Notes under the pieces: model-generated
What the model was told of the DNA's origin: nothing
The model's input: only the letters and a program-made list of their open reading frames with translations
The model's database searches: none
Program-made: the position numbers and the translations under genes
IMG/VR virus record: IMGVR_UViG_3300044908_000045
Coordinates: 32,001 to 96,000 of that record
Reading direction: 5' to 3' (one strand)
Length of the DNA: 64,000 nt
From: a virus
Part shown: positions 1 to 64,000 of the stretch, in pieces
Layout of the letters: every line of letters starts with the position of its first letter
How positions within the stretch are numbered: the stretch's first letter is position 1

Positions 1-63
1 AAGGATCGCGAGGCGGCTCGTAACTGCCTCGCGATCCGATCATTATGTCATGGAAACAGTGCG

Positions 64-600
64 TTGACCACAATGCTTGGTCTGCCTCCGCCAGTTCGCA
101 TTCCTCGTCAGCGTCCCGCGCAACGACCGCCGCGCCCATTCTCGGATGTCAAGATGGCGACGGCGGATGACGCTGACGATCTGATTTGGTTCCTGCGCTC
201 GGTCGCTGATGAGATAGACGGGGGTGCCGCCGAGGACGATTTGATGACGGCGATGGCCACGCAGTTGGCGTGCCGTGACGGTGGGATGGCGTTGATCGTG
301 CGCGGATCGCGCGGCATTGAGGCGAGCATGGGGATCGTGTTTCTCCGACCGCTGTTGTCGCGAAATTACTTTCTGCACACGGTCTGGCGAGTTGTGGCCC
401 CAGAGGCGCGGATGACGGGGCATGCCAAATCGCTACTGGTCGAGGCCCGCAAATACGCCGACGGGATCGGACGGCGGCTGCAAAACATCGAGTACGCTGC
501 CGAGATCGATGCCCCGACAATCAGGCTTTGCACCCGCCATTTGAAAATCAGCGGCGCGGTTTTTTCGCACATACCAGAAAATGCCAGTCCGCCTGGCTGA
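64..600 (+). CDS. GNAT-like acetyltransferase, virion-module associated
   Basis: VKMATADD N-terminus and VAPEARMTGHAKSLL motif A-like segment; lies upstream of ejection proteins; start may be ATG 73. Confidence 0.55.
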   Translation: MTTMLGLPPPVRIPRQRPAQRPPRPFSDVKMATADDADDLIWFLRSVADEIDGGAAEDDLMTAMATQLACRDGGMALIVRGSRGIEASMGIVFLRPLLSRNYFLHTVWRVVAPEARMTGHAKSLLVEARKYADGIGRRLQNIEYAAEIDAPTIRLCTRHLKISGAVFSHIPENASPPG

Positions 601-1045
601 GCCAGCGGACGAGGAACCGCTCTTTGCGTTGCTGATGTCGCTCGCGGCGGATAACAACTCTTTTGGTGACGAACTCGACGAACGCCGCATCCGTGAGCAC
701 ATCCAGCTTGGCACTAAGCGACGCGGCGGATTGCATGGGGTGATTGATGGCGATGACGAATTGGCGGCCAGTATCGGGATCATCTGGGACCGCTGGTGGT
801 ATGCCAAGCAGTATATGCTATCGCAGATTTGGTTGTTTGTGAGACCGGCGTATCGGCATTTCCCCTACGAGCGAGAGTTGATCGAATGGGCTAAGCAGAA
901 GCGGCGGCAGATCGAGGCGGGGGCGGGACAAAAGGTACCGTTAGCTCACACAGTGATCTCGCAGACGCGGCTCCCTACCAAGCTCAGACTGTGGCGCAGG
1001 CGGTCAGGCAGTGAGATGATCGGCGGGGTATTCCTGATTCGCTGA
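581..1045 (+). CDS. GNAT-like acetyltransferase (paralog of upstream gene)
   Basis: VRLAEPADE start and WLFVRPAYR motif; overlaps upstream stop. Confidence 0.6.
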   Translation: MPVRLAEPADEEPLFALLMSLAADNNSFGDELDERRIREHIQLGTKRRGGLHGVIDGDDELAASIGIIWDRWWYAKQYMLSQIWLFVRPAYRHFPYERELIEWAKQKRRQIEAGAGQKVPLAHTVISQTRLPTKLRLWRRRSGSEMIGGVFLIR

Positions 1046-1137
1046 GAATTATGGTACTGTGCTGCGTTCCCCGTGTCTGGGAGCCTTGACCCAAGTCTGA
1101 GCGCCGCCCCGTTCAGCCGGGCTCCGGCAGCGCGGCG

Positions 1138-4100
1138 ATGGGAAAATCTTCGGGCGGCACAAATACCGTAGAAACACAAAGCGCACCTCCAGCTCAGTTC
1201 CTCAATGCCTATTCGGGGGCGGTCAGCAATGCGCAGAATCTGGCGGCGCAGCCCTATCAGCAATATTCTGGCTCTCTGCTGGCCCCGCTCAACAATGAGC
1301 AATTGAACGCCGCTTACAACGCGCCGAGCCTTTCCAGCAACGCAACGCCGTATCTCAATGAGGCGCAGCAGTATTTTCAAAATGCGGCGACGCCGATTAC
1401 CGCAACGCCGTTTTCAACATCACAAGTCAACCAATATCTGTCGCCGTACACCCAGGACGTTACGTCGTCGCTGCAAAATTTGTTCAATCAGCAGAATGCG
1501 ACGCAGTTGAGCCAAGTGCAGGGTAATGCTGCGGCACAAGGTGCCTTTGGCGGTGACCGTGAAGCGGTGGCGGCGGCACAGACGGCAGGGCAGCAGCAGG
1601 CTCAAGAAGCGCCAGTTCTCGCGCAAAACCTACAGACTGGCTACAACACGGCGCTTGGCGAATTCAATGCACAACAGCAGGCAAACCTGCAAGCGCAGCA
1701 AGCCACTGGCTGGCTACAGCAAGGTGCCGGGTATGGTGTCGGCAATCTTGGCCAAGAAAATTACAACATTGGCCAGGGAACGCTTGGCACCGAGGCGAGT
1801 CTCGGTGGTCTCCTCCAGCAACAAGCGCAGGAGGGACTCAATATCCCCTACGAGCAGTTCATCGCTCAGCAATCTTACCCGTACCAAGAGGCAGGATGGG
1901 AGGCCAACATCGCCGAGGGGCTGGGCGGGGCATCGGGGGGCACATCGTCAACGCAATATCCGGGGCCAAGCGCACTGTCACAGGTTGCTGGGTTGGGGTT
2001 GACGGGAACCGGCATCCTGGGCGCGACGGGAGCATTTGGGTCGGGCGGCTATCTTACTGGCGCTGGCGGGCTGGCCGACGAATTGCTCGGCAATGCTGGC
2101 AGCTTTGCGCCCGCCGCTGGCGCAGCGAGTGATGCTGCGCTCGCGCTCGGTCCAGAACTTGCCACTGCCACCGACTTCTCAGGGGGGCTCGCGGGCGCTG
2201 GGGCGGCGATTCTGGGTGCGCCTGTAGGCGTTAGGACGGGGGGGCGTATCCCGCGCCAAGACGGAGGCGGCAGCAATTCATCCGCCGCTCCGACGCCTAC
2301 CTCGAACGCATTGCAGAGTTTGCTGGTCAATCAGTTGCTCTACGGGGGCGGCTCGGGCGGCGATTACGCGGCGGGAGGCAGGATCAGACGGCAAGCGGGT
2401 GGCCCGCTGAGCACGCCGTATTCGGGTCTGACGATCCCTGGCATGCCCACATTGCAATCGGCGATGGGGCAGGCGAACGCGCCGCAAGGACCGCAGCCGT
2501 CGCAGCCGCCAAATCTGTCGAGCGGCTATATTCCAACGCCGCCGCCATCGGCGGGGGGGCGCGGGATACCGACTGGGGCTGGCGCTGGGATGCAGCAGCA
2601 ACAGCAACAGCCGGTCATGCAGGCATTGCAGACCCTCCAAGCACTGAAGGGTCTGAAAGGGCTGTTCCCTGGCGATTCCTCCGACACGCCTGCGGCTTCG
2701 GCAGGCGGTGCCGTGACGCTGGGCACGCCATACCAAGGCTTCGATGACGGCGGTGCCGCCATACAGCAGGCGGGGCAATCCGGGACTGGCGGGGGCACCC
2801 CGTTATCGCAGGGGTTGCTACAGCAATATCTACAGATGCCGCTGGAGCAGTTGCAGGAACTGGCGCAACGCGCGCCGCCGACAACCCCGCAGGGTCAGTC
2901 GATCCAGCGTGCTCTGCAATTGAAGCACATGAACCCCGGATCGGGGATTGGAGGGGCTGGTGCACCGCAGCCGCCCGCATCACCGCAGGGTCTCGCCGCG
3001 ACTCCAGCGCCGACTGGCCCTGCGACCTCAGGACTTTCCCCAGTGTTGGCGGCGAATTGGAAAGGCGGCCGCATCGGGCGTCAAGAGGGCGGCGATATTC
3101 CAGGACTCTCGGTTTCGGCGGATTCAGCCTTCGCGCAGCCGCAGTCGCCAGACGTGGACATTCCCGGCGTCTCGATCGCGACGGCGCCGAACGCGCAAGT
3201 CGTGACCCAGAAAGGTGATGAGCCACCGCAAAAGGCTGCGCCGCAGATGGTCCCTGGCGGGGCTGGGCTTGCTGCGCCGCCAAAAGCCAATGCCTCGCCG
3301 CAGTTATTTGCGCCGCCATCATTGGCAAACCCAGTGCCATCAGCGGGCAGCGGTTCGCCGCCCATGAGCTACAACGATTACGTCAATAATTACACTCCGA
3401 AAGAAGTAGCGACTGGCCAAGCCCCGAAAGGGCAGGCTGATGACAATAGCGGCGGTGAACGCAGTAACGGTCTGTCAGCAGGCTTGCCGGACGCCAAGAG
3501 CATCGGGGTTAATCCGCTAGTCTACAACTATCTGGTTGACCACGTTGCCCCCAGAGAATCGCGTGGTAATCCCAATGCGCTCTACGGTGGTGGCAGTTTT
3601 ACCGATATGTCGCAGCACCCAGCCGACGCTGGTTGGAAGGGCGGCACGGGACCTACTGGGCAACCCACCAGCGCTGCCGGGCTTCTGCAGGACGAGAAAG
3701 ACACTTGGCATCGCATCCAGCTGGCGACCGGGGTTTCTGACTTCTCCCCGGCATCGCAGATCAAGGGCAATGCGTGGTTGGCGCAGCAGACGTATCACGA
3801 CCGCACTGGTCGCGATCTCGCGACCGATCTCGCGGCGGGGAAAACCGCACAGGTTGACCAAGCGCTATCAGGCCAGTGGCCGTCACTGGCATCAAAACAG
3901 GGCGGCAAGCCCTCGTTGGCGAATGGTCCGCAGCTTGGCACTGGGGCGGGCTCTGGTCCGGCGCTGACCGCGCCATTCTCGCAGGAGAGCGGCGCGGGTG
4001 GGGGAGGCGGACTGGACTTGAGCCAGTTGTCCAGACTGACGGGAACTCAGCGCACGGCAACAGGCGACTTCTATTCAAGCCCGTGGATGCCGCTGATTGC

Positions 4101-5646
4101 AGCGGGGGCGGGTATGCTGGCATCGCGGTCGCCATACCCAGGCGTGGCCCTTGGGGAGGGCTTAGAGACGGGGCTCAAGACGCTCGGTAGTCAGCAGTCC
4201 GAGATTCCAGAGAACCAGCTGCGAGAGGCCCAAGCGCAGACTGCGCAGATTACCAATGCGCTGTTGCCAATCCAGATGCAGGCGTTGGCGGGTGGTCAAG
4301 CAGCGCCATCGGGCGGTCCGTTAGGACAGCCTGGCGGCACAGCAGGCACGGGCGGAGCGGGACCTGCTGCGGTGACAGGAAGCCCAGCATCGGCGGCTGG
4401 AGCCACGCCTTCGGGCGGCCCACCCCTAACCCCCGGCACCGTGCAGGGCGCAAGCGGCATGCCTGAACCGGCCAATATGGGTCAAAACCCACAGTTCGCG
4501 GGGCTGGACAGCCAGTATCAGGCGATCGGCGCACAGATAGCGCAGTTGAAGCGGATCATTCCGCTGTACCCGCAGCACGCGCCAGAACTGACCGCGTCGC
4601 TGGCGAGCCAGATGGACAACTACACCAAGTTGATGCTCGGCGACCCCCGGATGCAGGCGCAGGCCGAGGCAATGAAGGACTGGGCGGCAGTGGCGCCGAA
4701 GGCAGTGCAGGCCGAGAATGAGGCGGAGTCTCGATACAACAACACAGCAACGCGAGGCCCGCCAGGCAGCTATATGTATAGAGGCAGTCAGGTGGTTGGC
4801 GCGACTCCGACCGTGCGCACAGTCACCGATCCGGGTAGCGGGGCTAAGTCGGAGCAATTCTTTGCGCCGCCGCTGCCTGGGCAACAGGGCGCATCACCCG
4901 CAACGCAGCAGGGGCCAGCAGCAACCCAATCGCCAGCGGGGGCCGGCGCCCCGGCTGAGGATGGCGCGCTGGGCAAGTCTTGGCAGACCGAACTTGGCCC
5001 TGGGCAGAAAGTATCTCTGGAGGATCGCGCTAAAATTGAGCAGGCCGGACGAGAGGAGACGCTGAAAGAAGCGCAGTCGGCGCAAAACCAACAGTCCACC
5101 CTGAACGTGATGAAAGACAACGCAGCCAATATTTATACTGGCCCTGGAGCAAGCTACGTCGGCGACTTTAATAGAATTGCCCGGCTGGTAGACCCAGCCT
5201 ACGATGATACTGTGGCGGCCCGCGAAAGCTTCATGAAGAACGGCGGGCAGTTGATCCGGCAGGCGACCCGCGAATTGTCACCGCGTGCGGCATTCCAAGA
5301 AGTGCGATTTGTCCAGTCCACGCTGCCGAACCCAGATATGTCCCCGAAGGGACTGAATGCGGTCATTGGCGAACTGCAGGGTCTGAACGATTACAAAATC
5401 GCCAAGGCGAATGCTCAAGCGCAGTGGGAAACGGAACACGGCGGCGTTGGTCATGTTGAGGGATTTGAAAGCGACTGGCAGGCGAAAGCGCCAGTGACCC
5501 CATACACCTTCATCATTTCGCGGATGCCGCAGAACGAACGGCAAGAGTTATTTGGCAGAATGGCCACGACCGATGAGGGTCGGGCGCAATTACAGCGCTT
5601 TGCTCAAGAGCGCCAAACTGCAACAGCGAACGGGTGGACCCAGTGA
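1138..5646 (+). CDS. DNA transfer/ejection (internal virion) protein with lambda-R-like muramidase domain
   Basis: MGKSSGG start; Q/A/G-rich with YLSPY and GAFGGDR ejection-protein motifs; ESRGNPNALYGG...SAAGLLQ...TW...DFSPASQ muramidase-like segment at ~3520-3890. Confidence 0.75.
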   Translation: MGKSSGGTNTVETQSAPPAQFLNAYSGAVSNAQNLAAQPYQQYSGSLLAPLNNEQLNAAYNAPSLSSNATPYLNEAQQYFQNAATPITATPFSTSQVNQYLSPYTQDVTSSLQNLFNQQNATQLSQVQGNAAAQGAFGGDREAVAAAQTAGQQQAQEAPVLAQNLQTGYNTALGEFNAQQQANLQAQQATGWLQQGAGYGVGNLGQENYNIGQGTLGTEASLGGLLQQQAQEGLNIPYEQFIAQQSYPYQEAGWEANIAEGLGGASGGTSSTQYPGPSALSQVAGLGLTGTGILGATGAFGSGGYLTGAGGLADELLGNAGSFAPAAGAASDAALALGPELATATDFSGGLAGAGAAILGAPVGVRTGGRIPRQDGGGSNSSAAPTPTSNALQSLLVNQLLYGGGSGGDYAAGGRIRRQAGGPLSTPYSGLTIPGMPTLQSAMGQANAPQGPQPSQPPNLSSGYIPTPPPSAGGRGIPTGAGAGMQQQQQQPVMQALQTLQALKGLKGLFPGDSSDTPAASAGGAVTLGTPYQGFDDGGAAIQQAGQSGTGGGTPLSQGLLQQYLQMPLEQLQELAQRAPPTTPQGQSIQRALQLKHMNPGSGIGGAGAPQPPASPQGLAATPAPTGPATSGLSPVLAANWKGGRIGRQEGGDIPGLSVSADSAFAQPQSPDVDIPGVSIATAPNAQVVTQKGDEPPQKAAPQMVPGGAGLAAPPKANASPQLFAPPSLANPVPSAGSGSPPMSYNDYVNNYTPKEVATGQAPKGQADDNSGGERSNGLSAGLPDAKSIGVNPLVYNYLVDHVAPRESRGNPNALYGGGSFTDMSQHPADAGWKGGTGPTGQPTSAAGLLQDEKDTWHRIQLATGVSDFSPASQIKGNAWLAQQTYHDRTGRDLATDLAAGKTAQVDQALSGQWPSLASKQGGKPSLANGPQLGTGAGSGPALTAPFSQESGAGGGGGLDLSQLSRLTGTQRTATGDFYSSPWMPLIAAGAGMLASRSPYPGVALGEGLETGLKTLGSQQSEIPENQLREAQAQTAQITNALLPIQMQALAGGQAAPSGGPLGQPGGTAGTGGAGPAAVTGSPASAAGATPSGGPPLTPGTVQGASGMPEPANMGQNPQFAGLDSQYQAIGAQIAQLKRIIPLYPQHAPELTASLASQMDNYTKLMLGDPRMQAQAEAMKDWAAVAPKAVQAENEAESRYNNTATRGPPGSYMYRGSQVVGATPTVRTVTDPGSGAKSEQFFAPPLPGQQGASPATQQGPAATQSPAGAGAPAEDGALGKSWQTELGPGQKVSLEDRAKIEQAGREETLKEAQSAQNQQSTLNVMKDNAANIYTGPGASYVGDFNRIARLVDPAYDDTVAARESFMKNGGQLIRQATRELSPRAAFQEVRFVQSTLPNPDMSPKGLNAVIGELQGLNDYKIAKANAQAQWETEHGGVGHVEGFESDWQAKAPVTPYTFIISRMPQNERQELFGRMATTDEGRAQLQRFAQERQTATANGWTQ

Positions 5647-8600
5647 GCGACCCGGTTTTAGACGATATCGGGGCGGCGCTACGACAGACTCCCGCGAGTA
5701 CCGGATCGGCGACGGCGTCGCCGGACATTCCGGCAACTCCAACGCCAGCCGCATCTTCAGATCCCATGCTGGGCGACATCCACGCGGCGCTATCGGGCAA
5801 AACCACTCCTAGCGAAACCTCGGCTACGAGCAAGCCTTCTGACCCAGGCATCGTTGCATCAGGATTGGCTGGGGTGAATACCGGGCTGATTGCCGACACC
5901 CTAGGCGCAGTGACCGGCATACCTACCGACTTGGCCAACGCGATCATTGCCAACCCCCTCAATCCGAAGTGGCATCTTTTTGAAAACCCACTCCCATCTG
6001 AGTGGTGGAACAAGCAGATGGGCAAGATCGGCATCGGCACTGAAGCGGCAGTGCCGCAGACTACCGCCGAGAAGATTGCGCAGAGTGCTGGACGTGGTGC
6101 TGGGCAAATGCTCGCCACGGCAATTCCAGGGAAAGCTGAGATTTCAGCCGCAGAGGCAGCAGGTGCCGAGGCGTCGCCGCTTGGCAAACTCGCGGGGGAG
6201 GGCTCGGTTGCCGGTCAGGCGGCACTTGGCGCTGCCGGTGGTGCGGGCGGTGAGGTCGGTAAGGAAAACGCACCGGCAGGGTATGAGGGTGCTGGCGAGA
6301 TCATCGGCAACCTTGCGGGCGGCATCCTGCCTGCGGGCGCCGCAGCTGGGGCTGTTGGACTAACACGCGGTGCCCGCGATGTTGCGGGCAATGTCGTCCC
6401 TCCCTTGACGGCAGCAGGGCGCGAGGCGGCGGCTGGCAACCTCGCATCACAGGCACTCGAACACAGCGCTGCCGACCCGAATGCGGCGTTTGACGCGTTG
6501 CAGGATCGGGTCGAGGCAGACAACGCCGAACTGATCCCCGGCTCAAAACCGACGACCGCTGAGTTGGCCAATGATCCCGGCTTGGCCACGCTAGAGCGGA
6601 CGCGCGCGCGCCAAAACCCAGAGATGGCGACAGCGGTCACCGAGCAACGCGCCGAGAACAATGAGGCTCGGGTCAAAGCGTTGAGCGGTATGTCTCCAGA
6701 GACCGCGACGCCAAAGGCCGCGCAAACCGCATTACGTCAGCATTTACAGAACATTGATGATTTGGGGGCGAAAAATCTGGAGGCGGCGCGACAGGGTGTC
6801 GAAAACACCTTCGAGCCGGCCACTACAACATTGGAACAGCAGGAAAATCAGGCGCAGTCCGAAGCAACGAATGCGGTCAATAGCTTAGGCGGGGCCGAGG
6901 CGCTGGGCTCGGCTGAAGAACGCGCCGCCGCTCCTGCCGCCTACGGGGCAGCGATGCGCGATCCAGCGCAGGAAGCCTACGTCGCCGAACGCAGCCGGCT
7001 CAATGACTTACGGCAGGCCGTTGATCCCTCGGGCACGATGGGGATGCGCCCCGATGCCGCAAAAGCGGCGGTGGGCAGCATCATTGATACCTTCAAGCCA
7101 GAAGGCGGGGTGATGTATAGCGGTGCCGAGCGGCACCTCTACGACACGGTGAACGGGTGGGGATCGCTGATTCCGATCGACCAAGCATTCCAGATGCGCG
7201 CCAACATCAACGGCCGGCTGGCACAGGCGATGGACCATTCGCCGCAGGAAGCCAAGCGGCTTCTGATGCTAAAACAAGGGGTTGACCAGTCCATCACCGA
7301 CACGGTCGGCGACACGCAAGTCGCTGAGCAAGCTGGCGCTATCAACAAGGATGCGCCGCCGATCGAGGACCGCATCGCGGGGCTTGCGTCAACCCCAGGG
7401 ATGGGACCATCTTTCATCCAAGATGTCGCTAGAGCTTACGCATCCAACCCCACCGCTCTCCGGGCCGCAAGAGGAGACGAGACGGGGCGTGGCATACTTG
7501 CAGCGGCAGACCGCCAAGCTGAGCCCGTTCCAGCGGGAACAATGGTTGGCGGTGGTGGAGAGGGGCGCGATCCGAACGGGGGATCTAGCGGTGGTGCGGG
7601 CGGTGAGGGAGTTCCGCAAGAGCCTGCGCTAACGCCGCTGACCGACGAGGCGCGCCAGCGTTTCGCCCAATGGAATCAAGAATATGCCGAGATGAAGCGG
7701 CAATTCCAGGGGGAGACCGCTGGGAAGCTGCACGCCGTCGGCAAGATGCTGCAAAAGGGCGGTGCCTACGACAGCTTCAAACTTGCTGATTCTCAAGTGC
7801 CTTGGCTGTTTGTTGACGGCAAGCAAACTGCCAGAGAAGGCATTCAGCGGTTTCTCGCCGCGACACCGCCAGAGGCGCACCAAGCGCTTGATAACGCCTA
7901 TAGTTTTTCCCTGCGCCGCGCGGCTCAGAACCCTGACACGGGGGCGCTCGATCTGCCAAAGTACAATCGCTGGCTGACGGCGCATGAGGCGGGACTTTCT
8001 GAGCGTCCTGAACTACTTAACCAGTTCAACACCGCCGCCAAGGCACAGCAGCGACTGAACGACATCCGAAGCAATCTGGCTGATTTGCAGAAGTCATATG
8101 CCGACGCTCTGAAGGGCGCGGAAAAGGGGGCGACCAGCGATCACCTCGATGCGCGGAATGCATTCACCAAATCGGTTGCTGGGCAATTCATCGGCGACGA
8201 TCCCGACAAGGCAATCATGCGGGTGTTCACTGGCCCCGATCGGGCGCAGAAAGCCCAGGCTTTGATGGGGCTCATGGCTGGGAACAAGCCAGCGATCGAG
8301 GGTCTGCAGCGCGCGGCGATCGACCACATCATCGAAAAATACTCAGGCTCGGCAATGGCTGGTGCCGAGAGCGGCGCACTGAAGCCGCAGATGTTGCAGG
8401 ATTTCATTGCCGCCAATCGTGGCGTGCTGGACGTTCTGTTCCCCAATGGACTTGCCAAGAATTTTGACGCATTATCCGAGGATCTAAAGCGCTCCCAGTT
8501 GGTACCGAACGCCAAATTACCGGGCGGTTCCGACACTATGCAATTGCAGAACGCCGCGAAAGAACACGAGGTCGAGCCCGACAAAGGGAATCTTCTCCAA

Positions 8601-9185
8601 CTCGCGACGGCTTTCGCTGCTGAGCGCGCGGGCGAAGCGCTGACTGGCATTCCCGGCGCGGCTATCGCTGTGCCGCTGACAATGCGCTGGCTGAAAGGCA
8701 AATCGAGCGCATTGCAGTTGCGCTCCAATCAGATGCTCGACCAGATGCTGCTCGATCCAAAATACGCCGTTGAGATGCGCAACGCTTACCCGGCAAAAGG
8801 CGAGGTGGTACGGCCTGCGGTGCTGAACCGTTTTGCCGCGCGTGTCGTGCAGAACGCGGTTCAGACGGCGCGTGGCACCGACCTGACAACGCCCCAGCAG
8901 AGAGCGGGCTACAAAGCGGGCGGCTCAGTCGCTGACGACCCAGTGCGGGGGATGTCAATCGAGATGCAAGGCAAGCACCTCGCCGATCTCGCAATGAAGA
9001 TTCGCCAGCAGCATTTCGCCGATGGCGGCGGGGTTGCCAGTGACGACGAGCCAGACGAAGACGACACAGAAGACGACCCGCGCGGTCTCCCAATCGCCGC
9101 TCAGGGCGCGCATCTTGCTGATATGGCCGAGAAATACCGCAAGGAAATGAGTGCGCGGGACGAGGCTGCGGTGCCAGCCGATTGA
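5643..9185 (+). CDS. large internal virion/ejection protein
   Basis: GTG overlaps upstream TGA; ~1180 aa, Ala/Gly-rich and helical; position after the DNA transfer protein. Confidence 0.65.
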   Translation: MSDPVLDDIGAALRQTPASTGSATASPDIPATPTPAASSDPMLGDIHAALSGKTTPSETSATSKPSDPGIVASGLAGVNTGLIADTLGAVTGIPTDLANAIIANPLNPKWHLFENPLPSEWWNKQMGKIGIGTEAAVPQTTAEKIAQSAGRGAGQMLATAIPGKAEISAAEAAGAEASPLGKLAGEGSVAGQAALGAAGGAGGEVGKENAPAGYEGAGEIIGNLAGGILPAGAAAGAVGLTRGARDVAGNVVPPLTAAGREAAAGNLASQALEHSAADPNAAFDALQDRVEADNAELIPGSKPTTAELANDPGLATLERTRARQNPEMATAVTEQRAENNEARVKALSGMSPETATPKAAQTALRQHLQNIDDLGAKNLEAARQGVENTFEPATTTLEQQENQAQSEATNAVNSLGGAEALGSAEERAAAPAAYGAAMRDPAQEAYVAERSRLNDLRQAVDPSGTMGMRPDAAKAAVGSIIDTFKPEGGVMYSGAERHLYDTVNGWGSLIPIDQAFQMRANINGRLAQAMDHSPQEAKRLLMLKQGVDQSITDTVGDTQVAEQAGAINKDAPPIEDRIAGLASTPGMGPSFIQDVARAYASNPTALRAARGDETGRGILAAADRQAEPVPAGTMVGGGGEGRDPNGGSSGGAGGEGVPQEPALTPLTDEARQRFAQWNQEYAEMKRQFQGETAGKLHAVGKMLQKGGAYDSFKLADSQVPWLFVDGKQTAREGIQRFLAATPPEAHQALDNAYSFSLRRAAQNPDTGALDLPKYNRWLTAHEAGLSERPELLNQFNTAAKAQQRLNDIRSNLADLQKSYADALKGAEKGATSDHLDARNAFTKSVAGQFIGDDPDKAIMRVFTGPDRAQKAQALMGLMAGNKPAIEGLQRAAIDHIIEKYSGSAMAGAESGALKPQMLQDFIAANRGVLDVLFPNGLAKNFDALSEDLKRSQLVPNAKLPGGSDTMQLQNAAKEHEVEPDKGNLLQLATAFAAERAGEALTGIPGAAIAVPLTMRWLKGKSSALQLRSNQMLDQMLLDPKYAVEMRNAYPAKGEVVRPAVLNRFAARVVQNAVQTARGTDLTTPQQRAGYKAGGSVADDPVRGMSIEMQGKHLADLAMKIRQQHFADGGGVASDDEPDEDDTEDDPRGLPIAAQGAHLADMAEKYRKEMSARDEAAVPAD

Positions 9186-9286
9186 TGCTATAGTCAACGC
9201 TCGCCCCACGCTTGGGCGGTGCGAGCAATGTCCCGATGTCGGCTTTGCTAACCTCAACCGCAATCGACCACCTTCGGAGGTGCCCG

Positions 9287-10501
9287 ATGGCTATCGTGTA
9301 CAAAGCGACTAACGTCCATAACAGTCATTTCTACATCGGCGCGAGCGCTAAGGTTCTGAAAACGCGCCGTTCGCAGCACATCCTCGCTGCACACGACCCG
9401 AAGCAGGCGACCTGCCGAATTTTCCACGCGGCGTTGCGCAAATACGGCGCGGACGCCTTCAAGTGGGTGGTCTTGGAGCGGACGGCCACGATTGAAGAAG
9501 CGCTTGAGCGCGAGGCGATTCTGATCGCTGAACTCAAGCCCGAATACAACATCTCGAAGGGTGGTCGCGGCGTTTCGGGCGTCCCATGGACGGAAGAACG
9601 TCGCGCCGCATGGTCGGCAAAAATGAAGGGAAACAAAAGAACGCCTGAGACTAAAGCGAGATGGCAGGCCAGTTATCAAGAGGGAGGCTGGGGCAAACCC
9701 GTCATGTGCCTGGAGGATGGATTTGCTTTCAAGAGCGCCGCCGATGTTGCGCGGCATTATTCGATAAATGCTGGAGGGGTATCGGGGGCGTGCTCGGGTA
9801 AGCATGTGTCCGTCAATGGGCTACATTTTGCTTTTATAACTGGTCCACTAAGCGCTGACGAGCGAGCAAAAATTATCCGCTCGCGAGAACAAGAAAGCCA
9901 CCAACGTCGCCAAACCGCCGCCTTTGCGCGACCTCCGCTATCCGAAGACGCAAAGGCCCGGATCGGGGCTGCCTCGAAAGGTCGCAAGGCTAGGTTGGGA
10001 ATGCCAACGCCGGAATCAGCGAAGCGAAGATTGTCGGAGATCGGCAAGACCGATGAGGCACTAGCGCGGTTCGCCAAATATCGCGCATTAGGACCAGCCG
10101 CATCGGCACGGTCAGTCATTTGCCTTGACGATGGCAAAACGTATCAAAGCGCTAGTGCTGCCGCACGCGCCTACAACATACACAACAGTCTTGTTGTCGA
10201 GGTTTGCAATCGCGATCCACGTCGGGTCACTGCGGCTGGGCGCATCTTCCGATATATTGACGATAATCCCTCAGCTGAGGCCGATCTGGCTGCCGCACAG
10301 GAACGACTAGCTAACCAGCATAGTACCGCCCGCGCTAAGTTCTCGAAGGCTGTTATATGCGTGTCAGACGGGAGACTGTTCGCCTCCACCCAGGTGGCTG
10401 GCGCGGCATACGGCATACATCCATCCTTTATTGCTGGGGTCTGCCGGGGCGAGAGAAACTCCGCGCATGGGCTGTTATTCAGATACGAGGAGGAGGAATA
10501 G
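9287..10501 (+). CDS. GIY-YIG homing endonuclease with NUMOD/IENR-like DNA-binding repeats
   Basis: IVYKATN...FYIGAS, conserved R/E and YNISKGG; three repeats of V(M/I)C(L/V)xDG..F/Y.S; GGAGG RBS before ATG 9287. Confidence 0.9.
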   Translation: MAIVYKATNVHNSHFYIGASAKVLKTRRSQHILAAHDPKQATCRIFHAALRKYGADAFKWVVLERTATIEEALEREAILIAELKPEYNISKGGRGVSGVPWTEERRAAWSAKMKGNKRTPETKARWQASYQEGGWGKPVMCLEDGFAFKSAADVARHYSINAGGVSGACSGKHVSVNGLHFAFITGPLSADERAKIIRSREQESHQRRQTAAFARPPLSEDAKARIGAASKGRKARLGMPTPESAKRRLSEIGKTDEALARFAKYRALGPAASARSVICLDDGKTYQSASAAARAYNIHNSLVVEVCNRDPRRVTAAGRIFRYIDDNPSAEADLAAAQERLANQHSTARAKFSKAVICVSDGRLFASTQVAGAAYGIHPSFIAGVCRGERNSAHGLLFRYEEEE

Positions 10502-10993
10502 GTGAGTTGGCGCTACACGGGAAGGGCGAGAACTGATGCAAATTACCCGGAAGCATATGGCATATGCGACCGTTGCGGGTGTCTTTTTAATCTCGTAGAC
10601 TTACACTACCAGTATGATTATCGCGGCCCGCAACTTGTAAATCTACGTTTACGTGTGTGCCAACGGTGTTATGACAAACCATTCGTCTTTTTTCGACCTT
10701 TGGTTTATCCGGCCGATCCCGTCCCAGTTGCGGACCCTAGACTCGAAGATTTCACCGCCGCCAACCAGGGCACCTACCCGTTGCCGCCGTTGCCGTGGCC
10801 GACGGTGCCGATTGGGCCGCAGCCGACGCTGACTCTCAGCAGCGATACGGGAATGGGGTTGACGGGGGACACTGGGACGCCGTTGACGCCGGACAATCCG
10901 TATGCGCTGCCGCCGTCTGACCCAGCGAATAGCGGGATTGGGGGCAATCCGCCGCCGCCATTGGATGTGGGGGCGCTGTTTTCTGAGCCGTGA
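10502..10993 (+). CDS. conserved phage late protein with CxxC...CxxC zinc motif
   Basis: AYGICDRCG...LRVCQRCYD...DPVPV, a pattern typical of podovirus structural modules. Confidence 0.6.
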   Translation: MSWRYTGRARTDANYPEAYGICDRCGCLFNLVDLHYQYDYRGPQLVNLRLRVCQRCYDKPFVFFRPLVYPADPVPVADPRLEDFTAANQGTYPLPPLPWPTVPIGPQPTLTLSSDTGMGLTGDTGTPLTPDNPYALPPSDPANSGIGGNPPPPLDVGALFSEP

Positions 10994-11103
10994 CAGTCAG
11001 TAGTCACTGCGGCGCGGGCATGGTATAAGGGCTACGCCCCTCGCCTTGGGCATTAGGAAGCTGGCATCTCGCGCGCTGCGGCGGTGTCGCGGACTAGCTG
11101 CTA

Positions 11104-13353
11104 ATGACCCGAGTAAAGCGCTGGTTTCTGATCGCCGCAGCGACCGTTGCGTCTGGTTTGTACGCTGGTGCGGCGTATGCGCAGAGCGAGACCTGGTCTA
11201 ATTTTGTTACCAACGCGCCAACCCTACAGTTGCCGTGTCTGAGTTCCGATTTTGTCCCAGTTGTTCGTGGCAACACGACATTTCACATCGCGGCAACCAA
11301 CGCCTGTAGTGGTGGGGGTGGGGGCAGCGGCACGGTCACCAGCATCGGCACGACGGCGCCGCTATCGGGCGGGACAATTACGACGGCGGGCACGCTCTCG
11401 CTGACTGGACCTTCGGATCTGACGACGTTTACGGCTAACGCGATCCCGATCGGCGCTGGCGCTTCGCCATTCGGCGCGATTGGCCCCACGGCAAGCAGTC
11501 TGGCTGGGTGGAACGCGAGCGGCGTGGGCTCGGTTATCGCGCTCGGCACGAACTTGTCGATGTCGGGATCGACGCTGAATGCGACAGGCGGCGGTTCCGT
11601 CAGCGTTACGGCGGGCGACACCAGCATCGTCGTGTCGCCGTCTCCGCTTACGGGAACCGGCACGATCGAAGTCGGCGGCCCCTCGCATCTGACGACGTTC
11701 ACGGCTGGCGCGTTGCCTCTCGGCAACGGTACGTCGCCATTCTCCGCGCTGGCTGCCGTCAACGGCGATTGTGTGATCGCTAGCGCGGGGGCGTGGACTG
11801 CCGGCAGTTGCACAGGTGCGGGTACGGCTTTCAGCGCTCTTGGCGGCGGGACTAACACCACTGCCGCGATGCTTGTGGGCTCTGGCGCATCGCTAGGTGC
11901 CACGGGATCAGGAACGCTCACGGCGACGGCGGCTCCGTTGAGCGGGATTACTGGGTTCGGGGCTGGCGTTGCCACGGCGCTCGGAATAGCGCCAGGAACT
12001 ACAGGATCATTTGCGACACAGGATGGCTCAATCACGACTGGGCACTGCTTAGAGTGGGGGCCTGGTGTTGAGGACGCCGGGTCCGCGTGCGGGGGCGGGG
12101 GATCGAGCGCCTTCAGTGCCCTCACCGGGAGCACAAACACGACAGCGGCGATGGTCGTCGGCTCCGGGGCCTCACTTACCTTCGCCGGCTCCGGCACCAT
12201 CAATGCGTCCGCAGCGCCACTGAGCGGTTTGACGGGCCTTGGCACTGGCGTCGCGACGGCCCTCGCGATAGCGCCTGGGACCACGGGCTCATTCCCGACG
12301 CAAGACGGGGCGATCACGACGGGGAATTGTCTGAAGTGGGGGCCGGGCGTCCAGGATAATGGCTCCGCTTGCGGGGGCACGCCGGTTTCCTTCACCGGCA
12401 CGACGACCGGCTCGGCGAACACCTATCTGCTGACGACCGTGCCCAGCAGCGGCTTCGTGCTGTCGAACCAGCCGGTGATCGAAGTCGCCTTCAACGCGGC
12501 GAACACTGGGGCGAGCACGATTAATGTGGATTCTGGCGGCGCGGTCGCGATCGACGTTCAGACGCCATTGGGCCTTTCGGCCTTGGTGGGCGGCGAGATT
12601 GCGGCCGGCAACACGATGCGGACGCTGCAATACAACTCGGCTGCCTCGGTCTGGGTGCTCAAGAACCAGCTCGGCTCGCCCGTCAGCAACCCCTGCACGT
12701 CGCAGCCCATCACCGCAGCGCAGTGGGCGGCCGGCTTTACCTGCACGATCACGGCGGCAAGCCAGACGCTCACCTTCCCGGCCGTGACGACCCTCTCTCC
12801 GCAGGGCGGCGTCTTCATCAATTCGGTCGGGCAGTATTTCACTGTGACCCCCGCCGCCGCCGACGGCATCAACGCTGGGTCGGTCAACACATCGGTCGTC
12901 TTTGGCCCCGGCTCCTACACGGTCACAAGCTCCGGCACATCGGGTGGAACGGCCAGCACGGGGCTTCAAGTCGCGGGCGGTGCGCGGGCGATCCCCGTCG
13001 CGATCTCGTGGCTGCCGGGGCAGAACCTCGCCGCCGCAGCGCTGCCGATCGCGAACCTCAAGAATACGAACGGCTGGATGATCTCTCAGATCACGTGCAC
13101 CCCCGAGGTTGTTGCGGGTGGAACGGCAACGATCGACCTCTGGGAAGCGCCTTCGGGGACCGCGCTCGGCTCGGGGACGAAGCTCACAACGACCCCGTGC
13201 AACGCCAACACCGGGGCCGGGACTGATCAGGCGCTGCTGTCGTCTCCCGTCGCGGTTCCGGCCGGCGATCGGATCGGCATCATCGCAACCGGCGCGGGCT
13301 TCACGAGTAGTCCGCTCGGGGCCGGGGTTCTGACGGCGACGTTGCAGCAATGA
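11104..13353 (+). CDS. tail-fibre-like protein with N-terminal signal peptide
   Basis: GTVTSI...LSGGTITTAGTLSL and GSANTY...NTGASTINV fibre motifs; ~94-aa internal duplication; Sec-like N-terminus ending AAYA/Q. Confidence 0.7.
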   Translation: MTRVKRWFLIAAATVASGLYAGAAYAQSETWSNFVTNAPTLQLPCLSSDFVPVVRGNTTFHIAATNACSGGGGGSGTVTSIGTTAPLSGGTITTAGTLSLTGPSDLTTFTANAIPIGAGASPFGAIGPTASSLAGWNASGVGSVIALGTNLSMSGSTLNATGGGSVSVTAGDTSIVVSPSPLTGTGTIEVGGPSHLTTFTAGALPLGNGTSPFSALAAVNGDCVIASAGAWTAGSCTGAGTAFSALGGGTNTTAAMLVGSGASLGATGSGTLTATAAPLSGITGFGAGVATALGIAPGTTGSFATQDGSITTGHCLEWGPGVEDAGSACGGGGSSAFSALTGSTNTTAAMVVGSGASLTFAGSGTINASAAPLSGLTGLGTGVATALAIAPGTTGSFPTQDGAITTGNCLKWGPGVQDNGSACGGTPVSFTGTTTGSANTYLLTTVPSSGFVLSNQPVIEVAFNAANTGASTINVDSGGAVAIDVQTPLGLSALVGGEIAAGNTMRTLQYNSAASVWVLKNQLGSPVSNPCTSQPITAAQWAAGFTCTITAASQTLTFPAVTTLSPQGGVFINSVGQYFTVTPAAADGINAGSVNTSVVFGPGSYTVTSSGTSGGTASTGLQVAGGARAIPVAISWLPGQNLAAAALPIANLKNTNGWMISQITCTPEVVAGGTATIDLWEAPSGTALGSGTKLTTTPCNANTGAGTDQALLSSPVAVPAGDRIGIIATGAGFTSSPLGAGVLTATLQQ
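11824..12377 (+). repeat. two diverged ~94-codon tandem repeat units inside the fibre gene
   Basis: AFSAL..TNTTAAM.VGSGASL...GVATAL.IAPGTTGSF.TQDG.ITTG.CL.WGPGV.D.GSACGG occurs twice. Confidence 0.85.
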
Positions 13354-14066
13354 TCCGCCGCCTCAGCCTGACCGCCGCAGCGCTGCTGTGGGCGCTCGTC
13401 GCGCATGCCAACCTCGCGATGGCGCCGACATCGAGTGGTGGCGGCAGCAACCCCGCCGTCGCCCAAGACACCAATGTTCCATTTCAATCGTTTGGCTGCA
13501 CGTCCGGTTGCAGTTTTACGATTCCAGCGACGGTGGCGGGATATGCTCTCGTAATCCCGCTCGGCAATCTACAGAACTCCTCTCTACAGACCTACACGAT
13601 CAATGACGGCGGTGATACTTGTGCCGTTGCCCAAAATAGTGGAAATGCCGGTGTAGCTCCCTCATACATTACGTGGATAGTTTGCCCAAATGTAGCATCG
13701 GGTCGCACATCGGTAACAATCACATCCAACAATACCCAGTCATTTGCCGGAGAGATTTATCAAGCAGAAAACGTGGCCACTTCCGGGACCATCTACGAAG
13801 GTGGAAATGGCGCTGGGAATGCCGGATCAAATGTAGTCGCCTTCTCTCTTTCCGCGACCACATCGTTTTCTAATGACCTCATCTTTCTGGCAGGCTGGGG
13901 CAACTCAGGATCGAGTTCGCTGACGGCGACCGGCGGCACTTGGACTACGGGTGTCAGTGGTCTCGCTCTGACGCAGCAGGGGACTGGCACAGGTACGTAT
14001 GGTGGAAATCTGACGGTTGTCGGCGGCACGCAATCCGCGTATGCGGAACTGGCGCTAAAGCCATGA
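13350..14066 (+). CDS. exported beta-rich fibre-associated protein
   Basis: MIRRLSLTAAALLWALVAHA signal peptide; S/T/G-rich; ATGA coupling at both ends. Confidence 0.6.
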   Translation: MIRRLSLTAAALLWALVAHANLAMAPTSSGGGSNPAVAQDTNVPFQSFGCTSGCSFTIPATVAGYALVIPLGNLQNSSLQTYTINDGGDTCAVAQNSGNAGVAPSYITWIVCPNVASGRTSVTITSNNTQSFAGEIYQAENVATSGTIYEGGNGAGNAGSNVVAFSLSATTSFSNDLIFLAGWGNSGSSSLTATGGTWTTGVSGLALTQQGTGTGTYGGNLTVVGGTQSAYAELALKP

Positions 14067-15166
14067 GGCGTCTTGCCTTCCTCGCGCTGCTCTTGGCGCT
14101 GTGCGCCTTCAGCCCACATAGGTTCGCGGGGTTTGTAGGGGGGGCGTCCCCCACCTATCAGGGGGTGTGCGATGTCATCGTCGGCGGGTGCGCCGTCGCC
14201 TACGATGTCGATCGGTCGCCGACCAGTGCTTACAGTGGCCCCCTGTTCCAGTTATGGAACGGCTCATCGACACTGAATGTCGGGCAGACCGCAAATCATA
14301 CCGTCGATCTTTCAACCTACGCGGCGTTCTGCGGCGGCAGCATGACCTCGACGACCCACTACGGCACTGCGGTCCTAGTGTCAACGACGTGCTATTACGC
14401 GGCATTTTACGACGCCATCCAAGGCTCGCCCAACACGCTGGTCCCGATCACGATCAATACTCAGTACGGCCCGAACTGCACTGGTGGCGGTCCCTACCTC
14501 TGCGCCGCGCCGTTCGAGATCGAGGTCGCCACCGGGTTGCCGATCGTCGATACCCGAGTGGCCAATACGAACGGTTTTTACGGCGATTACTACATCTCCG
14601 GGGATGCCAATTCGACCGGAGTGACCGGTGGTTCTTCCCCGTCGAGTGTGCTGATAAACGAACAGGATCAGCCGATCGCCGTCTGCTGCGGACACTTTGA
14701 ACTCGCACACCTGAACAGCCTCCCCGACAACCCCAACGACGGTTACGATCTGGGGCCGGGTGTCTGGTATGGAAACGGGCTCATCTCCGGCAACCAATGC
14801 GGATCGAGCACGACCTACTGCCTGCGGATGGAGGGCGGCGGCAATCCGACGCTGCCGCTAGGCGATTACGCTACCTCTCAGGGTAACAGGGTCACCATTG
14901 GTGCATGGGATACGGTTACTGGCGGCATGCCTATCCATAGCTATGTCAACGGAACCTTTCTTGCTGATTTCAGCGATCACGTTAACACCGATCTGGCGAT
15001 CCATCTCGGTGGCGGCGGCGATCTAAGCCAGCCAGCGCCATGCTTCTGCCGAGAGATGATTATCACCAACGGGACGATGAGCCAGGCTGATGCGACGGAT
15101 GCGCAGAACAACATCCAGGCTTTCTTTTCGACGCTGACCTTCCCTTCTCCGTGTGGATCATGTTGA
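14063..15166 (+). CDS. exported alpha-L-arabinofuranosidase B (GH54) catalytic-domain-like protein
   Basis: CDV...CAVAY...SAYSGPLFQL, FC...TTC...YD, vicinal CC, LGGGGDLS and AQNNI match the AbfB catalytic-domain pattern; signal peptide. Confidence 0.7.
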   Translation: MRRLAFLALLLALCAFSPHRFAGFVGGASPTYQGVCDVIVGGCAVAYDVDRSPTSAYSGPLFQLWNGSSTLNVGQTANHTVDLSTYAAFCGGSMTSTTHYGTAVLVSTTCYYAAFYDAIQGSPNTLVPITINTQYGPNCTGGGPYLCAAPFEIEVATGLPIVDTRVANTNGFYGDYYISGDANSTGVTGGSSPSSVLINEQDQPIAVCCGHFELAHLNSLPDNPNDGYDLGPGVWYGNGLISGNQCGSSTTYCLRMEGGGNPTLPLGDYATSQGNRVTIGAWDTVTGGMPIHSYVNGTFLADFSDHVNTDLAIHLGGGGDLSQPAPCFCREMIITNGTMSQADATDAQNNIQAFFSTLTFPSPCGSC

Positions 15167-15831
15167 AAATACTCGCATTCATAGCGATGATGCTGCCCGC
15201 AGCGGCGATGGCGCAGACCATTACTGCTCCGGCCGGAACCGTCACGACATCGGACGGGGCTTCGTGGAGCTGGGGCGGGACCGCACCGCAGGCCGGGCAG
15301 TACTACGTCCTGCGCAACGGCGTGTCCGCCGACGGTGGTGAGGCTGCGGTCATGGAAGTCTCCGGCGGCGCGCTGTACGCCGAGAACACCTCGGTCTCTC
15401 CGGGCGTGTGGTTCCTGTGGAACGGCTCCGGCTGGACCCAAGAGGCAAGCGCCCCTTCGCCATCGACCGGGGGCGGCACTACCACGACCGGCGGGTCCTC
15501 TGGCGGGAGCACCACGCCAACGTCGTCGAGCGGCAGTGGTCCTACGCTGTTGACGGGGAGCCAGACCCTCTCGACACTCGGCCCTTCGTATGAGGCTCAG
15601 ACTGGGACGGGCATCGTGCGAATCACGTTGCCCGCTTGCCCCCAAGCCAGCAGTTTTTGGGACGCTATCGGGGATGGTGATCTGCGGCTGACCCTCTCGT
15701 CGGGAAACTGGGCCAACCTGCCGGCGAGCAACCAGGAAGTATCCCTATCGGTCTACGGAAACGCGACGGCTACCACGTACTGCGGGTCTGATGGCAACTG
15801 GCGCATCTCCTTCGGCGGCGCGCCCCCTTGA
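15160..15831 (+). CDS. exported protein, two small beta domains joined by a S/T/G linker
   Basis: MLKILAFIAMMLPAAAMA/Q signal peptide. Confidence 0.6.
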   Translation: MLKILAFIAMMLPAAAMAQTITAPAGTVTTSDGASWSWGGTAPQAGQYYVLRNGVSADGGEAAVMEVSGGALYAENTSVSPGVWFLWNGSGWTQEASAPSPSTGGGTTTTGGSSGGSTTPTSSSGSGPTLLTGSQTLSTLGPSYEAQTGTGIVRITLPACPQASSFWDAIGDGDLRLTLSSGNWANLPASNQEVSLSVYGNATATTYCGSDGNWRISFGGAPP

Positions 15832-15966
15832 GCGTCCGGCTTACACCGCTGAATATATTGTGCCTAGCCGTATGGTTCTGGTGGCCGTGGTCGCTATTCG
15901 TCGATTGCGCGAATTACGCGCTGAAGATTCTGATCTCGATGTCATTGTGGCCGACGATATCGTAAC

Positions 15967-18900
15967 ATGAGCGAAGTCCGCAAAGCCGTTCTCCGGTTTA
16001 CCCGGCGCTCGATCGCGCAGGCGCTTCTCGCGGCGCTCGGGCTCGGGGTGCTGCCGCAGGCGGTTGAGGCGTTCCGGCCGCATCTTTTCGGCGGCGGCGC
16101 GGCTGGCTCTGGGCCGCCACCACAGACGATCTTCTCTATCACCCTCTTGCCCACCACGTATACGGCCGGCGTAGCGAACGGCGTCGTCGGCACCGTGACG
16201 GTGCTGATGAGCAACGGCAACTCGCCGGGGCCGAGCGGCACCCTGTCGATCACCGGGACAAACAGCGGCGGATTCCATCTGTCGGGTACGTCGTCGGGTG
16301 CGTCCCTGCTGCAAAATTCGGGTGGTACCACCGGAGTCGGGCCGTACAGCGATTTCAACATCGTCTACACCCAAGCGGGCATCTCTAACTCGCCGCAGCA
16401 GATCACGCCGACGGTCGCTCAGGGCGCGACGTTCCCGATGAACATCACGCTCGTCAATTCTGGCGGATCGACGCAATCGGCGGGCGCGGTGATGCAGCCT
16501 TTTGGGTTGCCGTTCCGCGACGGCGACATGACGCCGAGCCAGGTCCCGGTCTTCACCGTTAGCGGGGTATCGCAGCCGTTCTCCTACGGTCTCCGATCGT
16601 ACTACCCATCCGGCAATCTGCGCTTCGTCTCGATTATGCTGCTCCAGACGGGGTTCAGCCTCGGTGCGGGCGCGTCGATCGCCTGTACGGTGTCGGCGGC
16701 GACCGGATCGTGGCCGGCCGCGTCAGGCCGTAGCCTGACCGATGTCTACAACCAGCAGCTTGTCGTCAACGCGCCGCCGTTGGCTCTGACCGATCCTGGC
16801 GGCATGGCGAACGGAGCCCTTCCTGGCGGCGGGGTCCAAGTTTCGGCATGGTTGCGGAGCGACGCTAACAACTACAAGCAAGTCCAGTGGATGGACGGGG
16901 CGGCCGGTGCGGCATGGCGCGTCAGCACTAACATGGCCCACACTATCGGCGGCACGGCCGATACCTTCCTCAAGTTCGATCACTACATCTTTGCGCTCAA
17001 CAACTCGTCTGGTAGTTTGGCTGGGTTCCGGTGGATGGGCCGGATGCGGATGCCGAACTATGCCGTCACTACGAGCGGCAACAATAATTTCTTCTGCGCC
17101 CCCCCGAACTCAGGGTCGCCGACTTCGGGCTTGAACTGGCAGATCAACCCCGGTGGTGCTGGCGTCCAGACGTTCCTGCCGCCGTGGCCGTTTGCCGCCG
17201 TCACCGACATGACCGCCGAGGTTACGTTCACCGGCACGGCCACACTCTCGAACGGCTCCGGTGGTTCAGGCAATATCCTCGATGTAACCTCGGTCATCAG
17301 CGGCTCGATCAGCAATGGCACGCAACAGGGTGTCACCGGCGCTAACGTGGCTTTGGAAGAGGGCTCATTTTTTGAGCCTTATGGCACTTCCGGGACAACA
17401 GGGACGGGAGGCGTCGGCACCTATGCCATCGGCAACACGCCTGGCGGTCTGATCACGAGCCCGATTGACATTTTTACTCCTGGGACGCTGAACACAACGA
17501 CCGGGGCAACAGTCTGGTCGACCAGCCCCGGCAATAATTTCGTCCCGGTGCAATTTTCCGGGTCGGTCCCAGCTCCCTGGTCCGCTGGATACGTGTATTG
17601 GGGCTTGATAAATGCAAACGCCCCGCCCGCCAACTTCCAGGCCCTCAACACGACGTTTACCGCCCCCAACTCCGTACAAGTCCCGCAGGCCCCTGCGACA
17701 TTCACCGCGACTCCGGTCGTGGGGTTCTGCCCGTTCACGTCGATAATGTTCGCCAACTCGGAAGCAAAGTATAACTATTTCCAGGGATCGGGATCTCAAT
17801 CCGCCGATACGACGCTGCGGATGCAGATCAATCAAACATATTGGCAGTCGGCTAAGCTGATACCGCCTTACGATACCACGCTGTCTAGTGCAGAGATAAC
17901 TGATACTACCTACAATTACAGTTGGAATTGCTATAATGCTGGGCCTATATCGGCCGGGATAAGCGGCGGCGGAGACAGCGAATGGATCGGCGTGTTGACG
18001 AATTACGCCGTCGTCGATTTCTACAATCAGTCAGCAGCTAGCGATACTCAGAACCGTTACGTCGGCCTCGCCGCCGCGATGATGTGCTTCGACATCAAGA
18101 ACCCGACACTCGATACCGTCGTCAACGTCTCGAATACTTCCTATACAGGATTGCCGTCGCCAACTACGGCGCTTTGTTCGGGAGGCAACGGCGGGACGCC
18201 TACAGGATACACGCAGCCTGGACCGGGAACCGCCGGCGCCTTATTCTTTCAGGCGGCCGATGCATCGCATGTGCCGTTCTTCTCTTTTTGGCCATACATC
18301 CGCACCGGAGAACTACAATACTACGATTTGCTCGTCGAGCAAGGAATGGGGGCCGAGCTATTATATCTTGGCGCGGGTGCTCGCAATCCGAGTTCCGCGA
18401 ACGGCGACAGCCCGTACAGCGGCACGACCTATGGCGTTGTGACTTACGCCATTCAAGAGGCGCGGGGCACCGGCTGGGGGTTCCGCAATCTCGCTACTGC
18501 GGCGCTTATCGGGCCGTGGAACCCGACGGACCCAACGTACCTCTGGGACGGGACGCAGCAAGTTAAGTACCTCAACGATCTCGCTGACGTGAGTGCGTCG
18601 TTTACGATCGACCAGTGGAATTACAATCCTTCCGGTGTCTTCACGCCCTATGCTGCTGGTGCCTCCATGTGGACGCAATATCAGTACAATGCTAACAGCG
18701 GGAGCCCCGGCTTCAACGCGAGCCCGCTATGGGAGAATTGCTACATTGGGCTCGCGCACTGCTATAGCGCGCTGCGCGGGACATCGACTGCCACGAAAAG
18801 CCTCGCCTTCATTAACCTGATGATCGCTCGCCTGAACTACATTAACACAACCTATGGTGGCTTCTGGCCCTGCTACGCCTATGTCGATCAGAAAACGATT

Positions 18901-19530
18901 GCGGTTCCCGGTGGCGGCAATGTCGGGACGGTGCTAATAACCGAAGACGCTCAGTATGTAACAACACCCATCGCGGCCTGGGACCCGGTAAATTTGACGT
19001 TCGCGCCGAACTCGGGTGGCACCACGAACGCCTTCGTCATGAATAACATAACAAATAACGGCTACACGCCGGCTAATGGCGATGTGATCATGCCGTCCGA
19101 TTACAATGGATCCGGCCCACCGCTCTATCCGTCGGAGCTAAGTATTACTACGCCGTATTATATTGTGGAGATTGATTTCGCGCCGGGCGGTGGGAATTAC
19201 GCGAGTTTCAACTTATCAGCTACGAAGGGCGGTTCGGCGATCGCCATCGCGAGCACGAGCAGCGGCGGCAATCTGCAATTCAATTACATGCCCGGCCCGA
19301 CGAACCAGCCCCCGGCTGATATATCCTTTGCCCCAAACTTCATGTTCCAGGTCCGTGCGCTTGTGGCATGGGGCAACGCACTGGGCGCTTCTGGCGCCGC
19401 GCCACAGCTTGCCGACGCGGCTTTCCGTTTGAATAACAACAATCAGGGTTTCGGCCCTGGCCTTTACTTCGCCGGGGCCGGTGACAACCCGATTGATGCG
19501 CGGTATTGCCTAGCGAGCACTTACGCATGA
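15967..19530 (+). CDS. large Tat-signal protein, possible glycan-binding/depolymerase tail-spike-like
   Basis: FTRRSIAQALLAALGLGVLPQAVEA twin-arginine leader; PFGLPFRDGD, YPSGNLRF and EARGTGWGFR motifs recall lyase/toroid-type proteins. Confidence 0.55.
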   Translation: MSEVRKAVLRFTRRSIAQALLAALGLGVLPQAVEAFRPHLFGGGAAGSGPPPQTIFSITLLPTTYTAGVANGVVGTVTVLMSNGNSPGPSGTLSITGTNSGGFHLSGTSSGASLLQNSGGTTGVGPYSDFNIVYTQAGISNSPQQITPTVAQGATFPMNITLVNSGGSTQSAGAVMQPFGLPFRDGDMTPSQVPVFTVSGVSQPFSYGLRSYYPSGNLRFVSIMLLQTGFSLGAGASIACTVSAATGSWPAASGRSLTDVYNQQLVVNAPPLALTDPGGMANGALPGGGVQVSAWLRSDANNYKQVQWMDGAAGAAWRVSTNMAHTIGGTADTFLKFDHYIFALNNSSGSLAGFRWMGRMRMPNYAVTTSGNNNFFCAPPNSGSPTSGLNWQINPGGAGVQTFLPPWPFAAVTDMTAEVTFTGTATLSNGSGGSGNILDVTSVISGSISNGTQQGVTGANVALEEGSFFEPYGTSGTTGTGGVGTYAIGNTPGGLITSPIDIFTPGTLNTTTGATVWSTSPGNNFVPVQFSGSVPAPWSAGYVYWGLINANAPPANFQALNTTFTAPNSVQVPQAPATFTATPVVGFCPFTSIMFANSEAKYNYFQGSGSQSADTTLRMQINQTYWQSAKLIPPYDTTLSSAEITDTTYNYSWNCYNAGPISAGISGGGDSEWIGVLTNYAVVDFYNQSAASDTQNRYVGLAAAMMCFDIKNPTLDTVVNVSNTSYTGLPSPTTALCSGGNGGTPTGYTQPGPGTAGALFFQAADASHVPFFSFWPYIRTGELQYYDLLVEQGMGAELLYLGAGARNPSSANGDSPYSGTTYGVVTYAIQEARGTGWGFRNLATAALIGPWNPTDPTYLWDGTQQVKYLNDLADVSASFTIDQWNYNPSGVFTPYAAGASMWTQYQYNANSGSPGFNASPLWENCYIGLAHCYSALRGTSTATKSLAFINLMIARLNYINTTYGGFWPCYAYVDQKTIAVPGGGNVGTVLITEDAQYVTTPIAAWDPVNLTFAPNSGGTTNAFVMNNITNNGYTPANGDVIMPSDYNGSGPPLYPSELSITTPYYIVEIDFAPGGGNYASFNLSATKGGSAIAIASTSSGGNLQFNYMPGPTNQPPADISFAPNFMFQVRALVAWGNALGASGAAPQLADAAFRLNNNNQGFGPGLYFAGAGDNPIDARYCLASTYA

Positions 19531-19540
19531 GGATCGTGTA

Positions 19541-19765
19541 ATGGTCATCCGCGAGCACGTCTTCAACAACACGCCGGCGAGCGACCGATGCACGGTGCCC
19601 GGCTGCGGGGTGCCGTATGTCGAGCGGGAGCAGCGGGCTTGCATGCCGAGGGAGGTGCAGCGCGCCGTATCGCTGTCGTATCACTGCATCGACAGCACCG
19701 AGGTCGGAGACCGGCGCCGTGAGATATTCGGCGCCCCGGCGCATTACGATAAAGAAGGGAAGTGA
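19541..19765 (+). CDS. hypothetical protein
   Basis: ORF with GAGGA RBS in operon. Confidence 0.5.
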   Translation: MVIREHVFNNTPASDRCTVPGCGVPYVEREQRACMPREVQRAVSLSYHCIDSTEVGDRRREIFGAPAHYDKEGK

Positions 19766-19792
19766 TTGGGCTCTATATCGTTGTCAGATAAG

Positions 19793-20458
19793 ATGATCTA
19801 TAAAGCAGCAGTCGTCGGGCTTCTCTTCGCTCTGGTGTCATGTTCGTCCGTTCCGGCACCGCCGACGCAGCCCAGCATGGCCAACATCCTCGCCGTACAG
19901 CAGGAACTCGCGGCCGAGCAGGTCGCCGGGCTGACGCCGCTGCAGGCGCTAGAATATGGTATGCTGGGCGAGCAGCGGGCCTGCGACGCGTGGCTGGAGG
20001 CGTCGGCGTCGCGGGCGAACAAGATCGCGAACGCGCAGAACGCGCTCTCGAACGCGACCGGAGCGACCGCCGGGATCATGGGTATTCTCGGTGCTGGCGG
20101 CCCGGCGGTCGCGGGGGCTGCTATCGGTGGGACGTTCCTCGGAAACGTCCTGACGACGCAAGCCGGCGCCGGGCTGTCCGATGGCGATGCGTATCTGATC
20201 GCGAATGCCCTACAGCAGTACGAGGCGAACCTATCTATGCCGACCGACTTGGCTGCGGCGAGCCTTCAGATCGAGGGCGCGTGGATGACGTGCAATCAGT
20301 TCGCGGCGAATCAGTATGGTGAGCGCGCCAAGCTGACGGCGCAGGTGACAGCCAGCTCGCCAGTCTCGTCTAGTTCGTCGCTATCGCAAGCTCTGCAGCG
20401 CAATGCGGGGCTATACGTGCTGCCGCCGGTCCCGGTAGTGCAGATTAACGGACACTGA
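19793..20458 (+). CDS. lipoprotein
   Basis: MIYKAAVVGLLFALVS/C lipobox; glycine-zipper-like hydrophobic segment. Confidence 0.6.
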   Translation: MIYKAAVVGLLFALVSCSSVPAPPTQPSMANILAVQQELAAEQVAGLTPLQALEYGMLGEQRACDAWLEASASRANKIANAQNALSNATGATAGIMGILGAGGPAVAGAAIGGTFLGNVLTTQAGAGLSDGDAYLIANALQQYEANLSMPTDLAAASLQIEGAWMTCNQFAANQYGERAKLTAQVTASSPVSSSSSLSQALQRNAGLYVLPPVPVVQINGH

Positions 20459-20470
20459 GGAAGAATCGCG

Positions 20471-20869
20471 ATGATCTCCGAGACTCTCGCCGCTCTGGTG
20501 GATAAGGTACATTGCAAACCAGGTTGGTTTTTCAGGATCGTCGAAGAGGACGGCGCGGGACGATTGGTAATAACGGTCGAGGGCTACGACAGCAGCCAAC
20601 CGTCCAAAAGAATGCCGTTCACAGTCCGACATTTCTTTCCGATACCCCAAGCCACGTACAACGAGAAGACGTGGCGGCGGTGGATATTCGAGCAGTGCCG
20701 ACGGTTGGAGAACCACGAATTGGGAGAATGGTTCAGGGTCGGCGCGGAACGGCCCTTTGCCCCATTGCATGGAAAAGGCGAGGACCCTTATACTGTGCAC
20801 GAATTCCGTGACGGAATAGATGCTCGTATTACCCAAGACGGATCGATTCGGGAACCTTATCTAGAATGA
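20471..20869 (+). CDS. conserved phage hypothetical protein (HNH insertion target)
   Basis: GAGG RBS; ENHELGEWF...FAPLHG..EDPY motif. Confidence 0.65.
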   Translation: MISETLAALVDKVHCKPGWFFRIVEEDGAGRLVITVEGYDSSQPSKRMPFTVRHFFPIPQATYNEKTWRRWIFEQCRRLENHELGEWFRVGAERPFAPLHGKGEDPYTVHEFRDGIDARITQDGSIREPYLE

Positions 20870-21312
20870 CTCCGGCCGAACGTTCGCGGCGCTGGCGTCT
20901 AATACCTGGGAACCTGGAACGCGAAACGGCAGCGAAAGAAGCTAGGCGCCTCGCGGACCCTGAGAAATGGCGTGAGGAAAAACGCGCGTCTGGCACTAGA
21001 TGGCGCGAGGCGCATCGCGACGAAACAAACGCCAAGGCTGTCGCCCAGCGGATCGAACTAAGGGCACTCGCTATTGCCGCCTATGGGGGCCGGTGTAGCT
21101 GCCCTGGTTGTCACGTCCACCACGCTGAGCTTCTGACCATCGACCACATCAACGGCGGCGCGCAGCATCGACAGAACCGTCGATCAACACGAGATGTTTA
21201 CCGATGGCTTCAGAAGAACAACTACCCGCCCGATTTTCAATTGCTCTGCGGATCATGCAATCTGGCGAAATCCAACCGAACTTCATGCCCCCTCGCAGGA
21301 CAGGATCATTGA
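20866..21312 (+). CDS. HNH homing endonuclease
   Basis: AYGGRCSCPGC...LTIDHINGG...YRWL...FQLLCGSCNLAK. Confidence 0.85.
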   Translation: MTPAERSRRWRLIPGNLERETAAKEARRLADPEKWREEKRASGTRWREAHRDETNAKAVAQRIELRALAIAAYGGRCSCPGCHVHHAELLTIDHINGGAQHRQNRRSTRDVYRWLQKNNYPPDFQLLCGSCNLAKSNRTSCPLAGQDH

Positions 21313-21398
21313 CCCACACGGTTCACGAGTTTCGCCCCGAGACCGATGCACTTACGACCCAGGACGGCTCAATGCGAGAACCGTATGGCGATACCTAG
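21311..21398 (+). pseudogene. displaced original 3' end of the 20471 gene
   Basis: encodes HTVHEFRPETDALTTQDGSMREPYGDT*, versus YTVHEFRDGIDARITQDGSIREPYLE* at the end of 20471..20869. Confidence 0.8.
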
Positions 21399-21405
21399 AC
21401 AATGA

Positions 21406-21794
21406 TGAAGTTCTCCCGCGTCACCCGACATTAAAGGATAACCATTCAGATGCCATTTCTCCCGGTCAACGGCAAAGATTTCTCCCAGGTTGCGGTGGGT
21501 GTCGAGCACTTCCTACACGTCGATGCGATCGAGAAGGTATTGGATGCGCTGCCGCCGTTTGAGGGCTGGACGGCATCGCAATATTTCAGCGCCGCAATGC
21601 AGATGGCCGGCCAAGGCGCCGACGACCTCTACGCGTCGGATGCCAAGCACGGTGAGCAGATCGCAGCGCTGCAGGCCCGGTTGGATCAGCTTGAGGCTGA
21701 TCTTGCTGGGCTACGTTTGGAGGACGGACGACAGCAAGAGCAGATCAACACGCTGATGGCCACGGTCTCGAAGTGAAGTTCTCCCGCGTCACCC
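21406..21794 (+). repeat. 21-bp direct repeat TGAAGTTCTCCCGCGTCACCC at 21406-21426 and 21774-21794
   Basis: exact match read from sequence; flanks gene 21450..21776. Confidence 0.9.
21450..21776 (+). CDS. hypothetical protein with C-terminal coiled coil
   Basis: ORF with AAAGGA upstream; stop overlaps next GTG. Confidence 0.6.
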   Translation: MPFLPVNGKDFSQVAVGVEHFLHVDAIEKVLDALPPFEGWTASQYFSAAMQMAGQGADDLYASDAKHGEQIAALQARLDQLEADLAGLRLEDGRQQEQINTLMATVSK

Positions 21795-21976
21795 TCGCCG
21801 AATTCAAGGTCTGCGTAAAAGCAGGGTTCGCTTTCTACGCTGGCTACAAGCTAGGCGAGAACTATCGTCTCGGGGCGATCGAAGAATCGCGCGCCAAGAA
21901 GGCCGATCCCGAGGCTTGGCAACTCGGCTACGATCTGGCAACCAAGCGGCACGTTTACTCGGGTAGTGATCCGTGA
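21773..21976 (+). CDS. hypothetical protein
   Basis: coupled ORF. Confidence 0.55.
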   Translation: MKFSRVTLAEFKVCVKAGFAFYAGYKLGENYRLGAIEESRAKKADPEAWQLGYDLATKRHVYSGSDP

Positions 21977-22001
21977 GTCAGTCAATAGGTGATTCGTAAC
22001 C

Positions 22002-22211
22002 ATGACCGATACGTCGAATATCCTCTTCAAACTGTTAGAACGTGAGCGCAAACGGCACGAACGTGCCTTAGATGGCCTGCTCAGGCGAGCTTCCGCAATA
22101 GACATGTACGTGCCTGGTGCAAATCCGTTTCTTTATCCGGGCACCTTCCGTGGGCCTTTCAGAGCAGAACCGCCAGTCGTTCCATCCGCTCAAAGAAAGA
22201 GTGACACATGA
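22002..22211 (+). CDS. hypothetical protein
   Basis: ORF coupled to next gene. Confidence 0.45.
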   Translation: MTDTSNILFKLLERERKRHERALDGLLRRASAIDMYVPGANPFLYPGTFRGPFRAEPPVVPSAQRKSDT

Positions 22212-22399
22212 CCTATTCCGTGGACGAATTGCGCTATCTACTGGCAAACATCGAGGGGGACCGCAGCTACAGTGGTCCCGTGCTTCAAACCGTGGACAGC
22301 ACGCGAGTCCTGATCAGCGCCGTCAGAATGTTGGGTGAGTATCCAGGAGATCAATGGGGCGACAAGGTGCGCGAGATGATCGCGGCGATAGAGCGGTGA
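22208..22399 (+). CDS. hypothetical protein
   Basis: ATGA coupling. Confidence 0.5.
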   Translation: MTYSVDELRYLLANIEGDRSYSGPVLQTVDSTRVLISAVRMLGEYPGDQWGDKVREMIAAIER

Positions 22400-22412
22400 G
22401 AAAGGTAGCAAA

Positions 22413-22721
22413 GTGAACCTACGCGATTTCGAGTTCGGCAACCCGAAAGTGAACGCTGCGGGCTTCTCGTGTTGCGGTAAGCCGGTGGGCTGCACCATTA
22501 AAAGCGAAGGCTGCGCTTATCTACATCATCCGTGGAAGCGCGCGCATGTCTTCGGCGATCCAACGGTGCGTTGTCAAGCTACGTGCTTACGTCCACATCC
22601 TGACAGCGGCGTTGTCGTCGGAATGCAATGCTCTTTGAAACACGGCCATGAGGGCGAGTGTGTCCCTGAGCCGATCCGGGTGCGCGAGATGATCGCGACG
22701 GCGACGTGCCCTACGACATAA
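22413..22721 (+). CDS. Cys/His-rich hypothetical protein
   Basis: C-x-L-x-H-G-H-x-G-x-C metal-binding-like motif. Confidence 0.5.
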   Translation: MNLRDFEFGNPKVNAAGFSCCGKPVGCTIKSEGCAYLHHPWKRAHVFGDPTVRCQATCLRPHPDSGVVVGMQCSLKHGHEGECVPEPIRVREMIATATCPTT

Positions 22722-22941
22722 GCACCCCGGCGGCCGAGGAACGCTGCCGCTACTCTTGTAAAGACCCGCGCTGTCGTCCGGATGGCTGCGGTTATCGACA
22801 GTGGCGCGAGGCGAATGGTTGGGATCGAACGGTGTCGACTCAAACACCGGCAGAATCGTTGCGCGACCTGGCACGAGGCGAAGAGGATGATGGCGTTATC
22901 GTTACTGGACCACCATCGTGACTATTTGAGAGGGCGAAAAT

Positions 22942-23115
22942 ATGACAAAATCGCCTGAGTTCGAGAAAATCACGGCCGACACTATCAAGAGCATCAAGGA
23001 AGACTTCCAGAAATCCCTGGAACCGAACGTTGCGCATCGGCGGAATCTCGATAAATCCATCGTCGAGCAGGTCGAAGCCGATTTAGACAGCTTGGTCGAA
23101 AAGCATAGCGAATGA
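22942..23115 (+). CDS. hypothetical protein (57 aa)
   Basis: read manually; GAGAGG RBS, MTKSPEFEK... Confidence 0.5.
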   Translation: MTKSPEFEKITADTIKSIKEDFQKSLEPNVAHRRNLDKSIVEQVEADLDSLVEKHSE

Positions 23116-23279
23116 TAGTCGATAAGCTTCCGCCGGGTCCGGCTTTCATACAGGCTCAGGACGACGAGATGGACGACTGCGACGAGTGCCGCGAAACGTG
23201 CCGCGTTCCGGACGGCTACGTTTGGCAGCCAGCGACGATCGGCACTGCGGCCGGTTGGATACGATGGAAAGCTGAATGA
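23112..23279 (+). CDS. hypothetical protein (55 aa)
   Basis: read manually; ATGA-coupled on both sides; CDEC motif. Confidence 0.45.
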   Translation: MIVDKLPPGPAFIQAQDDEMDDCDECRETCRVPDGYVWQPATIGTAAGWIRWKAE

Positions 23280-23938
23280 TCGTCGCCACCGCCGTCCCAA
23301 GCCTTGGGTTCGACACCGATACGGTGGTGTCGCCTGCTGTCGCCAAGCAATTCTTTAGCTTGGGCTATCGGTGGTGTGCACGGTATGTCTCGCGCAGCGC
23401 GCCAGAGGCTGGGGATCTGACACCCGAGGAAATCTCCACTATCCTTGCTGCCGGTCTGGCATTGATCGTCGTGCAGCATGCGCCTGAGCCGAACTGGACG
23501 CCGAATGATGCAGAGGGTTTGGCTTGGGGTCGAGCCGCAGTTGCCAATGTCGAAGCGCTTGGTATTCCGCCTGGGTTGTCGATCGCCAAAGATCACGAAG
23601 GCGTCAATGTGAGCGGCAGAGCGAGTATGGTTGCGGCGGTTTCGGCAGCGCACATCAATTTATGGTCTGCGGTGGTGAGAACCGCCAAGTACGAGCCATT
23701 GCTCTATGTGGGGTTCGACTGCGGTCTCGACGCGACACAATTGTACGACAATCTGACGCCGACCCGCTATTGGAAATCGGCCTCTAATGTGCCCACGCCA
23801 GTAAAGCGCGGGTACTGCATGGAGCAGTTGAACATCAACCAAACGCGTGTGGTAGACGGACAGCCATTCTCCTATGATGAGGACGTAATCATGGCAGACG
23901 CGCTGGGCGGTTTGCCGAAATGGGCAGTGGGGGGATGA
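23276..23938 (+). CDS. endolysin, DUF1906/Rv2525c-like glycoside hydrolase
   Basis: GFDT, GYRWCARY, LTPEE...AAGL.L, GxAxG.AA and I.KDHE pattern; upstream of holin-like genes. Confidence 0.8.
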   Translation: MIVATAVPSLGFDTDTVVSPAVAKQFFSLGYRWCARYVSRSAPEAGDLTPEEISTILAAGLALIVVQHAPEPNWTPNDAEGLAWGRAAVANVEALGIPPGLSIAKDHEGVNVSGRASMVAAVSAAHINLWSAVVRTAKYEPLLYVGFDCGLDATQLYDNLTPTRYWKSASNVPTPVKRGYCMEQLNINQTRVVDGQPFSYDEDVIMADALGGLPKWAVGG

Positions 23939-24138
23939 CCGAGACCGAGCGCGAGTGCCGCCAGTCCTGGCACGAGGCCGCGATGGATCATCACGATTCC
24001 CTCGATGGCCTCGCCGAGTGGACTTCGCACCAGCAGCTGGCTTTCCGCTGTCATCACCCGGACGCGCATATGCCACCATCCGTGCGCTACCGGCTGCATC
24101 TCGGCGAGGCACGGCGGAAGCTGGGGATGCCGCCGTGA
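23935..24138 (+). CDS. hypothetical protein
   Basis: ATGA coupling in lysis operon. Confidence 0.5.
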   Translation: MTETERECRQSWHEAAMDHHDSLDGLAEWTSHQQLAFRCHHPDAHMPPSVRYRLHLGEARRKLGMPP

Positions 24139-24485
24139 GCGATATCGTTTCGATTGCCTTGATCTCGGCGTCATCAGCCATAGTGGCTCCAGCGCTGCTG
24201 TCGTATCTGAACGGGCGACAACTGAAGGCAAAGGAGATGCGTGACTACGCTCGTCAGGACCAAGTAAGCGAGCGCGTCGAGGCGCTGAGGATAGAGGCGG
24301 CGCGACACGCGCACGACACGGTTCAGGCGGTAGTTGCGATGTCGGAAAATATCGAAAAGATTGAGAAGGCCACCAATTCGATGATGGCGGAAGCCCAGCG
24401 GATCGCTCTGGAGAAAGCCAAAGCCGATGCCGAACGCGCACACGCTGCTGGAGTAATAGAGGGGACTGCCAAGAAAGGTGATTGA
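24135..24485 (+). CDS. membrane-anchored coiled-coil protein (lysis-associated)
   Basis: N-terminal TM followed by IEKATNSM coiled segment. Confidence 0.55.
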   Translation: MSDIVSIALISASSAIVAPALLSYLNGRQLKAKEMRDYARQDQVSERVEALRIEAARHAHDTVQAVVAMSENIEKIEKATNSMMAEAQRIALEKAKADAERAHAAGVIEGTAKKGD

Positions 24486-24754
24486 TAGCAGCCATGGACC
24501 CGAAACTCGTTGCCCTATACGGACAGATTGTCACGTCAATCCTGACGCTCATAGCCCTGTTCGGTTGCCTGATCGTTTCGTTCTTGCTGCGAGACAACCA
24601 ACTCGAACTGCTTGTCGTGGGGGCGGTGATTGCCATGGCGACAACGGTCGTGAACTACTGGCTTGGGTCCAGTAGCGGAAGTCAGAAGAAGGATGATATA
24701 ATGGCGGCGCAGGCCGCAGCAGGGTCTCGCGAAACAGGAAGACCATCACCATGA
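24482..24754 (+). CDS. holin-like membrane protein
   Basis: two TM helices then VVNYWLGSSSGSQKKD motif. Confidence 0.7.
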   Translation: MIAAMDPKLVALYGQIVTSILTLIALFGCLIVSFLLRDNQLELLVVGAVIAMATTVVNYWLGSSSGSQKKDDIMAAQAAAGSRETGRPSP

Positions 24755-25089
24755 AGATGTATCCGTTACTCGCCTCCATCGCAGTCCTCGCTCTTGCGAC
24801 GGCGTGTTCCACGGCAGAGCCAGCACCTCCTCCGGCTGCAACATTCACGCCTCTGCCAGCGCCGATGCCGGCGCCACCCACTGCGGGCGAGATTCACCAC
24901 AGTGCATTCATGTTCGAGGTGCAGCATCGTCTGAAGGCGCTCGGCTACTATGAGGGACAGGTTGATGGTGCCAACGGACCGCTGACGCGCGCGGCAGTGA
25001 AGCATTTCCAGCGGGACAACCACCTAAATCCGACAGGCGTTGTTGACCAGCACACCGACTCAGCGCTGGGGCTCAGCTCAGGGAAGTGA
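24751..25089 (+). CDS. lipoprotein with peptidoglycan-binding (PG_binding_1) domain
   Basis: LATA/C lipobox, Pro-rich linker, VQHRLKALGYY.G.VDG..GP.T..AV..FQ..N.L.PTG. Confidence 0.8.
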   Translation: MKMYPLLASIAVLALATACSTAEPAPPPAATFTPLPAPMPAPPTAGEIHHSAFMFEVQHRLKALGYYEGQVDGANGPLTRAAVKHFQRDNHLNPTGVVDQHTDSALGLSSGK

Positions 25090-25335
25090 GTGCGTCCGCC
25101 TTTCTCAATGAAGGCGCTGCGAGACGCGCATCGCCGCGTGGTTGCGGGGCGTGAGGGCTGGCGGGGTCGCCGCCGAACATCGAACCCCGTCTTCCCGTTC
25201 CGTCGCAATACGCCTGAACCCGAGCCTGAACCCCCGCCAACCAGAGACCTCGGCGGCATGGTGGGCTGCGCGATTCTGATCGTCGTCGGCGTGGGGCTTA
25301 TTGCCCTGATTGTCTGGGTACTGAGCCAGTATTGA
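25090..25335 (+). CDS. small membrane protein
   Basis: basic N-terminus, C-terminal TM. Confidence 0.45.
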   Translation: MRPPFSMKALRDAHRRVVAGREGWRGRRRTSNPVFPFRRNTPEPEPEPPPTRDLGGMVGCAILIVVGVGLIALIVWVLSQY

Positions 25336-25377
25336 TTGGGTTTGCATGCGCAGCAGCAATGTGGTAAGAGCGCCGCC

Positions 25378-25530
25378 ATGGATCTGATCTTAATCGTCAT
25401 TGTCATACTGCTGCTTTGCGGCGGTGGCTGGGGGTACAGCCGCTATGGTTACGGCGGAGGGATTGGTATCGGCGGGATTCTGCTGGTGTGCCTAGTTCTT
25501 TACCTTTTGTTTGGGCACGGCAGATTTTGA
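25378..25530 (+). CDS. DUF3309-family small membrane protein
   Basis: MDLILIVIVILLLCGGGWGYSRYGYGGGIGIGGILLV pattern. Confidence 0.75.
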   Translation: MDLILIVIVILLLCGGGWGYSRYGYGGGIGIGGILLVCLVLYLLFGHGRF

Positions 25531-25657
25531 ATCTTTGAATAATTCGCCCCGGCCGTCAAGCGGGGCGTAGGATGGCTCCACTGGAGCCTCGGTGTGCAGT
25601 GCACCCTTCACTGCACCCTTGTTGACCACCGCAATGGTGTCCGAGGCTTGACGGGCC

Positions 25658-26380
25658 TTGGCTCCGGTGGAGACTGTTTTGTCCTACGCTTTTTTAATCT
25701 GGACGAACCCCCGCACAGCGGGAACGACATTGTCTGCGGCACTGAAAGCGATTTCCGAACATCCTCCTGCTGAGGACGAGTGTTTTTGGTACCAACCCAA
25801 CGCTCGACAATTCTCATATATCTATGAGGACTGGTGCATTGACGGCGATCCGGCGGCACTCTACGAAGTGCTTAGTCGCCATGTGCTGATCAAGCACATT
25901 CCGGAGCCATTCGACGACAACTTCAATGCCGATCTGGCGCGGGCTGCCGAATATAATGGCTATCGGCATATCCACTTAGTGCGCTGCGATACGTTTGCGC
26001 GGCTGGTGAGTCGTGGCGTGGCCGAGCAACTCGACGAGTGGCACATCGATGTCAGATCGGCAAAGGTGAGCAAACTAAAGCCGCTTGACGTACCGCATCT
26101 GATCTCAGACTTGAGGCTTGATGCAGCACGCTGGGATGCAGTGCGACATCATCTCTCCTCAGTCCTGACCATCCGAACTGAGGACCTCGTCAGTCAGAAT
26201 TGCGAGCGGCGTCACGCGTGTTTTCGGCGCTTGCTGCGATTTTTAGAATTGCCGCCTGATGGGCTCGCGGCGCTGGACCAAGCATTCGCGCGCGGAGGTC
26301 ACAATACCCAAAGCGTGTGGCAACTAGTGCCGAATCTCGGTGAATTGCGCAACGCTCTGATATGGGAAGGCTCCGTATAA
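25658..26380 (+). CDS. sulfotransferase (Stf0-like P-loop fold)
   Basis: IWTNPRTAGTTL 5'-PSB-like loop, IHLVR...RLVS 3'-PB-like motif, I.TEDL...LLRFL; start uncertain. Confidence 0.7.
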   Translation: MAPVETVLSYAFLIWTNPRTAGTTLSAALKAISEHPPAEDECFWYQPNARQFSYIYEDWCIDGDPAALYEVLSRHVLIKHIPEPFDDNFNADLARAAEYNGYRHIHLVRCDTFARLVSRGVAEQLDEWHIDVRSAKVSKLKPLDVPHLISDLRLDAARWDAVRHHLSSVLTIRTEDLVSQNCERRHACFRRLLRFLELPPDGLAALDQAFARGGHNTQSVWQLVPNLGELRNALIWEGSV

Positions 26381-27489
26381 TGGCGCGCACATCTGATTTT
26401 ACTCATGAACGGCGAATTGTTCGCCGGTCGCACGCAGTTGCGCCGACACCGGCTAGTGTTGTCGTGAGGCTGATTGTGCAGGCAACGGCACCGCCAGTCT
26501 CAGGCAGCGGCATGGGGCTTTCTATCACGTCACTGATGACCGCTATCGTGCTTCGCTCGGCGGGTATCGACTGTGAGGTGTGGACTGTATCCGATGGCGA
26601 GCAACTACAGCAAAAGCTCCAGTCCTATGTCTATCAGACCGAGCGTCCGATAACTCATGTCGTCATCAACACGCCGGAGTTTATCGGCCCGCTTACTTAT
26701 GGCACACTGTCTGCCGCATGGCCGAACATAAATTTCGTCATGCTCAATCACACTGGGCTCGCGTACCTATCAATCGACCACGACGGGTGGCGCAACATCC
26801 GCTGGGATTTGCGGCTTCAGCGGTCAACCGACAACATCTTCGTAGCAGGAAACAACCCTCGCTTTGCTGCCAGCATACTAGCGCAGGACGGGGTTGCGGC
26901 ATTGTGGCTGCCGAACCTCTACGACACCTCGACGTTTCGGAAGCTCCGCGCTCCCCGTCCTTCCTACTCACCGTTGCGGATCGGCTCTTTTGCCGAGGGC
27001 CGCCCTTGGAAAAATCAGTTGGTTGCGGCACAGGCAGCATTGGCAATTGCCAGAACCCTCGATGCGGATCTGGAACTATATGTGAATCAAGATCTCTGGG
27101 CCGAGACCAAGGCGCTTTCGGAGGCGCGGAGACAGCTTTTCTATGGGCGCCCACGGGCTAAGTTGATAACGGTACCTTGGACGGACTGGGCCAACTTTGT
27201 CGATACCGTTGAGGCGATGGATCTGCTCCTCTACGCATCGTTCGATGAGGCGTTCGGCATGGTTCCAGCTGACGGGATCGCGGTCGGCGTGCCCAGCGTC
27301 ACCAGCGGTGCGCTGGAGTGGACGCCGCACACTTGGCAGGCCCCTAATGTGTGGGACCCGGCGAGCCTGACAACCGTTGGGCTGGCGCTGCTGAACGGCC
27401 GCCTCGGTGCGGTCCAAGCTGGTCAATCCGCGCTAGAGGACTACGTCGCGATGGGTACGAAGCGCTGGATCGACTATTTGACCGCCTAA
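26380..27489 (+). CDS. GT-B glycosyltransferase (GT4-like)
   Basis: RPWKNQ, MDLLLYASFDEAFGMVPADGIAVGVP. Confidence 0.8.
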   Translation: MARTSDFTHERRIVRRSHAVAPTPASVVVRLIVQATAPPVSGSGMGLSITSLMTAIVLRSAGIDCEVWTVSDGEQLQQKLQSYVYQTERPITHVVINTPEFIGPLTYGTLSAAWPNINFVMLNHTGLAYLSIDHDGWRNIRWDLRLQRSTDNIFVAGNNPRFAASILAQDGVAALWLPNLYDTSTFRKLRAPRPSYSPLRIGSFAEGRPWKNQLVAAQAALAIARTLDADLELYVNQDLWAETKALSEARRQLFYGRPRAKLITVPWTDWANFVDTVEAMDLLLYASFDEAFGMVPADGIAVGVPSVTSGALEWTPHTWQAPNVWDPASLTTVGLALLNGRLGAVQAGQSALEDYVAMGTKRWIDYLTA

Positions 27490-27503
27490 AAAGGAAGACG
27501 ACG

Positions 27504-28595
27504 ATGCCGATCCAGATGCGCAATCACTTGGCGCTGCACTCAAATTTCAAGAGGATACTAGCGCCAGCAGGGTTAGCGGATTCCCAACCCTTTGCCTGGA
27601 AAGTTCCCGACCTCTGCAAAGCCTATGGCTGGCCGACGAACATCGCTGGGGCTGGGGAGATTGCGATTGTCGAGCTTGGCGGAGGATATCTGTCGTCCGA
27701 TACCGACAAGTTCTGCCAGACCTACGGGATGCCGGTTCCAACCATCACGGATATTTCGGTGGATGGCACGGTAAATAGCCCAGGCATCTCCGATGCTGAC
27801 GGCGAGGTCGCGCTCGACATCCAAGTATCGCTGACGGCGTATTCATCTGCTACTGGCAAGCCAGCCAACATTTTTATGTACTGGTCACAGGACATTGCCT
27901 CTGCGGTGACGAAGGCTGCTGACGATGGCCGTGATGTCTGCTCGATAAGTTGGGGGGCGGACGAAAGCGCATGGGGAGACGCAGCACTGGTACAGATGGA
28001 GGCGGCACTGCTCTACGCGACATCTAAGGGGATGGTCGTTCTGGTCGCGAGCGGCGACAACGACGCAGATGACGGCGGGGGCATGACAGGTGTGGACGCG
28101 CCAGCGTCGTGTCCGCACGCTATTGCCTGTGGGGGAACCAATAAATTTCCGAACCAAGTCGAGAGGGTGTGGAACGACAACCCCGGTAACGTAGCCGGCG
28201 AGGGAACTGGGGGCGGGTTTTCGGCTTATTTCCCGGTTCAGGCGTGGCAATTGGGTCGCGCGCAGACGCCCCCCAAGGGGCTGGGCCGCATGGTCTCGGA
28301 TGTGGCGGCGGTTGCCGATCCCGCGACGGGTTATCTCGTTGTCATTGCTGGGCAGGTTGAGATCATCGGCGGGACGAGCGCGGTGGCACCCCTGTATGCG
28401 GGGCTGATCGCTTCCTGTGGGCGCAAGCTCGGCTGGATCACGCCAACGCTGTGGCAGAACCCGAGTTGCTTCGTCAAGGTGCCAGAGGGGAACAACGGAG
28501 TTTATGGCGGACTGGTGTGCTGTGGTCTCGGTCGACCGCGCGCGAGGATGCTCGCAACAGTGCTGGCGGAGGGGCGTCCCGTCATAGCAGTTTAG
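27504..28595 (+). CDS. S53 (sedolisin/kumamolisin-like) peptidase, no prodomain
   Basis: IAIVELGGG, DGEVALDIQ (Glu/Asp), SISWG, ASGDN (oxyanion Asp), GGTSAVAP (Ser). Confidence 0.9.
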   Translation: MPIQMRNHLALHSNFKRILAPAGLADSQPFAWKVPDLCKAYGWPTNIAGAGEIAIVELGGGYLSSDTDKFCQTYGMPVPTITDISVDGTVNSPGISDADGEVALDIQVSLTAYSSATGKPANIFMYWSQDIASAVTKAADDGRDVCSISWGADESAWGDAALVQMEAALLYATSKGMVVLVASGDNDADDGGGMTGVDAPASCPHAIACGGTNKFPNQVERVWNDNPGNVAGEGTGGGFSAYFPVQAWQLGRAQTPPKGLGRMVSDVAAVADPATGYLVVIAGQVEIIGGTSAVAPLYAGLIASCGRKLGWITPTLWQNPSCFVKVPEGNNGVYGGLVCCGLGRPRARMLATVLAEGRPVIAV

Positions 28596-28905
28596 GTTCT
28601 GGCTGGCGCTCTGGTGCCGGCAAGCCTTGGCGGACACCATCTGCGATGTCCTTCGCGAGATCGGCCGCAAATTGCTGGGCTGTGATGTAGACCAGCGGTG
28701 GGCCAGATGTCGCTAGCCGAGCCGCAGCATCAGCGATCCCGGCGCACCGCTCCCGCTCCTCGGCGACTGCGGCCAAGATCGCCTCAGAGAATTCCTGCTG
28801 TTGGAACGGCCCCATCTCCTCGCGCGGATAGCCGTGTTTAATCGCGCCAGCCGCAGCCTCCCTCTGCGCCTGATTTACGCGGCGCAGTGCTTCTGACTTC
28901 GTCAT
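28582..28905 (-). CDS. hypothetical protein (AEERERC family)
   Basis: AAVAEERERCA motif. Confidence 0.55.
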   Translation of the reverse strand: MTKSEALRRVNQAQREAAAGAIKHGYPREEMGPFQQQEFSEAILAAVAEERERCAGIADAAARLATSGPPLVYITAQQFAADLAKDIADGVRQGLPAPERQPEPKLL

Positions 28906-29222
28906 GGCACCTTCTCTGGCTTCGGCTGGAGATCGGGAACCTTGCCAGAAATTATGTCGGCGATGTTTTGTGCCGTATTATAGCTAACGGCCAAATTGGC
29001 GTGGCCCCAACTCTCGGGGTTATAACGACGAGCCACCATCTCGCACCGTTCGCGCTCTTCGGCGACTGCTGCCTGGATAGCCTCTGCGATCGTGTCGGCG
29101 AACATGCCGCGTTCGGCGACTGTGCTGTGGTCCCATGTCGTGTATTTCAGTTCAGCGGAACACTTCGCCTGGTAGCGCTCCACGGCCGCATTAAACGCCG
29201 CATCGGCTTCCTTACGCGTCAT
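28902..29222 (-). CDS. hypothetical protein (AEERERC family)
   Basis: AAVAEERERCE motif; coupled. Confidence 0.55.
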   Translation of the reverse strand: MTRKEADAAFNAAVERYQAKCSAELKYTTWDHSTVAERGMFADTIAEAIQAAVAEERERCEMVARRYNPESWGHANLAVSYNTAQNIADIISGKVPDLQPKPEKVP

Positions 29223-29638
29223 GGCGCATCCTCTTCTAACGGGTCCGGCACCTTGTCGGCGTGTTTCCATCGCAGTCGCGCCGCGATCTCACGAAAGTGC
29301 TGGACAGCGTTCGTGCCACCCTCGTACTCGGCATGATCGACGTGCATGCGGATTCGATCGATGACCGCGTGCGCAGCATCGTAGAGTTCGAGAAAGTCGG
29401 CGACCGGCACGGTGCCCTTCACGGCGCATTCCTCCGGCTCCGGCTGGCGGTCGGGCTCATCTTTGAACCAGCAGAACCGCTCTCGGGGCCAGTGAATATA
29501 TCGGTGGGTACCTGTTGCTTCATCTGTGTATTGCGACACGACCAACACTGAATTGCCGGCCGTCCAGAAGACCGTCTTAACGCGCTCATAGACGACCTGA
29601 ACGGTGCTATCGTCGCGATAAATTGTCAGCGTTCTCAT
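29219..29638 (-). CDS. hypothetical protein
   Basis: GGAGG RBS; coupled. Confidence 0.55.
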   Translation of the reverse strand: MRTLTIYRDDSTVQVVYERVKTVFWTAGNSVLVVSQYTDEATGTHRYIHWPRERFCWFKDEPDRQPEPEECAVKGTVPVADFLELYDAAHAVIDRIRMHVDHAEYEGGTNAVQHFREIAARLRWKHADKVPDPLEEDAP

Positions 29639-29842
29639 GGCGTATCCTCCGGCTCCGGTTGCGCGTCACGCTCAATGCTGTCGAGGCGCGCCCGGACTTC
29701 TTCAGTGACCGGCGAACCACATAGAGCGGCACTGGCGTCTCCAATCCTGGCCCAACTTCACGGTCAAGGCTGTCACCAGCCCACTCGGAACAATTTTTGG
29801 CGATGTAGGCGCAGCGGCGAGCAAAAAGTCGGTAGGTCAGGC

Positions 29843-30037
29843 TCATGACTTGTCATCCGGGTCTGGCCGCCCGCCGCCTTCGGATATCCCAGAGCCGGCG
29901 GTATCGCAGCACGACGCAATCCCGCTGCCCTGGCATTCGGGGCACGGGAGTTCCTGCGTCACAATGAACGAGCCGTCTTCCGACTTGACCCGCACGACAG
30001 GGAACTTGCCTCGACCGAAGCAAAGAGGACAGATCAC
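29843..30037 (-). CDS. small zinc-finger protein
   Basis: CPLCFGRG...CPECQGSG. Confidence 0.6.
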   Translation of the reverse strand: MICPLCFGRGKFPVVRVKSEDGSFIVTQELPCPECQGSGIASCCDTAGSGISEGGGRPDPDDKS

Positions 30038-30300
30038 GGCTGCTTCTTCCGCGCGATCTCGGCGTCGTTAAGGTAATCTACTTCGGCCGAGGTCATGTTG
30101 ACGCGTCTTAGAATCCATTCCGCCTCCCTCATGTTCCGATACCGCGCCGCGTCGCGCATCATGGCGGCGGCGCATTTCATATGAAACGGGCGCGCGGATT
30201 GCTCTGCCGGCAGCATCGTTGGCCATTGACCGGGGTCACCCGCGAGGCTGTTGCAAAACTCTCCGCAGGCGTAACAAGGCTCATTGTGCCCTTCAGCCAT
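30034..30300 (-). CDS. hypothetical protein with RDAAR C-terminal module
   Basis: CYACG...HMKC; RDAARYR. Confidence 0.55.
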   Translation of the reverse strand: MAEGHNEPCYACGEFCNSLAGDPGQWPTMLPAEQSARPFHMKCAAAMMRDAARYRNMREAEWILRRVNMTSAEVDYLNDAEIARKKQP

Positions 30301-30628
30301 TGGGCTTCTCCCGCGCGATCTCGGCGTCGATCGCTTGCCTTATTTCTTTTGGACTCTCGCCGCGCAGACCTATCCGCTGATGCTCAATGAGCCAATTCAA
30401 CCGCGCCGCGTCGCGCAGCAGGTCGTCGATGCGCGCGACTATGCGCCAGCTAGGCGGGAACCATCGATCCAGCCGCCCAGGCAGACACCAATATCCCTCC
30501 TCTTGGAGCCGGAGCGGGAATTCATTGTCGCTGTCGGCTGAGCGTATCCAATACCACCCCGACTCCGGGTTCGCGTCGTCATCCATCGGTTTTGGCGGGG
30601 TGCGCCAACGCTCGCCATCTTCAGTCAT
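30293..30628 (-). CDS. hypothetical protein with RDAAR C-terminal module
   Basis: PESGWYW; RDAARLNWL...IDAEI. Confidence 0.55.
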   Translation of the reverse strand: MTEDGERWRTPPKPMDDDANPESGWYWIRSADSDNEFPLRLQEEGYWCLPGRLDRWFPPSWRIVARIDDLLRDAARLNWLIEHQRIGLRGESPKEIRQAIDAEIAREKPNG

Positions 30629-30851
30629 TTACGGACCTTCTCCCGATATCCACACTTCCTTTATCGGCGATAGGCGGAATCTGGTGGTGCATGACGACGC
30701 CGATGATGGCGCATGCCGATGCGCAAAGCAGCGAAAACGGCACAAGGACGTTTAGCCCTACCAAGTAGTCGAAGACGGCGAACGCCACGGAGCCGACAGC
30801 GCACACCGCCATGAGATCGCGGTCGCGCCGGGGATTCTTCGATTTGAACAT
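30621..30851 (-). CDS. small membrane protein
   Basis: two hydrophobic segments; GGAGG RBS. Confidence 0.5.
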   Translation of the reverse strand: MFKSKNPRRDRDLMAVCAVGSVAFAVFDYLVGLNVLVPFSLLCASACAIIGVVMHHQIPPIADKGSVDIGRRSVND

Positions 30852-30852
30852 C

Positions 30853-31221
30853 TCACTCGTCCTCCTGGGTTTTGAGAGCATCACGCATCGCTTGGTCTGG
30901 GCTGCGGGCGACAAAGGCGGCGGCGATGGCGAACAGATCAATGTGGTACAGGCGCTCGAATGCGGGCTGGCCCACCTCATGTTGTTGGGTGTGGTGAGCT
31001 ACGCAGAGGGCAATTGAATCCCAGTCGGCTGGCTTTATTCCAGTTCCAGAGTTTGCGGCACTCCGCACATGCGCGACCTGTATGGGCAGGCCCGGACAAT
31101 TTGGCACGCAGCACTGGTGCGCCCGCACAAATTTCCTATGCCGAGGCCATTCGCGCGCGACTGCGCGCTCGATGCCTGATCGCGGGCGCACCCGCCTGGG
31201 CGGGAGCCGAGTGTAACTCAC
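30853..31221 (-). CDS. DUF968-like putative HNHc nuclease
   Basis: HRKFVR...CCVPNC...AHVR...G.G.KP.D...LC..HH.QQH. Confidence 0.8.
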   Translation of the reverse strand: MSYTRLPPRRVRPRSGIERAVAREWPRHRKFVRAHQCCVPNCPGLPIQVAHVRSAANSGTGIKPADWDSIALCVAHHTQQHEVGQPAFERLYHIDLFAIAAAFVARSPDQAMRDALKTQEDE

Positions 31222-32378
31222 CCCTTTCCCTCCAGTTTTCGCATTCTTGCGGTGAAGGCGTCGTGCCAGCGCTGATACGCCACGTCGTCTGAAATTGCTT
31301 GGATTACGCGCCCGTTCTTGCGCGCGAACGCGTTGCATCCCGCCAAGGTTTGCAGCTTCTCGTTAGCCTCGATCAGATCGGTGACGGTTGCGCTCCAATT
31401 CACTGCGCCCGCCAGATCAAGGCGCAGCGGGATTTCGGGAATCTCGACTTCACCAATATCTGGCGGCGTACCCGAACTCTTCGAAGGGTCTCCGATCGAA
31501 GTAGAGACGCCGTCGGAGTTCGCTAAAGGGTCGGGCAGCCCCTCTCGTCTGGCAGCCGGCGAGGACGACGAGGGTATGTCACCCTCGTCGTCCTGCGGCG
31601 CCTCACGCTCGGATGGGGGGTCGAGCGGAGCTGGGGGATCAGGGAGAATTGGGACGGGCATCGGTAGTGCGGGCGTGTCGTCGAGGAACGACGTGTCGGT
31701 CTTCACCGGCTCAGGCGGCATGTCCTCGACCAACTCGCGGATCGCCAACCCCATCAGGTCGTCGGCAAACCCATCGCTCGCGGGACGATGAAATGCACGC
31801 CACTTTAGCATCCTTTTGGGGTGTTGGGTCCACGGTTGGCGATGCGGGTCCATCCACAGCCGGGCGCGTTTGGCGTCGCCGACCGTGAACTCGCCAACAT
31901 AAGGCTCGTCTTGGTCTTTGCGTTTCATCGTGACGCGGACACCAAATCCATCACTGAACTTGCCGGTTTCGGTCGCCGCATCAGGTCGGGGGCCGATCTC
32001 CTCGATCTTCATCCATTCCAGGTGCCCCTTGTTTTGGATCAGGGCGCTGATCCCGTCTCCAAACACACAGGGAATATTGTTAATTATGCCTATGGTTGAG
32101 AGCGCGGTTAGCGGCGGCAGACCAACCTCGGAGCCCTTCTGAATGCCCATTACGACACGGGCGACTTGGACCTCTTTGGGGTACGGCCCGCCTCTGTTCT
32201 TGGTGTAGCTGTCAGGAGCGATTCCCGACAGCAGCACCGCTTCGGCAAACCGCCAAATCTCCTCGATGGTGCGCGGGATGATTGGCGTCGGGTTTCCGCC
32301 AGCGACCAACTCAGCCCGGCGCACGCGATCAATTGCGCGATCGACAGCAATCTCGGTTGAGAGAGGGGCATCGTTCAT
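31218..32378 (-). CDS. RecT-like single-strand annealing recombinase
   Basis: GSEVGLPP..AL..I, FTVGDAKRARLW...PW..HPKRML.WRA...FAD.L.G; near RecE-like gene. Confidence 0.75.
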   Translation of the reverse strand: MNDAPLSTEIAVDRAIDRVRRAELVAGGNPTPIIPRTIEEIWRFAEAVLLSGIAPDSYTKNRGGPYPKEVQVARVVMGIQKGSEVGLPPLTALSTIGIINNIPCVFGDGISALIQNKGHLEWMKIEEIGPRPDAATETGKFSDGFGVRVTMKRKDQDEPYVGEFTVGDAKRARLWMDPHRQPWTQHPKRMLKWRAFHRPASDGFADDLMGLAIRELVEDMPPEPVKTDTSFLDDTPALPMPVPILPDPPAPLDPPSEREAPQDDEGDIPSSSSPAARREGLPDPLANSDGVSTSIGDPSKSSGTPPDIGEVEIPEIPLRLDLAGAVNWSATVTDLIEANEKLQTLAGCNAFARKNGRVIQAISDDVAYQRWHDAFTARMRKLEGKG

Positions 32379-32692
32379 CGCCGCACCCGGTTGCGAGGGC
32401 GCAGGTGTATGCCGCGTTCCTCTAACGCCTCACACCCAATCTCTCCTATGGCGTGCACCACCAGGGGGAGTCCAAACGCCACAGCCGCAACCGCCATGGC
32501 TCCAAGGATCACGAGCAGCGGCACAAATAACATGCCTATAGGCCATGGAAATTCGCTCCAACCTCCAGAAACTTTCTGGAGTTCCAGCGCCGCAAAATAA
32601 TCCGCCACCACCGGGATTGTGATCAAAGCTACTCCTACCACAGTTTCTGTTATCTCGCGGCGGGGCTCGCGGAAGATGTTGGATAGAGCCAT
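32375..32692 (-). CDS. membrane protein
   Basis: 2-3 hydrophobic helices. Confidence 0.55.
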   Translation of the reverse strand: MALSNIFREPRREITETVVGVALITIPVVADYFAALELQKVSGGWSEFPWPIGMLFVPLLVILGAMAVAAVAFGLPLVVHAIGEIGCEALEERGIHLRPRNRVRR

Positions 32693-32719
32693 CAGTCGTC
32701 TCCCTCTGGAAGGTTGAGT

Positions 32720-33799
32720 TTAGTACGCCCTGTAAATGAAGTCTTCGTCAGCGAACGTTTCGATCTCGGATAAATCGACCCATGGCGCCTCGCCAAAAAC
32801 CCGCCAATTTCGCGCCCAAATATGCTTGGCATCTTCGACCTCAGCCTTGGCGACTTCCATGTACGTCAAGTGCCGATGCGCCACGAATCCTTTCGCAACC
32901 GGCGCTGGTCCTTTCGCACTGAAAACGAACATAAAGGTTGGTTCGGCGGCAACACTTTGCAGAAAGGCGGGGCTGACATCGCCGTAGACCAGGCCCGCGT
33001 CAATTAGGGTGCGCGCTTCTCTGGCGGCGTCGAGATAGACACACGCCTGGGTAAAATAACGGTACCGGAGCATCGCTTGGGCTATGGCTGTCTTTAGGGG
33101 CAACCCACGACTGTCAAACGATTTCAGATCCGCAATCGCGTTGGTTTTCCAATAGTCCAAGCGCGCCTTCATCGGAACCCCAGTCTCAGGATCGCGCCAG
33201 AAAACCGACACCTCGCTATACCCACCCTTGAAGGCTTTGCCCAACTGCGGATGAGCCTCGATCATGTGCGCCGCCATCTCGATCTTGCGCACCGTTTTGG
33301 CCGAGAGAAACTCCTTGCCCGCATGGCGGCGCTCATGCGTTTGGAGCAACGATTCCCAGACTTGCGCCTCGGGATCGTAGCCAAGCAGCATCTCAATCAA
33401 CTCGTCCTTGCGCTTGCCAGAGAACCCCTTTATCGGGCCGCCAGCAGCGACGATCGCCGCCGCGATGTCCTTGTTGGTTTTGAGCGCATCCGGGAAGTCG
33501 CGATCGTCGAGCTTGGCGGCATACCGAGCGTAGAACGTATCCCGACCCTCCAATATGCGGGAGTGATACGCAGATCCAATTATTTTGGCCTCGCTGTCCT
33601 CTTCGTCATCGGGGTCGTCGTTGAGCGGACTGCGAGACCACCAATCTAGCGGGCTGACCCGCAGCCACTTGATTCCCGAAGCGCTCAAAGCGAGAGCCTG
33701 ATGGTAACGAGACTCATCTAGCCCGAAGAAAACCCCCGAAGGGTGCACCAACGGGTGCACCACTTCGATCGGCTGGTCGTCAAGCGGGACTGCGCTCAT
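32720..33799 (-). CDS. RecE/ExoVIII-like PD-(D/E)XK exonuclease (DUF3799-like)
   Basis: YH...LSASGIK, GSAYH..ILE, EVSVFW.D...KARLD...IADLKS, Y..Q...Y. Confidence 0.85.
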   Translation of the reverse strand: MSAVPLDDQPIEVVHPLVHPSGVFFGLDESRYHQALALSASGIKWLRVSPLDWWSRSPLNDDPDDEEDSEAKIIGSAYHSRILEGRDTFYARYAAKLDDRDFPDALKTNKDIAAAIVAAGGPIKGFSGKRKDELIEMLLGYDPEAQVWESLLQTHERRHAGKEFLSAKTVRKIEMAAHMIEAHPQLGKAFKGGYSEVSVFWRDPETGVPMKARLDYWKTNAIADLKSFDSRGLPLKTAIAQAMLRYRYFTQACVYLDAAREARTLIDAGLVYGDVSPAFLQSVAAEPTFMFVFSAKGPAPVAKGFVAHRHLTYMEVAKAEVEDAKHIWARNWRVFGEAPWVDLSEIETFADEDFIYRAY

Positions 33800-34193
33800 C
33801 TACCTTGGACTCGATGAATTGGATTTGCGGAACCTGCTCTGCCTCGCGGTAGGCAATCGCTTGGTCGAACTTCCGCAAGACCCCCCGTTTGGTGCGCCAC
33901 CAGCGGTTGTTGTACGTGGGCACTTTCCTTACGGTTCTGCCAACCGCCGCGCCGAGATCGCAGATCGCCTCCATTATCGCGCTCTCCTCAGCAACATGAC
34001 AACAAATCCAGGGGCTCTCGGTTTCTAACCCAGCCGCAGCACACACCACACCGATCATGCAATAGCTCACGGCACGCGGATCGGTGGGCTTGCACGGCAG
34101 GCCGTTGGCTCTCCTTGCGTAGGCTCTCTTGCACAGATCGGCCTCAGCGAGGATTACCCGCGCATCACGCAGGATTTGCAGCGCCTCGTCCAT
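33780..34193 (-). CDS. DUF6197-like protein
   Basis: ILRDAR...YCMIG...YN...RTK..V...FDQAI; paralog at 61357. Confidence 0.6.
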   Translation of the reverse strand: MDEALQILRDARVILAEADLCKRAYARRANGLPCKPTDPRAVSYCMIGVVCAAAGLETESPWICCHVAEESAIMEAICDLGAAVGRTVRKVPTYNNRWWRTKRGVLRKFDQAIAYREAEQVPQIQFIESKVDERSPA

Positions 34194-34211
34194 TTGATCA
34201 CCTCCTCTCTG

Positions 34212-35885
34212 TTAGTTGAACCGACCCTCGATTCGACCCAGTCGCTTGTTGACCTCGACGAGAACCTCGACCAAGCGATTGACCTTGGTGTTGACCGAGG
34301 GGACCAGGGCGTCGGGCACATCGTCGCGCCCGACTGCGGCTTGGATAAATCCAGCGTTGCTCTGAATGTGTCGCGTCCGACCTGCGGTGTCGTTAACTAG
34401 GCGCTCGACCGCGTCGGGGTTTTTGAATCCGTCCGCTCCGTTGCCGTTATGCAGGATGGCTTGAAAGCTCTCAACGAACTTTTCGGCGTCGGATTTGTCA
34501 CCGAGGTTCCGATTGAGCAGACCCAACTGGAATCCCATGCTCTCGGCCGAGATAAACAGGTCGTGGTCGCTCAATTGGTCCGCGTCACGCCCGACCATCG
34601 ACAGGGTGGCGCGCGACACGCACTCCCGGATCGAAGATGGGATTTGCCCGGCAAGCGCTTCGCCGGCTTTGGGCAACGGCAAATCCTGCGGGATCAGGTC
34701 GCGGGCGTAGAACCGCAGTAGGCGCTCGACGGTTGGGGCGTCGGGGGCTTTGAGCGAGATGATCGCATCGAGACGGCCGGGGCGCAGCATCGCTTGGTGG
34801 ATTTCGTCAACGTGATTAGTTGACAGCAGCACCATGACCTCGTCGTCCTTGCCGACAACGCCGGAGATCGTGTTGATCAGATCGTTGGCGTCTTCGTCTC
34901 GCTCTTCGGTGATGCGGTCGATATCCTCGGCAAACACAACGCACGGCATGTAGCGCCGCGCGAGGTGCAGCGCGGCGGTCAAACCCTGGACCTTGTCGAG
35001 CAAAATATAGGTCCACTCGCCATGCCGCTGTGCGACGTTGGCTACCATGCGCGCGGTCAAGGACTTGCCGGTGCCGAAGCGGCCTTCGAGCAGAACTTTG
35101 CGCCCAAGCGGGATTTTACGCTGGCGGCACGCCTCGGATTTCAGCAATGGCACCAGCAGATTGACCGTGATCTGATCGGTCGTCACGTCATCGAACAAAA
35201 CCGCCGCCTCGGTGGTGTCCTCGACGTTTAGGAAGTCGGGTCCCTCGGCCAGCATTAGTTGGCCGTTGTCATCGACTTGGATGCTGATCGCCTTGCCGCG
35301 ATAGATTGATTCCTCGCGGACGATGCGGCGGGTTTCCTCGGCGATCCGCAGGATGATCTCGCGATCCTTCTTGGCCACCGTGCCCATGATGACCATACCG
35401 GGATGACCCTTGTTGTTGAAACTGAACCCGGTGGTGATCTGCTTTTCGACGCCGGGCAACTTGAAGTTCCCCATCGCGACTTGGACGAACTCGCCTGGCC
35501 GATACCCAGTTTTGATCGTCAGCATCTGCGGGTCGGAATACCAAGTGCTGACCGGCGACGACAGCCCGTAAAGGTTGCGGCACGCTTTGGTGAACGCCAC
35601 CGCAGCGTCGTGCGGGAAAGCGTCGATCCACTCGAATACCTTGAAATCCTGGTCTTCGTCCTTGATGATGCGGTCGAGGGTTTCGCGCGCGACCGTTAGC
35701 GGCATACGCGCCGGATCGGCTGGCAATTGGATGCGGCGACCGCCATCGGGCCAGTCCACCGGAACGTCAATCTTGCTCCAATTGGGCTGCTTTTTGCCGG
35801 ATAGCCGTTCGGCCAATTCCAGCATGACATCGGCCAGCGCGGCATTTTCCAGCACTGGGGTTTCGGCAACTACTAACTTAGCCAT
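34212..35885 (-). CDS. AAA+ ATPase
   Basis: Walker A GRFGTGKS, Walker B VVFAEDID, SRH STNH...AMLRPGRLD; ATG 35885 with AGAGAGGGG RBS. Confidence 0.9.
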   Translation of the reverse strand: MAKLVVAETPVLENAALADVMLELAERLSGKKQPNWSKIDVPVDWPDGGRRIQLPADPARMPLTVARETLDRIIKDEDQDFKVFEWIDAFPHDAAVAFTKACRNLYGLSSPVSTWYSDPQMLTIKTGYRPGEFVQVAMGNFKLPGVEKQITTGFSFNNKGHPGMVIMGTVAKKDREIILRIAEETRRIVREESIYRGKAISIQVDDNGQLMLAEGPDFLNVEDTTEAAVLFDDVTTDQITVNLLVPLLKSEACRQRKIPLGRKVLLEGRFGTGKSLTARMVANVAQRHGEWTYILLDKVQGLTAALHLARRYMPCVVFAEDIDRITEERDEDANDLINTISGVVGKDDEVMVLLSTNHVDEIHQAMLRPGRLDAIISLKAPDAPTVERLLRFYARDLIPQDLPLPKAGEALAGQIPSSIRECVSRATLSMVGRDADQLSDHDLFISAESMGFQLGLLNRNLGDKSDAEKFVESFQAILHNGNGADGFKNPDAVERLVNDTAGRTRHIQSNAGFIQAAVGRDDVPDALVPSVNTKVNRLVEVLVEVNKRLGRIEGRFN

Positions 35886-35916
35886 GTCGTCCCCTCTCTT
35901 AGGTTGATAGTGAAAA

Positions 35917-36315
35917 TTATTCTTCGGCGTTGGGTGCGGGCTCGAAACGCGTCGAATCAACATGGAAGACGACGAAGTCGCCGTCCTTGTCCCACTGCCC
36001 GATTCGCATGTCCATGTGGTGCCGATAATACGGCGAACCTGAGTCACCGTTCCTTCCCGCATTGTCAATGACTGCCTTGGGCAGGATTTCGACGACGATC
36101 GAGAGCCCGTTGTCTCCGGCATCGCGGTAGAGGCGGCAGGCGGGCTTTTGCCGCACGATCATGCCGACGGCGAACGTGTTGACGGTCTGCAGAGAGCGCA
36201 GCGCACAGCGGAGGTTCTCGATCTCGCCTTCCCGCGAGATTTTCTGTCTCGCGGGCGGCTCATCGTCGTCAGCCTCGGCGCTGGCTCTCATCATTTGGAT
36301 GAGTGGGTGGGTCAT
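35917..36315 (-). CDS. hypothetical protein upstream of AAA ATPase
   Basis: AAGGGG RBS; first gene of leftward operon. Confidence 0.6.
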   Translation of the reverse strand: MTHPLIQMMRASAEADDDEPPARQKISREGEIENLRCALRSLQTVNTFAVGMIVRQKPACRLYRDAGDNGLSIVVEILPKAVIDNAGRNGDSGSPYYRHHMDMRIGQWDKDGDFVVFHVDSTRFEPAPNAEE

Positions 36316-36339
36316 TTCCGTCCCCTTTGAGTGATGGTA

Positions 36340-36372
36340 GGTGATGTTGGCATAACCAACGGCGTGTGTCTA
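36340..36372 (-). promoter_or_regulatory. PL-like promoter with operator GTTGGCATAACCAAC (36346-36360)
   Basis: minus strand TAGACA-17bp-CAACAT; perfect 5-5-5 palindrome. Confidence 0.6.
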
Positions 36373-36423
36373 GCGGAATTTTGTCGGCGTCCCCAACGGC
36401 CCTGGCGCGGCATAGTGTCGCAT

Positions 36424-36762
36424 CTACTCGGCGGCGACCGCCGGTCCGACGCGGGCGCGGATCAGCGCCAGATGCGCCTTGGCCTCGGTCGCGGGAAGCC
36501 GTCGGTAACACAGAAGCAAGGCGGTTTCGTCTTCGGTTGCGGGGTGATTTCCGTTGCCGTTACCAATCAGCTGATCGGTTGATACTTGGAAAAGCTCGGC
36601 CAATGCTGAGAGCGCCTCGCGACCGGGCAGCATGTGATCGTTTTCCCACCCCGCATAGGTGCTGCGCTTGCGCCCGATCGCGGCAGCGACGCGGGCTTGC
36701 GTCCAACCAACGTGCAACCGTAGCTGAGAGAGGGTTTCGCCGAGATGTCGGGGGGTGTTCAT
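36424..36762 (-). CDS. CI-like XRE-family HTH repressor
   Basis: LRLHVGWTQARVAAAIG..RSTYAGWE...P...L..LA.LFQVS.D.L; divergent from Cro-like gene. Confidence 0.85.
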   Translation of the reverse strand: MNTPRHLGETLSQLRLHVGWTQARVAAAIGRKRSTYAGWENDHMLPGREALSALAELFQVSTDQLIGNGNGNHPATEDETALLLCYRRLPATEAKAHLALIRARVGPAVAAE

Positions 36763-36784
36763 TATGAACCTATGTAAAAAATCC

Positions 36785-36813
36785 TTGCACGCCGCCGTTG
36801 GAAATGCCAACGA
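36785..36813 (+). promoter_or_regulatory. PR-like promoter with operator CGTTGGAAATGCCAACG (36796-36812)
   Basis: TTGCAC -35; perfect 6-5-6 palindrome; shares CGCCGTTGGnnATGCCAAC with the PL site. Confidence 0.65.
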
Positions 36814-36820
36814 TAGGGTC

Positions 36821-37024
36821 ATGGATGTCGAGCAGGTTATCGCCGCTGCGGGCGGCACGATCGCGCTAGCGGAGGCGGCGGGGGTAGACCGCACCACCGT
36901 TCTCTACTGGCGCTCACGCGGGCGCATTCCGGTCGAACGGGCGTTGCGGATCAACGAGGAATTGGGGATACCGCTGCATGAGATGCGCCCCGATGTGTGG
37001 AAGCCGTTCGCGGCTGTGGGCTGA
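36821..37024 (+). CDS. Cro/YdaS-like HTH regulator
   Basis: IAAAGG..ALA...GV.R..V..W...IP.ER...I....GIP.HEMRPDVW. Confidence 0.85.
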   Translation: MDVEQVIAAAGGTIALAEAAGVDRTTVLYWRSRGRIPVERALRINEELGIPLHEMRPDVWKPFAAVG

Positions 37025-37225
37025 GCCAACCATGGGTGCTAGTTGGGGGTTGTAACGCAGCGTTGTCAAGCCAAAATATACGGCTTGCGCCAAATGCCAA
37101 ATTACCGTATTATGGATGCGCGCCCCTTTCCGGGGAATTGATCAGCACCTTTGCGCATCCCGCGCCCAACGCTCGGTCTCTTGTTAGGCAGAGCACACCC
37201 ATCGGAGAACGACGAGGAGAACGAG

Positions 37226-38191
37226 ATGCTGACCGCGAAATCCGGACCAGCCACGACTGTCCCCAATGTTGGTGCTCGGCCAGAACTGAAAAAAGCCGAC
37301 GATCGCGCGGCCAAGCCGCTCAGCCACATAATCGTTGAAGGGGTAATCACGATCACCCCCGAGCTTGCCTGGCGGATCATTCAGGAGGCGCCCTACGCCA
37401 AGCAGCGACCGATTCGCAAGGCGCATGTTGACGCGCTGGCGATGCAAATGCGGCGGCATGAGTGGACGGGGGGCACTCAGATCCATTTTGGCCGAGTCAA
37501 GGGTGACGATCCGCTACTGGCGTTGGTTAACGGCAATCATCGGATGCATGCCGTAATCAAGGCTGACACCGCAATCTCGTTCCAGGCCCTGGTCAGCGAG
37601 GTTGAAAATGCAGGCGGCCTTGATCGGCTGTACCGTCGCCACGATCGGCTGGTGGCCCCACGTTCGGTGCAAGATGCGCTGAGGGCGGAAGGCATTGAAG
37701 TCCAGCATGATCTCCAAAAAGGATTTGCGGCAGCGTGCTTCCGCGCCCTTCCGATGATCGAGTCGGGGTTCCAGCACGTCCGAACCCACGCCGATCCGTA
37801 CTTGCTACGCTCGGATGAGGCTCGGCTGCGGCTCGCCGAGCCGTGGTGGCCGGTCGCAAGAGTCATCCAAGACGCGGCCCTTGGAGGTCCCAACACTAGG
37901 TTCGTCAAGGCAGCTGGGGTGATGGCGGCTGCTTTGGTGACGATGCGCTACCAAGAGATGAAGGCGTTCCCGTTCTGGCAAGGGATCGCAACTGGCGATA
38001 GGTTGGCGCAAGATGATCCGCGGGCGGCCTTGATCCGCGCCTTTCAGCATCCGCGGCTGCGTAGTGAAGTGAACAGCGCCAAAAGCACGTCAGCCGCGTG
38101 GAATGCGTTTTTCCGTGGCGAGCCGCTGTCAATCGTGCGAGCGACAGCCGGACCGATACGGTTTCTTGGAACTCCATTCGAGAAGGGCTAA
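37226..38191 (+). CDS. ParB/Srx-like N-terminal domain protein
   Basis: ITPELA...QRPI...V...A..M...W...LVNGNHRMHAV. Confidence 0.6.
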   Translation: MLTAKSGPATTVPNVGARPELKKADDRAAKPLSHIIVEGVITITPELAWRIIQEAPYAKQRPIRKAHVDALAMQMRRHEWTGGTQIHFGRVKGDDPLLALVNGNHRMHAVIKADTAISFQALVSEVENAGGLDRLYRRHDRLVAPRSVQDALRAEGIEVQHDLQKGFAAACFRALPMIESGFQHVRTHADPYLLRSDEARLRLAEPWWPVARVIQDAALGGPNTRFVKAAGVMAAALVTMRYQEMKAFPFWQGIATGDRLAQDDPRAALIRAFQHPRLRSEVNSAKSTSAAWNAFFRGEPLSIVRATAGPIRFLGTPFEKG

Positions 38192-38198
38192 TCGTCCG

Positions 38199-39071
38199 AT
38201 GCGGCTCGCGATTGCCGCGATCTCGGTTGGCTCGCGCCTGCGCCAGTTGCGCGAGCCAATCGTTCGCGAGTTGATGGATAGCATTTCGATGCTGGGCCTG
38301 CGCGAGCCGATCTCGGTATCAACCGGGCTCGGCCAACGCGAGGGCGGCGGCCCCGAGGTTGTGACTTTTGCTCTTGTCGTTGGGCGGCATCGGCTAGAAG
38401 CGTGCCGCCGTCTAGGGAGAACCGAAATCGAAGCAAATATTCTCCAACTGGACGAAGCAGAATGCAAGCTGTGGGAGATTGACGAGAATCTGTGCCGCGC
38501 CGAGCTATCGCAATTGGAGCGCGCCGAGCATCTGCTCAAGCGCAAGGAAATCTTTGAGAAGCGCTACCCATCCGCCAAAGCTGGGGTTATGCGAGCGCTA
38601 GGCATGAACCGCGCGCTCGGTCGCAACGTTGACGACAGCGTTGACGCCAACGTCTCCTCCTTTACCGAGGACACCGAGACCAAGACGGGAATTGCGCGGC
38701 GCAATGTCCAGCGTGCGCTGCGCCGCGCCGATGGGATTAGCCAGGGGGTGCGCGACCGCATTCGCGACCGAGATGGCATTGCCGACAACGGCGTGGAACT
38801 CGATACCTTGGCTAGTCTGCGCCCATCCGATCAGGAAATGGTTGTCGGGCTAGTCGAGAAGGGTGAGGCGTTTAGTGTGCGCGAAGCGGCGCGTCTGTTG
38901 GCTCTGCCCGCCAAAAACGTTACTAAGGCAGAGGCGCGGGAAGAACAGGAGTTCGAGCGGCTGATGCTGGCGTGGAAGCGCGCTGGGACAGCGGCGAGAC
39001 GGCGGTTCCTGACGGAAACCGCAAATTGGAGGGAGTTATCGAATGGCGCCACTGAATCCGGAACCGAATGA
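38199..39071 (+). CDS. ParB/Spo0J-like protein
   Basis: LMDSI..LGLREPI.V...LVVGRHRLEA...EIDENL.R.EL. Confidence 0.8.
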   Translation: MRLAIAAISVGSRLRQLREPIVRELMDSISMLGLREPISVSTGLGQREGGGPEVVTFALVVGRHRLEACRRLGRTEIEANILQLDEAECKLWEIDENLCRAELSQLERAEHLLKRKEIFEKRYPSAKAGVMRALGMNRALGRNVDDSVDANVSSFTEDTETKTGIARRNVQRALRRADGISQGVRDRIRDRDGIADNGVELDTLASLRPSDQEMVVGLVEKGEAFSVREAARLLALPAKNVTKAEAREEQEFERLMLAWKRAGTAARRRFLTETANWRELSNGATESGTE

Positions 39072-39381
39072 CGACGGCGAGGAGCCCGATCGCGACTTCG
39101 CCAAGATGTTCGATCTTGATCGCAGTACGCTGATCAAGACCTTGGTGGACGCGATGGAGCAGACGTATCGCGATACCGATGCCGCACGGGACAGTCTAAA
39201 GGAGATCGTCTCGCAGTGTCGCGCCGCCGAGTTCCCGCCGCGCGACATCATCGCGATGAAGCGAATCGCCAGATTGCGCAAGGACGACAAAGGCGGCGAG
39301 GCGCGCGAGCAATTGGCGGCATTGGAACGAATCGGGCACGCGGTCGGCTACGATTTGTTCGATTGGGCCGCCCAGGCGTGA
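39043..39381 (+). CDS. GapR (DUF2312)-like nucleoid-associated protein
   Basis: LKEIV...AEF...MKRIARLRK.D...EQ.A.L...A.G resembles GapR. Confidence 0.55.
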   Translation: MAPLNPEPNDDGEEPDRDFAKMFDLDRSTLIKTLVDAMEQTYRDTDAARDSLKEIVSQCRAAEFPPRDIIAMKRIARLRKDDKGGEAREQLAALERIGHAVGYDLFDWAAQA

Positions 39382-39387
39382 TCTGCC

Positions 39388-39606
39388 GTGACGATCCGAC
39401 CACCGCTTCCGGGCACCCCGGAGGCTAAGACCTTGGGTTGCCCCTGTACGCTTGGGCAGCCCAGCGGCACCAACGAAGAGCGCGACTGGGAGCACGATTT
39501 CTGGGGTCTCCCGCCAGTGACGGTGTGGATTGTTCACCCTGAGTGCCCGCTGCACGTCAAGCCGCAGGCGTGGTGCGAGCCGTCAGTCGAGAGCGCCGGG
39601 AATTGA
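39388..39606 (+). CDS. small Cys/His protein
   Basis: PG.PEA..LGC.C...CPLH. Confidence 0.55.
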   Translation: MTIRPPLPGTPEAKTLGCPCTLGQPSGTNEERDWEHDFWGLPPVTVWIVHPECPLHVKPQAWCEPSVESAGN

Positions 39607-40025
39607 CGTTGTTGCCAATTGTGGTGTCCTTGGATGGGCCTCCCCGCGGGAAAGGGCGTGGACGTGCCGTCAGCACCACAATGGGTGCTCGCGTCTATAC
39701 CGACGCCAAGACGCGTTCCTACGAGGCTCAACTGCGCTATGCCGCGCAACAGGTGATGGCGGGGGCGGCTCCAATAGAAGGCCCGCTGCGCGTTGACATC
39801 ACGGCGAACGTGTCAATCCCGCGTTCAATGCCGCGCAAAAAACAACTTCTCGCAATACTCGGTGAACTGCGTCCGCAAACTAAACCAGACTGGGATAACT
39901 ACGCCAAAGTATGCGATTCTATGAACGGAGTCGTTTGGGGTGACGACAAGCAGATTGTCGATGGCCAGGTGCGCAAATTCTATTCAGAGCGTCCGGGTTT
40001 GCACATTCGGGTGTCACGACCGTGA
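39603..40025 (+). CDS. rusA: RusA-family Holliday junction resolvase
   Basis: GPPRGKGR, YTD.KT..YE, KPDWDN.AK..D.MNG.VW.DDKQIV. Confidence 0.88.
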   Translation: MTLLPIVVSLDGPPRGKGRGRAVSTTMGARVYTDAKTRSYEAQLRYAAQQVMAGAAPIEGPLRVDITANVSIPRSMPRKKQLLAILGELRPQTKPDWDNYAKVCDSMNGVVWGDDKQIVDGQVRKFYSERPGLHIRVSRP

Positions 40026-40062
40026 ATTGGCTTATCCCGATGCGGGACTGTGAGGGGACGTA

Positions 40063-40254
40063 ATGGCTTGTTCTTGGGATTTAGAATATGACGAGCCCGA
40101 TCCAGAGACGCGGCAGGTAACTTGCCGCTGCCGGGCGTGCGGGAAATTTGCCGATCTCGACTGCGAACGGGACTTCGCGTCTGGCGACATCATTGTGCAG
40201 GTCATGACATGTTCTGCGAAAGGCGGCACGCAAGCCGTGCGGGAAGCGGCGTGA
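40063..40254 (+). CDS. small Cys-rich protein
   Basis: GAGGGG RBS; CRACG. Confidence 0.45.
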   Translation: MACSWDLEYDEPDPETRQVTCRCRACGKFADLDCERDFASGDIIVQVMTCSAKGGTQAVREAA

Positions 40255-40594
40255 CTGAGGCTCAGGGGAGCACGCGATGTGGACCGTCGTCATTGACATC
40301 CTCGCCGTCGTCGGGGCGCTAGCGATCGGCAGGTTCGTCGCCTGTCTGGTCCTTGAGTTTCTCGACTGGCCAGCGCGGCAGAACAAGAAACACTGGGATC
40401 ACCTTGGCGATGGCTGACCAACTCAACCTCTTTGCGCCAGCGCCGCACGCTCCGCTTTACGCGAACTGGCAACCAGATCCGATGTCTGCGCCTGCCCACG
40501 AGGCCAACTGGACCCTGATGACAGAAGGCGTCCTACGGCCCGGCCAGGACGTATGGGCGGCGCTGTTCCGCGAGATCGCCGATCGGCGGCAGCA

Positions 40595-40792
40595 ATGACC
40601 GAGCATCTTGAATGGCGCGTTGTGATCCGCTACGGCGACAGCGTTCCCGACGATCGCTCGGTCCCGATCCTGACGCCAAAGTGGATGCGCGGGACCGTGT
40701 TTGATGCGCGCTTTGACACAGAGACCGAGGCGCGGGAGTTTGCCAAGCAATACGGTGGGGTGGCTTATTTGAAAGATTGGTCTCTGGCGTGA
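40595..40792 (+). CDS. hypothetical protein
   Basis: coupled to MTase start. Confidence 0.5.
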   Translation: MTEHLEWRVVIRYGDSVPDDRSVPILTPKWMRGTVFDARFDTETEAREFAKQYGGVAYLKDWSLA

Positions 40793-42723
40793 CAGTAAAA
40801 ATCATCAATACCCATGTAATGGAGGGACTCCGCAGCCTGGCGGATGAGAGCACCCACTGCGTTGTATGTTCTCCACCATATTACGGGCTCCGCGATTACG
40901 GCATTGAGCCGCAGGTGTGGGAGGGCAATCCAAATTGCGAGCACGAATGGGGAGATGAGACGCGCCGCAAACAATCGCCGCAGCGGGATCACGCGCCTGA
41001 CGGCTCATTCGGCGACACGAGGGGCACAGAACCATCTCGCGCCGGCATGACCTATGAGTCGAGCCAAGGCGCGTTCTGCCGCCTCTGCGGTGGTTGGCGA
41101 GGCTCATTGGGATTGGAGCCCAGCCTCAGTTTGTACCTGGACCACATGGTCGAGGTGTGCCGCGAGATCCGTCGCGTGCTGCGGAGCGATGGCACATTTT
41201 GGATGAATCTGGGTGACTCGTACTCTGCTCATGCTGGGCAGCGAAAAGAAACAGACAAGGCGGGTATCAAACAACAATCGAATGTGGCGTCTACAAGCGC
41301 ACCCAGCCGCTGTGAGCCTACGCTAAAGCCGAAAGACCTGATGATGGTGCCGGCGCGGCTGGCTATTCGTCTACAAGAAGATGGGTGGGTTTTGCGATCC
41401 AATATCCGCTGGTGCAAAAAAGCGCCGATGCCTGAAAGCTGCGAGGATCGCCCGACGAGCGCTGTCGAGGACGTATTCTTATTCTCAAGGGCAGAATGGC
41501 GCGGGACTGAGAAGCCGCTCCCGCTACGCCGCGAGGATGCTGCGTGGCTCGCAGCGCTCATTGATGGCGAGGGCACAATCTGCTTTCAGGAACGCGCCGA
41601 TGCGACGGGCTGCGCGCCGTCTGTGAGCATCCGGCTTTCGGTCGTCAATACGCACCGCGGACTGCTGGAGCGCGTGCGCGAGATCGTGGGATACGGCGGT
41701 TCCGATACACCTTCGCCACGCTGGCGCAACGATGGCAGTTCGGGGCGACCAGTCTTTACTTGGCAGGTAGGAAACGCCAAGGCAGCGCGCGTGATTGCCG
41801 CTATCAGGCCGTATCTGATCGCCAAGGGTACGCAGGCTGATCTGGCGCTCAAATGCCACGAATTAAATCAAAAGCACCGGGGCCGCCGCGTACCGACAAC
41901 GAGCGCAGCCGAGCTTGCATTCAAGCGGCGACTGTCTGCGGCGTGTTCAGCACTCAATCACGGCGAAGATGTTGATCTGTCGTGGTTCAAGCCAGCGAGG
42001 CTCGGCCGATGGGTTCCGCTTCCTTACAGCTACGACGCCGAGGCGGTCAAGGAGGACGGAGGTGAATTAGGCAATAGAAATGCGTTTCGTGGTTTTGGCG
42101 ATTACACGACTCAAGGGGGCGGCGCGTTCGATAATAGCAAGCCCCGCAATGGAAATCAGATTGCAGGAAACGATGGCGTCCGATCGAAGCGCAACATGCG
42201 AAATTACATGTTGCTCGGGCCGTCGCCCTTCCCAGGTGCGCACTTCGCAACTTTTCATCCGGAGATTCCAACAATTGCGATTTTGTCTGGCACGTCAGAA
42301 AAAGGAGTTTGCCCGAAATGCGGCGCGCCATGGACACGGGTGATAACCAAGGAAGAATCTGATTGGCAGGGGCGCCTAGCAAAAGGTGCGCCAATGCGCT
42401 CTGGACTGGCCTCGGCAGCGGCATCCCCGACTTATGGGAACTTCAAAGACCGTTCTGCTGAAACCATCGGCTGGCGTGCGACATGCCGTTGCGACGCTGG
42501 TGAGCCGGTGCCAGCCACGGTATTGGACCCGTTCGCTGGGGCGTTCACTACGTGTCTGGTCTCAGAGCGGCTGCAGCGCAATTCGATTGGCATCGAATTA
42601 AATCCGACGTACTGCGAGATGGGCCGCAAACGGCTTGCCGAGGATGCGTCATTGTTCTTTGCCGAGACTCCAGCGGAGCCCAGAGGCGAGGATGAACCGC
42701 CAAGGCAGGCGATGTTACTGTAA
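40789..42723 (+). CDS. N4-C/N6-A DNA methyltransferase (beta class) with in-frame LAGLIDADG insertion
   Basis: SPPYYGLRDY, W.NLGDSY, KPKDL, MPES..DRPT, HFATF, VLDPFAG, GIELNP.Y. Confidence 0.92.
   Translation: MTVKIINTHVMEGLRSLADESTHCVVCSPPYYGLRDYGIEPQVWEGNPNCEHEWGDETRRKQSPQRDHAPDGSFGDTRGTEPSRAGMTYESSQGAFCRLCGGWRGSLGLEPSLSLYLDHMVEVCREIRRVLRSDGTFWMNLGDSYSAHAGQRKETDKAGIKQQSNVASTSAPSRCEPTLKPKDLMMVPARLAIRLQEDGWVLRSNIRWCKKAPMPESCEDRPTSAVEDVFLFSRAEWRGTEKPLPLRREDAAWLAALIDGEGTICFQERADATGCAPSVSIRLSVVNTHRGLLERVREIVGYGGSDTPSPRWRNDGSSGRPVFTWQVGNAKAARVIAAIRPYLIAKGTQADLALKCHELNQKHRGRRVPTTSAAELAFKRRLSAACSALNHGEDVDLSWFKPARLGRWVPLPYSYDAEAVKEDGGELGNRNAFRGFGDYTTQGGGAFDNSKPRNGNQIAGNDGVRSKRNMRNYMLLGPSPFPGAHFATFHPEIPTIAILSGTSEKGVCPKCGAPWTRVITKEESDWQGRLAKGAPMRSGLASAAASPTYGNFKDRSAETIGWRATCRCDAGEPVPATVLDPFAGAFTTCLVSERLQRNSIGIELNPTYCEMGRKRLAEDASLFFAETPAEPRGEDEPPRQAMLL
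41494..42021 (+). mobile_element. LAGLIDADG homing-endonuclease domain inserted in frame in the MTase
   Basis: WLAALIDGEG at 41545-41574; interrupts the usually contiguous FL(F/L)S..Y.YDAEA.KE segment; boundaries approximate. Confidence 0.8.
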
Positions 42724-42752
42724 AATCAACTCAAGCCAGAAAGGGACTGACG

Positions 42753-42938
42753 ATGAGTAGAACACGCGAGGAACTGGAGACGCAGGCTGATCGCATCTGC
42801 AACGCGATCAACGACAAATACGTCGAGATCAACCAACTGCTGATCCAACTACAGGAATTGCATGAGGAGTTGTCGCCAGAGCCGATGGACGATGCCGATG
42901 GCGAGCGCGCGGTCAAGATTCTGGCGCTGCCAGCGTGA
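42753..42938 (+). CDS. hypothetical coiled-coil protein
   Basis: AAGGGA RBS; coupled. Confidence 0.5.
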   Translation: MSRTREELETQADRICNAINDKYVEINQLLIQLQELHEELSPEPMDDADGERAVKILALPA

Positions 42939-43186
42939 AACTGGTCACCAGCGTCGTGCTCTCGCCTACAGAACGGATGGCGCTGCGGGCGGCGCGGAGA
43001 GCGGGCGGGCTGACGGCAAAGGTCGTCGCGCATCAAGCAGGCTGCACGGTGTCGCTGCTTTACTCATGGGAGGCTGGCACTCGTCATCCGTCGGGGGATG
43101 CGTTTAGCCGCTGGTGTGTCGTCCTTTCCGACGCTCTCGACGAAGCCGAGAAAAAGCGGGTGACAACCCTTCATCAGGTGGCGTAG
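42935..43186 (+). CDS. XRE-family HTH protein
   Basis: LRAARR...LT...VA...G.....L..WE.G...P. Confidence 0.75.
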   Translation: MKLVTSVVLSPTERMALRAARRAGGLTAKVVAHQAGCTVSLLYSWEAGTRHPSGDAFSRWCVVLSDALDEAEKKRVTTLHQVA

Positions 43187-43406
43187 GGTTGGCTCTCCCA
43201 ACCTCATCTGATGGAGGGAACCGATGCCCGATACGCGCCCAGATGGCGATTCCCGCGCCAGCTTATCGCGCGCTATCAGCCAGATAGCCACGCTTTTGGA
43301 GAAGGGGGCAATCTCCCCTCCAATAGCGGGAGAATGGCTCAGGAAAATTTCCGAGCAGATAATGCTGATAGAGCTTGACGGAAGAAACCCCTGTTCGTAA
43401 AGCAGT

Positions 43407-44342
43407 ATGCGTTGGCGGCCTAGATCGGAAGTCATGACCCGGTCGAAGGCTCTGATGTCGCACCAGCCCGACGAGCGGATTCGGCCGCCAACGTCTTCCC
43501 GCTGGGCGGGAAGGCTGGAATTGAAACCTCGGCGCATAGATTGGTATCCAGTAGACTGGCTTGATGGCGTAGCAACGATGCCGCCAGATCAACGTGGCGT
43601 TTATGACACCATTATCAATTTGATATACGCCCACGCGGCGGAAGACGGCTCAATAGAGATCGGGGAAAGAGAGTTGGCGGTTCGCTGTTGCTGCCACTGG
43701 CGGGAGCTGCGGCGCATTCTTGCGGCACTTGTGAGGGGGGGTAAAGTGACGCAGGATGGTCGCAAGCTATGGGTCACGCGTTGCGCAGACGAGTTGCAGA
43801 AAGCCCGCAAGCGCACCGCACAAGCTCATCATAACGGGGCAAAAGGTGGGAGACCCAATGGGTTAAGTGAACCTGACGGTTTCGCCAACCAAAAGCTCGC
43901 GCGCGCGTCATCCATCAACCATCAACCATCAACCATCAAAGAATCCCCCCCGACGCCTGCGGCGTCTCTTCCCCCAACCGAGCCAGCGGAGAAGGCCAAC
44001 GGTCATGACCGACGAAAGCCACGACGACAAATTCCAAACGATTGGCAGCCTGACGAGCAAGATTGCGGATTCGCTGAAAAACAAGGTTTTGACCTCGGGC
44101 GCATTGTTGCCGAGCGGGACAAATTCGTTGACTGGCACCGCTCGAAAGCCAATGTCTTTGCCGACCACCACGCCGCTTGGCGAACGTGGGTTGGCCGTTG
44201 CGCCGAACAGTCTCCGACAAATGGTCGCAACCAGCCGCAACCCCGCCGAGGTGGATCGGAGCCTGCGAGCGTCGTTGCATCCGCTCGTCGAGTTATCGAG
44301 CGAGTGCGAATGGCTAACGGAAGACCCGCATCAGATGGGTGA
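43407..44342 (+). CDS. replication initiator, DUF1376/YdaU-like
   Basis: WYPVDWL.G...M....RGVY..I, NG.KGGRP, C-terminal IP.DWQP...F.DW...D..AAWR.W; start uncertain. Confidence 0.8.
   Translation: MRWRPRSEVMTRSKALMSHQPDERIRPPTSSRWAGRLELKPRRIDWYPVDWLDGVATMPPDQRGVYDTIINLIYAHAAEDGSIEIGERELAVRCCCHWRELRRILAALVRGGKVTQDGRKLWVTRCADELQKARKRTAQAHHNGAKGGRPNGLSEPDGFANQKLARASSINHQPSTIKESPPTPAASLPPTEPAEKANGHDRRKPRRQIPNDWQPDEQDCGFAEKQGFDLGRIVAERDKFVDWHRSKANVFADHHAAWRTWVGRCAEQSPTNGRNQPQPRRGGSEPASVVASARRVIERVRMANGRPASDG
43912..43939 (+). repeat. (CCATCAA)x4 tandem repeat, candidate origin iterons
   Basis: four exact 7-mers in the initiator linker. Confidence 0.75.
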
Positions 44343-44844
44343 AATCCGCCGTTTCAGCGTCTCTGGCGAGAAGGCTCCCGATGGCTTGCAATCTGCGTCA
44401 GAACTCATCAACGCGGTGCGCCACCCGTTGCCAATCGAGGACATCATTGCAGCGCTGACAAATGTGCGGGTACTAACAATATCGCGGGCTTCGACCAGCG
44501 AAGACCTTGATCTCACTTTGGCGGCTTTTGCGGATGCGCTTAGTGAATTTCCTGCGGACATCGTGCGAAAAGCCCTCCGCGACTGGCCCCAAAGCCACAA
44601 GTATTGGCCGACTCTCGCCGAGATCAGAGCGTCAATGGAGCCATTGTTGCGAGAGAGAGGCATGATTAGCGATGCCATCGAGCGAGCGCAGAACGGTAAT
44701 TTTGCTGATCGCGAAAACGGTGCTTGGCCGAGTTGGCTGGAAAAGATTTGGGGCAAGTTGCCAAATGGCCTGCAACAGCGCCTCGATGCGATCGAAGGTC
44801 AACAGAGATCCCCCGAAACCCCGGCAACTGAGGAATCCGTATGA
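44005..44844 (+). CDS. putative helicase loader/inhibitor-like replication protein
   Basis: AFADALSEFPADIV..AL..W......WPTLAEI; follows initiator; start uncertain (alternative ATG 44335). Confidence 0.6.
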   Translation: MTDESHDDKFQTIGSLTSKIADSLKNKVLTSGALLPSGTNSLTGTARKPMSLPTTTPLGERGLAVAPNSLRQMVATSRNPAEVDRSLRASLHPLVELSSECEWLTEDPHQMGEIRRFSVSGEKAPDGLQSASELINAVRHPLPIEDIIAALTNVRVLTISRASTSEDLDLTLAAFADALSEFPADIVRKALRDWPQSHKYWPTLAEIRASMEPLLRERGMISDAIERAQNGNFADRENGAWPSWLEKIWGKLPNGLQQRLDAIEGQQRSPETPATEESV

Positions 44845-45275
44845 ATCGTATCACTATTCTGACCGCCGCCGCCGCAGCTTTTGCCGCCGCCTTGGCCATT
44901 GGTCGGGTTGACGCCCAAGCACCCCCGCCGCCTCCATCGGCACCGCAGACCTCGGTGGACATGCAGATCCAAGTGTTGCAGCAGCGGATCGCGCAGGACA
45001 CCCAGACCCGCGACACGCTGCAAAAAAACCTCGATGCGATTCGCTCCGGGGCATTGTCGACCGCGAATGTCACCAAGCAGCTCGATGCGGTCGGGGCATT
45101 GCTGGCGAACGACCAAGCTGAGTTGCGTAGGCTACAGGCGCCGCCCCAAGCGCCCGCAAGCTATCTGAGTGACAACGGGCGTCCCCTGTCGGTGGATGCG
45201 CCCCCACATGGCCCACAGAGCTTCCCTGCGCCTCCTGTGCGGCGCGTCCCTGGCTCACCTTTGCCGCAGCGGTGA
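44841..45275 (+). CDS. exported coiled-coil protein
   Basis: signal peptide ending VDA/Q; GAGG RBS. Confidence 0.6.
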   Translation: MNRITILTAAAAAFAAALAIGRVDAQAPPPPPSAPQTSVDMQIQVLQQRIAQDTQTRDTLQKNLDAIRSGALSTANVTKQLDAVGALLANDQAELRRLQAPPQAPASYLSDNGRPLSVDAPPHGPQSFPAPPVRRVPGSPLPQR

Positions 45276-45738
45276 TTTGCGATGACCGGGTCAGAGAAGC
45301 GCGATATCGCGCGGGCCAAGTGATCTACCTCCCTGCCGCGCTGGTTGCGTTCACGCTGTTCTCGCGACCCTTCACGTTCCCGATCTACCAAGTGCTGCCG
45401 CCGCCACCCAACGGATGCGTATTTGGCAACCCGCCATTGCCATGCGAAATGTTCAACCTCGATGCTGGACCAGAACCATCTCTTCTGCAGGACAAACTGA
45501 TTGGCGGCGAGCATCTGGAGGTGAGATGACAAATCAGCGGGTGCGGTTCAATGAGGGATCGCCGCGCGCTGTGCCGCGTGGAGTGCCGTTCCCGTTCCGT
45601 GGGCATCGCCCGCTGTCGCATTTCTCGTTCAATAACTGCCAGCGCTGCGGGGTGAGAATGAGCAAGGCCGAAATGGCCATCGGGGTGCTGTGCGCGCTTT
45701 GCTCAGGCCCACAGCACCCTGAGCCCGCTGCGTAGGGC

Positions 45739-47337
45739 TTAAGGCGCATCCGGGCTGTCGGCCGCTGGGCTGACGATCGTGAAACCAAGTGGCGTCGAGG
45801 CAGCGGTGTCGACCGTATCCGAGGGAGAGACCGTGATGTTCTCTATTGTGACCCCGCTGGTATCCGTCTCGACGACGTTCCCTGATACGGTGCCTTGGTT
45901 GTTCCCGAAATCATTCACTGCGCTGTAGACTGTCCCGCCCGAGGTTATCGTGACGTTCCCGGTAGCGGTGCCGTTGAGCAGGACCTGCGGCGTGTTGAGG
46001 ATGCCGGAGGCTATGACGTTGGCGCCGTACTGCGGCATCGCTACGGCGACTGAGGTGATGGTGCCCTGCACCTGCTGCTGCACGTATGACGCCGCCTCAG
46101 CGACATTCGGCGCTGCGTCAGCAATCTGACCGTAGATGATCGATGCGGCGGCGTTCTCCGAAGCTGCTAAAGCAGCGCCGTTTATTTCTAACGAGGCCGC
46201 CTGTAGACTAAGCTGAGTCTGGACCGACGCGCCTGCTCTGACCGCTGCGTTCTGCGCCGCCGCGACGCTAGTTTGGACGCCAGCGATTACTGTCTTTATC
46301 TGCTGTAGGAGCGCGGCCTGATTCTGGACGGCGGCAGCTTCGTTCTGCTCAGCGAGGTTCTCCGCCAGCCGCACTTGGCTCAGCACCGAGGAGATCACCT
46401 GCGCCAGTATAGCGTTGGCGCTCGGCACGGTCGGCCGCACGAATGCTTGTTTGTCGATCAGGGTCGCCGGGGTGATGCCAGGAGTCGGGCTGAAGTTGAG
46501 GAACACCTTGGCGAGGCTGGCCTGCAAGCCTCGGAGATACTGACTCGCGGTCGAGACGATGGGAGCGAAACCGCTGGCGGGCGATCTCGTCGGCTGGCCG
46601 AAGTACAGGGAGTATACGTCGGGCGCGCCTGAAGCTGTCTTGATGCCGGTATTGACCATCGGCCAGTTGAAGGCGACGCTTGGGATCTGATCGCTCAGCG
46701 GGTTGTTGTCGCGATCCGCCCAGAACCCGGTCGGCGGGACATTGATTACGTAGTCGTCCACGTCGATATCGACCGCCTCGATCAGCCAACGTGGCGTCGA
46801 GGCTTGGGTCTGGCCGATTGTGACGTTGACCTGGTGCCAGTCGCCATCCACGGACGACAGCATATCGGGGATCAGGTAGTTGAAGAACGCGGCGTTGGGG
46901 TTCTCAGAATTGGCGGTTGCGAAGACCTGCAGGATCGGCGTCGGTGTCGTCGACAGCCTGGCGTTCGGCGGCAGCATTCGCACCGCGAAGCTCTCATTGC
47001 CCAGTAGCGAACCGGTGCCGAGGAGGGTCTGATAACCTGGATAGTTCGCGGCCATGATCAGCCCCTGCTTGATGAAGAGGCTCACGACGGCTCGCCCGGT
47101 CGATAGGGGAAGCGGGTTCAACGGCGGTGGAACTGCGGCCAGCGTCTTGGTATTGAGCACGACAGCAGTGCCTAGTTTAGTAGCGGTGCCTTGGAAAAAC
47201 TCCACCGCCTGAATGGCATTCTCAGCAGCAAGCAACCGAGCGTGAGGCAGGGCAAATAAGGCTGCGGTCGCTCCAGCGCCCTTGAACAGTGCGCGGCGAC
47301 TCAGGCGGCTCTGGTCGGGCAAGTTTGTCGGGGTCAT
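45739..47337 (-). CDS. Tat-exported protein
   Basis: LSRRALFKGAGATAALFALP canonical twin-arginine leader; DGDWHQV LamG-like motif; Ala/Gln coiled coil. Confidence 0.7.
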   Translation of the reverse strand: MTPTNLPDQSRLSRRALFKGAGATAALFALPHARLLAAENAIQAVEFFQGTATKLGTAVVLNTKTLAAVPPPLNPLPLSTGRAVVSLFIKQGLIMAANYPGYQTLLGTGSLLGNESFAVRMLPPNARLSTTPTPILQVFATANSENPNAAFFNYLIPDMLSSVDGDWHQVNVTIGQTQASTPRWLIEAVDIDVDDYVINVPPTGFWADRDNNPLSDQIPSVAFNWPMVNTGIKTASGAPDVYSLYFGQPTRSPASGFAPIVSTASQYLRGLQASLAKVFLNFSPTPGITPATLIDKQAFVRPTVPSANAILAQVISSVLSQVRLAENLAEQNEAAAVQNQAALLQQIKTVIAGVQTSVAAAQNAAVRAGASVQTQLSLQAASLEINGAALAASENAAASIIYGQIADAAPNVAEAASYVQQQVQGTITSVAVAMPQYGANVIASGILNTPQVLLNGTATGNVTITSGGTVYSAVNDFGNNQGTVSGNVVETDTSGVTIENITVSPSDTVDTAASTPLGFTIVSPAADSPDAP

Positions 47338-47375
47338 CGTCGTCTCCGGTGTGTGGGTTGATGATGTCGTTTCTT

Positions 47376-47654
47376 TTACCGACGCGCTTCCGGGTCGGGG
47401 GTTTCGTCGAGGAACAGGTTGAGGAAATCCCGAAGGCGCCGGGCTTGGTCGCGCGGGATCACGGTCGAAGGGAGCTGCATGAATCCGTCATGCGTTCTGA
47501 AGCGATTGTAATGCTTAAGTTCCGACTCGGGAATCGCGGTGCGGAAGAAGAGGCCAATTCCCGGATTTGTTTGCGGATCGGTGCCTGCCCGTGCGGGCGC
47601 ACTAAATTCCAAATCCGTGAGGGGCAGATTCACGACGATTGTGCGGGATTTCAT
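47376..47654 (-). CDS. hypothetical protein
   Basis: GGAGG RBS; coupled. Confidence 0.55.
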   Translation of the reverse strand: MKSRTIVVNLPLTDLEFSAPARAGTDPQTNPGIGLFFRTAIPESELKHYNRFRTHDGFMQLPSTVIPRDQARRLRDFLNLFLDETPDPEARR

Positions 47655-48127
47655 GCCTCGCCTCCCAGCAGATTGGCGAACCGAGAGGTCATTGACACGC
47701 CTTCCGGGTCTAGCATCAGATCGGTGCAGTTGCCCCTGGGGTCACGGTGGGTTGCCCAACTGCGCCATACTGTATGGATGCCGTCAGTGGCGAACGCCAT
47801 CACGCATTCTTGACGATCGGGACGCTGTGAAGGCATGACCCCGATCGGCTGGCCATGATCCCATCCGGGCGGCTGAACCGCTCGCCATCCCTCGCTCAGA
47901 AACGAATAGCGGGTGACGTGGTGCTCGCGGATCAGCTCGCGCACGGCTGCGGTAGCGCGATCCTTGTCGTCGTTATTGACAAATGGCGTACCGACGATGA
48001 TTCGATCGCCGTTGCCCGCGACCAGCAGAAAAACCGGCATCAATTCCTCTTCGGTGCCGATCATGACGCGGCGGGCGTGATCACCCGCCGCATCGACGAG
48101 TGTGGTTAGCGCGTCGGCGTCTGGCAT
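47651..48127 (-). CDS. hypothetical protein
   Basis: FLSEGW...PSQRPDRQEC motif common in phage proteins. Confidence 0.6.
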   Translation of the reverse strand: MPDADALTTLVDAAGDHARRVMIGTEEELMPVFLLVAGNGDRIIVGTPFVNNDDKDRATAAVRELIREHHVTRYSFLSEGWRAVQPPGWDHGQPIGVMPSQRPDRQECVMAFATDGIHTVWRSWATHRDPRGNCTDLMLDPEGVSMTSRFANLLGGEA

Positions 48128-48869
48128 TTGACGTGCCTCTAGTAAGAGCCCTTTTCGCAGCGAAAAGGGCGATTGCGAACAACAGCAGTCCAAACGATTG
48201 CGGTTCCGGTGTGGACGACCCGTTTGTCGGAGGCGGGGGGGTTTCCGAGGGAGGGATGGGAGTGAAAATTTCGCTCGGCGTTTCCTGGAATGGCGGCACG
48301 ATCGCGGCGCTTGTCGATGTCCCTCCGGTACTGCCAGATGGCACCTCATAGGCCGCAGGGAGGGCACCTGGCGAGCCAAAGCCTCCGCCGAGACCGCCGT
48401 AGCCTCCGCTGCCCCATCCGTAGCCGTAGCCCTCCGTATCGCCCTCACCGCCCCACTCAGGAAGCGCCCAACCCTCACCTATCGGGGGCGTTCCCCAAAT
48501 CGGGAAGGGCGGGACGCGTTCATAAGACCAATTCCCGCAAACTTTGGGCAGGATCAGCGCATTGCCTCTGCCGTCGGTGCATTCGAGAATGAGCCGCGAC
48601 GCGTTGGCAGGCCAATCATCAACGTCAACGAATACGCCATAGGCCACCTGACCGTGACCGAACACCATCGCGTCAACGATCTCGCCTTGCTGCCACGCGC
48701 GGAATCGGCAGAATCCGCGCGTCTCGATTGCCGCCAGCGCTGGGCGCGTCAGGAAAAACGCTGCGGCCGGATAGAGCAAATCGAGCGCGTGGTCTGTCGT
48801 TCCCCGATACGAATCGCCACCAGGATGTTGGTAGATCATAGCTGGCGGTGATGCAGCTGCCATAATCAT
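48081..48869 (-). CDS. PEP-CTERM (exosortase-type) protein, MHFG-family-like
   Basis: C-terminal TPEPQSFGLLLFAIALFAAKR + basic tail; HPGG..Y.G, MVFG and LILPKVCGNWS motifs. Confidence 0.65.
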   Translation of the reverse strand: MIMAAASPPAMIYQHPGGDSYRGTTDHALDLLYPAAAFFLTRPALAAIETRGFCRFRAWQQGEIVDAMVFGHGQVAYGVFVDVDDWPANASRLILECTDGRGNALILPKVCGNWSYERVPPFPIWGTPPIGEGWALPEWGGEGDTEGYGYGWGSGGYGGLGGGFGSPGALPAAYEVPSGSTGGTSTSAAIVPPFQETPSEIFTPIPPSETPPPPTNGSSTPEPQSFGLLLFAIALFAAKRALTRGTSNARRRRANHTRRCGG

Positions 48870-48898
48870 GGCCGCCCCCTTCCGCGCGTTGCGCGATC

Positions 48899-49255
48899 TT
48901 AGCGGTAGTGCGCAGTATCGGTGCCGTCAGGATCGGTTGTGATTCGAATGTAGGAGGTCTGGCAGAGATCGAAGCCGTCGGTAAAAGCGTCCACTACCCC
49001 GTCATTGAATTCGAGCCGAAGCTGCTGGTGGCATGGGAATCCGGGGTGATTGAAGGTAACATGCGTAGTCTCGCCGGGATCAATCACCTCTCCTTGGACG
49101 GGGTACCAGCGGTTATCAGACGGCGTGGAAACCGCCACCCCGACAATTGTGTGACCGGTTTCGTTGACCAAATCGAAATCGCCAGTGGTGCCCGCATGAG
49201 CAGAGACCGCATAAAGCAGAATTGCGGCGGCGAGTGGTAGATAGCGAGTAGTCAT
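48899..49255 (-). CDS. exported beta-sandwich protein
   Basis: signal peptide SAHA; DF.LVN.TG.TI..V.VS...W...C...L...F.DG...DLC family pattern. Confidence 0.7.
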   Translation of the reverse strand: MTTRYLPLAAAILLYAVSAHAGTTGDFDLVNETGHTIVGVAVSTPSDNRWYPVQGEVIDPGETTHVTFNHPGFPCHQQLRLEFNDGVVDAFTDGFDLCQTSYIRITTDPDGTDTAHYR

Positions 49256-49310
49256 TGTGGTCGTCTCCCTTTGTTTTGGGGTAGGAACTAGAGTCGGTTG
49301 GTGTTGTCTT

Positions 49311-49523
49311 TTATTCCCTGAATTTCCAGGAGTGTTTTCCGCAGGCGTTGCAGGTCGAGCCGTTCCTATAGGTCGGGGTCCAGGCTCCTTTGTGGCGGCA
49401 GAAAATCTGGCGGATTTTCACCTGGCCCCGATCACTGACGGCAAATTTGATGCCGCGAACAATCAGCACGGTAGACCCGACGAAGGCACAGACGGCAAGC
49501 ACGTCAATCGCAGCATCAAACAT
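49311..49523 (-). CDS. small membrane protein with C/H motif
   Basis: TM then FCRH...CNACGK. Confidence 0.55.
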   Translation of the reverse strand: MFDAAIDVLAVCAFVGSTVLIVRGIKFAVSDRGQVKIRQIFCRHKGAWTPTYRNGSTCNACGKHSWKFRE

Positions 49524-49538
49524 GGGTGATCTCCCTTT

Positions 49539-50054
49539 CTAGCAGCGTCCGAAATCGGGTGATCCCGGTACGTTGCAATTCCGCCACTGCTGTTGCTGCT
49601 GGAATTGTTGCTGCATTTGATAGGCATTCTGGTCGGCTTGGTCGTGGAGATACGCGGTAACGCCGGGGTTCGGGTCGTAGGGGTTGTCATATTGTGATGC
49701 TGGCGGACGCGGATCGTTGTAATATTGCGCCTGTGCCGCGCCGATCACCGCAACGGCGAGCAATCCAGCAGCAATTAGCATTTTCGTCTTCTCGAAGAGG
49801 TGGAAAACGAGGCTCCCGCCGTGAAGTTGGCAGGTTCCAACGTGCTTTAGCGAATCAACGTGATCGGGGATAGGATGCCCGGTGCCGGCGAATACAAATC
49901 GGCGCGTTTCGGTGGACGCGGCATCAGGATCAACCAACGCCCAAAGCGTGGGAACATCGTGTTGCGCTTGAAACGCCAGCAGTTTTGCGCCGACAGGCAT
50001 TTCGATTTCGGGGTTGGATTGCGGCTCGATCGGAAATTTGTGAACCGTTGGCAT
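49539..50054 (-). CDS. DUF7352-like domain fused to a signal-peptide-bearing Gln-rich peptide
   Basis: VHKFPI...MP.GA.LL..Q.Q...LWALVD...GTGH...VFHLFE, then MLIAAGLLAVAVIGAAQA. Confidence 0.6.
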   Translation of the reverse strand: MPTVHKFPIEPQSNPEIEMPVGAKLLAFQAQHDVPTLWALVDPDAASTETRRFVFAGTGHPIPDHVDSLKHVGTCQLHGGSLVFHLFEKTKMLIAAGLLAVAVIGAAQAQYYNDPRPPASQYDNPYDPNPGVTAYLHDQADQNAYQMQQQFQQQQQWRNCNVPGSPDFGRC

Positions 50055-50122
50055 TGTGATCTCCTGGGGTGCACAGCGCACCGTGACGCGCCGGGGTCCA
50101 GCCGGCGCGCGGCGGTAAGCTG

Positions 50123-50515
50123 TCAGCGGCGCGCCGCTCTGGATCGAACTAGGCCAGCAATCATCTTCTCGGCCGCCTCGCCAGGTTCTTTGATTTCGCG
50201 CAGACCGTGGGCGCGAGCTGCCGCTCCTGAGCGGAATACAGGGACATCCGTTTTGTAGTCGTAGATCGCGGGATTGATATCCGGGTTATGGAACCGCAGG
50301 GCCAGCAATTCTTGGGGGCCGTGACACGCAAGCCAACCCGCGCAGAGGTTGCCATCGCGTTGATGGCACATGAACAATTTTGGCGATTGACTCCAAGTGG
50401 GGCCATCGTAGCTGGGTAACTTGTCATACTCGTCACGGCTCCAGATCCCCGAAGGAACATCGCGCCTATAGGGACAGGAGCCGCACGGAACGCGAGCGGC
50501 GGTGATTGCGGTCAT
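50123..50515 (-). CDS. DUF6283-like protein
   Basis: PCGSCPYRRDVPSGIW...F.CHQ...CAGWL. Confidence 0.7.
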   Translation of the reverse strand: MTAITAARVPCGSCPYRRDVPSGIWSRDEYDKLPSYDGPTWSQSPKLFMCHQRDGNLCAGWLACHGPQELLALRFHNPDINPAIYDYKTDVPVFRSGAAARAHGLREIKEPGEAAEKMIAGLVRSRAARR

Positions 50516-50517
50516 GG

Positions 50518-50694
50518 CTATTCCTCCGCAAGTTTCTCGCCGGTTTTGGCGTCGTGTATGGTGGCGTTGTCCACAACTGCCGTGGGCATGTCGAGCAACT
50601 CATCGACCGAGCGGTTCTCCGCCCACTCTAGCGCCTCAAAGAGAGTGTTCGCCTTGACTTGGCAGCGGACGAGCACGCGAATTTCGTAAGTCAT
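50518..50694 (-). CDS. hypothetical protein (58 aa)
   Basis: read manually; AAGGAG RBS. Confidence 0.5.
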   Translation of the reverse strand: MTYEIRVLVRCQVKANTLFEALEWAENRSVDELLDMPTAVVDNATIHDAKTGEKLAEE

Positions 50695-50700
50695 TGCTGG

Positions 50701-50895
50701 TCACTCCTTTTCGTAATCGTCACACCAATGCCCCATTCGCTCGGTGCGCCGAACATTCACGGCCTTGGTTGCGGTCGAACTGCTGGTTTCGGGATCGCGG
50801 CACCAGGCCTGCGCTTCGTCTAGGGTCAGACCCGTGGCGAGCGTGCGGGCATCGTAATGTAAATAGGTGCGGACGATTTTGTAGGTCTCGGCCAT
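50701..50895 (-). CDS. conserved small phage protein
   Basis: YKIVR...TGLTL.EAQAWC.DPETSS.T. Confidence 0.65.
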   Translation of the reverse strand: MAETYKIVRTYLHYDARTLATGLTLDEAQAWCRDPETSSSTATKAVNVRRTERMGHWCDDYEKE

Positions 50896-50907
50896 TATCG
50901 CGCTCCC

Positions 50908-51321
50908 TCACTTGTAAACGGCGATGCCGCGGGAATAGTAAGAGTCGGCCCTTTCGCCATCGGGCACGTCGCCGGGGCGCAGGATATAGAGAGACGCGCC
51001 GCGCGGATCGCCTTGCACGTAATGGCCGAGCGTCGGGTAGCGAGTCATGATCGCGGTCAGCCGCTTTAGCGCGCCGTTCTCGCGATCGGCGACGGGATAG
51101 CGCCGAGGCTTGCCCTGACCGCCGTAGTAAACCCAGAATGGCGCGCCGTCGCCATTCTCACCAGCGCGCTCGATGCAGCCATTATCCGTGCCGCACTCCA
51201 ATTCGTGCCAGCGATGCAGGGTCATTGAGATACGCCGCAGCGCCTTTGCGTCTTCGTACTCGATGCCGGCTTGGATCAGGCTGCCGATGCAGTCGTGGTT
51301 ACGGTTCGGGTGGTTTGCCAT
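50908..51321 (-). CDS. conserved phage early protein
   Basis: MANHPNR start, LHRW.ELEC, YVQGDPRG..LYI. Confidence 0.65.
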   Translation of the reverse strand: MANHPNRNHDCIGSLIQAGIEYEDAKALRRISMTLHRWHELECGTDNGCIERAGENGDGAPFWVYYGGQGKPRRYPVADRENGALKRLTAIMTRYPTLGHYVQGDPRGASLYILRPGDVPDGERADSYYSRGIAVYK

Positions 51322-51367
51322 TTCGTCCCTCAAGCCCCTGAAACCGCCGAGGCGCGCGGTCTGTCTC

Positions 51368-51481
51368 GTTAACAACGCCAACATAAGCCCGCAGCGATAG
51401 GGCGTCAAGGATTATTTTCGGCTCATTCGCGCTTTTTCGCTTGCCGCACGCCCCGCGCTGCATTATGTTAGGAATGTCAAC
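51368..51481. promoter_or_regulatory. back-to-back sigma70 promoters, each overlapped by an operator
   Basis: minus strand TTGACG-17-TATGTT; plus strand TTGCCG-17-TATGTT; GTTRR-N5-YCAAC at 51368 and 51467. Confidence 0.7.
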
Positions 51482-51484
51482 CCG

Positions 51485-51691
51485 ATGAGGGAGAAGATGA
51501 TGGCCCCGAGCTATCGCAGCGCTATTGTTGTCGGCACAAAATCCGAGGTCGAATTCGAGATATCCCGAATTCGGAGATTGTCTAAAGCTTGCGGCTGGAA
51601 GGCTGACAAGTGCAGACCGCTATATGCGCGGCTGCGGTGGCTTCGCTGGGAAGCCGAGGCAGACAATATTTGGTTTGGTGGAAGAATATGA
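51485..51691 (+). CDS. hypothetical protein
   Basis: downstream of promoter; GAGGGAG RBS suggests start ~51497. Confidence 0.5.
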   Translation: MREKMMAPSYRSAIVVGTKSEVEFEISRIRRLSKACGWKADKCRPLYARLRWLRWEAEADNIWFGGRI

Positions 51692-51769
51692 CCAAAGAGC
51701 AGTTGCGCGCTTGGCGCGATCATCGCGCCTCATGTTAATAATGTCAACCAGATGAGGACTTAGACGACG

Positions 51770-51970
51770 ATGACCACCACCCAGGAATTGCTCGCGGCAG
51801 TCCTCATCCAAGTGAATGAGCTTATCGCCTGGGCGACTGCTGACTATGAGCACTCGCAAGAAGCCGATGCGCCCGAGCAAGCAGAAAGTGACTTAGTGCG
51901 CGTTAATGAGTTGTTGCGGGCGCGCGATGCTCTTGTGGCCGCGGCCCATCAGGAGAGGCAACAACTTTGA
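51770..51970 (+). CDS. hypothetical protein
   Basis: GAGGA upstream; coupled to next gene. Confidence 0.55.
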   Translation: MTTTQELLAAVLIQVNELIAWATADYEHSQEADAPEQAESDLVRVNELLRARDALVAAAHQERQQL

Positions 51971-52185
51971 CCAAGGAACAACTGCGCGCTTGGCGCGATC
52001 GGCATTTCGGGTTGCACGGCAATCGGGATGCCGCCCACAAGCTTGGCTTGTCGATAGATCAGTTTCAAAAGCGGCTTTATGGCTCGGTCAAGATTGACCG
52101 CACGCTAGAGTTGCTGTGCGCCGCGCTCCAGCGGGAATGGCTTAGGGAAGGCGCGTTCGACCATACGGCGCTGCAAGGAGAATGA
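51967..52185 (+). CDS. small HTH protein
   Basis: MTKEQLRAWR...AA.KLGLS......YG...I.R.LELLC.AL. Confidence 0.7.
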   Translation: MTKEQLRAWRDRHFGLHGNRDAAHKLGLSIDQFQKRLYGSVKIDRTLELLCAALQREWLREGAFDHTALQGE

Positions 52186-52739
52186 CGATGTTCGATGCCG
52201 CTGATTGTCAAGATGCTACGCCCCATAGCGTTTAGTCCCTGGCTCTATCCGCTATGGGGATACCCATACCTTTGGCTCAACTGGCGCCTTGGCGCGCGTG
52301 GCCATGTCTGGCATCGCCTTGTGGCGCGCCAACGGTGGGCCGAATTGGTCGCCGAGGATGAGCGCAGACGCCAGCGAAAGGCATTTGATCGCGCCAACAG
52401 AATCGGCTAACATGCGCCATGTGCGGCCCGGCTGATTCCGCTTCGTCCCCTCCTCTGCGGTTGAGTCACCCTCCCGCAGAGGGCGGCATTGACCGGGCCG
52501 CACAAAGCCTGCGCCGTGCGTTTGGCGGCTGGCCTGAGATCCCTTTGCCGCTTCCTGAGCTTGGCGTGCTACTGGGCCGCTCGCCGGGGTTTGTCGGCAC
52601 TCGCGACAATCAGATTCACGTGTATTTGCGCGTCAAGCAGCGCGACCTCGGTGGCGTGCTGCCCTATGAATGGCACGGGTTCCCAGTCGAATACCACTAT
52701 GGTATCGGGATCGCGCTTGTCGGGGAAGGATGATAACCC

Positions 52740-52970
52740 ATGGCTCGCCGAAATGGGTGCGACGGCAAGAGACGGCACGCTACGTTATTGACCGCGCAGA
52801 TTGCTTGTCGCCGCAGCAAAAATTGTAGTTTGCACCCTTATCGCTGCGACAAATGCGGAGGATTCCATGTGGGCCATAGCAACAATGCGTTTCTACGGGC
52901 TAAGCGGATAGACCAGTTAATTACCCGCTCCGAGCGGAGCCGCGTTGCCACTAATGAGGGAGAGAGATAA
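52740..52970 (+). CDS. small zinc-finger protein
   Basis: C.GK.R...A...YRC..CG.FHVG. Confidence 0.6.
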   Translation: MARRNGCDGKRRHATLLTAQIACRRSKNCSLHPYRCDKCGGFHVGHSNNAFLRAKRIDQLITRSERSRVATNEGER

Positions 52971-53240
52971 ATGATGAATTTCAGCGATGCGTTAGCAGCA
53001 CTGAAACGTGGCGAAAGGGTCCGCCGCAAGGGCTGGAACAAAGGAATGTATTTGTTCCTAGTTGACGGGTCGGAGTTTCAGGTTAACCGAGCGCCGCTTA
53101 ACAAGATTTATCCAGAAGGAACATGGGTAACTTACCATGCTCATATAGATATGTTTACGGCACAAGGGTATGTTGTGCCGTGGTTAGCGTCACAAGCCGA
53201 TTTGCTTGATGAAGACTGGGAAATCCGCGATGAGATATGA
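52971..53240 (+). CDS. DUF2829 / Tad2-family putative anti-defence nucleotide sponge
   Basis: MNFSDAL.ALK.G.RV.RKGWN.GM...HIDM.TA.G.VVPWLASQ.DLL.EDW. Confidence 0.85.
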   Translation: MMNFSDALAALKRGERVRRKGWNKGMYLFLVDGSEFQVNRAPLNKIYPEGTWVTYHAHIDMFTAQGYVVPWLASQADLLDEDWEIRDEI

Positions 53241-53350
53241 AGTGGAAGCCGAGGTGACCCGCCTTGGTATCCTTGCGGGGTTAACCGCATTGATCGTTGG
53301 CGTAGCTTGGCTGACGCTCAAAAGGCGCAAGCCCAAGGGAAAATTCGAGG

Positions 53351-53545
53351 ATGAATGACGACGCCTTTTCGGTCGAAAGCCGCGAACTGGCGGCGAATTT
53401 TGCCGATCAGCTCGACGGCAAACCGAGGCTAGTGGCACTAACCGCAGTCTGCGCCTTGTTTGGCGCGATTGCATCGCAGATGGACGTGAACCGGGCGGCT
53501 TGCCACGCGATGTTGGATAGTGTTTTTGACGATTTGGGAAAGTGA
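53351..53545 (+). CDS. hypothetical protein
   Basis: ORF in operon. Confidence 0.45.
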   Translation: MNDDAFSVESRELAANFADQLDGKPRLVALTAVCALFGAIASQMDVNRAACHAMLDSVFDDLGK

Positions 53546-53549
53546 GTCA

Positions 53550-53822
53550 ATGCCGCAGACTGATAGCTTGAGCTTGCATAGGGTCTGGCATATGACGGGC
53601 TTTTTGCAAGCCAGCGTGCAAGCCGAGATAGTGGAGCACCCAGCAATTCGGGAAAACCCGGAATTGGAAAACCTCGCAACTCGCGCGGGATTTGCGCTTG
53701 GGATGCTTTATCTGGCAATCGGCAAGATGCACTCCGGCTTGGCAAAGCCGCCTAGCGATCCGGAGTCAGCCTGGACAAATCTGCACCCTCTCTCTCAAGG
53801 AGCAAACGATGCCGCAGACTGA
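53550..53822 (+). CDS. hypothetical protein (tandem paralog A)
   Basis: MPQTD...H...HM..FLQ..V.AE..EH.AI. Confidence 0.6.
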   Translation: MPQTDSLSLHRVWHMTGFLQASVQAEIVEHPAIRENPELENLATRAGFALGMLYLAIGKMHSGLAKPPSDPESAWTNLHPLSQGANDAAD

Positions 53823-54006
53823 CGATTACGGAGTCCACGAGATCCTGCATATGGCCGCATTCCTACAGCGTGCCGTCGAAGCCGAGCTGTGCGAGCATGA
53901 GGCAATCAACCTGGATCCTCGATGGCGCAAGCTAGCTGACCAAGCGGCTGATATTTTGGCCGATCTCTGTCAAGCGATCGGCCGCTACCACGTAAGCTCG
54001 GAATGA
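53809..54006 (+). CDS. hypothetical protein (tandem paralog B)
   Basis: same N-terminal pattern; identical first 14 nt ATGCCGCAGACTGA. Confidence 0.65.
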   Translation: MPQTDDYGVHEILHMAAFLQRAVEAELCEHEAINLDPRWRKLADQAADILADLCQAIGRYHVSSE

Positions 54007-54927
54007 TCAGCCGATGAAGTCGCGCACGTCGGCGGCGCTAAGCCCGTACTGGCGCAACAGGTTTGCCACGCCTTCCGGGTTGTCGCGCACAACCTCGGTT
54101 AGCTCGTCCTCGTCATACTCGCGCGGACCAATCTGCCGATATTTGCGCCAATCATCGCAATCATCATTGGCCAAAATGATAGGCTCATGGCGTGCGATCC
54201 GATGCGGCGCCAAGCCTTTCAGGCTCATGGCGCAGACCGCATCACGCAGCTCGCACAAATGGCCAACGTCAAGCCATTCGGTCGGACCGTGTTCCCGCTC
54301 ATAGCCGACACTGAGATTGGTGCACTCGGGAACCAAGTGAGTGTAATTGGCCGTATCGGTGAAAACGCCGCTGTCGTCCAGCCGATAGGGCAAGTTCAGC
54401 CGCTTGATAAAGCCTCGCGCCCATTGGTCGGAACAGCAGCGATCCCATGATTGATGGGTTATCAACGAGTTTGTCCCTTTGCGATCGAACGCAACCGCGC
54501 AATTCATTTCGGCCAGCAGCTCGGGAGTGTAATCGGCAATGTAAGCGCTCCCCAAACCGCCCCGCTCCTCGCCCCGGTGGAAGATGTAGAGCCCTGGCCG
54601 CTCGGCCAAGATCATTTGCCGCATCAGCCAAACGCCAGCGCCATCGTCGGCGCCGAGACACATGCCGGCCTTGCCTTTGACCAAGGTAGCGACTCCATCG
54701 CGCATATGGATCGTCTGTCGCCCGCCGCGCGCATGCACCGTATCAGTGTGGCATGACCAAATGACCGGCATTTGCCCGATCCGCACCATGTGGTTGCCAA
54801 AGGCGTCGACCAAGGGTGCCAGCGGCGCCACGTATTCGTTGACGAAAGCCTGCTCGGCACCACTGCCATAGGGGCGCGCCCAGCTCAGGATCTCGGCAAT
54901 CTCGTCACTGTCTGTTTTGAAAGTCAT
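54007..54927 (-). CDS. M28/M42-like zinc peptidase
   Basis: CHTDTVH, LGADDGAG, GEERGGLGS, AFDRKG, FTDTANY, ECTNLSVGY..EH. Confidence 0.85.
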   Translation of the reverse strand: MTFKTDSDEIAEILSWARPYGSGAEQAFVNEYVAPLAPLVDAFGNHMVRIGQMPVIWSCHTDTVHARGGRQTIHMRDGVATLVKGKAGMCLGADDGAGVWLMRQMILAERPGLYIFHRGEERGGLGSAYIADYTPELLAEMNCAVAFDRKGTNSLITHQSWDRCCSDQWARGFIKRLNLPYRLDDSGVFTDTANYTHLVPECTNLSVGYEREHGPTEWLDVGHLCELRDAVCAMSLKGLAPHRIARHEPIILANDDCDDWRKYRQIGPREYDEDELTEVVRDNPEGVANLLRQYGLSAADVRDFIG

Positions 54928-54937
54928 TGGTGGTCCC

Positions 54938-56245
54938 CTATTCCGCTGGCCAAAGGATAATTTCGGTTTGCCTCGGATCGTCGATTGTCGGAGTCGTTGG
55001 CGAAAGGACGACTATCCCGTCATCCTCGGGGGAATCGTCGTCCTCGTCCTCTTCTGGCATGCAAGCATCGCAATAGTGCTCGCCGTGATGGTATTGCAAA
55101 TCGTGATGTGGAAAATGCTCATCGCATCCATAGCACCGGCCAAGGTGCCGATTGGCACAACGCTCGCACCAGGTATCGCCATCATGATCAGTGATTGCGT
55201 CCTCGCGGTAAACTTCTGTGCTACAGTTGACGCATGACGAGAAATGCTCGGAATAACAGTCGTCGCACCAATCATAGCCGTTATCGTCGGTATAACCGCA
55301 ATCCTCGCGATCGAAACGATCGCCGCAATTGTGGCAACGCGCGCGCGTATCCTCAGTCAGCCCGTTAGTATTGCGAGCGTCAATATCGCCTCCGATGCGC
55401 AAGAACTCGCCATCATCCTCGACTCCATGGTGCGGATCATCGAGGTATGGGCAAACAAAGCCGTTATCGTCCTCGATGCGGAGAAGCTTGGCGCCGTCAA
55501 AGGATGGCTCGCTGCGCCGAATGTCACCGAACCCCGCCGATTCCAGCATAGGGACAAGCTTACCGGCATCCCCATACACACGACCGAAAATCTTGCGAGC
55601 CGGCCAGCACAATGCCCGCGCGGTGACATGACCTTTTTCCGGTTCCAGGTAGGCAATGGCCAAATCGCCTGCGCCATAGACGCGAACGGGATGGCATGAA
55701 CTGTCGTAATCGTCCGCTGGGTGACACATGCAGGAATTCGGCCCATGCCGATAGACCCGCTCGATATCGTCCGGTATATCGGCAAAGCGCAATTTGGTCG
55801 GATGGTTTTCGATCGCCCATGCCGAGCACCATTCGCGCACGTCGTCGTCGTCGAGTTTCAGAACGCTCGCGAGATACTTGCCTGGCCGCATGCGAACCTG
55901 GCGATCATCGCGCCCATGCGCCGCGTCTGGCGTAAACGCTAGTTTTGTCGGGTCGTCTGTGCTAACGTGTGCGAAGTGATTGACGTTGGCAAAGTCGTGA
56001 TAGCGCCAGGGAACGCCTTTGTAGGTTCCATCATTGAACCGTTGCTGTTCGCGCGCTTGCCAGGTGATATCCGCTATTTCATCGGCATCGAGCCGGACAA
56101 CGCGGAAACGCTCAGCCGTTCCCTGGCGCTTGTGGACATCATTTAGATATTTGGCGAGTTCGGCCGCACCCTTGCCGGTGCGTTCGACACAATGGCGTTC
56201 GCCATCGCTCACTCGTATGACTGCAAACATTTCGGTCATCCCCAT
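54938..56245 (-). CDS. phage protein with SCM motif and C-terminal CxxC repeats
   Basis: RPGKYL, GPNSCM, ARALCW, CPYLD, six CxxC motifs; upstream of peptidase. Confidence 0.7.
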   Translation of the reverse strand: MGMTEMFAVIRVSDGERHCVERTGKGAAELAKYLNDVHKRQGTAERFRVVRLDADEIADITWQAREQQRFNDGTYKGVPWRYHDFANVNHFAHVSTDDPTKLAFTPDAAHGRDDRQVRMRPGKYLASVLKLDDDDVREWCSAWAIENHPTKLRFADIPDDIERVYRHGPNSCMCHPADDYDSSCHPVRVYGAGDLAIAYLEPEKGHVTARALCWPARKIFGRVYGDAGKLVPMLESAGFGDIRRSEPSFDGAKLLRIEDDNGFVCPYLDDPHHGVEDDGEFLRIGGDIDARNTNGLTEDTRARCHNCGDRFDREDCGYTDDNGYDWCDDCYSEHFSSCVNCSTEVYREDAITDHDGDTWCERCANRHLGRCYGCDEHFPHHDLQYHHGEHYCDACMPEEDEDDDSPEDDGIVVLSPTTPTIDDPRQTEIILWPAE

Positions 56246-56253
56246 GTCCGTGT

Positions 56254-56293
56254 GTTGGCAACATCAACATATCATGTAGCGCTAGGCTGTCAA
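56254..56293 (-). promoter_or_regulatory. sigma70 promoter with overlapping operator GTTGGCAACATCAAC
   Basis: minus strand TTGACA-16-TATGTT with extended TG. Confidence 0.65.
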
Positions 56294-56433
56294 CACGTAT
56301 TTGGGCGAATGAGGATATTTATTTGTGGCGGGGAGAGTCGGAACGCGCAACGCCAGCGAGCGCTGGGATTACCCAACGCTGGCCGGCGGTTTTGTGGAAA
56401 GGGCGCCGCTGCGGCGCGCGGTAGTAAGCTCAG

Positions 56434-56754
56434 TCAGCGGGCGACGATGACCAGCGCCGTTGGAAACGGGATTAACTGCAGCTTGGCAGCGGCGGAAAAG
56501 GCTTGTGTGCGCTCACCAAACGTCAAGTCCGGTGGAATAGTGCCAAGGTTCTCAATCGTATTCGCCACCGTGTGGCAATCGCCGCCCATACGGTATGCGG
56601 TTTCCCGCGCTATGCGATCATACATAGTTGAGCCAGCCTGCTCATGCGTTGCCGCGTTGGCGCGCAAAGTTTCGCAAAGCAAAGTAGGATGACACATAAT
56701 CGAGCGTTGGATTACGTCAACTGCCGTTGCTGTGTTAAGATCGATTGGATACAT
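56434..56754 (-). CDS. hypothetical protein
   Basis: GAGGGA RBS. Confidence 0.55.
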   Translation of the reverse strand: MYPIDLNTATAVDVIQRSIMCHPTLLCETLRANAATHEQAGSTMYDRIARETAYRMGGDCHTVANTIENLGTIPPDLTFGERTQAFSAAAKLQLIPFPTALVIVAR

Positions 56755-56777
56755 AGCGAGAGTCCCTCTGAGTTGGG

Positions 56778-57080
56778 TTAGGTATTGACGTGCCAGGAAT
56801 GATGAGTCTCGGTATTGGTGCGCTCGGTCAAGCCCCAACGCTTGCCCCGACTGCGGAACCAATCAAGCGCGACAGTAAAATCAGCAAACGTTGTCCGGGC
56901 GCAACTGTCGTCATAGAAGCTAACGCTCACGTCTGCACCGCGAGGCGATCCGTCGAAAGCGGTTAGCTTTTGCACCGATACAAAGCGCACCCCGATCTTG
57001 CCAGCCCTAGAGATAATGCCGCGCAAATTTTTGGAGCGCTGCACCGTCTCGCCGTTCAATCTGATCTCGATCATGGTCAT
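56778..57080 (-). CDS. conserved phage early protein
   Basis: RSKNLRGI...V.F.D.....T.FADF.V...W. Confidence 0.6.
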   Translation of the reverse strand: MTMIEIRLNGETVQRSKNLRGIISRAGKIGVRFVSVQKLTAFDGSPRGADVSVSFYDDSCARTTFADFTVALDWFRSRGKRWGLTERTNTETHHSWHVNT

Positions 57081-57223
57081 TTTCCCTCTTTGCAGGCTTT
57101 CGTGAAACGTTCCATATCGAAACGTGGGTTAGATTTCCGCAGCACCTCAGCGACGCGGAAAATGATATGGTCTGGCGCGCCAAAGAGCGCTTCCGCTAGG
57201 GCTTCAAAATCTTTCTTGGTCAT
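57077..57223 (-). CDS. small conserved phage protein
   Basis: read manually; MTKKDFE...NPRFD.ERF..AC. Confidence 0.6.
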   Translation of the reverse strand: MTKKDFEALAEALFGAPDHIIFRVAEVLRKSNPRFDMERFTKACKEGK

Positions 57224-57290
57224 TGTGTCGTCTCCTGGCTGGGTACACGTAAGCGCTGCGGACAGCGCTTCCGTCTGCTCAGCGGGCAGC

Positions 57291-57467
57291 TTACCAAAGC
57301 TGCAATTTCACGTATCGAGCACCTTCCAACTTCGTGGCAAGATCATCAATCTGGTCCATTGCCGCTTGATCTTTTACAAGCTCGCGACCTTTCCAATCCT
57401 TTACGTACTTGTATGACCGCAGAGCCGCTGTAATTGTCTCTGTTTCCCAAGCTGTAAGCTTTGCCAT
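57291..57467 (-). CDS. hypothetical protein (58 aa)
   Basis: read manually; AGGAGAG RBS. Confidence 0.5.
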   Translation of the reverse strand: MAKLTAWETETITAALRSYKYVKDWKGRELVKDQAAMDQIDDLATKLEGARYVKLQLW

Positions 57468-57503
57468 CTCTCACTCTCCTATTGCTGGACTGGCGGGTTA
57501 GAC

Positions 57504-57725
57504 TCACCAGCTCTCAATTCGAGCCGCGAGCGTTTGTGTCTGGGATCCTGCGCGTTGCCACATAGTCGCATCGTGGTCGTGGTGGTCATAGTTGCTGCGG
57601 ATATGTTCCGCTTTCTCATGCGCAATGACTCCGATCGCATCGAGCACGCGAGCGAGTCCGCACTCGTCAATCAGGTTTTCAAGCGCGCAGTCTTGTTCTG
57701 GCGAAGTGAGCTTGTATGCAAACAT
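57504..57725 (-). CDS. hypothetical protein
   Basis: LE.LID..GL..VL.....IA.EKAEHI; minus-strand TTGACG...TATATT promoter-like sequence upstream. Confidence 0.6.
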   Translation of the reverse strand: MFAYKLTSPEQDCALENLIDECGLARVLDAIGVIAHEKAEHIRSNYDHHDHDATMWQRAGSQTQTLAARIESW

Positions 57726-57921
57726 CGTGGTTCCCTTGCGTTGGCGTATCTGACAAACAGGAATATATGCGGCGCTCCATATGCCGTCAAGCCTAAAATG
57801 CGCGCGATCAGCCTAATATATACTGAGCGCTCTGCCGTCCGATTCCGCTCGCGAGGCTATAGCTTTTCCGTCGCGGATATCATACACTTAGCCTCTGATC
57901 GGTTCAGACTGCGGTTGCGAC

Positions 57922-58908
57922 ATGACGCGAAAACCCAATCTCACCAATAAGATATGGCAGGCCGGGTTCGACGATGGCGCCAAGGGCGCGCGAGCCAAAT
58001 CCAGGCTTCCCACGTATCTCGCCGGTCACAAAGCCGGATCAGACGCCGCTCGCGACGCAAAAGCCATTGCCGATGAAAGACTTAATCCAATCCCGCTCGC
58101 ACCCAAAATCAGCGCCTCGCCGGCTGTCAGCGAGCCCGCACCGCAGCCTAAGCCTACCAAGCCCCGTCCCGGCGGTCACAAAGCCCGCCGCGCTCAAATC
58201 ATCGCACAAACCGATCCGACCTCACCTACCAGCACTCCCGTAACGCCAAAATCACCTCGTAACGCTACGGCCGAAAGCGACGGGTCGCAGACCTCCCGCA
58301 AAATCGCTAAGCCCCAGAAGCCAAAGCGCAAAACCATCCGACCCGATAACTACACCTTCGGCCGCCCTAGCAAATACAACGAGTCCGTCGCCTCAGAAGT
58401 CCTTAACCTCATGCAAGCCGGACTCTCGCTTAGGCGTATATGCGCGCTCCCAAACATGCCGCCAGCGTTCTCGGTCTATCACTGGCAAGCAACGCACCCG
58501 GACTTCTCTCAACGTTATGCGCGCGCTCAGCTTGATCGGGCTCAATTCTGGGCTGAGGAGATACTGGACATTTCGGACGATGGGTCTAACGATTGGGTTG
58601 AACAGCAGCGGAACGGCAGAACCGTAATGGTTGCCGATCATGAGCATATTCAGCGGTCGCGGTTGCGAGTTGACACACGTAAGTTCTTGATGGCAAAGCT
58701 AGATCCGAAACGGTGGGGCGATAAGATCCAAGTGGGCGGCGATGCGGACAATCCGTTACAGATCTCGGTTCGCGATCTAGCCAAGGAACAGCATGCGCTG
58801 TCGCCTCCTGAGCTGGCGGCGTTGCAGGCTTTCGCCGAGGCGCGGCGGAACGCGACCGAGATAGAGTCGAACGACAGTAGCGCGACCGACCCGAGTGAAA
58901 CCGACTAA
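57922..58908 (+). CDS. terS: terminase small subunit (Sf6-like) with basic N-terminal extension
   Basis: GRPSKY...G.SLR.IC...MP....V..W......F...YARA...AEEILDI.DD...IQRSRLRVDTRK.L.AKL.PK.WGDK. Confidence 0.88.
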   Translation: MTRKPNLTNKIWQAGFDDGAKGARAKSRLPTYLAGHKAGSDAARDAKAIADERLNPIPLAPKISASPAVSEPAPQPKPTKPRPGGHKARRAQIIAQTDPTSPTSTPVTPKSPRNATAESDGSQTSRKIAKPQKPKRKTIRPDNYTFGRPSKYNESVASEVLNLMQAGLSLRRICALPNMPPAFSVYHWQATHPDFSQRYARAQLDRAQFWAEEILDISDDGSNDWVEQQRNGRTVMVADHEHIQRSRLRVDTRKFLMAKLDPKRWGDKIQVGGDADNPLQISVRDLAKEQHALSPPELAALQAFAEARRNATEIESNDSSATDPSETD

Positions 58909-58945
58909 CACGCTGATATAGCTAACGCATTCAGGTTGTCGCCGT

Positions 58946-58973
58946 AGTCGTGACAATGGGTGTTATCCCGAAT
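58946..58973. other. dif-like 11-6-11 imperfect palindrome
   Basis: AGTCGTGACAA TGGGTG TTATCCCGAAT; arms 8/11 complementary, right arm begins TTAT. Confidence 0.4.
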
Positions 58974-59141
58974 AGCTAAACTCGCCTAGCTGAGCCGGAA
59001 CTGTGCTGGCCGGCGATCCTGGCACGCTTTGACCCCCGTATACCCCGCTGGCTGAGTCGGCCTATTGCGTGATTCCGCCCTCGACCTTCGCGAAAAATTC
59101 CCAGGAAATTCGGGGAATGTTGGGGGTGTTGACGATTGTGC

Positions 59142-59171
59142 TTGATTTTTGCGTTACCGTAACGCTAAATT
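59142..59171 (+). promoter_or_regulatory. promoter with palindrome GCGTTACCGTAACGC in the spacer
   Basis: TTGATT-18-TAAATT just before ATG 59179 (likely leaderless). Confidence 0.5.
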
Positions 59172-59178
59172 CCTTAGC

Positions 59179-59448
59179 ATGAGGATTGGCCCGAAGGAGG
59201 CTCAGCGGCGAGCGTTACGGGAGCGGGGCGAGTCACGTTTGGCGCCGAAGATTGTTGACGGGCGGTGCGATGTTCCTGTTGACGCCGGGGACCCGGCAAC
59301 TGAGGAAGCTGGACCATCTGCGTCGGTTTCGGGTTCACGAAGGCGGGGGCGACCTCGGCTTGAGTTGTCTGGCGAGGAGCGTGTAACGCTAAAACGTGAG
59401 CAGACGAAGGCTCGCGTTGCGGCGCATCGGGCTAAGCGGAGGGGGTGA
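59179..59448 (+). CDS. basic putative DNA-binding protein
   Basis: RRGRPR AT-hook-like motif; R/K-rich helix. Confidence 0.55.
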   Translation: MRIGPKEAQRRALRERGESRLAPKIVDGRCDVPVDAGDPATEEAGPSASVSGSRRRGRPRLELSGEERVTLKREQTKARVAAHRAKRRG

Positions 59449-59648
59449 TGGGTGAGTTTGAAAGCCGCGACGGGTTTCCGTATTTTTGGTTAGGGGCGGA
59501 GGCTGAGAGCATTCCGACCCCGTGGCGGACGGTGTGGCTTGGGTCGTCCACTGAGGAGCGCGCGCCTGCGCCGAAGTTTGACCGGGCGGCGTACCAGCGG
59601 GAGTACATGCGACGGCGGCGTGCGGCCCAGGTGAGGAAATCGGAATGA
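59445..59648 (+). CDS. small basic protein
   Basis: FDRAAYQREYMRRRRA. Confidence 0.6.
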   Translation: MMGEFESRDGFPYFWLGAEAESIPTPWRTVWLGSSTEERAPAPKFDRAAYQREYMRRRRAAQVRKSE

Positions 59649-59866
59649 GTTTACCGAGGGTGAGGTGCCCGCGCTGTGGTGGGGATCACTTTGTATGGGG
59701 GTGTCCGTCTGTGGGGTTGGTCTTGAAGAGTGAGGGGTCTTCGAGGGGGCGCGGGGCGGCGTTATGTGCGCCGCCTGGGGAGTGTGAGCATTGCGATCGG
59801 CGTCGGGCGTATGCGGCGGCCTCGATGAGGCGGTGGCGGGCGGAGAAGGCGGGGGATTCGGGATGA
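59645..59866 (+). CDS. small zinc-finger basic protein
   Basis: CPRCG..H...CEHCD...MRRWRA. Confidence 0.55.
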   Translation: MSLPRVRCPRCGGDHFVWGCPSVGLVLKSEGSSRGRGAALCAPPGECEHCDRRRAYAAASMRRWRAEKAGDSG

Positions 59867-60705
59867 GCGACTTGGTTCTTGATCGCGCGCTGGCGGAGCG
59901 GGACGAGGCGCGACGGCGGGTTGAGGAATTGACGCATTTTATAGAGGTGTACCAGGGGTTGGTGGGGGTCGCGGTCCTCCCGATCGAGGCGGTGCCGCGT
60001 TTGCGTGGGGTCGGGTCGCCGATTGATTTGGCGGGGCGGCGGTTTGGGCGGTTGGTAGCGATTGCGCGGTCGGGGCGTGCTGGCAAGGGTCGGCATATTT
60101 ATTGGGTGTGTCGGTGTGATTGCGGGGTAGAGACGGAGGCGCGGGGCGATGCGCTGCTAAACGGGTATCACTTGAGTTGCGGGTGTCATCGGGTGGCGGC
60201 TTCGGCGGAGCGGGCCACGCGGCAGTCGGCGCTGCAGCCTCGGGTCAATGGTCACTTTGTGGCATTCCCTGAAACGGTCACGGTTGATGCTGCCTGCGAT
60301 TATTTGCGAGAGCGGGGGGTTGCGGCCGATCGGCTGGATGGGGATCATGTAGTTATTGATGGCGTCGTAGGTGACCGGGTGGATCTCATTCGCGAGGTAA
60401 ACCGTCATAATGAGCCGCCGGTTGCGATTTCGCTTGGCGTCTTGATGCCGGAGGTCGAACCCAATCTTGGGCTAGCTAAGAAATGCTGTGCGTGGTGTGG
60501 CGGAGCGATGCCTGCGGATCGGGCTCACAAGGTTAGGGTGAAGTATTGCAACCCGCGGTGTCAGATTGCCGCTCAGAATGATCGCTATCTGCGGCGTCAG
60601 CGGTTGATTATGGCTGCGGTGACGGGTGCGATTGGGGTCGAGAAGGAGGATCGGGATGATTGCGATGCGGACGAATCTGCTGCCGAGGATGGCGCCGCCG
60701 GTTGA
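59863..60705 (+). CDS. protein with HNH/AP2-associated DL.G.RFGRL...W.C.CDCG...SCGC domain and C-terminal Zn motif
   Basis: DLAGRRFGRLVAI...YWVCRCDCG...LSCGC; CAWCG...KYC..RC. Confidence 0.65.
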   Translation: MSDLVLDRALAERDEARRRVEELTHFIEVYQGLVGVAVLPIEAVPRLRGVGSPIDLAGRRFGRLVAIARSGRAGKGRHIYWVCRCDCGVETEARGDALLNGYHLSCGCHRVAASAERATRQSALQPRVNGHFVAFPETVTVDAACDYLRERGVAADRLDGDHVVIDGVVGDRVDLIREVNRHNEPPVAISLGVLMPEVEPNLGLAKKCCAWCGGAMPADRAHKVRVKYCNPRCQIAAQNDRYLRRQRLIMAAVTGAIGVEKEDRDDCDADESAAEDGAAG

Positions 60706-60834
60706 GGTTGTGGTGCCGCTGAAGGTTGGGGCGCTGCCGGTGCCGAAGCGGCGGAAGCCGCAGGCGAAGCGCGATCGGAAGGCATACATGCGCGGGTACA
60801 TGGCGCGGCGGCGAGCTAAGGCGGAGGATGGGGA

Positions 60835-61341
60835 ATGAGCGAAGGGAGGGTGGAGCGGGTCGCGCGAGCGATTGCGGCGTTACGAAGCTGCTCGCTCGAA
60901 TGGGGGCCGAAACAGCCGATTTGCGCGTCGTGCAGCAACGCTCGCGGGTATTCTGACGATGTGGGTTGCGTGACGCTCGCCCGCGCGGCGATGGCCGCGA
61001 GGGATGATCGACGCTGCGCTGGGCGAAGGGGATGGCTGATGGTTGACGAGTTGCATGAGAAAATCCGTCGGGCGCAGGTTGCGGCTGGGGAAAGGGTGGT
61101 GTGTGAGTATCTCGAAAAATCGGGACTTCTCAAGCCTCGCGCACCGGCTGACGACGACATCCCCGTTAGCGGCGCGATGATCGAGGCGGGCGCACGCGAG
61201 TTGGAGGACGGGCAGGGTTGGCATCGCGGTTGGCTGCAAAATGCTCCGCAAGTCATGACCGCCATCTACCGCGCGATGGAGCAGGTGCGCCGCGCCGAGG
61301 CGGACGCCGAGGTCATTCGGCGGAGTGTGAAGCAGGATTAA
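60835..61341 (+). CDS. hypothetical protein
   Basis: VERVARAI and AMIEAG...IYRAM phage motifs; possibly two fused genes. Confidence 0.5.
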   Translation: MSEGRVERVARAIAALRSCSLEWGPKQPICASCSNARGYSDDVGCVTLARAAMAARDDRRCAGRRGWLMVDELHEKIRRAQVAAGERVVCEYLEKSGLLKPRAPADDDIPVSGAMIEAGARELEDGQGWHRGWLQNAPQVMTAIYRAMEQVRRAEADAEVIRRSVKQD

Positions 61342-61356
61342 CCAAGGGAGACGACG

Positions 61357-61668
61357 ATGCCGTTTGACGGAACGCAGCTAAACAAGACCGCAGCTCATCT
61401 GATGCGGGCTAAGCGCTACATCGAGGAGCACGGGTGGTGCCCGCTTGGTAACAGAGATGAAGATGGCCGGGTATGTATGGTTGCGGCCCTGGTCGTCGAG
61501 GATTACGGCACGGCGCTGCCGGCGCTACGCAGCCTCTTCGAAGCCGCTGGCGAGGGCGACGTATTTCATCTGGCGCGCTGGAACGACACCCCCGGCCGCA
61601 CCGTCGAAGAGGTCTACGCCGCGTTCGACCGGGCGATTGCGCTCGCGATGGAGACGCCCGATGCGTAA
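61357..61668 (+). CDS. DUF6197-like protein
   Basis: A..YIEEHGW...G.VC...AL...WND.PGRT.EEV...FDRAI. Confidence 0.75.
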   Translation: MPFDGTQLNKTAAHLMRAKRYIEEHGWCPLGNRDEDGRVCMVAALVVEDYGTALPALRSLFEAAGEGDVFHLARWNDTPGRTVEEVYAAFDRAIALAMETPDA

Positions 61669-61855
61669 TCTGACGTTGCAACCCCCCACCTTCCCCGCCG
61701 AAGTCGTCAAAGATGCCGTTATGTGCGACGCGTGGCGGGTCGAGAAGCTGGATGCCGATGGCGATGGCGGAGTGGATGTGACGATCTTCGCCGGTCCTGA
61801 TGCGCAAAAGCGCGCCGAGGAATACGCAATATGGAAATACGGAAGCCAAATCTGA
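61661..61855 (+). CDS. hypothetical protein
   Basis: WRVE..D.DGDGG...TIF.GP.A..RA.EYA. Confidence 0.6.
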   Translation: MRNLTLQPPTFPAEVVKDAVMCDAWRVEKLDADGDGGVDVTIFAGPDAQKRAEEYAIWKYGSQI

Positions 61856-61977
61856 AATGAACCGCATCACCCGTGCCGCGCCCATCGCCGCCGCAGCCGT
61901 TGTGTCGCTCTCCATCGCGCTCGCGATGGAGACGGCTGCTCCGTAAAAATTCCCAGAAATTCTGCGAGGTTGAGGCG

Positions 61978-62205
61978 ATGAGCGACGGGACAGGGGTTGC
62001 GGCGCTGTCTTTCTGGGAAGATATCGTGACGGCGCCGACTGACGGCACGGCCTTTTACGCCGTTATTCACGGGGTTGACATGGAAAAGTACGACAACCCC
62101 GGTCAGGCGGTATGTGTCTTCGATTCGGAGGGGCAGTGCCGGGTTGCGACGGGATGGGTCAAGTGCGTTGCAACCCGCTGGCATCCGCTGATGCCCGATG
62201 TCTGA
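61978..62205 (+). CDS. DUF551-like small protein
   Basis: W.DI.TAP.DGT...T.W.PL. Confidence 0.55.
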   Translation: MSDGTGVAALSFWEDIVTAPTDGTAFYAVIHGVDMEKYDNPGQAVCVFDSEGQCRVATGWVKCVATRWHPLMPDV

Positions 62206-62434
62206 GATCAGCGAGCGGATGCTGCTGGCGGGCACGCTGGCGATTGCGAAGAACCGCGGGGTTTCCGAAAAATCCGACAAATTCTACGACCTTGACGATT
62301 GGCGCTGGTGCCAAGACGACGCCCGAGAGAGCTATCTGGCGATGGAGGCTGAGAGACGGCGGGAAGAGACCGAGAACGAACGCCAAATCGCGTGGCTGCG
62401 CGACTCAGCAGCCAAGATAAAAAGTGGATCATGA
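62198..62434 (+). CDS. hypothetical protein
   Basis: coupled ORF. Confidence 0.5.
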   Translation: MSEISERMLLAGTLAIAKNRGVSEKSDKFYDLDDWRWCQDDARESYLAMEAERRREETENERQIAWLRDSAAKIKSGS

Positions 62435-62669
62435 CCCCGTATCAGTGGATTATGCCCTGAGGGGAAATCCGTTATGACCGACAAACCGAAGGCGAGCCTG
62501 TGGCAAGGTCTAAAGCGATGGGCGCTCCCCAGGATGAATCTGTCGCTCTATGGAGATCGGGATGGACTCTGCGGTGCCGATGCCGCAGTGCTGTGGCTGG
62601 GCCGGGCATGGCTGCGCCACAACTTAGAAGAGAGACCGCAACATGGATAAACCGATCTGAGAGGAAATC

Positions 62670-62855
62670 ATGGACTACCTGATCTGGCCTCTGCTGGCGG
62701 CATTCATTGTGACCTGGATCGCCGCGATGCGGATCATGCGCAGGAAGCAAGTCGAGGGAATGATGGAGATTGTTGCGATGGCTTACAGTGCCGGCCAGGA
62801 CGCGGGTCAGCCAGCCCCCGGCCCGCATCCCCCGCATGAACCGGGCGCGATTTGA
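62670..62855 (+). CDS. small membrane protein
   Basis: GAGG RBS; N-terminal TM. Confidence 0.55.
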   Translation: MDYLIWPLLAAFIVTWIAAMRIMRRKQVEGMMEIVAMAYSAGQDAGQPAPGPHPPHEPGAI

Positions 62856-62868
62856 TAGGAAAGGGGGA

Positions 62869-63120
62869 ATGACCGAGCCGACAGAAGCCGATTACGCTGC
62901 GACCCGCTCATTGTTGGACGGATGGCCGTTCGACGACAATGAGCATTCCTACTATGCGGACATCGGCACATGCACGCTCTACCAGGCGATAGCCTGCAAG
63001 ATCGCGACCGCCCGTGCGGAGGAGCGCGAGCGCTGTCTCGGGCATGCGGAAGCGCGAATGAAACTTGACTGGACGGTGGTAGACGAGATTGCCGCCAAGA
63101 TCAGGAGCGGTGGACCATGA
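62869..63120 (+). CDS. hypothetical protein (AEERERC family)
   Basis: MTEPT...AEERERC...AAKIRSG. Confidence 0.6.
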   Translation: MTEPTEADYAATRSLLDGWPFDDNEHSYYADIGTCTLYQAIACKIATARAEERERCLGHAEARMKLDWTVVDEIAAKIRSGGP

Positions 63121-63320
63121 CCGAGCCGACAGACCGCCTCCGCGAAATTGCGACAAAGATCGTGGTCAAATATATCGACCGCGGGGCAAACAAAGAGATC
63201 GTCGGGTATGTCGCCGCGTGGCTCGCAACCGCATGCGCTGAGGAGCGTGAGCGGTGCGCCGCCGAGCTTGACCGACAGCGTCTTCCGTGCCTCGCCGCCA
63301 AGATCAGGAGCGGCGAATGA
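63117..63320 (+). CDS. hypothetical protein (AEERERC family)
   Basis: MTEPT...AEERERC...AAKIRSG. Confidence 0.6.
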   Translation: MTEPTDRLREIATKIVVKYIDRGANKEIVGYVAAWLATACAEERERCAAELDRQRLPCLAAKIRSGE

Positions 63321-63667
63321 ACATCATCGAGCAGTGCGCCAGGTGTTGCCGCGAACAATTTGGCCATAGGCCAGTCCCAGACTGGTGGGAGCAGATGCAC
63401 CAGGGCGCCCGCGAGCACTGGATTAGCGGGACGAATGCCGTCCTCGCCGAGTTCGCGCGGCTGGCGCAGAGCGAGGAGATGGTCGAGAAGATCGCCAAAG
63501 CGATCTGCGCTGCCGAGGGGCACGACCCCAACGAACTTGTATTCACAGAAAAGAGTGTTCTGCGCGGCGAGGGCAGGGGCTACGAATATCGTCTTTCGGA
63601 AGACTATAGGCCACAAGCTCGTGAGGCCCTCGCCGCACTGTTCCACGAAACTGGGGTGATCTCATGA
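63317..63667 (+). CDS. hypothetical protein
   Basis: EMVEKIAKAIC.A.G.DP...Y...AR.AL. Confidence 0.55.
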   Translation: MNIIEQCARCCREQFGHRPVPDWWEQMHQGAREHWISGTNAVLAEFARLAQSEEMVEKIAKAICAAEGHDPNELVFTEKSVLRGEGRGYEYRLSEDYRPQAREALAALFHETGVIS

Positions 63668-63737
63668 TGCCGCTGGCACGCGTTTTAGTATGGCTCGGCA
63701 TCCCGACCGCTGCGTGGTTTCTGATCGTGTGGCTGGG

Positions 63738-63950
63738 TTAGTCTGTCCCAGTCTGCGCGGTAAGCGCGGTGCTCAAACTTTGGTTGATCGCGAGTTGTGC
63801 CGCAGCGGGTGGTCCGGCGACGGTCCAGTATTGACCGCTCTGCATCCGAATGGTGGTGTTGCTGGGACCGTTTGGCCCGACCGATTCGACATGCTCGCCG
63901 GAGATGTACTCGATTGTCAGGCTATTCGCCAAGGTGAACGGAATCAGCAT
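63738..63950 (-). CDS. hypothetical protein
   Basis: compact ORF, I....V.SV...T.I.M.SG pattern. Confidence 0.45.
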   Translation of the reverse strand: MLIPFTLANSLTIEYISGEHVESVGPNGPSNTTIRMQSGQYWTVAGPPAAAQLAINQSLSTALTAQTGTD

Positions 63951-64000
63951 TTTATCGCCAGAACGGCCCGCGCAACGGCGACGGGTCTTCGGCTGGCTCT

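Follow-up and report, generated by a model that had tools for sequence, protein, structure and literature searches.

Putative export leaders on six late genes for fibre-like and glycan-enzyme-like proteins of a soil phage

The known fibres and tailspikes of podoviruses (T7 gp17 type) are leaderless, and they fold and attach in the cytoplasm. The question raised by the present locus is why, in a 122-kb soil phage, six neighbouring late genes should begin with what look like bacterial export signals. The window analysed was a 64,000-nucleotide stretch of this genome, and genes are named below by their first position in it unless genome positions are indicated. The block directly follows two giant ejection-type proteins (phrog_4287, E 6.9e-21), which agrees with the tail position assigned to it in an earlier, sequence-only reading. 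In T7-type podoviruses the fibre genes are usually placed after the ejection proteins, and the genome carries a podovirus-type tail module (SU10 adaptor PF24175, E 1.5e-7; phrog_3287, E 4.4e-30). All six ORFs were found on the plus strand at the starts given in that reading (Table 1).

A Sec-, Tat- or lipoprotein-type leader opens every one of them, as judged by a rule-based test together with reading by eye. The test consisted of home-made rules (charged n-region, hydrophobic h-region, and small residues at -3/-1 or a lipobox) and was not SignalP. Five ORFs were flagged, all except 13350, whose leader was read by eye; since the long TTG form of 14063 overlaps this ORF, the ORF picker had left it out. 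For 15160, the script ran from an upstream GTG at 15151 and cut at APA/G; the cut in Table 1, 18 aa from the ATG, was read by eye and is backed by the conserved mature start. Similarly, the lipobox of 19793 was flagged from an upstream TTG at 19766, the 16-aa leader from the ATG being a reading by eye. The call for 14063, with its unusually short leader, is the least secure of the set, and the TRRSIA motif of 15967 deviates from the SRRxFLK consensus. Internal-Met starts taken from related proteins served as a control, and 2 of 366 passed. Across the whole genome, the test flagged 21 of 179 ORFs (70 aa or longer); leader-bearing ORFs made up 6 of 7 in the block (13350 counted as positive) versus 15 of 172 elsewhere (Fisher p = 8e-6, with an ORF set that includes spurious ORFs). 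Five further leader-bearing ORFs lie in the tail region upstream of the block (genome positions 18264, 26706, 27032, 27897 and 28671). A search of the phage genome for TatA, DsbA-type or signal-peptidase genes found none.

TABLE 1 Block genes and adjoining ORFs, with predicted leaders (window positions)
Feature	Coordinates	Strand	Predicted leader: residues (nt), cut	Basis or remark
Leaderless 163-aa protein	10502..10993	+		Directly upstream of block
Fibre-like protein, 749 aa	11104..13353	+	Sec type, 1-26 (11104-11181), AYA/Q	Leader, repeats, Cys pairs, trimer prediction
238-aa protein, fold unassigned	13350..14066	+	Sec type, 1-20 (13350-13409), AHA/N	Leader, four Cys in mature chain
GH54 (alpha-L-arabinofuranosidase B) catalytic-domain-like protein, 367 aa	14063..15166	+	Short, 1-15 (14063-14107), LCA/F	PF09206 matches of homologues
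223-aa protein	15160..15831	+	Sec type, 1-18 (15160-15213), AMA/Q	Leader; module fused to PL26-like enzyme in other phages
PL26/PcRGLX-like glycan-cleaving enzyme, 1187 aa	15967..19530	+	Tat type, 1-35 (15967-16071), TRRSI .. VEA/F	AF2 model, Foldseek, VIA, relatives
Cys-rich leaderless ORF, 74 aa	19541..19765	+		Between enzyme and lipoprotein
Lipoprotein, 221 aa	19793..20458	+	1-16 (19793-19840)	Lipobox LVS/C

Close orthologues retain the leaders (P0016-18, P0001-12, L005 and L010). Homologues starting downstream of the leaders, which the sequence-only reading had named as a refutation, were found only for the 15967 enzyme, in a distant clade that lacks leaders (L006 to L009, and most of 24 viral loci). 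In L005, the orthologues of 15160 and 19793 bear leaders of unrelated sequence with the mature residue at the cut unchanged, and among orthologues of 15967 the canonical form TRRNFL is present. Judging from these comparisons, the leaders are under selection, since orthologues in related phage contigs keep them or replace them at the same mature residue. At the family level, the leader test was passed by 62 of 74 homologues of the fibre and by 66 of 106 homologues of 14063, and Tat-like starts were seen in 59 of 146 relatives of 15967 versus 5 of 1460 internal-window controls.

The mature cysteine counts of the ten non-lipoprotein leader-bearing chains of the genome were 10, 4, 4, 4, 2, 12, 4, 14, 2 and 10, each an even number; neither ejection protein contains cysteine. 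The paired cysteines noticed earlier in 11104 are real, its 12 residues making up six close pairs. Of the 74 homologues of the fibre, 61 have an even count, and across them the pairs tend to be gained or lost jointly (alignment columns compared by eye). Such even, paired cysteines are hard to explain in cytoplasmic proteins. Because the leaders are conserved, replaced at a fixed mature start, frequent across families and accompanied by these cysteines, we take them for real export leaders, and the products are very probably exported from the cytoplasm; we infer that the predicted leaders direct export and are cleaved. Secretion signals of bacterial type on six late genes would thus mean that host-surface proteins probably mature outside the cytoplasm, while particles are built inside it.

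As for the proteins themselves, 11104 is the only fibre-like member of the six. Its repeats, another claim of the earlier reading, were borne out: units of ∼94 aa (residues 237-331 and 332-426) share 72 of 94 residues, and a further pair (residues 70-160 and 160-250) shares 37 of 81. Residues 27-340 were predicted to form an intertwined homotrimer (ipSAE 0.82, versus 0.00 for the best control), with at least 96% of contacts common to the runs and a partner pLDDT of at least 86. The protein also has a distinct C-terminal domain, residues 432-542 match PB1-like Pseudomonas phage tail fibre genes weakly (E 6e-4), and no docking domain was identified in the mature chain. Gene 13350 begins within the end of 11104, start and stop codons overlapping as ATGA. 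Its product matched no family in Pfam or PHROG, and its orthologues are 92% identical in L010 and 32% identical, with a different leader, in L005.

Two of the six ORFs are enzyme-like and not fibres. The start of 14063 overlaps the stop of 13350, and its mature chain contains 14 cysteines, a vicinal pair among them. The protein itself matches PF09206 below the cut-off (E 1.1e-3, 18.6 bits versus 25); the domain is carried by 81 of its 106 homologues (35 to 42% identity over ∼90% of the length), and the closest clusters in the Atlas are viral ones with PF09206 (score 0.97). For its part, 15967 lies below every Pfam threshold, and among relatives PcRGLX_1st matches were obtained for 3 of 13 and 5 of 9. 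Behind an Ig-like stretch (residues ∼57-150, by eye) it has beta domains (∼150-635) and an (alpha/alpha)6 toroid (∼636-1187, nt 17872-19527). With the AF2 model of residues 150-1187 (pLDDT 88.8, pTM 0.91), the best 11 Foldseek matches were all chains of PL26 exo-rhamnogalacturonan lyase (best E 4.9e-5); VIA aligned 510 residues across the model with 5xqo_B (Z 11.4, rmsd 4.7) and matched the toroid to GH105 4wu0_A (Z 14.1).

The protein encoded by 15160 has two cysteines and a Gly/Ser/Thr-rich linker. Its mature N-domain (residues 20-124) shows 45 to 47% identity to residues 41-145 (36-140 in L008) of the L006 to L009 proteins, which are leaderless, 1120 to 1125 aa long, and carry the same module fused ahead of the PL26-like enzyme. 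In ∼48-kb podophage contigs this leaderless fusion ends the late block, after internal virion proteins and some small ORFs. 15160 represents a module split off from the PL26-like enzyme. The earlier reading was partly borne out: the export leaders that it saw on the large proteins of the block were supported, and the fibre interpretation did not extend beyond 11104. The data fit both alternatives that it offered, virion parts folded in the periplasm and an exported adhesin or glycan-degrading system.

The lipoprotein 19793 has a Pro-rich mature start followed by a Gly-rich hydrophobic segment (residues ∼100-132) and gave only weak matches to PHROGs without assigned function. Its L005 orthologue is 89% identical over the mature part, with a different leader and with the lipobox Cys and mature start kept. 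T5 and lambdoid phages encode exclusion lipoproteins, and the present block likewise ends in a lipoprotein. Whether 19541 belongs to the module is uncertain; its residues 1-37 are 76% identical in L005. Upstream, 10502 (84% identical in L005) contains four cysteines arranged as CxxC..CxxC, a Pro-rich tail and a 29-residue segment, LTSDxG..LTGDxGxPLT, shared with a fibre-tail-adaptor-like protein of the upstream tail block (17 of 29 identical, pairwise E 6e-7). The segment, short and Gly/Thr/Pro-rich, occurs in two copies in the protein at genome positions 25411-26751, which matches PF23148 (GP4 gp77) below the 27-bit cut-off (E 4e-5, 24.5 bits). Leaderless proteins with this gp77-adaptor-associated segment precede both leader-bearing blocks, and 10502 is a candidate particle-side adaptor.

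A route can be proposed on this basis. The six genes form one late co-oriented block, four of them translationally coupled, whose products the host machinery would export: four through Sec with signal peptidase I cleavage, one as a lipoprotein, and the 120-kDa PL26-like enzyme through Tat, already folded. The Sec substrates would acquire their disulfides in the periplasm. The set, comprising a disulfide-stapled trimeric fibre (11104), the GH54-like enzyme, 13350, the lipoprotein, and 15160 with 15967 as a two-part PL26-like lyase or hydrolase, would recognize and cut a host surface glycan; a candidate substrate is an envelope polysaccharide, containing rhamnose/uronic acid or arabinofuranose, of an alphaproteobacterial host. 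The fibre, at least, would not meet the cytoplasm-built particle until the inner membrane was opened at the holin/endolysin step, and would then dock via leaderless adaptor-like proteins whose genes lie just upstream (10502 and, in the first tail block, the gene for the gp77-like protein). If so, receptor-binding parts would be made in a compartment other than that of capsid and tail. To our knowledge, no tailed phage assembles its fibres in this way, and the prior for the route is low for that reason; our literature search found no description of export signals on such tailed-phage genes. In favour of a link to the virion are the position of the block behind the ejection proteins, the predicted trimer of 11104, the adaptor-associated segment ahead of both leader-bearing blocks, the place of the leaderless fusion at the close of the late block in the podophage contigs, and the lack of any promoter or terminator excess that would set the block apart. 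We regard docking of the exported fibre after lysis as close to a coin toss, on the lower side of even.

The same export evidence would fit proteins that never enter the particle and form an extracytoplasmic kit for binding and cutting glycans, a tentative reading that we hold at somewhat under an even chance. Late in infection they would build up in the periplasm or at the outer membrane; once released by lysis, they would strip or trim the capsule, exopolysaccharide or O-antigen of the dying cell and its neighbours, so that progeny escape, avoid debris and reach uncoated hosts, a receptor-destroying or exit function. The GH54-like and PL26-like folds are typical of monomeric secreted enzymes and are not beta-helix tailspikes. 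Both families consist mostly of ordinary exported proteins (genomic context unassigned for most members), which fits free enzymes too; relatives in bacterial MAG contigs bear Tat or Sec leaders (L012), and the occurrence of the 15967-type enzyme in phages both with and without a leader would easily be tolerated by a free enzyme. The genome also encodes leaderless fibre-type proteins (genome positions 24574 and 25411) that might be enough as receptor-binding proteins of the particle itself, and Tat-signal depolymerase WceF of Pantoea can, in the excerpted account, trim its own cell's exopolysaccharide (PMC7949094). However, a free kit gives no clear role to an exported trimeric fibre, nor to ∼11 exported proteins whose genes, ∼14 kb or 12% of the genome, are interspersed among tail genes. 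The leaderless adaptor-like genes ahead of both blocks also speak against it, as does an upstream 958-aa leader-bearing protein whose domain just past the leader matches a protein of the cultured Rhizobium phage RHph_I4 (33% identity, E 1e-15); the latter is a leaderless fibre-region protein with this domain at its very N-terminus, and its gene directly follows that of host-specificity protein J. No leader-bearing protein was found to have a leaderless paralogue, a pairing that would have suggested decoys.

It is improbable that the N-termini are hydrophobic helices or mis-called starts on ordinary cytoplasmic fibres or tailspikes. Pfam (including TAT_signal) and NCBIfam signal models were silent, 15967 included, most block starts have no obvious Shine-Dalgarno sequence by eye, and the home-made rules, the 15-residue leader of 14063 and the leaderless relatives of 15967 would all be compatible with such a reading. 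Against it, 11104 and 15967 each begin at the first start codon after a stop, and neither the swapping of unrelated leaders at a fixed mature start, the canonical TRRNFL of orthologues, the very strong enrichment over both control sets nor the cysteine pairing fits. Host-derived cargo for lysogenic conversion or superinfection exclusion, serving the lysogen through surface adhesins, receptor masking or glycan remodelling and unrelated to particle function or release, is very unlikely: an integrase-like ORF on relative contig L010 (by eye), the terminal lipoprotein and the exported adhesin trimers of Bdellovibrio (PMC10769870, in part) are in its favour, but the block is co-oriented, partly coupled translationally and inside the late structural region, shows no excess of promoter or terminator signals (5 found versus 5.6 expected; 16 versus 10.9, SD 3.7) and has the GC3 of other large late genes.

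Among known systems, T7 gp17-type fibres and tailspikes resemble the block in gene position after the ejection proteins, in a trimeric repeat-built fibre and in enzyme-bearing receptor-binding proteins; here, in contrast, every large protein combines an export leader with an even cysteine count. The signal-peptide endolysin Lys44 of phage fOg44, SAR endolysins and spanin lipoproteins are late phage products that enter the host Sec or lipoprotein pathway ahead of lysis; unlike the block proteins, they serve in lysis, with peptidoglycan or the outer membrane as target, and the excerpted review section on signal peptides mentions leaders for endolysins only, not for fibres or depolymerases (PMC6116005). 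PcRGLX (PDB 5xq3, 5xqo, 5xqg), a PL26 exo-rhamnogalacturonan lyase from Penicillium chrysogenum, has the same overall multi-domain architecture as 15967 (Foldseek probability ∼1.0), comprising a barrel at the N-terminus, additional beta domains and the (alpha/alpha)6 toroid. The identity is ∼10% and the TM just 0.28 to 0.34. WceF of Pantoea stewartii, a tailspike-like exopolysaccharide depolymerase, likewise combines a twin-arginine signal with glycan cleavage and, in the part of the source available, is thought to act on its own polysaccharide extracytoplasmically (PMC7949094); it is a trimeric beta-helix encoded on the chromosome in an EPS synthesis cluster, whereas 15967 is a PL26-like toroid protein in a phage late virion-type block. 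Finally, the mosaic adhesive trimer (MAT) fibres of Bdellovibrio bacteriovorus are, in the excerpted description, tail-fibre-like trimers with a signal peptide that function extracytoplasmically, with a beta-rich domain, conserved and ∼130 aa long, after the signal peptide and, in many, an S74 chaperone domain (PMC10769870). They resemble 11104 as predicted in being trimeric, exported and fibre-like, while they are encoded by the bacterium and 11104 lies in a phage structural region.

Six ORFs on the + strand (11104, 13350, 14063, 15160, 15967 and 19793, named by their start positions) had been claimed by the sequence-only reading to begin with export leaders, and their starts were found as claimed: a rule-based test flagged five of the six, and 13350, which the ORF picker had left out, was judged by eye. 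This test is our own script rather than a trained predictor, and it passed 2 of 366 internal-Met controls. A Sec-type leader was taken to have a positive n-region, a hydrophobic h-region of about 7 to 15 or more residues and small residues at -3/-1; a Tat leader, an S/T-R-R-x-F-L-K motif followed by an h-region of mild hydrophobicity and an AxA site; and a lipoprotein, a lipobox, [LVI][ASTVI][GAS]C, at the leader end. Sec-type signal peptides were thus predicted for 11104, 13350 and 15160 and, weakly, for 14063, which has a 15-aa leader ending LCA/F (the slash marks the cut site). For 15160 and 19793 the script started from upstream alternative starts; in 15160 it cut at APA/G from an upstream GTG, AMA/Q being the reading by eye, and in 19793 it flagged the lipobox L-V-S-C at residues 14 to 17. 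Protein 15967 starts with T-R-R-S-I-A, followed by an uncharged stretch and then VEA/F. Since Pfam TAT_signal and NCBIfam gave no match on this protein and TRRSIA is off-consensus, its leader is probably, but not certainly, of the Tat type; TAT_signal fired weakly on one of its relatives (P0116, E 0.0016). In a crude ORF set, leaders were present in 6 of 7 ORFs of the block versus 15 of 172 elsewhere (p = 8e-6). Four of the block genes are chained through overlapping stop/start codons, and no excess of promoters or terminators sets the block apart from its neighbours.

Comparison with homologues indicates that the leaders are selected as leaders. Their conservation had been proposed as a check on the claim; in orthologues they were kept or replaced by other leaders, and family-wide they were frequent. 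The 11104 leader was nearly unchanged in close orthologues. In a first search with 15967, 12 of 15 homologues were close relatives, 9 of which start with an RF-T-RR type leader, reading TRRNFL or TRRNIL in three of them (P0002, P0003 and P0004; TRRNFL in P0002 and P0003). In the 120-kb relative L005, the 15967 orthologue carries TRRNFL, and the 15160 and 19793 orthologues have leaders unrelated in sequence to ours, placed in front of mature chains that begin at the same residues, namely those of the predicted cleavage site and the lipobox Cys. Unrelated leaders over a fixed mature start have the look expected of a cleaved signal. The leader test was passed by 62 of the 74 homologues of 11104 and by 66 of the 106 homologues of 14063, many of the latter as lipoproteins. 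With E values no higher than 0.001, the 15967 family comprised 1016 clusters, from which 146 further representatives were scored; Tat-like starts were observed in 59 of them versus 5 of 1460 internal-window controls, and the strict Tat motif in 17 versus none.

The cysteine pattern lends independent support to export. The paired cysteines noticed earlier in 11104 are indeed there, its 12 Cys forming six close pairs. All ten non-lipoprotein leader-bearing mature chains of the genome have an even Cys count (10, 4, 4, 4, 2, 12, 4, 14, 2 and 10); the lipoprotein 19793 has the lipid-modified Cys and two more, and the two ejection proteins have none. Among the 11104 homologues, members of a Cys pair tend to be jointly present or absent (alignment columns, by eye), and the count beyond residue 30 is even in 61 of 74. 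Altogether, export of the block proteins is well supported and, though unproven, highly probable.

The window spans bases 32001 to 96000 within a record of 122,238 bases, which is 93% complete according to CheckV and has linear ends, and the phage is podovirus-type. The window starts with two giant proteins, the first of which is of the ejection type and includes a lytic transglycosylase region (phrog_4287, E 6.9e-21), followed by a GIY-YIG homing endonuclease, a leaderless 163-aa protein (10502, a candidate adaptor) and then the block. The mobile nucleases that flank the block, GIY-YIG and HNH-type, could promote its exchange. The Rv2525c-like glycoside-hydrolase gene farther downstream is probably the endolysin. 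DNA nearly identical to this uncultured phage was found in soil metagenome runs only, with shares of 0.84 and 0.75 in two runs besides the possible source, and no RNA run was listed with near-identical block sequence. Within the genome collection, relatives of 15967 (1187 aa) occur in two alphaproteobacterial MAGs only, which makes an alphaproteobacterial host a reasonable guess, no more.

Features around the block and further leader-bearing ORFs of the genome (L001, stretch of the same genome that includes the region upstream of the window)
Feature	Position	Strand	Evidence or remarks
Five more leader-bearing ORFs	L001:6264-9140, 14706-15062, 15032-15853, 15897-16670, 16671-17216 (genome 18264-29216, upstream of window)		
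SU10-type adaptor (PF24175)	upstream of window		E 1.5e-7
phrog_3287 virion protein	upstream of window		E 4.4e-30
Small tail-fibre-type proteins	upstream of window		
GP4 gp77 fibre-tail adaptor-like protein	upstream of window		E 4e-5, 24.5 bits, below 27-bit cut-off
GIY-YIG homing endonuclease	window 9212-10501		PF01541 E 6.6e-8; phrog_314 E 7.8e-31; between ejection proteins and block
HNH-type endonuclease ORF	window 20866-21312		just past block
Rv2525c-like glycoside-hydrolase gene	3 kb downstream of block		PF08924, E 7.3e-15
Small ORF	window 44841-45275	+	classical Sec-type leader; outside structural region
532-aa ORF	window 45739-47337	-	canonical Tat-type start RLSRRALFKGAG; no Cys; far from tail genes
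Small ORF	window 48899-49255	-	classical Sec-type leader; outside structural region
Small ORF	genome 96414-97082		classical Sec-type leader; outside structural region

About 15 ORFs of the whole genome look exported: the block, five upstream of the window and about four elsewhere. The 532-aa ORF, which matched no Pfam or NCBIfam family, appears from its start to be a further exported protein of the phage. The five upstream ORFs lie scattered among genes for adaptor, nozzle-like and fibre proteins, and the proteins at genome 27032 and 27897 are paralogues (36% identity). These two are the only paralogous pair found; the tail region contains no pairs of leader-bearing and leaderless paralogues, and the idea of decoy paralogues was dropped. 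In another upstream protein, of 958 aa, a side-fibre N-terminal domain directly follows the leader: residues 38 to 163 match residues 20 to 135 of a leaderless Rhizobium phage RHph_I4 protein (33% identity, E 1e-15), which is encoded right after host-specificity protein J. The 958-aa protein is also related to WAX24264.1 (482 aa, L041:3896-5344) of ppBdUSDA122-1, a cultured, spontaneously induced Bradyrhizobium phage; the WAX24264.1 gene lies between those of a large tail protein and a tail fibre, and its N-terminus passes the leader test. Being cultured, ppBdUSDA122-1 may serve as an experimental handle; the paper describing it mentions neither proteomics nor signal peptides. Our genome was searched for TatA, DSBA, Thioredoxin_4 and Peptidase_S26 genes and has none, which means that export machinery is not supplied by the phage itself.

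The fibre repeats that had been noticed in 11104 (749 aa) were borne out, 72 of 94 residues being identical between internal repeats. Three copies of residues 27 to 340 were predicted to form an intertwined trimer, with an ipSAE of 0.82, whereas the highest-scoring of three controls had 0.00; the contacts, which extended along residues 38 to 329, were shared between runs to at least 96%, and partner pLDDT was 86 or higher. In a calibration from which our model differs in using its own alignment and three copies, 20 of 30 solved pairs and 1 of 23 single chains attained the mark. The prediction, a matter of model confidence and not of measurement, is thus of a trimeric fibre architecture. No N-terminal domain for docking to tail or adaptor was recognised on mature 11104 in Pfam, PHROGs or GenBank phage proteins; GenBank phages gave weak partial protein matches only, and on the leader-bearing fibre homologues PHROGs found nothing but C-terminal tail-protein domains. 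For the MAT fibres of Bdellovibrio, the published description gives a beta-rich domain, conserved and about 130 aa long, right after the signal peptide and, in many, an S74 chaperone (PMC10769870).

For 15967, a first AF2 model of the full 1187 aa (13 sequences) was too poor (pLDDT 43.8) and was replaced by one of residues 150 to 1187 with 82 relatives aligned (pLDDT 88.8, pTM 0.91). The top 11 Foldseek hits of this model were chains of the PL26 exo-rhamnogalacturonan lyase PcRGLX (E 4.9e-5 to 8.8e-4, TM 0.23-0.34). VIA-align superposed it on PcRGLX 5xqo_B (Z 11.4, rmsd 4.7, 510 aligned) and its C-terminal (alpha/alpha)6 toroid on the GH105 hydrolase 4wu0_A (Z 14.1, rmsd 4.5, 293 aligned). The predicted overall fold is thus PL26/PcRGLX-like, with beta domains and an (alpha/alpha)6 toroid; since helical toroids often give Z values as high as these, this speaks to the fold and not to the function. 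The PcRGLX-like N-terminal RIFT barrel (PF19501, PcRGLX_1st) gave no Pfam match on 15967 itself; among its relatives it was found in 3 of the 13 members of alignment A1 and in 5 of 9 diverse relatives, three of them above the 22.1-bit cut-off. His768 and Arg833 (full-protein numbering) are family-invariant in both A1 and A3, and A1 has further invariant Tyr, Trp, Arg and Asp positions. Sequence searches of the PDB with A1, A2 and 11104 gave nothing meaningful, nor did a BFVD fold search give anything named; GenBank phages yielded no protein match for 15967 and no DNA match to the block.

The 15967-type enzyme was present in 24 further viral loci, with convincing leaders in 4, a count that leaves out L025 (a 5-kb fragment) and four script flags rejected by eye (L020, L023, L038 and L039). 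In addition to these loci, L005 and L010 have leaders and L006 to L009 have none; PHROGs found nothing on leaderless relatives with other N-domains. In L017, neighbours of the leaderless enzyme had been read by eye as adaptor and nozzle, and pairwise BLAST against the adaptor and nozzle-like proteins of our genome found nothing; no context claim is drawn from L017, L030 or L033. Two adjacent relatives of 15967 lie at 6630-13420 of L012, a 1.2-Mb contig of an uncultured alphaproteobacterial MAG, one with a Sec-type leader and the other, apparently split into ORFs of 372 and 729 aa, with a canonical Tat leader.

Residues 20 to 124 of 15160, in its mature chain, share 45-47% identity with the N-terminal region of leaderless proteins of 1120-1125 aa in L006 to L009 (contigs of up to about 48 kb), the remainder of which is the 15967 body. 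Protein 15160 thus appears to be a split-off module of a 15967-type enzyme. In the same contigs, which belong to a smaller podophage clade (L007:9090-9620; also L006, L008 and L009), a short ORF that by eye looks Ig-like ends just before the leaderless fused enzyme, in another frame, and in the window its counterpart lies within 15967 (residues ~57-150). The order of the domains seems to have been shuffled between the two clades, and a frameshift may join the Ig-like ORF and the fused enzyme gene.

Protein 14063 (367 aa) matched the GH54 catalytic domain PF09206 below the cut-off (E 1.1e-3, 18.6 versus 25 bits); across about 90% of its length it shares 35-42% identity with 106 homologues, 81 of which match PF09206. 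The protein is therefore termed GH54-like here and not counted as a family member. Its nearest Atlas clusters are viral, GenBank phages gave no protein match, and it has a vicinal Cys pair at residues 208 and 209. The predicted mature N-termini of 14063 (window 14108-14131) and 15967 (16072-16095), proteins otherwise unrelated, both read F-x-P-H-x-F-x-G and continue into a Gly-rich linker, and the leader of a GH54-like paralogue in L010 (8787-10004) is similar to the 15967 leader but lacks the RR. These observations suggest an exchange of leader-plus-tag cassettes between genes. A less strict motif, hydrophobic-x-GG following the leader, was dropped as a family-wide tag, as its enrichment was no more than about two-fold among PcRGLX-like proteins (51/158 versus 238/1580) and it was not enriched in the GH54-like family (14/106 versus 185/1060); the specific F-x-P-H-x-F match stands. 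For 15160 there was no usable Atlas match, and none of the six block proteins, 13350 and 19793 included, matched a family at threshold in Pfam, PHROGs or NCBIfam. Within the lipoprotein 19793, residues ~100-132 (window 20090-20190) form a Gly/Ala-rich hydrophobic segment with no Pfam match, somewhat like the glycine-zipper segments of outer-membrane lipoproteins.

Our preferred reading, held tentatively, is that this soil lineage of tailed phages uses two compartments to assemble its particles. The cytoplasm would be the site of assembly for capsid, tail, ejection proteins and small adaptors, while receptor-binding fibres and glycan-cutting enzymes would be routed via Sec and Tat, gain disulfides and possibly pre-assemble in the periplasm, and snap onto particles only in the short time that follows opening of the inner membrane by the holin. 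Through export the phage would thus obtain disulfide-stabilised host-recognition parts. A virion role is supported by the position of the block after the ejection proteins, by the predicted trimeric fibre and by the match between the domain of the 958-aa protein and a leaderless phage protein. It is also supported by two leaderless proteins, 10502 and the gp77-like protein, which have a common LTSDxG..LTGDxGxPLT segment and precede one leader-bearing block each, and by a 43-kb contig (L015) in which a 1356-aa leader-bearing fibre-like gene lies among large co-oriented ORFs (roles by eye).

Against this virion role stands a reading that we place second and regard as a serious possibility, in which the proteins are purely a free exported glycan kit. 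In agreement with it, the folds of 14063 and 15967 are those of ordinary secreted enzymes, their families consist mostly of leader-bearing proteins in largely unassigned genomic context, with copies in bacterial MAGs, phage copies of the 15967-type enzyme occur both with and without leaders, and the genome itself also encodes fibre-type proteins that lack leaders. That leaders with the conservation described are non-functional is improbable. The block as cargo that benefits the lysogen is more improbable still.

What stands out is a whole fibre and depolymerase block, with large families behind it, that combines conserved Sec/Tat leaders with cysteine patterns of the disulfide type. Should the parts become attached to virions as in the two-compartment reading, this would be a new assembly route and would explain how soil phages come by disulfide-stabilised receptor-binding proteins; if they act free, they would be phage-encoded exported glycan-stripping kits with a role in receptor destruction or exit that is uncatalogued in phages. 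Under either reading, leaders would wrongly exclude receptor-binding proteins from metagenome prediction, host prediction would be affected, and the periplasm, not the cytoplasm, would be the place to express such proteins.

Textbook tailed-phage assembly is wholly cytoplasmic, and among late phage proteins, only those for lysis and exclusion are known to be exported by host routes. Those for lysis include signal-peptide endolysins, SAR endolysins and spanins (PMC6116005). In the literature searched, which covers few subscription journals, no export signals on tailed-phage fibres or depolymerases are described, nor do they appear in passages of PMC3556154, PMC7949094, PMC9144972, PMC6116005, PMC10769870, PMC8878798 and PMC10127595. 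Two bacterial systems are known: WceF is a tailspike-like depolymerase with a Tat signal (PMC7949094), and MAT are signal-peptide fibres made of phage parts (PMC10769870). Compared with these systems, particle assembly in two compartments would be categorically new.
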